The position numbers were made by a program, and so were the translations under genes. DNA of 64,000 nucleotides from Pocillopora damicornis (lineage: Eukaryota). Below, piece by piece: positions 1 to 64,000 of the stretch (its first letter is position 1; each line of letters starts with the position of its first letter). The stretch covers positions 1 through 64,000 of the forward strand of contig NW_020844410.1 of assembly GCF_003704095.1 (NCBI RefSeq). The letters run 5' to 3'. The notes under the pieces were generated by a model. It saw nothing but the letters and a program-made list of their open reading frames with translations, did not search any database and had not been told where the DNA came from.

Positions 1-2582
1 CAACAATCAGAAACATAGTTCCTAAGAATGGGCCAGCAAAGTCAATGTGGATGCGTTGCCATGGTCGTGCCGGCAACTCCCATGAGTGGAGTAGAGCGGT
101 CTTAGGGTTGTTCTGGGTAAGTTGACAGCCAGTGCACCCCTTTGCTACTTCTTCAATTGCTTTGTCAATCCTTGGCCACCACATGTAGCTCCTGGCCAAG
201 GCCTTCATCATAACGATTCCAAGGTGGCCCTCATGGATCTCAGCTAACAGTTATGCCTGGTGCTTGTGAGCCCCACATAAGACAGCCATCCTGTATGGTG
301 AGCTCTCTTTCCTCCTCTGAAATGGCTCCAGCTCCTTCTCACTAACAGTTGGCCGCCCTCGCTTTGTGTTTTCCATCACACGTGACAAAACTGGATCTCT
401 CTGAGTTGCTTGACGGGTCATATCTGCATTGAATGGCAGCACTTCTATCTGGGATACTTGAAAAATCTCCATTGGGTCAACCACTTCCTTGTCACAGGCT
501 TTCTTTAGAGGTAGGCGTGACAATCCATCCGCGTTTCCATGTTGGGTTGTGTTCTTGTACTCAATACTGTATTCAAACCCTGCTAGAAACAACGTATAAC
601 GTCGCAAGCGAGCAACTGTCATTGCTGGTATTCCTTTCTTAGGATTAAAAATTGAGGTCAGGGGCTCATGATCTGTCACGAGTGTGAAATGACGACCAAA
701 CAGGTAAAGGTGGAATTTCTTGACTCCCCAAACCAAGGCTAGGGCTTCTTTATCAATTTGGGAGTAGTTCCTTTTTGCTTTGGTTAGGGTACGTGATGTG
801 AAGGCTATGGGTCGCTCTGAGCCATCCTCCATGATATGCGACAAAACTGCCCCAATTCCGACCGGTGAGGCGTCACAGGCTAGTCTCAATGGCCGTCCAG
901 GATCATATTGGGTGAGCACCATATCTGATGTGATCAGCTTCTCTACTGATTGGAAGGCCTCCTCGCACTCTGTGGTCCACTTCCATCGTTTTCCTTGCTC
1001 CAAGAGTCCATTAAGGGGATTGAGTGTGGTGGCAAGGTTTGGCAAGAACTTGTAGTAGTAGTTTACCAGGCTTAAGAATGAACGGAGGTGCTGGACATTT
1101 TCTGGTCTTGGGGCATTAACAACTGCATGAATTTTCTCTTGAGTCTTGTGTAACCCGTGCCGATCTACTTCTCGCGGTTTGCTCGTAAGCCATCTGCCTG
1201 TAGCCTCTTCAGTACTTCCTCCAGATTTTCAAGGTGCTCTTTGTCATCTTTTCCTGTGATAATCATGTCGTCTAAGATGTAACTAGTTCCTTCGACCCCT
1301 TCTAAGATTTGATCCATAGATCTCTGCCAAATTGCTGGGGCTGAAGTGATCCCGAATACCAGGCGGTTGTATCGGTACAACACCTGATGGGTGTTAATCG
1401 TCAAGTACTCTTGTGACTCTTCCTCTACTTCCATCTGATGGTAGGCCTGTCTGAGGTCAATCTTGGTGAACTTCTGCCCTNNNNNNNNNNNNNNNNNNNN
1501 NNNNNNNNNNNNNNNNNNNNNNNNNNNNNNNNNNNNNNNNNNNNNNNNNNNNNNNNNNNNNNNNNNNNNNNNNNNNNNNNACTTGTGGTAGTAGTTTACC
1601 AGGCCTAAGAATGAACGGAGTTGCTGGACATTCTATGGTCTTGGGGCATTAACAACTGCATGAATTTTCTCTTGAGTCTTGTGTAGCCCGTGCCGATGTA
1701 CTTCGTGTCCACAGTAAGTGATCTTCGTCTGGAAAAACTGGCACTTCTCGCGGTTTGCTCGTAAGCCATTTGCCTGTAGCCTCTTCAGTACTTCCTCCAG
1801 ATTTTCAAGGTGCTCTTTGTCATCTTTTCCTGTGATAATCATGTCGTCTAAGATGTAACTAGTTCCTTCGACCCCTTCTAAGATTTGATCCATAGATCTC
1901 CGCCAAATTGCTGGGGCTGAAGTGATCCCGAATACCAGGCGGTTGTATCGGTACAACTCCTGATGGGTGTTAATCGTCAAGTACTCTTGTGACTCTTCCT
2001 CCACTTCCATCTGATGGTGGGCCTGTCTGAGGTCAATCTTGGGGAACTTCTGCCCTCCTGCTAGCTTAGCGAATATGTAATCGATGCGTGGGAGTGGGTA
2101 CTCTTCTGTCTGAAGCTGGGGGTTAACTGTGGTCTTATAGTCGCCACAAATTCAAACTGTGCCGTTTAATTTGGCAACTGGCACAATAGGCGTCGCCCAA
2201 TTGCTGAATCTGACCTCGTGTAGTATGCCTTCTTTTTCTAGACGTTTCAGCTCCCCCTCGGCCTTAGGTTTCATGGCGTATGGGACAGGCTTTGCTTTAC
2301 AAAACTTTGGTTGACTTCCTTCCTTCAACGCGAGTCTCGCCTTGGCTAGGGCGGCCAAATTGCGTAGTAATCCATACGTTTTGTTTCCCATTAAGCTTAG
2401 CATTACGGCCACTTGCTTGTTGTTCTTGATTTCGTTAGCGATGAAGTATATCTATACGTTCCACATAGGTGTTCCAATCGTCGTTCGTTTCGTCAAACAC
2501 TTCAATCTTTCCAAACGGCATAGTGGCGAAAGCTCGAAGTTTCTCTGGTTGCTGCTTAGGATCTAAATCCTCGTTGCCAATC
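1..2582 (-). mobile_element. Ty3/Gypsy LTR retrotransposon internal region, copy 1 (degenerate): gag N-terminus joined to RT - RNase H - integrase (continues beyond window start)
   Basis: RT motifs WATPIVPV, YNRLVFGITSAPAIWQ and ILDDMII; RNase H motifs LACDAS and NYSQIDKEALA. Integrase H2C2 and core start at 1-250 (HEGHLG...CTGC...PWQRIHIDFAGPF). Frameshifts and stops are present, with a gap at 1481-1580. Confidence 0.93.
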
Positions 2583-2725
2583 TGTTGTGTCTCGCGGAAT
2601 TGAATGAATCAAACTAGTACAACACAACAAGGTTTAATCAAACATGGCGGTTTACATTCAACGACAAGCGCACATGGTATGCGTTCTTATAATAGTAACA
2701 AAACCGCAGACCTTCATGTGCGACA
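2583..2725 (-). repeat. 5' LTR of Gypsy copy 1 (143 bp, TGT...ACA), followed on the minus strand by a PBS (TGGCAACGAGG)
   Basis: About 92% identical by manual count to 5264-5406. TG...CA termini; TGG-starting PBS directly inside; gag ATG (MPFGKIE) near 2520. Confidence 0.88.
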
Positions 2726-3441
2726 TAGCAGGACCCCCCGGTCCAAATCCGCTAGCGATTGCAATAGTTTGTTCGCACCTAATTCTTGCGTATACTGTAC
2801 GACTCACTATAATAAATGCGGTAGAATTGGAACGAAATGGCTCGTTGTTGTTGTTGTTTTTTTTAACCCTTATTGAGGAATGTTGTGTTGTTGCCAAAAG
2901 AAGTGTCCGGCCATGGTAAAGGTAGGGTTAAGTCGATTCCAAAAGCTGATAGGGGAATTGGCAAGCGTGTATCACAGATAGTACTCAAGATGTCTGAAAA
3001 ATTCGTACAATCTGGCTTCGGTAAGTAGGCTACTTACCACCGTGAGCAAAATTAAGTCTCGAGTGGGAATTGGTCAATAGGCTACCAAAAAACACATAAA
3101 AATTTGTCCTTGCTAAATGACAAGTGTGCTGCACGTATTAGCACCCCCGGGGGGGGACCCTTTACATAAGCAACAATTAGCCTGTAAAAACAAGTATTTA
3201 TGTCCTTTCCTGTCTTTTTCTATGCTTCCCTCGCTCCTAAAAAGGATCCATACAAATATGAGAGCCGTGCAGCGTTCACATTTGTATAGGTAGAAAAGGT
3301 CGTCCAGAATGAGTGTTTCGTTCTGTAATGAAAACCCCAATNNNNNNNNNNNNNNNNNNNNNNNNNNNNNNNNNNNNNNNNNNNNNNNNNNNNNNNNNNN
3401 NNNNNNNNNNNNNNNNNNNNNNNNNNNNNNNNNNNNNNNNN

Positions 3442-3633
3442 GACGCCAGAAGGGAAACGCAAGCGGGGTCGCCCCAAGATCACATGGCGACGGACGGTTG
3501 AGAAGGAAATAAAGGAGATGGGGAAGACCTGGTAGGGCATCAAGTTCATGGCAAGGGATCGCCAGATGTGGAGGGAACACGTTGCTGCCCTACATGCCTG
3601 TTGGCGTAAAGGGCATGAATGAATGAATGAATG
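3442..3633 (+). mobile_element. 3' end of an RTE-clade LINE with (ATGA)n tail, inserted into Gypsy copy 2
   Basis: Translates as TPEGKRKRGRPKITWRRTVEKEIKEMGKTW*GIKFMARDRQMWREHVAALH, the typical RTE ORF C-terminus. It ends in a short tandem-repeat tail at 3615-3633; the 5' part lies in the gap. Confidence 0.8.
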
Positions 3634-5263
3634 CGTGGGAGTGGGTATTCCTCTGTCTGAAGCTGGGGGTTAACTGCGGTCTTATAGTCGCCACAAATTC
3701 GAACTGTGTCGTTTGATTTGGCAACTGGCACAATAGGCGTCGCCCAATCGCTGAATTTAATCTTGTGTGGTATGCCTTCTTTTTCTAGACGTTTCAGCTC
3801 CACCTTGACCTTAGGTTTCATGGCGTATGGGACAGGCCTTGCTTTACAAAACTTTGGTTGACTGCCTTCCTTCAACGCGATGCCGATTTCATCCTTAAAC
3901 ACCTCACTATAGTCGTCTATGAGTCTCTCTAATTTCTTCTGGGTGTCTTGTGTCACCTGTTCTTTTGAAATAGCACAGATCCTTTCCCAATCGAGTTGTA
4001 TCTGGTGTAGCCAATCTCTTCCAAACAACGCCGGCCCTTGTGTTTTCACTACATATAACGTTAAGTCCTTGACTTGGTTGTTGTGTTCCACGCGAACAAG
4101 TAGTTCGCCTTCTGGTGTTACCTTCTCTCCTGAGTAGGTTTTCAAAATAGCGGTGGTGTCGACCAGAGGTGTGTTTGGGAAGGTTTCCTTATACGTCTCC
4201 AAGGGGAGTGTAGATATCGCTGAACCTGTGTCTTGCTCCATCTTCAGTTTGTGGCCATTAACTTTTGGTTTCACCCAGATGACGTCACCAACTACCCCAT
4301 GGTTAATATTGTTGACTTCTGGGGATGCCACCAAGCTATCATCAATGCGCTCATCATCTACCTCGAACGAGTGAAGGTTGGGGTTCTCGTTCCTTCGTCT
4401 TCGGGTAGAGTTCTGACCCTTTCCTGAGCGGCATACTCTTTGGATATGGCCTAATTTCCCGCATTTTTGTATGTTTCATTCCTGAAGTAACACTCGGCTG
4501 ACTCGTGTGTACTACCCCCACATCGATAACACTGAGATTTTGATTTGACATCATCTTTCCCTTTAGGAACTCTTTCGCTATCCTTGTTTATTTTGTTGAC
4601 TTCAGACTCTTTATTAATGTTACCCTGCAATTCTAGTGGTTCTTTCGCTGCCGCTTCCATTTCTGACGCTTTGGCCAATGACAAATCTGGCTCGGAGAGC
4701 AGCCGTTTCTGGATAAGTTCATTGTGTAGTCCACACACTAGTCTGTCTCTTAACGCGTCATTCAAGTTAGTTCCGAATTCACAATACAGCGACAATTTCT
4801 TTAGTTCAGCAAGGTATGAACTTACGGTTTCACCTTCGAGTTGGTTCCTTTTGTGAAAGCGGAATCGCTCTGCTATGAGCAGTGGTCTCGGTGACAGATG
4901 CTTCTGTAGTGTTTCTACGATAGTCTTGAAAGACAGGCTGGATGGCTTGGCTGGGGCGGCCAAATTGCGTAGTAACCCATACGTTTTGTTTCCCATTAAG
5001 CTTAGCATTACGGCCACTTGCTTGTTGTCCTTGATTTCGTTGGCAATGAAGTATTGCTCTAGACGTTCCACATAGGCGTTCCAATCGTCGTTCGTTTCGT
5101 CAAACGCTTCAATCTTTCCAATCTGTATAGGTTTAGGTATGGTAGGCAGGTAGGTAGGTAGGTAGGTAGGTAGGTAGGTAGGTAGGTAGGTAGGTAGGTA
5201 TAGGTATAGGTAGGTCGAAGTTTCTCTGGTTGCTGCGTAGGATCTAAATCCTCATCGCCAATC
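3631..5263 (-). mobile_element. Ty3/Gypsy internal region, copy 2 (degenerate): gag with CCHC knuckle, aspartic protease, RT N-terminus
   Basis: gag WNAYVERLEQYFIAN...LIAERFRFHKRNQ...LRDRLVCGL; knuckle CYRCGGSTHESAEC; protease DTGS; RT start WATPIVPV...RICGDYK...YPLPRI. Confidence 0.92.
5127..5215 (+). repeat. (TAGG)n microsatellite
   Basis: Long run of tandem TAGG units with degenerate edges. Confidence 0.95.
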
Positions 5264-5406
5264 TGTTATGTCTCGCGGAATTGAAGGAATCAAACTAGTA
5301 TAACACAACAAAGTTTAATCAAACATGGCGGTTCACATTCAACGACAGGCGCACATGGCGTGCGTGCGCATAATAGTAACAAAACCGCAGACCATCATGT
5401 GCGACA
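5264..5406 (-). repeat. 5' LTR of Gypsy copy 2 with PBS (TGGCGATGAGG)
   Basis: Homologous to 2583-2725; TGT...ACA ends; PBS at about 5250-5260. Confidence 0.88.
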
Positions 5407-5409
5407 TAG

Positions 5410-5880
5410 GAGAACCCTTTAGGAAATTACAGTCATGTTAAACGTGTGAAATAAAAGTTCTGGTTGACTTTCATGAGGATTCAAACCTCAGATCTACCGA
5501 TTTTGCTATCAATGACTATAAGGCTTTAAGCCTTAGACAATAAAACTTCACCATCTGCCCTACCAGCCGGGCAGAAAAAGAAATTTGGGTGGACCATTTG
5601 TGAGGATTCAAACTTCATTCCAAGTGGCTACAAACTGCTTTTATGGCAGAGTAGAAACACAAATTTAAAGATAAACTCACTGAGAGGATTCAAACGTCAG
5701 ACTTTGCAATATCGATATCAAATGCTCTATCAACTGAGTTGAGAGACAAAAATGTGTGTCGAACTCTTTAGGAAATTACAGTCACGTAAACGTGTGAAAT
5801 GAAAGTTCTAGTTGACTTTCATGAGGATTCAAACCTCAGATTTACCAATTTTGCTGTCAGATACTCCACTAGCTAAAGTA
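5410..5880 (-). repeat. Cluster of degenerate tRNA-like (SINE-head-like) repeats
   Basis: GAGGATTCAAAC (reverse complement of a B-box-like GTTTGAATCC) occurs four times. The 5677-5745 unit on the minus strand also has an A-box-like AACTCAGTTGATAGAGC. 5412-5510 is duplicated at 5761-5860. Confidence 0.55.
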
Positions 5881-6835
5881 TACAAATCTCGTGCAATTAT
5901 TTTTCTTATCTCATACTTAGCATTGTATTGTGTTTGTTTCTTGGTGGCATGAAATGTTTGCCCAAATCAAGTTGGTATTCAAGGCAGGAAGCAATGAAGG
6001 GGACTAATCAGAAAAGGTGTGCATGCAAAGAGTGCTGCTTAGCTGTTCAGGTAAGAATGAGATACACCGATTGTTGATGAAGTATGTACAAGCTGTATAA
6101 GTTATAAAATACGTTTATTTCTGTAGTTATAGTGAAGATGTTGGCTGTAGCTAAATACCATCCTTTGCATAAGTTGATTACTGCAACTGTGGCACAAGTC
6201 ATTTATCTTAAATACTCTTCTTTTCAGTTTGAAAAGCACAATGCAACTTACCCAAGGAGGACAAATTGAATGACAGAAAGCAAAGGGTAACGTAGATGTT
6301 ATGCTAGAGTAACGGGATAAGAAAAATCACCAACCACTTATTTTCTCAAGTTGAAAGAAAAGAAACAAAAACAGTAATAACAAAAACTATAATGTCTTTT
6401 AAAAAAAAGGTTAGACATTTTTGCTACGAGCTCCTTTTCCGCCGCAGAACAAAATTGTGTCCACATGATCAATTAAAGGTTTCAGTCGACGAAATAAAGC
6501 ACTGTGTTCGAAAACTGTTAGTACAGACCTACTTGCTCTTATCCTATTAAAGTTAGAATTCGAAACTCACAGCCTACAAAGGCTCGAACTCATGAAACAC
6601 ACTCATTGACATGCACGGATAAGAGTGAAAAACATTGTTAACTGAATGTGTGATAAAATAAAATCTTTGAATCAAATTAATCTACATTGCTTCTGCTAAT
6701 CAGGTGAAACTTTGTTCAAACTGACAGTCTGTGTCTCATGTGTCTTTGCCTCCGTGATACGACATTCTTCTTCTCTATTTCTTTCCAGGTGCTTTTCTTT
6801 GCAGGGTTTGGATTGAACCCACCTTTTACTTCTTT

Positions 6836-8112
6836 GACAACTAGGAAGCAGTTCAATAATTGTGGTTTTTACGCATCATGCGTTTGTCAACAAGGAAGCA
6901 GTTTAAAAGTTGCAGTGTCTATGCATCATGTGCTTGCCAACAAGGAAGCAATTCAAAAGTTGTGATATCAATACATCATACCCACGACAACAAAGAAGCA
7001 ATTTAAGAGTTGTGGTTTCTATGCATCATGTATTTGCCAACAAGGATGTAATTTAAAAGTTGTGGTTTCTATGCATAATGTTGCTATCAACAGAGAGGTA
7101 GTTTAAAAGTTATGGTGTCTATGCATCATGCATTTCTCAACTAAGAAGGAGTTTAAAAGTTGCAGTTTCTATGCATCATGTTTTTATCAACAAGAAAGGA
7201 GTTTGAAAGTTGTGGTGTCTATGCATCATGTGTTTGTCAACAAGGAAGCAGTTTAAAAGTTGTGGTGTCTATGCATCATGCGTTTGTCACCTAAGAAGGA
7301 GTTCAAAAGTTACGGTTTCTATGCATCATGTTTTTATCAAAAAGAAAGGAGTTTAAAAGTTGTGGTGTCTATGCATCATGTTTTTGTCAACTAGGATGGA
7401 ATTTGAAAGTGGCGGTTTCTATGCATCATGTTCTTCTCAACAAGAAAAGAGTTAAAAAGTCGTGGTGTCTATGCATCAAGTGTTTATAAACAAGGAAGCA
7501 GTTTTAAAAATTGTGGTGTCTGCATCAAGCGTTTGTCAACTAGGAAGGAATTTAAAAGTTTTGGTGTCTATGCATCATGTGTTTATCAAGAAGGAAGCAG
7601 TTTAAAAATTGTGGTGTCTGCATCATGCGTTTGTCAACTAGGAAGGAATTTAAAAGTTGTGGTCTCTATGCATCATGTGTTTATCAACAAAGAAGCAGTT
7701 TAAAAATTGTGGTTTGTCAACAAGGAAGGAATTGAAAATTTGTGGTCTCTTTGCATCATGCTTTGCAGCACGTTGTTATCAACGAAGAAGTGGTTTAAAA
7801 TTTGTGGTGCCTATGCATCATGTGTTTTTCAACAAGGAAGCAGTTTAAAAGTTGTGGTGCCTATGCATCATGTGTTTGTCAACAAGGAAGCAGTTAAAAA
7901 GTTGGGGTGTCTATGCATCATGCGTTTGCCAACGAGCAAGGAGTTTAAAAGTCGCGCTTTCTATGCATCGTGTTTTTCAACTAGGAAACATAAACACCGC
8001 AACTTTTCAAGTTGCGGTGTTTATGCATCAAGTTGTTATCAACAAGGAAGCGGTGTAATCGTTGCAATGTTTATGTATAATCTGATCATCAAGGAGGTAG
8101 CAGTTTTTAAAG
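6836..8112. repeat. Minisatellite, 50-bp unit, about 25 copies
   Basis: Consensus approximately CAAGGAAGCAGTTTAAAAGTTGTGGTGTCTATGCATCATGTGTTTGTCAA, repeated in tandem with variants. Confidence 0.95.
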
Positions 8113-8421
8113 TTTCAGAGTCTTGATACGTATTATATGATCGTCAAAAAGGATAATGATAAGTAATGGAATATATTAGTTTGCCAAGAAAATAAAGGAT
8201 AAATAGATCAACCTAAAACTTACGAATAAAGGAATAAAGATGAAACAGCCAAAGTAAATCAATTATAAACAAAAAAATACACAAGACTCAACCTCAACCT
8301 CAACCCATCCCTGAAATATTTTACATCTGTGCCTATGTTATCTAAATGGACTCTTGCTGACTTTATTTTGGGTTTCAAGACATAATGATTCTGTAACAAC
8401 AACAAATCACTTCTATAACAG

Positions 8422-8760
8422 TAATTCCGACTACTGATTTCAGGCTTTGGATCTCAGACATTCGATTTCTGAGTACGGAGTATTATTTCCGACAATCGAC
8501 TTTCAATTTTCCGATTTTCGGCTTCGGACTTCTAATTTCCGACTTCAGACTTCGGATTTCAGACATTCGAATTCGCAGTTCGGAGTTTTACTTCCGATCA
8601 TTGACGGATAATTTACTTCCGATCATTGACGTATAAATTTATAACCTCCGGTATCGCACTTCTAATTTACGACTTTCGACTTGTAAGTCTCCTGTGAACT
8701 CCCGATATCCGAATTTTATTCATCAAATGCTACATTCGACTCCGAAGTGCCACTTCAGCG
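8422..8760. repeat. Degenerate 7-mer repeat (TTCCGAC/TTCAGAC/TTCGGAC)
   Basis: For example TTCCGACTTCAGACTTCGGATTTCAGAC; internal duplication of TTACTTCCGATCATTGACG at 8588-8631. Confidence 0.7.
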
Positions 8761-8897
8761 TCCACGAACTTAATACTAGAGTCAGGAATAGACAATCAAA
8801 ACAGCATAAGTGCATAATAGCCATTTAGAACAGAGGGGTGCAGCAGTAACCGAGATAAGAGCGAAATTACCTTTCAAGATCACAACTTTACTAAGAT

Positions 8898-9075
8898 TTA
8901 ACTCTTTAAACCCTAAGAGTTACAAGCATCTATAAAATTTCTCCTCACAATGTTACCCTGATCAAGCATTAATTTTAGGAGAATAAAGAAAATGATTTAG
9001 AACGTAAAGAGCTACTGATTGTTGTGCAATCAAGTCAGCACCGTAGGGGATGCATGGAGAACAGTTCAGTAATGT
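8898..9075. mobile_element. Non-autonomous TTAA/CCC-terminal (piggyBac-like) MITE family fragment; related copies at ~13571-13620, ~13857-14010 and ~47987-48405
   Basis: Shared TTAACYCTTT...CC(C/T)A...ATTTCTCCT(T/C)ACAAT(A/G)T...GAGAATAA...AAATGAT sequence recurs at these positions. Confidence 0.5.
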
Positions 9076-9429
9076 TGGGAAGTCAAAGTCTAAATAAATA
9101 AAGAAGAGTAAGCCCTTACCCATGATCACAATTGCAGGAGAACTTAATCTGCTAAATATTAGCAAAATGAATGAAATGTGATGGTATAAAGTATTTCTGT
9201 GCATCCTTGAAAATTTTGCATACAATTGGTATAATCGTGAAGTATATTTGAGTGCGAAGCCTGGTGAACACGTTTGAGAACGTGGAAATCTCTTCGCTGT
9301 CTTACTAGTAACCGCCCATCTTAACAATATCATTAATGTCATTTACCTACCTACTCAGGACAAAACTAGCAGCTTATGGCTGGACACGTTGGAAACGTTT
9401 TAGTTGAAATTCCGGCAAATGTTAATAGA

Positions 9430-9752
9430 CATTGTCACAATAGTCAAGTTTTGACAGCACCAGTGACTTAAGCAAAGTTCTTAAGTTTTCTTATTGTTTG
9501 TATTATTCCGTAACAGCTCATGCACGCACGTGCTTATCCCAATCAAGATACTGGTGGAAATGGACACTAAGAAGCTTACTTACATTTACATATTCTAATG
9601 TACTATCTGAGACCGTAATAGCTGGTCGATTCTTATCTAAACTACGTACATGTGACATCTGGTTTGTGGACAGCAACATCGTCTTTATCTTTTTCGACTT
9701 AAGTGCTAGATGGGAGTCATTAGACCAGGAGCTCACAGTCTTTAGTGTTTGA
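9430..9752 (-). mobile_element. CR1/L2-type LINE reverse transcriptase remnant
   Basis: SWSNDSHLALKSKKIKTMLLST...LEYVNVSKLLSVHFHQYLDWDKHV resembles the W..N.L.LN..KTK.M...KLLGV....L.W..H thumb-region pattern. Confidence 0.65.
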
Positions 9753-10780
9753 GAAGAATGTCATTTTGTGTTTCTTCTTAAGGAATTTCTGTCCTTCATC
9801 CAAGAATGGGTATTTGTTTTTTAAAATGCTCATAATATCCTAATTCTTCTTCAGAGATTGACCTTGCCTTGGTGAAGACTCAAATTCAAAATGATTTTTT
9901 CTGGAAAAATTTCTGTGCTCTTCTGAAGACTGACCATTCTAGTAAGCATAAACTCCTGCTTTAAATGGGTTTTTTTGAATTATCAAAAGGATTTTTTTCG
10001 AATTCTGACTCAGAAAATTACACTGAGATAAAACATTAGAGACAAATAATAATCGTTGTGTTGCAATAATTAAATTTTTTATTAGCTAAGTAGGACAGCG
10101 CTGAGTAACGCCTCTGCTTGTGACAAACGCACTTGTAATGCCTGAACAACCATTTAGGTAAAACAAGAAAGTGGTAATTTTGAGACAGTCAAAATATTGC
10201 TTCTATAGCCCTTATCCACTAAAACATATCGTTAACACATCATCATCAACGAGCCGTAAGTAAAGCAATTGAGGTACAACATCGTAAACAACCAAACTCC
10301 AAATTATATCTGAGTTCTCGATTTTGTCCGTGCAGCGTAGCCTTGACGTACAATCTCAGTCGAAAATGCTGAATGCAAGCTATCCATTTCACAACCTCTC
10401 TCTAATAATTGTAAACAAAGTTTAAGCTATAGCGGGGCTGTGTGATGGAATAGCCTGCCGAAAGAGATAAAACAATCAAACCCTCCTAATGATTTCAAAA
10501 TTGAATAAAAAACCACACTCTCTAAAGCGAGATCATCTAGCACTATCTTACATATACATGGCAACCTGTAAAGCAGGTTCTTTCATTTAATTACTTACAC
10601 TTAGCTTTTTATTAGTCAGTGTAATTGGGTTTTTTAACCTTTGGAAACACCGTGTTTGAACAAAGTTTTTACTTATTTACAAAGATTTCGGGTGACAATT
10701 TGTATAATTACAGATTGTGTAATGTAATTTCTAATACAGATTCGTAGAAGTTACAATAATTATTACCAGGAACGGGGGCG

Positions 10781-11728
10781 TTACAGGGAAGCAGCGAGTT
10801 TAGAATCAACGAAATTTTCTGACCGAAATGTTCTGCAACAAAAGGTTCCTCTAATGTGTTGGCGAAAGTTATTACTATGAAGAGCGTAAATGAAGGGATT
10901 TATGGCTGAATTGACGCCAACGAGTACTACTGATATGATATAAGGAACTGAGCCATATGCATACACTTCTGGCTCATACTTAGACAACATATATAACACC
11001 AGGTTAGGTAACCAGCATACTGTGTACATTAAACTCACCACGAAAACCATTTTTGTCACTTTCAGCCTTGATCTGATTCGCGCTTGCTCAGTGACCCCTA
11101 AGTTATTGGGATTTCCTCTATTCCAGAGATTGCAGAGCACCTTTAAATATAAAACTGCCATGGCTCCCACGGGAATAGCACCGAAAACAAAAAAACAAGC
11201 AATGGTGTAAGCTTTAGCCAGATGTTCATTCGCCCAGTGTTCCGGGCAATGGGTTACACCGCGTTTATCATATCGAACAACAAAAAACAAGGGCAGGTTG
11301 AAGATTATGGCGTAAAGCCAGCCAATGATTATGATCGAGATTAATCGACGATTTGTAAGTCGCCAACGATCGCCAAAGGGGTAAACAACAGCGAAATAAC
11401 GCTCAATAGCAACAACTACCAATGAGAATGCTGATGCAGCCCCACCAATCCAGATGAAATTCCCTCCAGTTATAAACTTGCACATGAAATCCCCTGCAGT
11501 ACCTGACGGGTGGTGAAACGCCCACTTGATGACATAAACTGGAATGATAAAAAGCGCCACCATGATATCTGAGGCCGCTAGGTTCACAAGAAGGTAATTG
11601 ACCGGTGCTCTCATTCCATGGTATCGGAACACAACCAGGCATACTACGGTGTTTCCCACGAGATTCACTATAACCACCACAGAGAAAGCAACGGTGAGAC
11701 CCATGTCCAGTGACGTCATAGAAGTCAT
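10781..11728 (-). CDS. Class A (rhodopsin-like) GPCR, neuropeptide-receptor-like, single coding exon, 315 aa
   Basis: Seven hydrophobic segments; GN (TM1), NLAASD (TM2), C3.25, ERY, CWLP and NPFIY; splice acceptor just upstream of the ATG (~11745). Confidence 0.95.
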   Translation of the reverse strand: MTSMTSLDMGLTVAFSVVVIVNLVGNTVVCLVVFRYHGMRAPVNYLLVNLAASDIMVALFIIPVYVIKWAFHHPSGTAGDFMCKFITGGNFIWIGGAASAFSLVVVAIERYFAVVYPFGDRWRLTNRRLISIIIIGWLYAIIFNLPLFFVVRYDKRGVTHCPEHWANEHLAKAYTIACFFVFGAIPVGAMAVLYLKVLCNLWNRGNPNNLGVTEQARIRSRLKVTKMVFVVSLMYTVCWLPNLVLYMLSKYEPEVYAYGSVPYIISVVLVGVNSAINPFIYALHSNNFRQHIRGTFCCRTFRSENFVDSKLAASL

Positions 11729-11767
11729 GGTGTGACCTTGCAGAACTGCAAAAGTAGAGGTAATAAT

Positions 11768-24677: not shown

Positions 24678-27600
24678 TAATGATGTCAGCAGAGGCGGCC
24701 CAAGCTCACATCTCGAGAAAAAGCAAACGAGTAATTCATTTATCACACCCGCAAGAAAATAAAAAGTTAATGAGTACAGTGAGTCATGTGACGATACGTT
24801 TTCGCCCCAAAACTGGAGAACTGAATCTTCGCGGACGGAACAATAACAACTTGGGGAAATAACTCTGTAGAGACGACTTGGCAGCGAGAACGGAAACTCG
24901 TCACGATTTCCTGGTACACGGAGATCTACTTCGAGCGAGCTTATACGGACGGCAAGGATAAGACAATCTTGGTTCCACAGTACTTTTATTCTAGGTCAGG
25001 CCAACAAGCGACATGACCTCTAGCATGCTCTAGTTTGTAATCATCAAAGCTGTACAAGGTACTTGCTTAAGAAGTAACTGGTGCGAAGTGCTATTGTTAC
25101 ACAAATCGCAATATTTGAATAAGGACACAAAGGAGCGGAAAAAAAGTCTGTTTGAAGCTAAACAAAAACTACTTAAATATTCCATCTGTTTCTACGACGG
25201 AAAGTATCTCTAAACTCTAGGCCATTAAAGTAGGAAACCTAGGTGCGAATTTACAGCTCTGATATAGAAAACAATACCTATCTTAATTGCTGTAGCGCAG
25301 CTCAGGAAATAAAAAAACGGAAAAGCAATTAAAGTTTCTGCTTATTTACGCAAGATTGGTTTGGAAACCATTGCATGAAAAGAAACTAGATTTACGAGTA
25401 TAAACTCAGCTGCTATCTACCATGAAAACTAATGTTTCCATAAAGACCATTAACACTTATATTTACCTAAAAAAAAACCATGTAATAAATAACAANNNNN
25501 NNNNNNNNNNNNNNNNNNNNNNNNNNNNNNNNNNNNNNNNNNNNNNNNNNNNNNNNNNNNNNNNNNNNNNNNNNNNNNNNNNNNNNNNNNNNNNNAAACG
25601 GAAAAGCAATTAAAGTTTCTGCTTATTTACGCAAGATTGGTTTGGAAACTATTGCATGAAAAGAAATTAGATTTAGGTGTTTAAACTCAGCTGCTATCTA
25701 CCATGAAAACCAATGTTTCCAGAAAGACCATTAACACTTATATTTACCTAAAAAAACCATGTAATAAACAACAAAAGTGCCGACAAGCAGGTGCATATGA
25801 TGAAAGCGAGTAACAACAAAAATCTATTCTAAAAGCTACTGTGGTTTTTATACATTTTTTGAGTTATTAAAATGAAAGGACTTGAAATGGTTAAATGTGA
25901 AAGTTTACGAATAAATATGTTTCGAATAACACACACGGGAAAATCAATGAATTTTCCCGTAACAAAAAATAACAAAATATTTATTTATTTTTAATTCACT
26001 TGTGAGGAAAGAGCTCTCAGCCGTCGACTTTAACCTGTTGCCAACATTGTCAATCTCTCTGAATTTGTTTATTATTCCTTTAAATCTTTATTTTTTTTTA
26101 ACACAAGTTTCCTAACAAACTAAAAAGGGGCGAAGTATCCTGCATTTAAAAAAGCCTGGTGAGGCAGCTTGCGCAAGAGCTAGCATAGTTAGAATTATGT
26201 CAGCGATAAAGCCAAATTACATGCACAACTAATGCCCTTACACAATATATTCTGTTGATTCATCCAAATCTACCTGCCGTGATAAATATTTCATATAAGA
26301 CATAATTTAAGAACGCGATGCTAGATATTCAGAGGTCATCGCCCGAAGTGGCGATTGGCGCTTAAACAAATGAAAATTTCATTTGAAAAATTAATTCAAT
26401 GTTTAAAAATTTTGCGAGGTCGTTGGCTTAGTTAATTTCTATTTGCACTACTCAGTATACCATATGGAGGCAGGTAGTTCTATCTAAATTATGCATCGAC
26501 TTTAAAAGAGATAAGCGAAAGATCTTATTTGTTTTGCTAGCAGTCTGTCAGCTTGCTGCGTTGTAATTATGATCTTTTATAGCTTAGGTTTGGAAACGTG
26601 AAATAAAGTTGAAAGTTAATCCACTCTCAAGGCGTATGTCCATTCATGCTTGACGTTGTTGTTGTTGTTGACTTCTGTTATAGCTTTGGGTAATGAATTT
26701 ATGTCACGCAAAATGATTGATTACTTTTTACATAAAAATTGCAGCTGGGGAAAATACAGTAGTCCTCGGGTATATTTTAATGTCAAGCATTTCTGATAGA
26801 ACAAGCTTTTATTTCCCTATAATCACAATATATTGGTAAAAGCAAGGATCTTTAAAATCGTTAAATTGATTTCTAGTCAACTGTGATCAATCAAATGTTG
26901 CTATCATCAACGACACGATTTCACGACGAACATCCTTTGCTGCAACCGCTCACGACACCCTTAACAAACGAGAATTTGTGACTCAGTCGAAATGGTTAGT
27001 TTTCTTTTTTTATAAAGGAAACTGACACAATTACACGAATCGTACAATCACGATATTGAGCACGTCAATTGCTCATGGCTATGAAGCAAGAAAATATCTT
27101 ACCTGATCAGTCACTGCTGGCTTCAGTTGCTCGTGATGGTAAAGAAGGTCGAGATTTCGCACTCAAAATTGTCAGGGCAACACGAAAGTTCCGTTAAGAA
27201 CCCTTAAAAAATGCTCGCTGAACTCTACAAAGGCTCAGGTGGGATATTTCAGACACGAGTCATGAGTAGATGACGCTCCCTCTGTTTAGTTACGTCAGTT
27301 TGGGGGTTGACGTATGTTATTGTGCTGATAATCACTTATGCATACATTATCTTTGTTCTAGTCAACAGCATTCCGTAGCATTTCCGGTCTGGATATTATC
27401 ACCGCATTTATTTCTCAGTTTAGTTTGCTTTCCCATGTCACGTTTAAGAACTGCATGAAGATGATGTGCTTATACAGAGTACGTTCTGTTTTCTTCTCTG
27501 AGTAACCTGTTTATGAGGAACTCCTATCAACACGTATTCGATTGTGGGTCATATGGGATAAACCTGACCTAATTTTGATATAAACTTTTCATATTGAAAC

Positions 27601-28355
27601 ACCCTCTGAAGAAAAAAAACGTGGTTGCTGTGATGAATTAAAAAAGACACGCGAACATTCCTGTGTTGTCATTTTTTAATACTCTTGAAAACGAAAACAA
27701 TACAATCAATAGAGCTGATAAAATTGTAACAGAATGCACGCGCATACTTGATGTTTCATCTGAATCGTACGATCAAAACAATCGAGAAAACTCCTCGAAT
27801 GGAAACCATAAGGAAATGTTTTGATATCTATAGAAGTTCGCAGGCATGACCGCCAAAGTCCGATAGCGCTCTAAGTCTCATAATTGACATATCTCCAAAG
27901 ATCTCGCTAACTTTCTCTTTGAAAATGAAATACCTCTTGTCCGTGGTTCAACATAAAAATGTCGCAATATCCACCCCTCTGATTGTGACTTAAAGTAGGC
28001 AAGCGATATGGGTCCTTTCCTATTTTTTTGCAAGTGGCACGCGATTTTCAGTGAATACTTTATCCTAGTCTCAACATTTGCATCCTCCTTTCTCGTGTCC
28101 AGGCAACTCAGGTTACCTCATAAGTAAGAAATGAAGGCGGCCCAAGCCTTAGGACACTCTTGGTAGCCTGCGATAAAAAATGTTCTTCTTGATATAAATC
28201 GGCTTTTGTTCATTGAGAGGAAAACATACCGTAACGCTTCATATGCGTCTCTCCACTCTCTGGATTGAAGCTTTTGCTTGGAAGCTTGACATACATGCTG
28301 GTTGAGAATTCGAGATTTTATGTAACACTTGTAATTATGCATCGAAGAGCGACTT

Positions 28356-28982
28356 TCATCTGCGAAATTCCTCTGAATTGTGTCCGTATTGAAGCATGCT
28401 AACTCCTTGTATGTACTCAAAACTGGTTTTTCGTTTGGCTTTTTGGTTGTCTTTTGATTCAAATAAACCGCCCGGTGGCGACGAGTTTTTTTCGGGAACT
28501 TGATCGTATTTTGAAGAGTACCCCATGACAGAAGTAAGGTTACCATCAAAGTCGTCGCAATTTCCTTTAGGATTGGCCGACATGCAGATAGACTTGCTAA
28601 TTTGACTTATATAGGCCGAGTCTGGTTTTCGACCCTGAGAATTATCCGCAATTTCTGGATCATAGAGAAACGGCTCGCTATGAAAAATTCCATCGGTTGT
28701 ATCACTTCTGCTTTCTGTCCTTAACGTTTCGTTGGTTAATTTGGGGTTATGAAAGAACTCTTGGTCCAGGACTATCTCTGGCTGGGAGTCAAGAGCCAAC
28801 GTTGAATTGATCTGTCTAATTCTCTTCAACCATTCCATGGAACGTTTGTCTTTTTCCCAGCGCAACTTTTGAACTTTTGGCATACGCGGTTTTGTTGCTA
28901 GGGAGATAAACCCTGTTGAACCAGGTCGTATTTGGCAATGATCATTTTGGACCACTTGAACTATAGGAGATAGCCTTTCCAT
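28356..28982 (-). CDS. Uncharacterised protein, family member A (208 aa)
   Basis: Shares PxVxKLxW-x5-SxEWL and RKPDSxYIS blocks with ORFs 33044-33490 and 36641-37501; acceptor TTTTGCAG ending at 29071; candidate 5' non-coding exon donor at ~30180. Confidence 0.75.
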   Translation of the reverse strand: MERLSPIVQVVQNDHCQIRPGSTGFISLATKPRMPKVQKLRWEKDKRSMEWLKRIRQINSTLALDSQPEIVLDQEFFHNPKLTNETLRTESRSDTTDGIFHSEPFLYDPEIADNSQGRKPDSAYISQISKSICMSANPKGNCDDFDGNLTSVMGYSSKYDQVPEKNSSPPGGLFESKDNQKAKRKTSFEYIQGVSMLQYGHNSEEFRR

Positions 28983-29089
28983 AAGGACAAGTCTTTGGTG
29001 CCTTATCTTGTTCCGGCTCCTTTTCTACTCCTTATTTACCTGAATGCTATTAGTTTTCACAATCAACAACCTGCAAAACAAAGATAGAC

Positions 29090-29252
29090 ACGCATGCGTG
29101 GTTGGTTAAAACGACTACTCTAACTGAAAAATATAATTTTACTGTAAGTCGTGTGTGTCTGTAAATTATCACGCACCATTTGATTGGACAAACCAGTGAT
29201 GTTTGTATGTTCATGTGAAAGCTTAGCTGCTCCAGTGACGTATTAATGATTG
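29090..29252. repeat. ~165-bp locally duplicated non-coding element (second copy ~31708-31874)
   Basis: Both copies run from ACGCATGCGTGGTTGGTTAA through CCATTTGATTGGACAAA to GTGACGTATTAATGATT. Confidence 0.85.
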
Positions 29253-32200
29253 CAAATTTTTTTGTCGTAATAACATATTAAATTCTGAAGCATTTTTCCC
29301 TTTGAAAACGCCGAACAAAGGGCTTAAAAAGTCAGTTTTCTAGGTTTTCACTAGATTATGGAATGTGAAAGAGATGTGTGATTAATATGTTCAAATAAGA
29401 ATGTTTACTGGAAGTTCAGGAAAACGGATGATCGTTCAAACCGGTACCGAGTGCCATTTCTAGCGAGCGCTAGCTAATATTCGAAAGTGATTAAGATCCA
29501 GTGGCTTTTTGTTATCATCCCTTGAAATATGAATCTACACTGGACCGTCTTATTGCGGAGCAGAATTAGTTACTTTCCCCAAAATAAATGCAGATTCCGA
29601 GATTTTCTGAACACCGTTTCATGCTGTCAACACATCTAGTTTAGATAACTATGCTGCGGTTCTAACCGCGACCGGAGAGTCAAAAAGTTGATAGTGTAGT
29701 GATTTCCTCAGTGAAAGCGTAGTTCTGAAAAGGATTGTTGCCCTTGGAATAATGACTAACAGCCTGAGCGGAAGTCATCCCCAGAGTTAAGGAGTTATTC
29801 GTCAGTGGTAGAGCATTATAAACCGTGCTCGTGAAACACTCGACTGAATGAATAATTATTCATTTGACTAAAATAAACAAACTTGCATGTTTGAAAAACA
29901 GATGACCCCATCTTTCAATCATTTTCGAAGACATTAAATACACAGACAGAATCTATTCAAGTTTTTCATTCAAGTGACACTCTATACTGTGCCTAAGTTT
30001 CAAGGAGGTTAATGTATCCGTACTTAGATCAGCAGAACAGTTTTTTTTTTCGAAAACGTTAGCGAAAGAGTTGAAACGATGAACGAAACGATTTCTTCAA
30101 AATATACTTAGAAACAGACAACCTAAATGATGATCGTGGAGATCAATCTATCAAAACACGATAAAGATCGGTCCACTTACCACTCAGATGAAAACCAGTC
30201 GAACCAGAGCAACTTTCGATTTGTTGTTAAAACTCAACACGTCCTGAATAGAGTTTGAGGCATCAGATTTGTTATTAGTGTTGATCAATGTTTTAAACAA
30301 GGTTTGTTGTACGACTTTGCAGTGGAATCCTTTTGACGCGTCAGTGATTTATTTTTAAATTTCTGAATTTTTTGAATGTACTTACGATATCATAACAAAA
30401 GAAAAAATAAATTAGAATTAATAGCGATCGTTAAGTTCTGCCTGTCTTCTAGTTACCCCCTGAGGCGTTCAATCGCACGTCATGCAATCGTGATTTTTTA
30501 ATTCAAATAAATGTCACCATATGTACAAGACTTAAGAGCTTAGCTTTGTTACGAATGACAGACGAAATCCCAGATAGGTTATTGTGACAATTCCAATGTT
30601 AGTTGTCCATGTTAAAGAATTGCATCTACGATGATTTTCATATAACCTAAATAAAGATGGCGGCAGTTCCACTCATTGATGATTAAACGATGGTTAGTGC
30701 TGTCATTTAAAATTCATGACTGTTTCTGCATGTCATAGGTTCTTTTGTCTGACTGTTAATTTACCTCCAATATTCGCCTTTATCGCCGCTTTACGTAGAG
30801 GCTTAATCATAACAAAAACTGAGGAAAAAAGAAGGAAAATGGAGAAATGAAACAAAAATAAATAACTTTAAAGATGTAGTGTAATGCCAACTAAGGGTAT
30901 CGATGAAAGTACCAAAGGTTAACTTATTTGTTTGTTGGGTAATTGAAGTAGACTTTAAGAGCCGGTTATCCTAAATTGGACCGCCTTTTTAGGATTTCAA
31001 TAGACTTTCAGATTTCTTAATAAAAGCGGTTTTGTAATAAGCATTATTGCAATGTTAGTTGTAAGTGTCCTAGACACTGAACACAAAAGTTAGATAAAAA
31101 GTTTGACTAAACAAGAGATTATTTACGACGCGGTAAAACTAAACAAAGGCTTAACCTTATCTACGCCTTAACCATGTCGCGTGCCCGCTCACTGATACGA
31201 ACAATAGGAAGCAAACACTGTGGTTTTCAAAGTGAGAGGCCAATACTTTCACTTCGTTGACAGAAGAGTTACGCATTTTTCCTGTCTTAAGGATGGCAAT
31301 ATAAGTAATTTGTTGGCTCGTATATAGCAGAGTCATCATGAAACGTCAAGAAAGTAATTAAGAAGCATTGATTTCAATATTGGTACAACCTTGTGTCGGT
31401 CAACACAATGGAGCTTATTTTGTGTTATGTAGAAATATCAATTCCAGTTCAGAATTGTGATACCCAACCACTAAAAACTGAGATTGAAGTCAAATTTTGA
31501 TCTTGTTTTTAAACACACCATGGTTCTGATCATATGTGCTAAATATTTCCCTTTCTCTTGCCCAGCTCTGTTTGAATCACATAAGGAAAAGGGAAAAAAA
31601 ACAATCAAAATGACTGAGTACTCTTCAGCTTTCTAAGTTTATCGATAAGTAACGCATATGAAGGTTGTTAGTTTTTACAATCAATAATCCACAAAACAAA
31701 TGAAAAAACGCATGCGTGGTTGGTTAATGACTACTCTAACTGGAAAATATGGAAAATATAATGTTATTGTATGTCGTGTGTGCCTATAGTTAAAACGCGC
31801 CATTTGATTGGACAAATTAGTGATGTTTGTGTGTTCATGTGAAGCTGATCCTCTCCTGTGACGTATTAATGATTTCCCTTTCTTGTGTCCACCACTGTTT
31901 GCATAATAAAAGAAAAAGGAAAAAAAAAACAATAATCGAAAGGACTGAGCACTCTACTGCCTTCTAAGTTTTTTATCGACGAATAACCGTCTGCATATGA
32001 TGGATATTTTTAACTTGAAATCCTCGGTGAAACCAGCAGCCGGCGCTGGTACTAGAACGAAATGTTTGTATTATACCATCAACTATTATCAAAAATTACA
32101 ATCTCTTACTATTGTAGATGTGAACATGTGAACAAATCAGTACAATATTAAACCTTAACCAGCTAGAAGTTATATAATATAACACCACACTAATGAAAAT

Positions 32201-33043
32201 TCTAACGAAGCCGAATACACGAAACTGTGGATCAGTTGAGAGAATTTCCAACCAGATATTTGGAGTCAAGAGATTTAATTTTCCCGATTAAAAATCACTG
32301 TGCTGTAAAGAGAATTGAAACAAGGAGATTTTAGTTCATGAGGGCAAACATATCTCTTGACGCAACTACACAAAGCATTCCGTCATCGAAGACTTATGAA
32401 AGAAGACAGAAAGAACTCTGTAGGTCTTCCTTTCCTGATATGAACCCTGGGAGCTTTGATGCGCTTCCAATTTATTGAATCTGTGAAAGATTTTGGTGGT
32501 CTATAACAGACTTGAGTTTCATCATTTGATTTAGAACTGACGTAAAAGTTAAGGATGCAACCAGGAGGGGAAGGGTGGGGATCCAATCAGTAACAGATAT
32601 GTCAAAAAAGTTTAGTCATAACAATGGATCAACTTGACAGGTCCACAGTTATCGTACTTCAGTGATTTGTACGTTAACCTACAGTCAAAACAGCAGACAA
32701 ACGCCATTCAATGGTTGTATTTCCAGGAATTTGACAAATTTACTTTAGGACAATGTCTTCATTTACTTATTCACGATCTGTTTAGGTGAATAATTAATTT
32801 AATTGTTTGAATGCAATCAAGCATTACATCCAGAAGCTTCTGTCTCTCACAAGGCCGCGAATGCTGTTAGTTGCTGGACATATTTCTGAGTCGCCATTTC
32901 GTTCAATATCAATCAAAGCTAAGCACGATTAACACCATTTATATCAATTTCCGTTTCATCCAATCCTTGCTCAAGTGTACAACAGATACTCATCACTGTG
33001 TATTACCTTCCGTGCAATTTCGTGTGCCTACTGTAATCCTTGG

Positions 33044-33490
33044 TTATGTTATTCCATTTAACAAACAGATATACGTTGAATCAGGTTTCCGCCTGTTGGT
33101 ATCTTCAATATTTAGGGACTTCACTGATGAAGGTCGATTTAAGCTTGAAATTTTAGCTCTTTCTTTTAACTCTGTTAAAGCAGATTGCCTCCTGAGACCA
33201 TCAAGGCTTTGACTTTTACGACCACTTTTGAACTGTCTGCTTGTGTATTGCGTTGTAGAGATTTGCATGTCTTTTGTGTTAATCTTGATTTGATTTATTC
33301 CGGGTTTAATGGCAAATACAGATGTTTTAACGAGGCTCATTCGCTTCAGCCACTCTTGAGAAATACTGCTCTCTGTCCAGGACACCTTTTGGACTGTTGG
33401 AACTGTTGGTTTGGATGCCGTTACCTGGCCGCCATATGATTCCGTTTCTTCCACGATCCTCGGAAGCCCTGGATTAAAACACTTTGCCAT
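33044..33490 (-). CDS. Uncharacterised protein, family member B (148 aa, possibly C-terminally truncated)
   Basis: PTVQKVSWTESSISQEWLKRM and RKPDSTYICLL match members A and C. Confidence 0.7.
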   Translation of the reverse strand: MAKCFNPGLPRIVEETESYGGQVTASKPTVPTVQKVSWTESSISQEWLKRMSLVKTSVFAIKPGINQIKINTKDMQISTTQYTSRQFKSGRKSQSLDGLRRQSALTELKERAKISSLNRPSSVKSLNIEDTNRRKPDSTYICLLNGIT

Positions 33491-36400
33491 TCTTGTTAGC
33501 TTTCATTCCCCAGTGTTCATTCAAACTCCAAGCGAAGTTAAGAAGTTGTTCATTCTAGCATCAGTATTCAGCAGTCCTTATCCAGCAGCTCACTAGCTAT
33601 TTGAACCAAAAAGAAATCCTGAATATCTTTTCTTCGTTTGGAGATAAAGATTTTGACGACTAAAGTCCAAATGAATTTCCTTTCAGACAATCAGTCAATA
33701 ATTAACGAAAGCTACTATTGCTACGTCTAACTTGCTATGTCATATTGTCAAAAAGTCGTTTGAAAAATAAACTTAAACAGCAAAAATACCGTGGAAAATC
33801 TTATCATTAATTATTTAGAATATCCAAGCAAAGATGGAACAAAGATTTTCCATAAAACCCATGCTAACAAATTGGATGTAAAATTAACTTTTAAAAGTGT
33901 GATCAAAGATTAACCATTTAGCAATTGATTATCGCTTATTTTCTGGCCACCAGGTCAGAGACAGGTTATTAACTGTAGACACCGATTTATATTCATTAGT
34001 ATCATTAGATAGGTAAACTGTCGGACTCAATGTTATTTATTTTCATACAGGTGAAGTGCTATGTCAGCCACCTATGAATTATACAATAATGCGAGTATCC
34101 TACAGTTAGTGTCGATTTCTGTCTGATCAGTTTGTATCGCGTAGTTATTCAGTTATATCTGAGAATAGGACAGCCTACAAAAAACAAACAAGGCAGTAAA
34201 CAAACCTCTCTGTTAACGCAGAGAAAAATCATAAAGAAACGACGATTTCAGGACAGGCTTTACTGATTTTCCATCGCCGTAGTTTTTTCGCCGTCAGTCG
34301 GCTTGGTTACTGTTTATGTATCTGGATTAACAACTATGAGAGAGTTTTGGTTTTGTACGGTTGCCAGAAGCAACCTAAAAAATCCTTCCATCACAATAAG
34401 TTTAAGTCGCCTAGTATTGCCAGCGTTTCACTTGACTAACATAATAGAAAGTTCTAAGCAATATAATCCCATCAGACTGTTATGACATTATCCTTTTAGA
34501 AGCTGATTCCCTTTATTTCACGTCTTACCTCCCGCTGAGTTTTTGAACTGGCGACGTAAGCAGAGTTGTTTTTAAATAATCTGACGTAAGTGGCTGAATA
34601 CAACATCAAATGTAAGACCTCTGTAAGAGGTTAAGTGTCAGAAAACTTACCACCAAAATTACTGCCTTTCATTTCAACTAGTCTCTTAACAGTACAACCA
34701 AAAAGTTGCTGAAAGGTTTGACTCAAATCTTTACATCAGTGTTACTAAACAACAAATGCAATATAATTAACTCCGATATCAATAGCAAACCATTTTAAGC
34801 GGGTGTGAGGAACAAAAAGATTTAAGTGTATTATGGTACCGCAAACCCTGCATATATTGTGTACATTCAATGGCTACGTAGACAGAGAGGCTGCACTGAA
34901 CAAAACCTGCATGAACTTGGGTTTGTATGACGAATTTATTAAATTATTAAAATTTTCCAATTTATTATTAACATTTTGCTCTATACTTACTTTGAGGAAT
35001 GTGTAATATTTAAGTTCAGTTGTATTTCTTTCTTGATATTCAGCAGCTAGTATTCTATTGAAGTAAAACATGATGAGAGTAACTTCAATAAATTAAAACA
35101 TTTCTTTTATACGATACCGCAGCATGTAAACAAAATGGATCTCCCGCAATGGCCCCCGACGTAATGCGTATTGGTAGAATTTTGATCATTAACTTTGACA
35201 GATAAGTTGCAAGGCAACCAGAGTGAGTAAGATTTCGAAAATTCCCCGTACGGTTTTGAAGACCAACTCCTCAGGATTGAAATTGTGCAAAAGGTTTTTT
35301 AATACGGTCAGATTTGATATGCGATTAATTCGCTCAAAAAAATATCGTCCATTTCGAACTGTCCCGCCCCATTCGGTTTACGATTAGTTCAAGCGAAAAC
35401 GAAATAATTTCTGGCTAATAATGCATTTCATAATCTTTCTGTTGATATATAGTTTATGTTGGTTATGTTTCAAAAGGCGCATTAATTTTTTTTTTGCGGA
35501 GGACACCCGCGAAGGTCTATTGTATCCTTTGAGTCTTTTTGGAGACATATTCACGATTAAGAAAAAGAGGAATTCACGGGACCCGTATTTTCTCTTGTCA
35601 CGAACTATCGATACCTTTTACTAAAGGAAATGTGATTGACTGGATTTGGTCATGGTGTTATTATTATTATTACTTTAGTTCTGCCCTTCAATTGATTTTA
35701 ATAAAGTGGTCGCCCCAAGTTTTCAGATCATTCACTTAAGAATCTCTTGGTCAGTTAGAATATATCAGGGTGAAATAACCGAAAACTAGATGTACAAACT
35801 ATGGTGTGGGAAGTGAGGGGGGTGGGGACCGGGGGTTACGATTTAGTAAGGAATAAAGGAACTGACAAAATCATACGTAATAAATAATATTTATTTTCAT
35901 CGCGTAGACTTGACAGACTTACATAATAGATTGCATCGTTGATATTTTTTAATTTAATATAATGTACAAGAAATAATCAACTTTTGGCTTCTAGTTAAAT
36001 TTACCTGGGATACACATTTCACAATTACAACTTTAATAGACAGACACAACAGATCGCTATTTCAAAATCTGCGTAGCCTCTCTTTTCAAGTCAAATAAAA
36101 CATTTTCTTGTGCTGTTTTCAAAGAAATAATTTAACTCAAATAACTTTTCTTTCAATACATGTAGAAAACGAAATTTTCCTTTAAAACTTTTTTTCCTTT
36201 TGATTTATTGAATTCTAATTAATTTACAAATAATTCAGAGAAAATTAATGTTGCATGTCAAAATCAATCCCGACTTAGTCACCTCTGTGATTTGAGGTTG
36301 ATCACTAACAGATGCTGGATGAACTTCTTATGGGCAGAAAGTTTTCACTGCTTGAAAATGGCTCCTTCAATTTCCTAAGGTTTTGGGTTGACTCAACTTA

Positions 36401-36640
36401 GTCTAATAGCGCTGCAGTCACGAACGACTAGTTTTTTTTTTTTTTAACAGATCATCGTTATCGCGTTAGGAGCTCGCGCAAAATTAAAGAGACCATTGGT
36501 TTAACGAACACATTATTATCTACACCACACCTTTCCCCGTGTTATTGTCCTCTTGTTTCACGCTTCCCTTGTGCACGAGTGGCAGGTAACATTATCTGTA
36601 TACCACCATGTATCAGTTATGAACTAGCTAGCATCCTTAT

Positions 36641-37501
36641 CTACCGGCCAATCTGTTTAATGTACTCGCAACTGCTCGACAGTTGACGATGAGCGTTGGG
36701 GGAAGAGCAGAAAAGCTTTCGTTGAGTAAACATGTTCATTTGAATGCAATTTAGATTTTTACAGTTTTTCGCCTTCTTTAGTTCATGATTCTTTCCCTCT
36801 CCATCTATGTGGTGTCCACCAAATTGCGCATGCGTCTGCTTTTGTGTTTCCTGTGTTAATCCGCTGATCAAGGAAATGTACGTTGAATCAGGTTTGCGTA
36901 CGTCAGAAAGTTGAGGCAAGCTTTCCTTCCTCACAACCTTTACAAAGCGTTCGGATGGTGCAATTCCACGTATTTTAGACGAGTCTTGACGACAAGGAAC
37001 AAATCCTGCTCTTTTTCTATCACTGCTAGAGTTTAGCGTAGGCAATTTTCCGGAGCGATGAGGGCTTTTTGGTGTGCAAATCTCCAAGTGATTCATGGTG
37101 GATGTTAGTCTGTTGATCTTGTTCAGCCACTCATCTGATAACTTGTTGTCTGTCCAGTTCAATTTCTTTACCTCAGGAACCCTTGTGTTAATAATCGCTG
37201 GTTTTTCCAACTCTAGGTTTTCATCTTCCTCTATCAGGCATGGCAAGGGGTTTAGACGCTTCACCATTGGGTATGAATGCGAACGCTGTCGAAAAAATCT
37301 GTTTTTTGGCCAGGCCACATTACTAACTTGCTCCACGTATGACCTAGACATGCTTGGGAAACAAGGAGAGTCGGCTGTGGCCTTTACAACATATTCCTGT
37401 CGGCGAAATGTTAACACTTTCTTTGCCAGTGTATCGTGTTTGGAGCGTTGCTCTTCGTTTAGGACGTTATCTTTATCGATCTCACAAAAGAAAATTTCCA
37501 T
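36641..37501 (-). CDS. Uncharacterised protein, family member C (286 aa)
   Basis: PEVKKLNWTDNKLSDEWLNKI and RKPDSTYISLI; acceptor CCACAG two bases before the ATG; candidate upstream donor at ~38820. Confidence 0.8.
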   Translation of the reverse strand: MEIFFCEIDKDNVLNEEQRSKHDTLAKKVLTFRRQEYVVKATADSPCFPSMSRSYVEQVSNVAWPKNRFFRQRSHSYPMVKRLNPLPCLIEEDENLELEKPAIINTRVPEVKKLNWTDNKLSDEWLNKINRLTSTMNHLEICTPKSPHRSGKLPTLNSSSDRKRAGFVPCRQDSSKIRGIAPSERFVKVVRKESLPQLSDVRKPDSTYISLISGLTQETQKQTHAQFGGHHIDGEGKNHELKKAKNCKNLNCIQMNMFTQRKLFCSSPNAHRQLSSSCEYIKQIGR

Positions 37502-40500
37502 ATCTGTGGGTTAAAAAACAAATATCTGTAAGTCACGCATGAGCAATACGCAAAAGTTTTGTAGTAGTCTTATTCAATTCGGAGTATTCTAACGGCCTCG
37601 AGTAAGAGAAAGAGAATATTAGATGTGATATTGAAATAAAAGAAACAATATTAATAAAGAATAGTGCACTTTTGAGAGACAAGAACCTGTGCATCCGATA
37701 GTGATCTCAGGATATGGCGAGGTCAAAAAACTTGAAATTTTTATCCCGTTAATTGAATTGCTTATATTGAATTCCAAGCTCGCGCACGGTAGCATTTGAG
37801 TTTCCTCAGATCACTCTTTGCCCAATTTAACGTGTCGGCATCACAAGTAATTAAACTAAAAAACCGGGTCCTACCAGAAAATGTTTGATTACACACATTT
37901 TGATCAACAAGTCCTATTTTTAGGGGTTTTTTCAGCGACACAACGTCAATAATTGACACCAATTGTATTCTTAAACAAAACTGTTTGCTTTGTGTCTTTC
38001 AATCTTTTGTAGTTCACTGCATGAAAAGTCGGGAAAACTTATGACAATGTAAGAAAAAGCTAACTAAAGATAATTCATTTTCCCTTCTCGAGAAACATGA
38101 AAGTCAAAATATCCTAAGAAATAACTTCCGTTTATCTTCCTTTCTGCTCTCCGGCGTTTGGTTGAGAATTTTCCAAAATATCAAGAGAAAATATTATGTA
38201 ACTTTTCAGTAATAATAGTCGCCCTAAATTCATTGCGCAGCTACATACTGCTGTCGCATGAGTCTAGCAGAACTTTTGGTTTGATAAACCAGCAAGTAGA
38301 TACGGTGCTTAACTCGTAAATGTTGTGTAGTTTGTCTTAATTCCAGACAGTTGAAATGCGTTTCACGTTAAAGGAATTTCAAAGCCCACCTCTGTGTTCT
38401 TTGTCTGTATATGCCCATGCCCATACCATGCTCCGTTATATTGGTTATAGGCCTCTGACCGAAACGGGCCGTGAGAAGAAACCAGTTTCGGTTCAAAGAA
38501 ATGCATGGCATAGGACCAAATTTGACAGTTTAAAAAAAAAACGCTCCTGGGGTTTGTCTAGAGATAAATGCATTAATCGTGGCTTTTCTTAATCTTCTAA
38601 GCAAAGGTTAGCAATTTTATAGACCTCTTTCGATGGCATCACCTGAGGAAGGGTCGAATCTACTTATTACTCAGTGATCCTTAAATCGCGTGATTGGACA
38701 TAACTCAAAGTGATACCGCAGCCAAAGTAAACATTGAATGTCGTGACAACGAAAATAAACTTAAAAAACAAAACTCTTCACGACAAATGTACTTTTGAGC
38801 TTATCTGACCACATACTTACCTGGCTCATCATATTTCTAACCAAGATCACTGTGTTCGATCTAGCGAATTGTTTAGCTTATCTTTAGAAAAGATAACATA
38901 GGTACTAAATAGAGTTTAGTTCTGACTATTTTCTTCAGGGTCCATTGGAGTGTTATCGTTTCGTCAATGAGTCAATCAATCAGTCAATTTATTCATGGAT
39001 TACCGGATAAGGTGTCAGATCACGCAAAGAAATTGCAATATACCTCAGTAATTGTCTAGGTAGCTTCCTCAAAATGACAAATGTGTGAAAATATCTCATT
39101 GATTTAGAGGACGAAATGAAATGCGCAAACGACTTCTCTGCACTATGTTTTCTTGTGTAGCTCAGCATCAGTTGGAAAAAAGTCATTGGAGTGCTAACAA
39201 TGCAAAGCAGAAGTATAAACAAAAGGGCAAATGTAATTGGAAATTATAACTTGTTTAGTCAAAGTTGGCGGTGAAGACAATATAGACACAATTGTATCGG
39301 CAATGCCGTAAATATGGCATTCGGTGAACAATAGCGGAGTGTATTTGCATTTCATAACAACCGCAAACTTTGCATATTGTGTTGATGTTTTTCTTATATG
39401 TTTTGAGTCTAAAAAGTGCGGAAGTCGATCGAGGTTTATATCATCAATGGAACCTAAAAGGAATACGTTTAAAAGACTTCAAACTTCTTGAAACGAACGA
39501 TAGGTTGCATTAACTCAGTAAACTTCTATGTAACCATCACAAATGTTTCAGTACATCGGCAGCTTGGAATTGAGACATCAACGCTTAATTAAAGTTGTAA
39601 CTGACGTGCCGATTGGCTTTTTCTGAACGCTGCAAGATGACAAAATACTGAATTTTTTGTAAGTTATGTTCTTTGAAATATTTGCTCGTGGTCCTAAACG
39701 GTATAAGTCGTTGAGTTATCTGAAACGTGATTTAAAAAAAAGCAAAAGCTCCAAAACGTGCGTTGCGCCTTTCATGTTTACTATTCATCAGGTGATCTGT
39801 TCGCAAATGAACGGCGTCTTTTCTTGTTTAATTTATCTAGCTACAGGTCGTTTACCCTCAAGAAAAAAGTGTGATAACGACCATGGTGAAACAAAAGCAG
39901 ATTTTTTTTCATGCTAAGCCGGCTACCGGCAACATGGATACCTAGTGTACAAACTGAAAAATATTGTTCAAACGCTCCTGATCTGAAGAGTAATTAAGTC
40001 TGTAAATTGGAAACTATGTTTTTTTACCTGAAAGGAATTTTTCCACGCGTATATCAACTGCTTTCACACATTATCGTCGTGACTCGTTCGCTAACTGAAG
40101 CTCAAATGAGAGAAGGCTGTGGGGGTAAAGTATCCTAATAGGTAGACTTTGTATGTCACGACACTCGCAGCATACGTGCTGTGGCCCTTGATGGCTATTT
40201 CCGATCGAGTTACTCTGCCAAAATGGAGAAACTTCTACTTAATGCCTGCCTACCCCACGCAAAACTCCAAAATTTCGAACTCACCTCACGACAACAGCGG
40301 CGTGTCTAAATTTTTTTTCCTGTCGCGGTAACCGCTTGCATTATATCTAAATCTACATACTTGTCACCGGAAATTCTTCACTGAGTGGGCTATATATTTA
40401 AATGAGCAGATATTTTGGTTTTGTTTGTTTTCAAGACTTCCCGTCTTTCTTACGCGCACGTTTCAAGTATCCCGGTAGGTGAAATGGACTAAATCTTCAT

Positions 40501-43500
40501 AATTGTTGAATAATGTGTTTCTTTTCAAACGGAGCGTGGCAAAATACATTATTAAAGGTGAAAACGTATTATGATACGGATAAATGCAAAAATTTTTTTT
40601 CTATGTGTATGCTATTTGTACAAAAATATCGTATGTTAATGTTCGCCCACGGCTGGTTGAACTTTGCGATAAACTGAAATTGTATTTAGAATTCTGGTTA
40701 ATTTAGAAAACCCTGCAGACAGCGGGGTACCATATAGGACCACGTAATTGCATATAAGAAGAAACCTACAGGTGCACTTAAAAGATACGAACCCGCAAAA
40801 TGCTAAAAGATATTTTTAAGGCAAGTTTGAAATCCTTAAAAAAAATTCACTCTCATGGCCTGAAGGCTAACAATTGCGCAAACGAGTAATCGGATTTTGT
40901 GGAATATTTCGCACGGCTATGAAGCATATGGCGCCGGCAAATTTTGCCCATCGAAAAAACCGAACATGATAAAATGCAAATAGACGACCCCATAATTTTA
41001 GCCCGTCCATGCAACTGTTTTCAAGGCTATTTTAATTTTCTTCTTTCGGAACTGCTGTAGCAAATACATTAAATACTTAGTCTCCATAAAATCCTACAGG
41101 GATATTGGTGAAACAAATAAAAGTAATAATTTGTATTTTAATTCACGAACCTCAAATTGTCAAACCGACATATTTTAGCGCCATATGGAAAAAAACCTAG
41201 ACAAAATTAATCCACGAGATAAAATTTCGTTTCGGGAAATTTCTCGAAATGACGAAGTGATATATTAACCAGAGTAAGGTTCTTTTAGGTCGAGGTCTGT
41301 CGGCAAGAAATTACTTAGTTCTTTTATCTCGATTATCTGTTCAAAATACATATTATATTCTGTCTAAAAATAAATTATATTTAGGGAAGTGTTGACGCGA
41401 CTTCAATAGCTAGCGAGAAGTAGAACTAAATCTTCACAAAATGTTTAAGTCAAAGATTCAACAGAACTTTAGGACGCAGTAATTGAGGGTTTAAAAGCAA
41501 AATCAGCGGTCGAGTTTCACGCGCACGTAGACTTTTCAGGAAAAGAGATTTATGGGTTAATGCTAAGGTAATTCAAGACTTTTCGTCATTTTATAGTTTA
41601 AGTACTAAAAGGATAAAGATTTTTAATATCTTGAAGAATGTCTCAAGAGGGAAAGAAAACCTCGTCTGTGTATTTTTAATCTCGAATTTCATTTTAGTGC
41701 TGGAAAGGGCCATATGAAGACAAGTAATGACGACTGGTTTAGTCACACATGTATGATAATCTGATCCACTATAGGAAGCAAAATGGCATTATTTCAAGAG
41801 GACTCTCTCGATTTCATATCGCTGTGGTTGCGATACCATTCTGTTAAATGGAGTGTTTTCGCACCTTTTGTGATGTGGTTGTTTTTATGTATGAAGGAAA
41901 AAAAAGGAAACACCGTTTCACGCATTACACCACCTACTGCTCATTTCCACACTTCGACAAATGGATTCTGTAAACATCACGTACAATACTTTTTGTGTTG
42001 TAGAGAGAGAAAACTGGAATTAAAAGCAATTTCATTTAACCATCGATGATATTCCTTCCATTGGAATAACGTAAATAACATCTTAAAACTTAAATTAGCT
42101 GTTAATGGAAAAAACTAAGTCCAAGGTTATTTAAAAGACAGTTCGTCGCACAGTTCCTTAAAAACACCTGGAACCAAATAAACGTGACAACACTGATACC
42201 CAGTCTCATACTTGTCATGACTTACGTCAGTCAGACCAAAAGCGATGGACAAGACAAGTAAAATTTGTCTTCGTGCAGAGGAAAATGCGTGGGTTTCATG
42301 TTATTTCGTGTCAGTTTTTAAAGGCAATTAGAGGGAAAGTAAATAGATTGCATCCTACTTTTTCCGTCATTGATCACGATTCTCGAAAAGAAGAATTAAG
42401 TCGTTTGGCATTTTCCTTTGTGTTGGAGGAAGGTAATTAATTTTCATGCAGTAATGCTGTAGCGGCTCTTACGTTTTACTGATTCTGTTTACTTGAGATG
42501 ACAAGCTTGTATTTGATAGCTGCTTCGCCTCTCAGACATGTTCGTAGCTTCTAAATAATTGAAAACAGAAGTTGGATTTTTTGTCATTATTTGGTTTGCG
42601 CATCCGGCTTTTGGTCAGTGAAAAACTAATTTAGTCGCTGTTTTGTGTACAGAAAATTAAGTTTAAATAAAGGCAAGGAGATCGAGACCTATAGTTTGTC
42701 AGCAGTGAAAGAAACTTAACTACAAGTAAATTTATCTATTGAATTTATGGTTTAAATTAAAGCGTTCATCAATTTATTAGTCACCTACGGTTGCTTGCTC
42801 CAACTTTTTGGTTTTAACGCTTTACGAACCTTACAAATGGCTCGCAGTTGTGGACTTGTAAGAGGTCTGATAGTTATGCTTGGAAATTTGATCATTATGC
42901 CTTTGAGAATCACCCCTGAAAACATGGCATCATGCTTGAAATTATGCTCAATTTTTTTTATCATGCTCAATTTAGTAGTTCAAAATAACTTCTTTCAAGA
43001 GCCCCTCAACCTCCCCTCTCCCCCAATCCTATCACCGACAGGTAAAACTCGCCAAAAATAAGAGGCTTTTGGAGGTTTATAACACAACAATATAGTGGGT
43101 CAAATTCTTAAAGCGTAAGCAAGAAAAGCAGATTCAGTGTTAGCAGTACTCAGGCTTCAAAATGTATCTCTTTTTAAACTGTAATATCAATGGAATTTTA
43201 AGAAGTTTCATCATGATGTTGGCATAATATATTTGACCCTAAGCGTGATATCACTTTCGCGTCGTCACTTACAAAAAATAACAACAATAAATGGAAAGTA
43301 AATAACCAAGTGAAGGTGATTAAAGATGTAGGGAGGAACTGGTTCCAGAGGAGCGGGTTAGTGTAAGAATAACTCATCAAATCTTCATAAGACTAAAAGC
43401 TTGTTGGCCTCTGTGGTAACCCCGATGGCCAACTAAGCATCCATGGTATGCTTGTACGTGACTCATTGTCTTAATCTAGCCAAGTGATGTTGCCGTGCGG

Positions 43501-43889
43501 TAGTGAGTTGGAGTATTCGATCGAGTGTCTAGATACAATTCAAGATCGTATCAGAAATAAGCTTGCCTTCTTGCTTCACCGACAAATTTGCCGCAGAAGT
43601 GTCAACCAGCAATGATAAGCTCTGCATCAATAACCGGACACAGTTTTAACTTTATGAGAAAATAATGTTGTGTTTCCGTTTCAGATTTACTTTTTTAACT
43701 GCCTAATTGGATTTGGCAATGTGTGGTTATGAGTTTGAAACGATGGGAGGTAAATTTGAACCGCTGTTAAAAATGAACCTGACAACTAAGGAAGGGAAAA
43801 GCACGCCTGGCGATCTTTCAAAAATTCGGCTCCTATTTCGCAAAAAAGTTGAGCTTACAGATATGTTGGTATTTTACGTTTTAGATTGG

Positions 43890-43909
43890 GTGTGTGTGTG
43901 TGTGTGTGT
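43890..43909. repeat. (GT)n microsatellite
   Basis: About 10 GT units. Confidence 0.9.
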
Positions 43910-44354
43910 GGGGAGGGGGAGGGGGGTAAATTTAATCTCCAAATATACCCTGGGAACCATCAAAGTTGATATTTATATAATACAGAGTCCATTCTCTTTG
44001 CCTTCATGAGGTTCTTACGTTATTACGTTACTTTATTTTATTTCTTGAAATATAGATTTCAACAGATTGTGATGAAAAAAGGTCATAAACAGTTGAGGTG
44101 CAAAGTGCCATTGAAATAAAAACCATCTGTAATCGTTGATTGACAATGTACCTTTCATTATAGATTTGTCAGCGCACTAGAAATATCGAAAAATTACCGG
44201 AATGACATCTCATGCCATCCCCAACCTCCCTCCCCCCCTAAGTCAAATTTTTATCTTTATGCATGCAAACAATTCAGCATACTCATTGGCTGAGGACAAG
44301 TCAATTTATCCCATACAGTGAAGAAAGTTGAAATCGAATGGATTGATAGGAAAA

Positions 44355-44910
44355 ATGGCAGACAGGTTAGAAGAGAGAAACAAAGTTTTGATTTAGAGTT
44401 TGAATGAGAGTGCTAAGAACAAAAACACCCCAAAAGCGGCAAAAACAAGAGGCTAAAAGTTTATCAACGTTTGGAGGCCGAAGACTTCCAAAAACGGCTA
44501 TGACTGATAAAAGTAATGAAATTTACGAACCGGAAGCCCTGAGTAAAATTCCCAAGAAGTTTACCTATGTACGCAACAGTTTGAATGAGGGATGGGAAAG
44601 ATTACAGGCGTGGTAGGATCTGATAGCTTAAGTGTACTGGTTACTGCTATTAAGCGACACCCATCTGAAAAAGAGTGCAAACGCTCGATTATATGTGGAA
44701 GAAAGTTTGAAAAGCTCGAAGCAAGTCCTTGCGGGAAAACCCCAACTTCTCCGACAACAGCACAAAAGCGGCCGAACCAGTGAGCCATGACACGAAATAA
44801 ACACGACTAAAAGGAAAACCGAATCAAATTTTTGCATGCAATTTGGTTACCCATTGAAAAATTTACTTCAACTGATTTATCCAAAATTGCACTCGAAAGC
44901 ATGTGATTAC
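44355..44910 (+). mobile_element. Degenerate Crypton-like (tyrosine recombinase / DUF3504-associated) transposon fragment
   Basis: Frameshifted translation MADRLEE...SAKNKNTPK...IYEPEALSKIPKKF.YVR...DGKDY...DSLSVLVTAIKRH...SII..RKF...SKQVLAGK..LLRQ resembles, from memory, the N-terminal half of CryptonA/KCTD1-like proteins. Confidence 0.55.
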
Positions 44911-44979
44911 CAACACAAATTAAAATGTACATGTAGTAAGCCATATTAGCTCAGATACGAGTACAGGTCAGACAGCGTG

Positions 44980-45921
44980 TTACCCTCGCATTTGAATATC
45001 ATTTACAACAATTACATCCCTTCTCTCCCAGCATCTTACGACAAGACATTTTTCGCAACATTGCAGTAGCTGCCTCAAGGACCTTCTGAAGCGTTCACTC
45101 TGAAGACTGTACAAAAATGGGTTCACTGTAGAGTTCACGCAAACCAAAACAGTGCCGACCTTGTAAGCGATGGAGCCATATTGGAAGCCAAAGTACGAGA
45201 GGACATAAGTGACAGTGTCAGGAAACAAACACACTCCGTGTAAAGCTGTGATAATTAGTAAGAGCTTCGTGACTTTTTTCCTTCGTTTAAGCAATGCTAA
45301 ATGAGTTCCAGCGTGGTTACTGCCACGCCACAAGCGATAAATCACTTTGCTGTACACGGAAGCCATGAAAGTAAACGGCAGTATGAAGTCGAAGAACAGA
45401 GTCGCTAAGGTGTATGCTCTGGCAAAGCCAATATTGGGCCAATCTTCAAGACAGATTTTTCGGTCTGTGTCGTACTTCATCACTAGTATCGCAGGGATCT
45501 CAGATATCACAGCAATCAGCCAACTGGTTACAATTCCAAGTTTTACTCTCAGAGGCGTCATACGACCTTTTTTTCCGTATGGAAACAAAACTGAGTAGTA
45601 GCGGTCGGAGGCAATTAGCACCAAAGTGAAGACGGAAGCCGCTGTTCCCACCCAACTCAAGCTCCCACCAGTAGCTACCTTGCAAAGAAAGTCACCGACC
45701 GGAGGCTCAGGATGATGAAAAAATGGACGGACAATATACTGTGGGGATACAAAAACGGCAAAAGACATGTCAGCAATAGCAAGATTTACCAAAAGGTAGT
45801 TCATTGGCACTCTCAAGGATTTGTTCTGGAACACAACAAGGCAAACCAAAGTGTTTCCAACCAGGTTTACGACCACAAGGATGGAGAAAATTACCCCGAG
45901 AACAACTTCTGTAACGGACAT
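44980..45921 (-). CDS. Class A GPCR, same subfamily as the 10-19 kb cluster, 313 aa
   Basis: NLVGN, PMNYLLVNLAIAD, CKVATGG, DRY, CLFP and NPFLY; acceptor AG immediately before the ATG. Confidence 0.94.
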   Translation of the reverse strand: MSVTEVVLGVIFSILVVVNLVGNTLVCLVVFQNKSLRVPMNYLLVNLAIADMSFAVFVSPQYIVRPFFHHPEPPVGDFLCKVATGGSLSWVGTAASVFTLVLIASDRYYSVLFPYGKKGRMTPLRVKLGIVTSWLIAVISEIPAILVMKYDTDRKICLEDWPNIGFARAYTLATLFFDFILPFTFMASVYSKVIYRLWRGSNHAGTHLALLKRRKKVTKLLLIITALHGVCLFPDTVTYVLSYFGFQYGSIAYKVGTVLVCVNSTVNPFLYSLQSERFRRSLRQLLQCCEKCLVVRCWERRDVIVVNDIQMRG

Positions 45922-47501
45922 ACTGTTTAGATGGAGACCAGTCTATCAGTTGTTCACAAAGTGCAGGTACAGACAGTAAATGGAAAATTTTCGAGACGTG
46001 CTGAAACTGAAATAGTTTGCTTTCAAGTTTGCTTTCAAGTGCGTCAGCATAAATCGTCATATGGTTTTCTTTATGTTCAAGAAAAAATAGAAACCAAAAT
46101 TTCTCCAATTATAAGAGCAAAAAAGAAGTGATATGCCCTGATAAACTTTTATCTGGTTAGCAATTACGGTGTTTCGTGTCTAGACAAATATGACTCGATA
46201 CTCACAAACCTTTAGCTTAAAACTGCTCCCAAGAAACTAAAATATAGCGTGCTAAAACCGTTTTGATGAAAAGTGAAAAACCACAGAATTGTTAAGGGGA
46301 ACCTCCCGAGAGTTTCGATAACGTAAACTAAGTTTATTTTTTTAATCTACAAGGGCAACTGAGTGTCCTCCTTCAAAGCATCGCGTTTCTTTTACAACAG
46401 ATCAATGTATATACCATATAGTCAGAAGATCTTAAATGATGAGCATTTAAGATAACTAATAGTAATGTAGAGATAGGCCTCAGAACCTTTGCCAAATCTT
46501 GAGTGGTTTCGTGTATTGCAGGTAGCTTAAGAAAAGAAAGATATTTGTGGTTGGTGAAATCCTTGAGAACGTTTTGATTTAATCAAATTGACGCAGACAA
46601 TAAAATTGAAATTGCATGTATAACAACATGCAAAATGTTCCATGATCGTGTGGAGAAGAGTAAAATCACAGATTTCCTTTGAAAAGAATATGAAATTCTA
46701 TTGTTTCGACTCACTTTCAATATTCCAAGTTTTTTTTTTTTCACCTTTTTGCCACGAACCTGAAGGTAAACTAATTGTACATTTTGTTAAATTAACAGAA
46801 TAAAACGACAGATAATTACCAAATTTTTGTTAAATTATGCTATATTTGGGTAAGGGTACTGAATTACAACTGCTTTCTAAATCACAACGGCCAATCAAAA
46901 CAAAGGTGTTCAATTCAAGGAAGCAGTCAGCCTTAAGCACGGGAAAACGTGACCTTGGTTTCAGTTTACACACAGAGGATGAAACAAGTTTTTTTGGACC
47001 ATCATTACGCGTAGTGAAGTGCTTCTGCTGAAGACTTTCGGCGCTTGATCGAAAATTACTCTAACTAATATATGAAATACTAAGAGTGGAGCAGCTAAGG
47101 GTTCTCTGTTTATGGTTGGAAAGCAGCCTCATACTCCAAAGAGAAATATCGATCAAGAAAGACCTTACAAAGATCATATCACGTAATTTAAATGACACTG
47201 TGAAATTCAAAGTGGATATTTCCTTGTCTATAAGAGCAATGCAGAAAGAATTATCTCAAGAAATATTCCTTGTAAAATCCTAAAGGTTTAATTCAAGATA
47301 TGACAAAAAGTAAAGATATGACAAAAAGTAAACTAGCAAACAAACATAAAATTCTAATGAATATCAATATAACATTAAGACTGTGCTTCGATAACTCAAA
47401 AACGAACAAACAGAAACTAAAAAAACCTTTCTACGTAAGGACTGGCAGGAGGATACTGAAACACAACAAAATAAGAGCTACATATTGATTGAATCTTTCT
47501 T

Positions 47502-61100: not shown

Positions 61101-62520
61101 TTTCATGGCCAAAGTATTCTTTGATGGCGTCGTAAGGCTGGTATTTGAAAATTCTGCCAAATCTTGCCCAGTCTCTCTTCAATTGCTGGCGTTTGTTTTT
61201 TGGAGACTCGCCACTTTCTAATCGATGTGTTCCTTCATGCAAAGGATAACATGCCAGATATACACCATCATAAAGAAGCTTCGAGAGACCCACGTCATCC
61301 GGTTGATCTGAGAATGGAGTGCTGTGAAGGATTTGCTGCAGAAGATGTTGGCGATCAGTGACTGGAAAAAGCGAATTTTCACCGACATTCTGATCAAAGA
61401 CATACTTGGAAAGATGATCTCTTTTGAATTGGCCCATGAAGTAATCCGTATTTTTCTCAATAGATGCATCACGAATCTTAAAAGGGTTTCTCCTGTTAAT
61501 GGCCGTAACTACAGTTGATCCCAGCAAGTACTCCATCCAAGAAGTAAAAGTGGTGTCGTTAACCAGAAAGGGAACCTTCAGTTTTGCAGACTCGGCTCTT
61601 TCAGCGAGAACTTCCAAGGGAACGTGAACCAAGACAAAATGCCTCAAAACCTCAGTATCCTTTTAGAAGAGAAAAAAAAGATAAGATTAAATATGTAACG
61701 GAAACTTTTTTTTTATTGAAATGTGACGGAAAGTTCATAATAAATGCAATTTCCCTTTCCAAAACTTTTTGCACGAAAATAACTTTGAAACAAAAGTTAA
61801 GCCGAGGAAAGTGGACTCTGACCTTCTTAATCAAGATTTGCGCAAACAACCAAATGTTGCGAAACGCTTCTCTCCTTTAAAACCAAATTATTTCCTAGAT
61901 GCGTACTTACTAGGCCATGAAATTTGCTCATATTTGCATAGTAATCGATGTGACATCTCTTATCGTCCAAGTCACTTTCATATCCATAAAAAATTTTAAT
62001 AAAACACGAGCAAAATTTAATTGAGAATTAACATCAAACCTCACAAAAATAGAAAACAATTCTTCTTACTGTTAATTGTTACCACTGTTTGAATTAATAA
62101 TGAGGCTCTGATTGAAAGTCAGAAATGCACTAGCTAGTCGGCTTTTGGTTTACTTTTTATAAGTGGCAAAGTGTGCAGCGTTAACGGTAACGCTTGGCTA
62201 GTTTTCTATTTACTAAACAGATCAAAAAACGGTCTTACCTGTTGAATCGCGCGTGTCTGTCGCTGAAGGATTAATCCTCGTCTTTCGAGCTGGTTTTCGA
62301 AATATGTTCTTTGAGTCGTCAGTTTAAGAGCGGCAGCCGCAGATTGTTCACTTGCTTCTTCATCTTCTTCACAAGTTTCAAACACCAACACGTAATCAAT
62401 TCTTCGCCTCGGCTCACTACTGCTCAAATAAACTCCTTCGTTATCATCCGTGATAAAATTTTCTGAAACAGTTTCATACTCTTCTTCGTCCAAAAGTCTT
62501 GATAATTGTGTTTTACTCAT
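58152..62520 (-). CDS. Anoctamin/TMEM16 family protein 2 (~871 aa, 5 coding exons), tandem paralogue
   Basis: Exons 62520-62239, 61659-60107, 59561-59437, 59361-58938 and 58383-58152; same intron positions and phases, and same motifs, as the neighbouring gene. Confidence 0.95.
58648..58676. repeat. Poly(C) tract at the end of an intronic repeat element
   Basis: About 29 consecutive C after GGACCCCCCTA. Confidence 0.85.
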
Positions 62521-63314
62521 GTTCGGCTTGTTGAAAGCAAACTGAACTCAAGTAGCACTTCGTGACTCGAAAAGTGTTCAAAACCACTAAATCACTTCCC
62601 CTTGAGGCACTATACTATTCTTTGAAAACAATGCTACGTGCCTTACTCGGTATTTCTGGAGTTCACTCGAGGACAAAGTCTACTCAAATGAGCATAACAA
62701 TGCAACTGCAGGACTTACTTACGCATTTTGATAAGAAAACCTGAACTAAATTAAAAACATTGGTAAAATCTTCACAGGGGCTTCCGAATTTTCTAACGCT
62801 GTCAATTCAAGATCGAGAACGACGCTTTTTAACTAATATGTTTAATTGGAGGCGCTTCTCTTCGGCAACGGTATCTAATTTAAATTCACTGTACTTGCTA
62901 GTCATTAATTAGATTTTTTTCTCAAAAGAGTCAACCTCCATCATGAACGGAGTTGAACGAACCGGCTTCTTTTATTTCCCAGCACGTTATAAATAGCTGC
63001 TAACGAAAAGGAGCTTGTGTTTTGGGTTACGTCCCACAAGCGAGAGCCTTAGCCAGTGAATTAATACAAAATTAAAGTCCTAATATATTTGCCTTCCTAA
63101 ATTTCTTTATTTAAAACAATATAAATTCAGCTATAGAGCTAAGCACTAGCTGAAATGAAACTGTGAAAATGAAGCACAGACATATTTTAAGCTCCCTATC
63201 TTCCACTCGCCCAAGCAGAAATCTGGGTGATTAAGGCAATTCTAAAATTTGTGGTGATGTTTTATTCCGTCGAGCTTATCTTGGTCAGTAAATATCAAAT
63301 CAAAGCTCCTGCGT

Positions 63315-63446
63315 AAATACATCTTTTATTTGCCGGCTGGGAGGTCCGTATGGTGAAAAACTGCGACCAAGGTCTTGAAAATACTGCCTGAGGTCACAGT
63401 TTTTCACCATACAGACCGACCCTTAGCCGGTAAATAACATATTTAT
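63315..63446. mobile_element. Palindromic MITE
   Basis: TAAATA..TTATTTGCCGGCT...GTATGGTGAAAAACTG and CAGTTTTTCACCATAC...AGCCGGTAAATAA..TATTTA form inverted arms. Confidence 0.75.
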
Positions 63447-64000
63447 TTTTTTAAACTTGACGAAATTCTTTCCGAAAGAACTCGAATGATTTAGGGCTGT
63501 AAATACGGTAAGATCTTCCATAAACTGAACAATTTTTGAGCGAGTAAATGGTAGTTAAAATAGAGGTGATACAAATTAAATAGAGATGCCTCACCGAAAC
63601 ATTTTCATTTCCGTAACGATGAAGGTGATTTAAAAGGCTTCCAAACAAACTTTGAAACATCTTTTTTTACAAGTATCTGTCACAATCTGACACCTGTCAA
63701 TTAGGGAGCGCGTAAGAAAAAAAAAGCGCAAGAACCTTTGAAAAACAACGGAACTAGTTTGGCAAAGACTGTCACGACAATGTTTTCTTCAAAAACAGTC
63801 AATGATCTAACGGAAAGTATTATTCTCTCTCATCGACGATTCATTCATGTACGAAGATTTACCTCTGTTCATTTCAAGTAAACGGCGAGGAGAGTAATTG
63901 TGAGTAAATTCAAATTTTTTATTTTGAAGTTGTGAGAGTTTGTTTGTTTGTTTGCTGCAATGGCGTGTGTAAATCTGGTCTTTCCTCCACAAAAACTAAA

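What the first reader, a model, noticed from the sequence alone, without database searches (positions are those of the whole stretch)
28356..37501. Tandem family of three unassigned proteins sharing two exactly spaced motif blocks
Seen: three co-oriented minus-strand ORFs (28356-28982, 33044-33490, 36641-37501), about 4 kb apart, with single coding exons and otherwise low-complexity, basic, Ser-rich sequence. They share block 1, P-x-V-[QK]-K-[LV]-x-W-x5-S-x-E-W-L-x-[RK]-[IM] (PKVQKLRWEKDKRSMEWLKRI / PTVQKVSWTESSISQEWLKRM / PEVKKLNWTDNKLSDEWLNKI), and block 2, RKPDS[TA]YI[SC]x[IL] (RKPDSAYISQI / RKPDSTYICLL / RKPDSTYISLI). A weaker N-terminal M.(K)RL(N/S)P..I pattern and a C-terminal S.EYI in A and C are also present. 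Protein-level islands conserved while the DNA between them has diverged imply purifying selection on short interaction motifs. I recognise no domain. Inference: an undescribed, possibly anthozoan-specific family of intrinsically disordered signalling adaptors, located among GPCR and ion-channel genes.
Basis: partly seen in the sequence, partly recalled or inferred. Interest (0 to 1): 0.88.

Follow-up and report, generated by a model that had tools for sequence, protein, structure and literature searches.

The report
Coral-restricted trio of disordered-protein genes
Three neighbouring genes in a stony-coral genome encode related, mostly unstructured proteins of a family seen so far only in stony corals; they are real, transcribed and kept together as a trio across coral species, but their function is still unknown.

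Summary
ORFs A (28356-28982), B (33044-33490) and C (36641-37501), all on the minus strand, are true paralogues (BLASTP E 1e-8 to 1e-12) and the only copies in the 234 Mb genome, so they are not transposon ORFs. Each is a complete CDS on one coding exon. A and B are covered by contigs from RNA libraries of three studies, and A has a GT..AG intron in its 5'UTR. dN/dS is 0.24-0.36.

The same C-B-A array, flanked by the same GPCR, AP-endonuclease-like gene and ASC channel, occurs in Orbicella faveolata and other coral assemblies. A tree resolves three orthogroups, so B is a conserved short paralogue and not a pseudogene.

A profile search of 1.84 billion proteins found 24 representatives. All named relatives are stony-coral "uncharacterized" proteins. 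There are no Pfam or PDB matches, and AlphaFold predicts mostly disorder.

The function is inferred only. The proteins are probably phospho-regulated docking proteins. C-type members always carry an RxRSxS[YF]P (14-3-3/AGC-kinase type) site. The PP1 RVxF reading fits B-type (25/31) but fails C-type (0/34).

This is a genuine undescribed lineage-restricted family of moderate interest. The "signalling adaptor" label is unproven.

The parts
36641..37501 (-). Gene C, complete CDS (286 aa, C-type orthogroup)
   Evidence: ORF. In-frame TAA 4 codons upstream of the ATG. 99% identical protein P0002 with 158 member sequences. dN/dS 0.235 against the orthologue transcript L004.
35878..37676 (-). Approximate extent of the gene C transcript (5'UTR, CDS, about 0.75 kb 3'UTR), collinear with no intron seen
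   Evidence: Orthologue transcript contigs L004-L006 align collinearly to 37676-35878. The CDS is 85-86% identical and the 3'UTR 65-76%. A poly(A) signal lies at 35895. L004 begins with an Illumina adapter, so no extra 5' exon is indicated.
37268..37291 (-). C residues 71-78, RQRSHSYP: basophilic-kinase / mode-1 14-3-3-type site, specific to C-type
   Evidence: Coordinates. R.R[SA].S[YF]P is present in 34/34 C-type members and twice in 11/34. This is the lowest dN/dS region (0.07-0.18 over residues 1-100).
37115..37177 (-). C block 1 (residues 109-129, PEVKKLNWTDNKLSDEWLNKI)
   Evidence: AlphaFold helix at residues 121-141. The Trp is invariant family-wide.
36866..36898 (-). C block 2 (residues 202-212, RKPDSTYISLI)
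   Evidence: Pro and Tyr are invariant across 25 divergent members. Short predicted helix at 206-212.
36656..36673 (-). C C-terminal block (residues 277-282, SCEYIK)
   Evidence: S.EYI is present in all A-type and C-type members and absent from B-type.
33044..33490 (-). Gene B, complete CDS (148 aa, B-type orthogroup, lacking the C-terminal third of A and C)
   Evidence: ORF. In-frame TGA 5 codons upstream. 99% identical P0099 with 110 member sequences. Full-length orthologues in Orbicella (49% identity) and other corals. dN/dS 0.27-0.36.
32712..33596 (-). Gene B coding exon (exon 3) with 3'UTR
   Evidence: RNA-library contigs cover 32712-33598 at depth 546 (X1) and 66 (X7), against 30-43 upstream. 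Acceptor ...CAAATAG| sits at 33597/33596.
34104..34174 (-). Gene B 5'UTR exon 2 (inferred from the orthologue transcript)
   Evidence: L024 nt 217-297 align to 34182-34104. There is a polypyrimidine-TAG acceptor and a GT donor at the edges.
34651..34871 (-). Gene B 5'UTR exon 1 (inferred from the orthologue transcript)
   Evidence: L024 nt 5-225 align to 34871-34650 at 83% identity. A GTAAGT donor follows 34651.
33338..33400 (-). B block 1 (residues 31-51, PTVQKVSWTESSISQEWLKRM), including KVSW, a canonical RVxF-type pattern
   Evidence: The strict RVxF pattern holds in 25/31 B-type members.
33059..33091 (-). B block 2 (residues 134-144, RKPDSTYICLL), 4 residues before the stop
28356..28982 (-). 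Gene A, complete CDS (208 aa, A-type orthogroup)
   Evidence: ORF. In-frame TAG 15 codons upstream in the spliced 5'UTR. 98% identical P0001 with 180 member sequences. dN/dS 0.26 against L026.
27766..29070 (-). Gene A coding exon with 3'UTR (the lower limit is a minimum)
   Evidence: A 1305-nt RNA-library contig covers 27900-29071 and runs 133 nt further left. Depth is 112-800, against 14-29 in the intron. A poly(A) signal lies at 27680.
29071..30180 (-). Gene A 5'UTR intron (1,110 nt; GTAAGT...TTGCAG on the minus strand)
   Evidence: The joint 29068->30179 (cut +2) skips 1110 nt and is seen in all 4 RNA runs from 3 studies. Splice consensus read.
30181..30379 (-). Gene A 5'UTR exon 1 (upper limit approximate)
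   Evidence: Contig 30179-30379 at depth 166 in X2, against 9.6 upstream. Spliced contigs are present in X1, X4 and X7.
28818..28880 (-). A block 1 (residues 35-55, PKVQKLRWEKDKRSMEWLKRI)
28599..28631 (-). A block 2 (residues 118-128, RKPDSAYISQI)
28407..28424 (-). A C-terminal block (residues 187-192, SFEYIQ, preceded by KRKT: a PKA-type [RK][RK]xS site)
   Evidence: [RK][RK]xS.EYI is present in 13/13 A-type members.

Best explanation
This is a conserved three-gene cluster (order C, B, A on the minus strand) of a protein family restricted, as far as can be seen, to stony corals.

Shown:
- Each gene is a complete CDS on one coding exon.
- A and B lie on contigs from RNA libraries, and A is spliced in its 5'UTR. 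C has transcript-like orthologue contigs.
- All three genes evolve under purifying selection.
- The trio with its flanking genes is conserved in other corals, and the members form three orthogroups.
- The proteins have no known domain and are predicted to be mostly disordered, with one amphipathic helix in block 1.

Inferred (mechanism): they are non-enzymatic docking or regulator proteins that work through short linear motifs and are controlled by phosphorylation.
- The shared core is block 1 (hydrophobic-x-W, then S-x-[ED]-W-L-x-[KR]-[IM] as a helix) and block 2 (R-K-P-D-S-x-Y-I-S-L-I-S). This core binds one or more common folded partners.
- Subtype-specific modules give each paralogue a different input. 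C-type has one or two RxRSxS[YF]P sites (basophilic AGC-kinase site that would create a 14-3-3 docking site). A-type has a KRKxSFEYI PKA-type site. B-type is the minimal core and has the best PP1-type K-V-x-W pattern.

The partners are unknown.
For: - Paralogy.
- Only 3 copies in the genome.
- Transcription and splicing: A intron GT..AG in 4 runs from 3 studies; B on a discrete 887-nt high-depth contig; orthologue transcript contigs collinear with C and, in three exons, with B.
- Complete ORFs with upstream in-frame stops.
- Purifying selection: C 0.235, B 0.27 and 0.36, A 0.26. CDS is better conserved than the 3'UTR.
- Conserved array plus flanking GPCR, AP_endonuc_2 and ASC channel in Orbicella (L007) and L026, and clusters in L009 and L012.
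- Three orthogroups on the tree, with core clades at SH-aLRT 96-99.
- Narrow distribution: 24 representatives among 1.84e9 proteins, with named ones only from Orbicella and Oculina.
- No domain.
- Disorder with isolated helices.
- Motif statistics: Trp, Pro and Tyr invariant; RxRSxS[YF]P in 34/34 C-type; a basic residue at -3/-4 of the block 2 Ser in 75/78 members; [RK][RK]xS before EYI in 13/13 A-type.
Against: - No partner, phosphorylation or localisation has been shown, so the mechanism rests on pattern matches to short, degenerate motifs that often occur by chance.
- The subtype labels used in the motif counts were defined by some of the same motifs (14-3-3 site, S.EYI), so 34/34 and 13/13 are partly circular, although the tree supports the groups.
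- The block 2 Ser is replaced by Pro in two A-type members, so it cannot be an obligatory phospho-site.
- Contigs from RNA libraries cannot prove strand or exclude DNA carry-over, except where a splice is seen (A).
- The deep tree nodes are weak (59-88, quick tree).
- Co-folding of C residues 51-100 with a 14-3-3 from this genome gave no answer.
Confidence: 0.55

Rival explanations
1. The family are PP1 (protein phosphatase 1) regulatory or inhibitor subunits. Block 1 would be an extended RVxF-PhiPhi-basic docking string (K-[VL]-x-W, then W-L 8 residues later, then K/R). Block 2 or the C-terminal phospho-site would act on or near the catalytic site, in the manner of inhibitor-1/DARPP-32 or PNUTS/Phactr-type binders.
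For: The strict RVxF pattern [RK]x0-1[VI]{P}[FW] sits exactly on the invariant Trp in 25/31 B-type members (KVSW is the commonest). The looser ELM form fits 11/13 A-type. W-L at +9/+10 and K/R at +11/+12 resemble the RVxF-PhiPhi-R string described for Phactr1, spinophilin, PNUTS and PPP1R15 (PMC7599070). The proteins are small and disordered, with basophilic-kinase sites.
Against: C-type members, the best conserved orthogroup, fail the test: 0/34 strict and 3/34 loose, with TLNW the commonest form and no basic residue. RVxF therefore cannot be the ancestral, family-wide role of block 1. The PhiPhi element normally adds a beta-strand to PP1, whereas AlphaFold predicts this stretch as a helix. 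There is no match to any Pfam PP1-regulator family. RVxF-like patterns are common by chance. Binding could not be tested: PP1c genes here are split into small exons, and a joined model was not built.
Confidence: 0.15
2. The two invariant tyrosines (block 2 S-x-Y-I-S-L and C-terminal E-Y-I-x-Q) are the working parts. The proteins would be phosphotyrosine adaptors (ITIM-like or SH2 docking, YxxQ type). Alternatively, block 2 would be an Atg8/LC3-interacting (LIR) or YxxPhi sorting motif.
For: [SILV]xYxx[ILV] and an acidic/Ser-Thr-preceded Yxx[LIV] hold in 31/31 B-type and 34/34 C-type members. EYIxQ holds in 33/34 C-type. Tyr and the preceding Pro are invariant.
Against: Only 4-5 of 13 A-type members keep the +3 hydrophobic residue, and only 2/13 keep YxxQ. 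These patterns are very degenerate. There is no membrane anchor, SH2/PTB-related domain or other supporting context.
Confidence: 0.1
3. The family is a very distant invertebrate relative of vertebrate MACIR (C5orf30; Pfam UNC119_bdg). MACIR is a roughly 206-aa disordered protein that binds 14-3-3, UNC119 and TNPO1.
For: The language-model atlas ranks MACIR clusters as the top named neighbours for both C and B (0.75-0.77). The size, disorder and 14-3-3-type sites are similar to those described for MACIR (preprint 10.1101/841999).
Against: Scores under 0.8 are at the tool's noise level, and only 4 of the 10 best named hits agree. B and C are paralogues, so the two hits are not independent. PF15435 matches none of 53 member scans even at E up to 10. 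Searched against this genome, PF15435 hits only an unrelated locus below cut-off, which lies antisense to a transporter-like exon. No R/K/H-x2-5-PY nuclear import motif is present in A, B or C (sequences). MACIR is reported as vertebrate-only.
Confidence: 0.04
4. The ORFs are not functional protein genes. They would be transposon remnants, chance ORFs in non-coding RNAs, pseudogenes (especially the short B), or exons of larger genes.
For: There is no known domain, the composition is low-complexity-like, and B lacks the C-terminal third. Close-relative differences in A are mostly non-synonymous (6 of 8 listed).
Against: There are only three copies, all syntenic. The ORFs, starts and stops are conserved across corals, including a full-length B orthologue ending at the same place. 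dN/dS is 0.24-0.36. In-frame stops lie just upstream of each ATG in the mature 5'UTR, so no larger ORF is possible. No RT or transposase similarity was found.
Confidence: 0.03

Closest known systems
Uncharacterized coral proteins: LOC110063966 [Orbicella faveolata] (P0009); hypothetical proteins ACROYT_G038980 and ACROYT_G038978 [Oculina patagonica] (P0040, P0113)
   Same: These are true homologues. P0009 is the C-type orthologue (53% identity) in a syntenic C-B-A array, and the Oculina entries are C-type and B-type members two gene numbers apart.
   Different: They carry no functional annotation. The B-type and A-type genes of the Orbicella locus are not among the called genes there and were found only by tblastn.
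PP1-interacting proteins that use an RVxF-PhiPhi-R(-W) string (Phactr1, spinophilin, PNUTS, PPP1R15A/B; PMC7599070), and small disordered PP1 inhibitors (inhibitor-1/DARPP-32, from my own knowledge)
   Same: Both are disordered. B-type and most A-type members have a [KR]-[VIL]-x-W pattern on the invariant Trp, followed by two hydrophobic residues and a basic residue. Basophilic-kinase sites lie downstream.
   Different: C-type members lack the basic residue and have Leu or Phe in place of Val or Ile (0/34 strict). The following segment is predicted to be helical. There is no sequence-family match, and binding is untested.
MACIR / C5orf30 (Pfam PF15435 UNC119_bdg)
   Same: MACIR is about 200 aa, disordered, has no homology to other families, and carries 14-3-3-type phosphoserine sites. 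It is the top named neighbour in the language-model atlas.
   Different: There is no HMM match in either direction, no PY-NLS, and MACIR is vertebrate-only. The atlas score is at noise level.
14-3-3 client proteins with mode-1 sites created by AGC kinases (for example BAD and FOXO; named from my own knowledge)
   Same: C-type members carry R-x-R-S-x-S-[YF]-P, which fits both RxRxxS (Akt/AGC) and RSxSxP (14-3-3 mode 1). The site is duplicated in 11 of 34, which would suit a 14-3-3 dimer.
   Different: It is only a motif-level resemblance, it is absent from A-type and B-type, and co-folding gave no answer.

Membership tests
PP1 regulators with an RVxF-PhiPhi-R string | RVxF motif [RK]-x0-1-[VI]-{P}-[FW] at the docking site | tested here: inconclusive
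   At the invariant Trp of block 1 the motif holds in B-type 25/31, A-type 3/13 (11/13 if Leu is allowed) and C-type 0/34 (3/34 loose). It is met in one orthogroup and not family-wide.
PP1 regulators with an RVxF-PhiPhi-R string | PhiPhi motif a few residues after RVxF that adds a beta-strand to PP1, followed by an Arg motif (PMC7599070) | tested here: inconclusive
   W-L (or L-L, L-F) lies at +9/+10 and K/R at +11/+12 in all 78 members. AlphaFold predicts this stretch as a helix.
PP1 regulators with an RVxF-PhiPhi-R string | Physical binding to the PP1 catalytic subunit | not testable with these tools
   PP1c genes in this genome are split into exons of 48-133 aa. The only intronless Metallophos ORF is ApaH-like.
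MACIR / UNC119_bdg (PF15435) | Match to the Pfam model over its gathering score (27 bits) | tested here: not met
   No PF15435 hit in 28 + 25 member scans at E up to 1 and 10. A genome-wide six-frame search with PF15435 does not touch the window.
MACIR / UNC119_bdg (PF15435) | PY-NLS (R/H/K-x2-5-PY) that binds TNPO1 | tested here: not met
   No 'PY' dipeptide is present in A, B or C (translations).
14-3-3 clients (mode-1 site) | R-S-x-(p)S-x-P motif in a disordered region | tested here: met
   RQRSHSYP at C residues 71-78. The motif is present in all 34 C-type members and absent in A-type and B-type. The C-type label was defined by this motif, but the tree supports the group.
14-3-3 clients (mode-1 site) | Phosphorylation-dependent binding to 14-3-3 | not testable with these tools
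   Co-folding with an intronless 14-3-3 of this genome returned 'no answer', which counts neither for nor against. Phosphorylation cannot be modelled here.
Transposable-element ORFs | Multiple dispersed copies, and RT, transposase or integrase similarity | tested here: not met
   There are exactly 3 matches in 234 Mb, all in this array. No such Pfam domain was found. Synteny is conserved across species.
Any curated protein family or solved structure | Significant sequence match | tested here: not met
   Pfam gave nothing consistent. PDB profile searches gave 0 hits at E up to 10.

The most novel reading that the evidence does not exclude
The trio is a stony-coral invention: a lineage-specific set of three co-located, abundantly transcribed disordered regulators. 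They would share one docking core and plug it into different kinase/phosphatase inputs (14-3-3 switch in C, PKA-type site in A, PP1-type docking in B). That would form a coral-specific signalling module whose origin coincides with Scleractinia.
Probability: 0.12. Interest if true: 0.6.

Novelty: new variant of a known kind. Interest (0 to 1): 0.42.

Why it matters
Lineage-restricted genes make up a large, mostly unread part of coral genomes. They are candidates for coral-specific biology such as calcification, symbiosis and stress responses.

This family is a clean, tractable example:
- There are three small single-coding-exon genes.
- Gene order has been conserved since before the window's coral, Orbicella and Oculina diverged.
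- The genes are under purifying selection, and RNA-library contigs over A and B have high depth.
- The sharply conserved motifs (invariant Trp, Pro and Tyr) give obvious mutational handles.

If a partner such as PP1 or 14-3-3 were confirmed, it would show how a new disordered regulator family is wired into ancient signalling enzymes. If not, the result still gives names, boundaries and orthogroups for genes currently annotated as 'uncharacterized' or not annotated at all.

Tried and rejected
- **Known families:** Pfam on the three proteins and on 28 + 25 family members gave only scattered single hits at E > 0.01.
- **Solved structures:** PDB sequence-profile searches with A1 and A4 gave 0 hits.
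- **Language-model atlas:** the best named neighbour is MACIR at 0.75-0.77, which is noise level. I followed it up with PF15435 against the genome. The only hit (24.4 bits, below cut-off) is antisense to a transporter-like exon, so the lead is rejected.
- **Transposon reading:** rejected, as there are only 3 copies.
- **Pseudogene reading for B:** rejected. Full-length orthologues end at the same place, the gene is transcribed, and dN/dS is 0.27.
- **Larger-gene reading:** rejected, because upstream in-frame stops are present.
- **PP1 co-fold:** not possible.
- **Complex prediction:** 14-3-3 (L018:1471-2223) with C residues 51-100 gave 'no answer', ipSAE 0.01/0.00, and the controls were not run. 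This is no evidence either way.
- **Literature:** no paper mentions LOC110063966, and searches on coral taxonomically restricted or disordered proteins found nothing about this family.
- **5' exon for C:** a search using the unaligned start of L004 showed that the unaligned part is an Illumina adapter.
- **Tree:** the careful tree did not finish in the time allowed, so the quick tree is reported.

Full report
**1. The observation.**

- A three-way alignment reproduces block 1 (P-x-V-[QK]-K-[LV]-x-W-x5-S-x-E-W-L-x-[RK]-[IM]) and block 2 (RKPDS[TA]YI...), the N-terminal pattern, and S.EYI in A and C.
- Pairwise BLASTP gives E = 3e-9, 1e-12 and 1e-8, so this is homology and not chance.
- The spacing inside block 1 is fixed, but the two blocks are 80, 100 and 90 residues apart in A, B and C, and 62-104 apart across the family.
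- A is not basic (pI 7.7), while B (10.1) and C (9.5) are.

**2. Real genes, not repeats or fragments.**

A profile of the three proteins finds only these three places in the whole 234,350,878-base, 4,393-contig genome. That rules out a transposon family.

Contigs from four oligo-dT or poly(A) RNA libraries of three studies were laid on 27900-33899.
- Gene A is covered at depth 112-800 over 27900-29071, against 14-29 in the next kilobase.
- All four runs carry a joint that skips 1,110 nt (29068->30179, cut +2). On the minus strand this intron reads GTAAGT...TTGCAG. A therefore has a 5'UTR exon (about 30181-30379) spliced to the coding exon, and the strand is confirmed.
- Gene B lies on a discrete 887-nt contig (32712-33598) at depth 546 (X1) and 66 (X7), against 30-43 upstream.
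- Nothing covers 31300-32100.
- These are contigs, so depth is only a rough guide.

A 1,545-nt contig from another coral (L024, B orthologue, 77% aa identity) maps to the window in three collinear pieces: 34871-34650, 34182-34104 and 33591-32342. Canonical splice signals sit at the junctions, so B has two 5'UTR exons.

Three contigs carrying the C orthologue (L004-L006) are collinear with 37676-35878. The CDS is 85-86% identical and the 3'UTR only 65-76%. The unaligned start of L004 is an Illumina adapter.

In-frame stops lie 15, 5 and 4 codons upstream of the three ATGs within the mature 5' regions. The ORFs are therefore complete coding sequences and not pieces of larger proteins.

**3. Selection.**

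| Comparison | dN/dS | Note |
|---|---|---|
| C vs L004 | 0.235 | dS 0.35; 0.07-0.18 over residues 1-100; about 0.22 over block 1; 1.44 in linker 221-260 |
| B vs L024 | 0.27 | dS 0.45 |
| B vs L026 | 0.36 | |
| A vs L026 | 0.26 | dS about 1.2, near saturation |

These are Nei-Gojobori estimates. Among the differences listed between the window and the RNA contigs, A has 6 non-synonymous and 2 synonymous, and B has 1 and 2. A may therefore be the least constrained.

**4. The family and its range.**

The word-indexed search found 40 clusters with the first profile and 27 with a broader one.
- The only names are 'uncharacterized protein LOC110063966' of Orbicella faveolata and two hypothetical proteins of Oculina patagonica, whose gene numbers are two apart.
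- An exhaustive HMMER search of 1.84 billion representative proteins found just 24 with E <= 0.001.

The members fall into three size classes:
- **C-type** (about 290-377 aa) has an N-terminal helix, SRSYVEQVSNVAWPK, RPRSNSYP-x-IKRLNPLPRVIEEDE, block 1, block 2, KNCKNLKCI, F-x-PR-x-LFCS and SNSSEYIQQI. Eleven members have an internal duplication of the block 1 plus RPRSNSFP module.
- **A-type** (about 204-245 aa) ends KRKLSFEYIQEVS.LQYGHN..FRR.
- **B-type** (about 148-199 aa) stops shortly after block 2.

Across 25 divergent members the block 1 Trp and the Pro and Tyr of block 2 are invariant.

A tree of 78 members puts each type on one side of a single branch. Core clades have SH-aLRT support of 99 (A), 96 (B) and 98 (C), and the window's copies show parallel nesting in each. 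This is the quick tree, and the deepest nodes are weak at 59-88.

The window's B is 99% identical to P0099, which has 110 member sequences. Its 21 extra N-terminal residues come from the gene caller using an upstream start.

**5. Synteny.**

- In Orbicella (L007) the order is AP_endonuc_2 gene, rhodopsin-type GPCR, C orthologue (53% identity), B orthologue (49%, full length), A orthologue (39%), all on one strand. The window's minus strand has the same order: AP_endonuc_2 49628-50500, GPCR 44980-45921, then C, B, A.
- In another assembly (L026) the order is C, B, A, then an ASC channel. This matches the window's ASC exon at 22986-24092.
- More divergent assemblies, including Tara Pacific coral metagenome scaffolds, keep the three types adjacent but with B inverted relative to A and C (L009, L012).
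- The GPCR next to the most divergent C-type member (L008) has its best relatives (53-60%) on the very contigs that carry family members elsewhere. All its named relatives are stony corals: Oculina, Porites, Stylophora, Montipora and Acropora.

The triplication therefore predates the divergence of these corals, and B is a conserved short paralogue.

No member was seen from anemones, octocorals or hydrozoans. Small unannotated genes could be missed, so the range is 'stony corals at least, nothing wider detected'.

The genome's size and contig number match what I remember of the Pocillopora damicornis assembly. That is memory only and was not tested.

**6. What the proteins look like.**

No Pfam family matches and no PDB sequence matches. 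AlphaFold2 on C with a 28-row alignment gives mean pLDDT 51.5 and pTM 0.22. It predicts isolated helices at 16-39, 53-62, 121-141 (the S-D-E-W-L-N-K-I-N part of block 1) and 206-212 (block 2).

This is the picture of an intrinsically disordered protein whose conserved islands are short linear motifs or binding-coupled helices.

**7. Mechanism (inferred).**

I counted candidate motif readings at homologous positions in 78 members.

| Reading | A-type | B-type | C-type |
|---|---|---|---|
| RxRSxS[YF]P (Akt/AGC consensus and mode-1 14-3-3 site) | 0/13 | 0/31 | 34/34 (twice in 11) |
| [RK][RK]xS just before EYI (PKA-type) | 13/13 | 0/31 | 0/34 |
| Strict PP1 RVxF pattern on the invariant Trp | 3/13 (11/13 if Leu allowed) | 25/31 | 0/34 |
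| ITIM-like or LIR-like reading of S-x-Y-I-S-L | 4-5/13 | 31/31 | 34/34 |
| YxxQ at the C-terminus | 2/13 | 0/31 | 33/34 |

- The 14-3-3-type site lies in the region of lowest dN/dS.
- A basic residue sits 3-4 positions before the block 2 Ser in 75/78 members, but that Ser is Pro in two A-type members.
- The RVxF result, together with W-L at +9/+10 and K/R at +11/+12, resembles the RVxF-PhiPhi-R string of Phactr1, spinophilin and PNUTS (PMC7599070). It cannot be the family-wide role of block 1, because C-type members fail it.

My best reading is as follows. The proteins share a docking core (blocks 1 and 2) for one or more unknown partners, combined with orthogroup-specific phospho-inputs. The 14-3-3 switch in C-type is the single most credible specific prediction. 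PP1 docking is a plausible speciality of B-type. None of this is shown.

**8. Tests that could not be completed.**

- PP1c genes in this genome are split into small exons.
- The only intronless Metallophos ORF is an ApaH-like enzyme.
- Two tandem intronless 14-3-3 genes exist. Co-folding one with C residues 51-100 gave 'no answer', which counts neither way.

**9. Comparison with known things.**

The language-model atlas ranks vertebrate MACIR (PF15435) first among named clusters for both C and B, but at 0.75-0.77, the tool's noise level. HMM tests in both directions are negative.

MACIR is described as a vertebrate-only, 206-aa, disordered protein that binds 14-3-3, UNC119 and TNPO1 via a PY-NLS. 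The coral proteins have no PY motif. It is an analogue in style and not a demonstrated relative.

No paper mentions these genes.

**10. Verdict.**

The work here adds gene structures, transcription evidence, three orthogroups, conserved synteny and further motifs.

The 'signalling adaptor' function remains a hypothesis. Lineage-restricted disordered families are common in corals, so interest is moderate and not high.

Noticed in passing
window 10781-11728 (-), 14368-15303 (-), 17861-18943 (+), 44980-45921 (-): Four intronless rhodopsin-family GPCR ORFs (7tm_1, E 1e-37 to 1e-47). The one at 44980-45921 is part of the conserved synteny block next to gene C in Orbicella and other corals.
   Followed up: partly
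window 22986-24092 (-): A large exon of an amiloride-sensitive sodium channel (ASC/DEG-ENaC, E 1e-42). An ASC gene also follows the A-type gene in locus L026, so it belongs to the syntenic block.
   Followed up: partly
window 53475-54998 (-) and 60103-61647 (-): Two very similar large ORFs, each with an anoctamin dimerisation domain plus the first 278 positions of the anoctamin channel domain. They look like tandemly duplicated anoctamin (TMEM16) genes.
   Followed up: no
window 49628-50500 (-): An ORF with a xylose-isomerase-like TIM barrel (AP_endonuc_2). The same gene flanks the array in Orbicella (L007:1-864).
   Followed up: partly
window 251-1045 (-), with further ORFs at 3113-5071 (-): A retroelement fragment with an RT-associated RNase H domain (RT_RNaseH_2, E 2e-36). 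It lies in a region of higher G+C (0.43-0.45) than the rest of the window. It is unrelated to the trio.
   Followed up: no
G000:C2648:96202-96882 and 98395-99090 (+) (loci L019, L018): Two tandem, apparently intronless 14-3-3 genes (full-length Pfam matches, E 1e-88 and 1e-96). A further set of multi-exon 14-3-3 copies, some with stops, lies on contigs C2811 and C2929.
   Followed up: partly
G000:C1725:60791-61645 (L017:1292-2146, +): An intronless 284-aa ApaH-like / diadenosine-tetraphosphatase-like metallophosphoesterase. Its best PDB match is 2qjc (E 1e-39).
   Followed up: partly
Proteins P0005, P0008, P0025, P0027, P0028, P0030, P0031, P0034 (other corals): One C-type subclade has an internal duplication of the module [block 1 + RPRSNSFP + RLNPLP]. 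This gives two 14-3-3-type sites and two block 1 copies in proteins of 337-377 aa. The window's C has the single-module form.
   Followed up: partly
Loci L009 and L012/L013 (other coral assemblies): In the more divergent assemblies the three paralogues are still adjacent, but B is on the opposite strand to A and C. A local inversion therefore occurred in one lineage.
   Followed up: no
window 28356-28982 (gene A): Of the eight best-supported differences between the window and the RNA-library contigs inside the A CDS, six are non-synonymous. None changes an invariant residue; K46Q lies in a variable position of block 1. A may be evolving faster than B and C.
   Followed up: partly

What the first reader, a model, noticed from the sequence alone, without database searches (positions are those of the whole stretch)
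33377..33388. Conserved K-[VL]-x-W in block 1 looks like a PP1 (RVxF-type) docking motif
Seen: KVSW (B), KLRW (A) and KLNW (C) at the same aligned position, followed by an amphipathic SxEWL segment. Established: PP1 interactors dock through [RK]-x(0,1)-[VI]-x-[FW] in disordered regions, and W-ending versions occur in inhibitor-3 and PNUTS. KVSW fits the consensus; the Leu variants are less canonical. Inference: the family may be lineage-specific PP1 regulatory or inhibitory subunits.
Basis: partly seen in the sequence, partly recalled or inferred. Interest (0 to 1): 0.7.

Follow-up and report, generated by a model that had tools for sequence, protein, structure and literature searches.

The report
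Coral proteins with phosphatase-docking motifs
Three neighbouring, expressed stony-coral genes encode small, probably floppy proteins that share a conserved short sequence block; it likely docks the phosphatase PP1, and a second motif next to it likely docks PP2A, but neither binding has been tested.

Summary
KVSW at 33377-33388 (minus strand) is real. It lies in a 148-aa ORF (B), with KLRW and KLNW at the same place in tandem paralogs A and C. All three are spliced in RNA contigs. Every named relative is a stony-coral protein, and nothing matches in Pfam or PDB. The predicted model of B has no folded domain, so the Trp is not buried.

The conserved unit is about 25 residues, not four. The Trp is present in 39 of 39 proteins, but only 28 of 39 fit the RVxF definition; independent lineages lose the Lys, put Phe at the Val position or Pro at x. 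The residues after the Trp fall in register with Inhibitor-3's PP1-binding turn (weak score), but its inhibitory Cys triplet is absent (0 of 39).

Verdict: an undescribed family of motif-based adaptors. PP1 docking is plausible (about 0.45), B56 docking more likely (about 0.7), and an Inhibitor-3-type inhibitor unlikely. No binding is shown.

The parts
33377..33388 (-). KVSW, RVxF-type tetrapeptide of paralog B (the finding)
33047..33490 (-). ORF B, 148 aa, single coding exon, predicted disordered apart from two short helices (45-54, 138-144)
33329..33403 (-). Block 1 of B (W-8 to W+16): the whole conserved element, including the S-x-E-W-L-x-R segment at 33329-33361
33440..33466 (-). LPRIVEETE, PP2A-B56-type LxxIxE motif with acidic residues after it, 29 residues before the Trp
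33056..33091 (-). Block 2 of B, RKPDSTYICLLN, family-wide conserved; partner unknown
33597..34205 (-). 5' UTR intron of B (609 nt, GT..AG); exon 1 at about 34206-34442 is non-coding
28359..28982 (-). ORF A, 208 aa paralog; KLRW at 28857-28868, block 2 at 28596-28631, C-terminal KRKTSFEYIQ at 28401-28436; B56 motif degenerate (Q for E, 28950-28973)
29071..30180 (-). 5' UTR intron of A (1110 nt, GT..AG when cut 2 places right); exon 1 at about 30181-30338
36644..37501 (-). ORF C, 286 aa paralog; RQRSHSYP (14-3-3/Akt-type, pattern recalled) 37268-37291, LPCLIEEDE 37220-37246, KLNW 37154-37165, block 2 at 36863-36898
37504..40027 (-). 5' UTR intron of C (2524 nt, GT..AG); exon 1 at about 40028-40277

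Best explanation
The three genes are expressed stony-coral paralogs encoding predicted disordered adaptor proteins, and block 1 likely docks PP1, with Val and Trp predicted to enter the RVxF pocket, while an upstream LxxIxE motif likely recruits PP2A-B56. Shown: the genes, their splicing, the motifs, their conservation and the absence of known domains. Inferred: the residues after the Trp (hydrophobic +5, E +8, aromatic +9, L +10, R +12) would follow the PP1 surface as Inhibitor-3's turn and basic patch do, or as a PhiPhi motif does, without covering the active site. The protein would then compete for PP1 or target it, not block it. Ser at the x position (13 of 25 B-type proteins) would let a kinase switch PP1 binding off. 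Members that lost the Lys or carry Pro or Phe would be weaker or lost PP1 binders.
For: Trp in 39 of 39 proteins, V/I/L at W-2 in 36 of 39, K/R at W-3 in 33 of 39, and x the most variable column of the core (2.9 bits), the signature expected of RVxF. 28 of 39 meet the definition quoted in PMC10731240. D/E at W+2 in 29 of 39, the offset of the acidic residue that matters in Leishmania PNUTS (W99, D101). Two hydrophobics at W+9/+10 in 39 of 39, the offset of human PNUTS 410YF411 after W401. Register match to Inhibitor-3 V48, E51, H52, M53, R55; the coral's own Inhibitor-3 scores p 0.001-0.002 against the family columns +1..+12, and hhalign puts it on exactly this block (E 0.019, probability 2.5%). 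AlphaFold2 model of B: pTM 0.25, no domain, highest confidence (about 80) at residues 31-50. LxxIxE plus D/E at position 7 in 29 of 39 (24 of 25 B-type, 5 of 7 C-type, 0 of 7 A-type) against 0.8-3% in shuffles; the B56 rules are from PMC10970375. The genome encodes PP1c with a near-identical pocket exon and B56.
Against: 11 of 39 fail RVxF: Thr, Met or Glu for the basic residue (6), Phe at the Val position (3, one of them also Glu), Pro at x (3); on the tree these fall in about six separate branches. Only 2 of 39 meet the stricter [KR][KR][VI]x[FW] form. Positions that RVxF does not explain are as fixed or more so: hydrophobic at W-5, Pro at W-7 (33 of 39), S/T at W+6. Inhibitor-3's D49 and N50, which make the PP1 contacts of its turn, and K59 are not kept. 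No SILK, no Phe at +12/+13, no Arg at +19/+20 (0 of 39 each). The segment is predicted helical, whereas PhiPhi is a beta strand in solved complexes, and PhiPhi is said to be nearly impossible to identify from sequence (PMC9813921). The p-values were chosen after looking and do not discriminate: the coral Axin helix scores p 0.004-0.005 on columns +5..+16. 25 of the 39 proteins are B-type, many closely related.
Confidence: 0.45

Rival explanations
1. Block 1 is a strand-plus-helix element of about 25 residues that folds on binding a partner other than PP1, and the RVxF match is incidental; the protein is still a B56-recruiting adaptor.
For: The pattern hydrophobic-P-x-hydrophobic-x-x-hydrophobic-x-W and the helix S-x-E-W-L-x-R-hydrophobic are kept where the RVxF Lys, Val or non-Pro rule is lost. 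A similar helix, aromatic-hydrophobic-x-x-hydrophobic-S/N, occurs two to four times per protein, which suggests a repeated helical docking unit. A loose RVxF arises in 26-54% of shuffles.
Against: No partner is identified. Basic residue, V/I/L, variable x and invariant W still hold together in 28 of 39 across all three paralog types.
Confidence: 0.38
2. The helix after the Trp is an Axin-type GSK3 docking helix, so the proteins would be small scaffolds holding GSK3 and PP2A-B56.
For: The coral's Axin helix (L105, near 7641) has hydrophobics at 0, 4, 5, 8, 11 and Arg at 7, the same register as family columns +5..+16; score p 0.004-0.005, post hoc.
Against: 0 of 39 match the published FXXXL[I/V]XRLE motif (PMC3354054). 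The Leu reported as essential is usually Trp here, and the first Phe and last Glu are not kept. Any amphipathic helix with an Arg can give this register. It leaves the invariant Trp unexplained.
Confidence: 0.07
3. The proteins are true PP1 inhibitors of the Inhibitor-3 kind, derived from it or equivalent to it.
For: Register match at W+5, +8, +9, +10, +12, +14, +15 with Inhibitor-3.
Against: No CC or CCC after the block in 39 of 39; deleting CCC weakens Inhibitor-3 binding about 40-fold and raises IC50 from 75 to 422 nM (PMC10066265). No member hits PF07491. The genome has its own canonical Inhibitor-3 elsewhere.
Confidence: 0.06
4. The blocks are not functional motifs; the ORFs are spurious or neutral leftovers.
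For: No Pfam, PDB or usable Atlas match.
Against: Spliced transcripts with GT..AG introns for all three genes; open frames and blocks conserved from Pocillopora to Acropora while the linkers diverge.
Confidence: 0.02

Closest known systems
Inhibitor-3 (PPP1R11/Ypi1, PF07491)
   Same: Small disordered protein; K-V-x-W followed at the same offsets by hydrophobic (+5), Glu (+8), aromatic (+9), Met/Leu (+10), Arg (+12).
   Different: No CCC active-site motif, no D49/N50/K59 equivalents, no SILK-like or basic patch upstream; no Pfam hit; carries a B56 motif and other blocks that Inhibitor-3 lacks.
PNUTS (PPP1R10), RVxF-PhiPhi-Phe-Arg
   Same: W-ending RVxF, acidic residue shortly after, two hydrophobics at W+9/+10.
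   Different: No Phe at +12/+13 and no Arg at +19/+20 (0 of 39); segment predicted helical; 150-370 aa with no folded or nucleic-acid-binding domain.
RepoMan (CDCA2) / Ki-67 (PF15276)
   Same: RepoMan carries both an RVxF-PhiPhi site and an LxxIxE motif in one chain (PMC6363451). The coral's Ki-67-like site has L-S-P-E after its RVxF, one residue off the family's hydrophobic-S-x-E (p 0.03 post hoc).
   Different: No KiR-SLiM (motif in PMC5005033); no PF15276 hit; the coral has a separate PF15276 gene; far smaller.
PP2A-B56 LxxIxE interactors (BubR1 type)
   Same: [LMFI]xx[ILV]xE with acidic residues at positions 7-9, in predicted disorder, kept across orthologs.
   Different: Mostly absent from the A-type paralogs; no sequence relation to any known interactor.
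Axin GSK3-binding helix
   Same: Same hydrophobic register and Arg position in the helix.
   Different: 0 of 39 match FXXXL[I/V]XRLE; no RGS, DIX or tankyrase-binding region.

Membership tests
RVxF-type PP1 interactors | [K/R]-X0-1-[V/I/L]-X(not Pro)-[F/W] | tested here: met
   A, B and C meet it; 28 of 39 family proteins
RVxF-type PP1 interactors | Stricter form [KR][KR][VI]x[FW] | tested here: not met
   B has Q before K; 2 of 39 meet it
RVxF-type PP1 interactors | Motif in a disordered, exposed region | tested here: met
   AlphaFold2 with 29 sequences: pTM 0.25, no domain, two isolated helices. A prediction; the single-sequence model of C (pLDDT 32) is uninformative.
RVxF-type PP1 interactors | Motif kept across orthologs | tested here: inconclusive
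   Trp in 39 of 39, but 11 of 39 break the rule in about six branches
RVxF-type PP1 interactors | Secondary motifs (SILK, PhiPhi, Phe, Arg) | tested here: inconclusive
   Hydrophobic pair at +9/+10 in 39 of 39; SILK, Phe and Arg 0 of 39; PhiPhi is not callable from sequence
RVxF-type PP1 interactors | Direct binding to PP1c lost on V/W mutation | not testable with these tools
   Needs a binding assay
Inhibitor-3 / Ypi1 (PF07491) | Match to the family profile | tested here: not met
   0 of 16 members scanned hit PF07491; hhalign probability 2.5%
Inhibitor-3 / Ypi1 (PF07491) | CCC motif at W+17 to W+19 | tested here: not met
   0 of 39
Ki-67/RepoMan (PF15276) | KiR-SLiM after PhiPhi and match to the profile | tested here: not met
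   No hit in 16 members; motif not seen in alignment A4
PP2A-B56 LxxIxE interactors | [LMFI]xx[ILV]xE with acidic residues at 7-9 | tested here: met
   B and C meet it, A does not; 29 of 39 with D/E at position 7
PP2A-B56 LxxIxE interactors | Binding to B56 lost on L/I/E mutation | not testable with these tools
   Needs a binding assay
Axin-type GSK3 binders | FXXXL[I/V]XRLE | tested here: not met
   0 of 39

The most novel reading that the evidence does not exclude
A stony-coral-specific family of miniature dual-phosphatase switches: one short disordered chain recruits PP2A-B56 and PP1 about 30 residues apart, uses an Inhibitor-3-like extended PP1 grip without the inhibitory cysteines, and is gated by phosphorylation, with the three tandem paralogs carrying different motif combinations (B56 in B and C, 14-3-3-type in C, a C-terminal basic-Ser block in A and C types).
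Probability: 0.3. Interest if true: 0.62.

Novelty: new member of a known kind. Interest (0 to 1): 0.36.

Why it matters
Lineage-specific coral genes are mostly unannotated. This family offers two precise, cheap binding tests (PP1c and B56). If both hold, it adds a small dual-phosphatase adaptor and a non-inhibitory use of the Inhibitor-3 binding path. If PP1 fails, block 1 is a new conserved binding motif whose partner a single W38A pull-down could name.

Tried and rejected
Complex prediction of B residues 20-72 with a stand-in animal-type PP1c (L009, residues 7-300): no answer, score 0.00 in two runs, alignments not used, controls not folded; the tool is untested on disordered peptides, and this is no evidence either way.

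Pfam scans, PDB sequence search, Foldseek on the low-confidence model and two Atlas searches (best 0.77, under the lead threshold, MACIR among them) gave nothing usable. A search for 645-2000-aa proteins holding the family found none among 7987 scored candidates, which is weak evidence. Two weak extra hits in the genome (L093, L097) did not show the block on inspection. The tankyrase-binding Pfam found no Axin; DIX did.

Upstream ATGs in B's leader are not enriched (8 against 6.6 expected), so a uORF-control idea was dropped. Calcineurin PxIxIT, reverse MAPK D-motif, tankyrase RxxPDG, AKAP and eIF4E motifs were compared by eye from recalled consensus patterns and do not fit; a MIT-binding (MIM1) register fits loosely, also recalled and untested. 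Three look-ups of earlier findings returned nothing.

Full report
The observation. Window 33377-33388 read on the minus strand encodes KVSW, residues 35-38 of a 148-aa ORF, here B. Two neighbouring minus-strand ORFs, A (28359-28982) and C (36644-37501), carry KLRW and KLNW in the same columns, each followed by S-x-E-W-L. Searches of the genome with B, C and a distant relative return these three as the only clear matches. They are tandem paralogs and count as one observation.

The genes are real. RNA contigs from four runs of three studies join a non-coding first exon to one coding exon for each gene: 29068/30179 in 2 of 4 runs, 33596/34206 in 3 of 4, 37503/40028 in 2 of 4, all GT..AG on the minus strand. 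Contigs show presence, not level or strand.

Range. B has 18 relatives at E <= 0.01, and a profile search of 1.84 billion representatives gave 24 hits at E <= 0.001. Where records carry names they are Pocillopora, Oculina, Desmophyllum and Acropora proteins, all 'uncharacterized' or 'hypothetical'. Most records are unnamed, so 'stony corals only' is what the names show, not a proven limit. Members of different types share identical longest-contig lengths in two cases (644,836 for P0255, P0270, P0067; 153,968 for P0060, P0064, P0066), which hints that the cluster is conserved; I did not see those contigs. No Pfam or PDB match was found.

The working set. I used 39 proteins: A, B, C; 17 of the 18 (P0004 dropped as an allele of B); 19 of the 24 (dropped: two already in the set, P0052 as an allele of A, P0072 as an apparently C-to-T-converted copy of C, P0073 as an unrelated repeat protein). 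25 are B-type, 7 C-type, 7 A-type. The block was located with a pattern that fixed the residue classes at W-5, W-2, W, W+5, W+6, W+9 and W+10. All 39 matched, but the counts for those columns are not independent of the pattern. Only the first copy was counted in two proteins that repeat the module.

What is conserved. The Trp is invariant; K/R at W-3 is in 33 of 39, V/I/L at W-2 in 36, and x is among the most variable columns. That is how an RVxF should look, and 28 of 39 meet the definition [K/R]-X0-1-[V/I/L]-X-[F/W], X not Pro (PMC10731240, passages read). Eleven do not: they carry Thr, Met or Glu for the basic residue, Phe for Val, or Pro at x, and these fall in about six branches of a maximum-likelihood tree. 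Only 2 of 39 meet the stricter two-basic form. Meanwhile Pro at W-7 (33 of 39), a hydrophobic at W-5, Ser/Thr at W+6, Leu at W+10, Arg/Lys at W+12 (38 of 39) and a hydrophobic at W+13 (39 of 39) stay. Selection acts on about 25 residues.

Structure. AlphaFold2 with a 29-sequence alignment gives B a pTM of 0.25, no domain, helices at 45-54 and 138-144, and its best confidence (about 80) over residues 31-50. The Trp is therefore not buried in a folded domain, and local confidence in an otherwise disordered chain is compatible with folding on binding (inference).

Does the extension look like PP1 binders? In the Inhibitor-3:PP1 structure, residues after W43 form an ordered turn (D49, N50, E51, H52, M53) and R55/R56 enter the acidic groove, placing C60-C62 over the active site (PMC10066265, section 7 and passages read). 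Against the chain printed, the family matches at V48, E51, H52 (aromatic), M53, R55, S57 and S58, and fails at D49, N50, K59 and the cysteines. The coral's own Inhibitor-3 scores p 0.001-0.002 on family columns +1..+12, and hhalign aligns it to this block at E 0.019, probability 2.5%. The W-L pair at +9/+10 also has the offset of PNUTS's PhiPhi, and the coral's Ki-67-like site resembles +5..+8 with a one-residue shift (PMC5005033, passages read). These comparisons were chosen after looking. The coral Axin helix scores almost as well on columns +5..+16 (p 0.004-0.005), so they do not single out PP1, and PhiPhi motifs are reported to be nearly impossible to call from sequence (PMC9813921, passages read).

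About 23-32 residues before the Trp, 29 of 39 proteins have L-x-x-[ILV]-x-E followed by D/E: 24 of 25 B-type (the miss starts inside the motif), 5 of 7 C-type, none of 7 A-type. Shuffles give this in 0.8-3%. It fits the B56 rules closely, including the acidic residues at 7-9 (PMC10970375, passages read). I put B56 docking at about 0.7. In P0057 and P0059 the RxRSxSxP site, this motif and block 1 are duplicated together, so they behave as one module. The genome encodes B56 and a PP1c whose 249-295 exon is 98% identical to a canonical animal-type PP1c.

Mechanism. Most likely the proteins are phosphorylation-gated adaptors: B56 binds the LxxIxE motif, PP1 binds block 1 through Val/Leu and Trp, and the extension runs along PP1 without capping the active site. 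Every binding step is inferred. RepoMan is the known precedent for both motifs on one chain (PMC6363451, passages read), and phosphorylation at x is a known off-switch (same paper). The main rival, nearly as likely, is that block 1 binds another protein and the RVxF match is incidental. An Inhibitor-3-type inhibitor is unlikely because the cysteines are absent.

Novelty. I found no description of the family: a search for the Acropora millepora locus name returned 0 papers, and a search on Pocillopora with PP1 regulatory terms listed two papers that I saw only as listings. The library is partial and supplements were not searched; expression tables there may list these genes. The components are known kinds of motif, so this is a new member of a known kind. 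Interest 0.36.

Noticed in passing
window 33056-33091, 28401-28436, 37322-37348 (all minus): An aromatic-hydrophobic-x-x-hydrophobic-S/N helix pattern recurs two to four times per protein (block 1 helix, RKPDSxYIxLIS, SFEYIQxIS, SYVEQVS); partner unknown.
   Followed up: partly
P0057, P0059: The RxRSxSxP + LxxIxE + block 1 module is tandemly duplicated in these C-type relatives.
   Followed up: partly
window 33062-33079 minus: STYICL fits an ITIM-like or SHP2-binding tyrosine pattern (recalled); S/P-x-Y-[IV]-x-[LI] is in 36 of 39 proteins.
   Followed up: no
window 33491-33553 minus; P0004: The 169-aa database version of B has Trp where the window has two TGA stops, so it is probably a gene-caller artefact of TGA read-through.
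   Followed up: partly
P0072: Looks like a C-to-T-converted copy of paralog C (Pro to Leu, Thr to Ile throughout); left out of counts.
   Followed up: no
window 33597-34205: One RNA run (X3) holds a contig that runs through B's 5' UTR intron unspliced.
   Followed up: no
window 251-5251 minus: Several broken, partly repeated gag-pol-like frames of a Ty3/gypsy-type retrotransposon, by eye, next to assembly gaps.
   Followed up: no
window 10781-18943 and 44980-45942: Four single-exon rhodopsin-type GPCR genes, by eye.
   Followed up: no
window 22346-24326, 47502-50530, 52044-62547 minus: A DEG/ENaC-like channel gene, an endonuclease IV-like gene and two tandem anoctamin-like genes, by eye.
   Followed up: no
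L105 (G000:C1800), L109 (G000:C727), L089 (G000:C3419), L005-L007: The genome's Axin, a Ki-67-like PP1-binding protein, a canonical Inhibitor-3 and three PP1-type catalytic loci, one divergent.
   Followed up: partly
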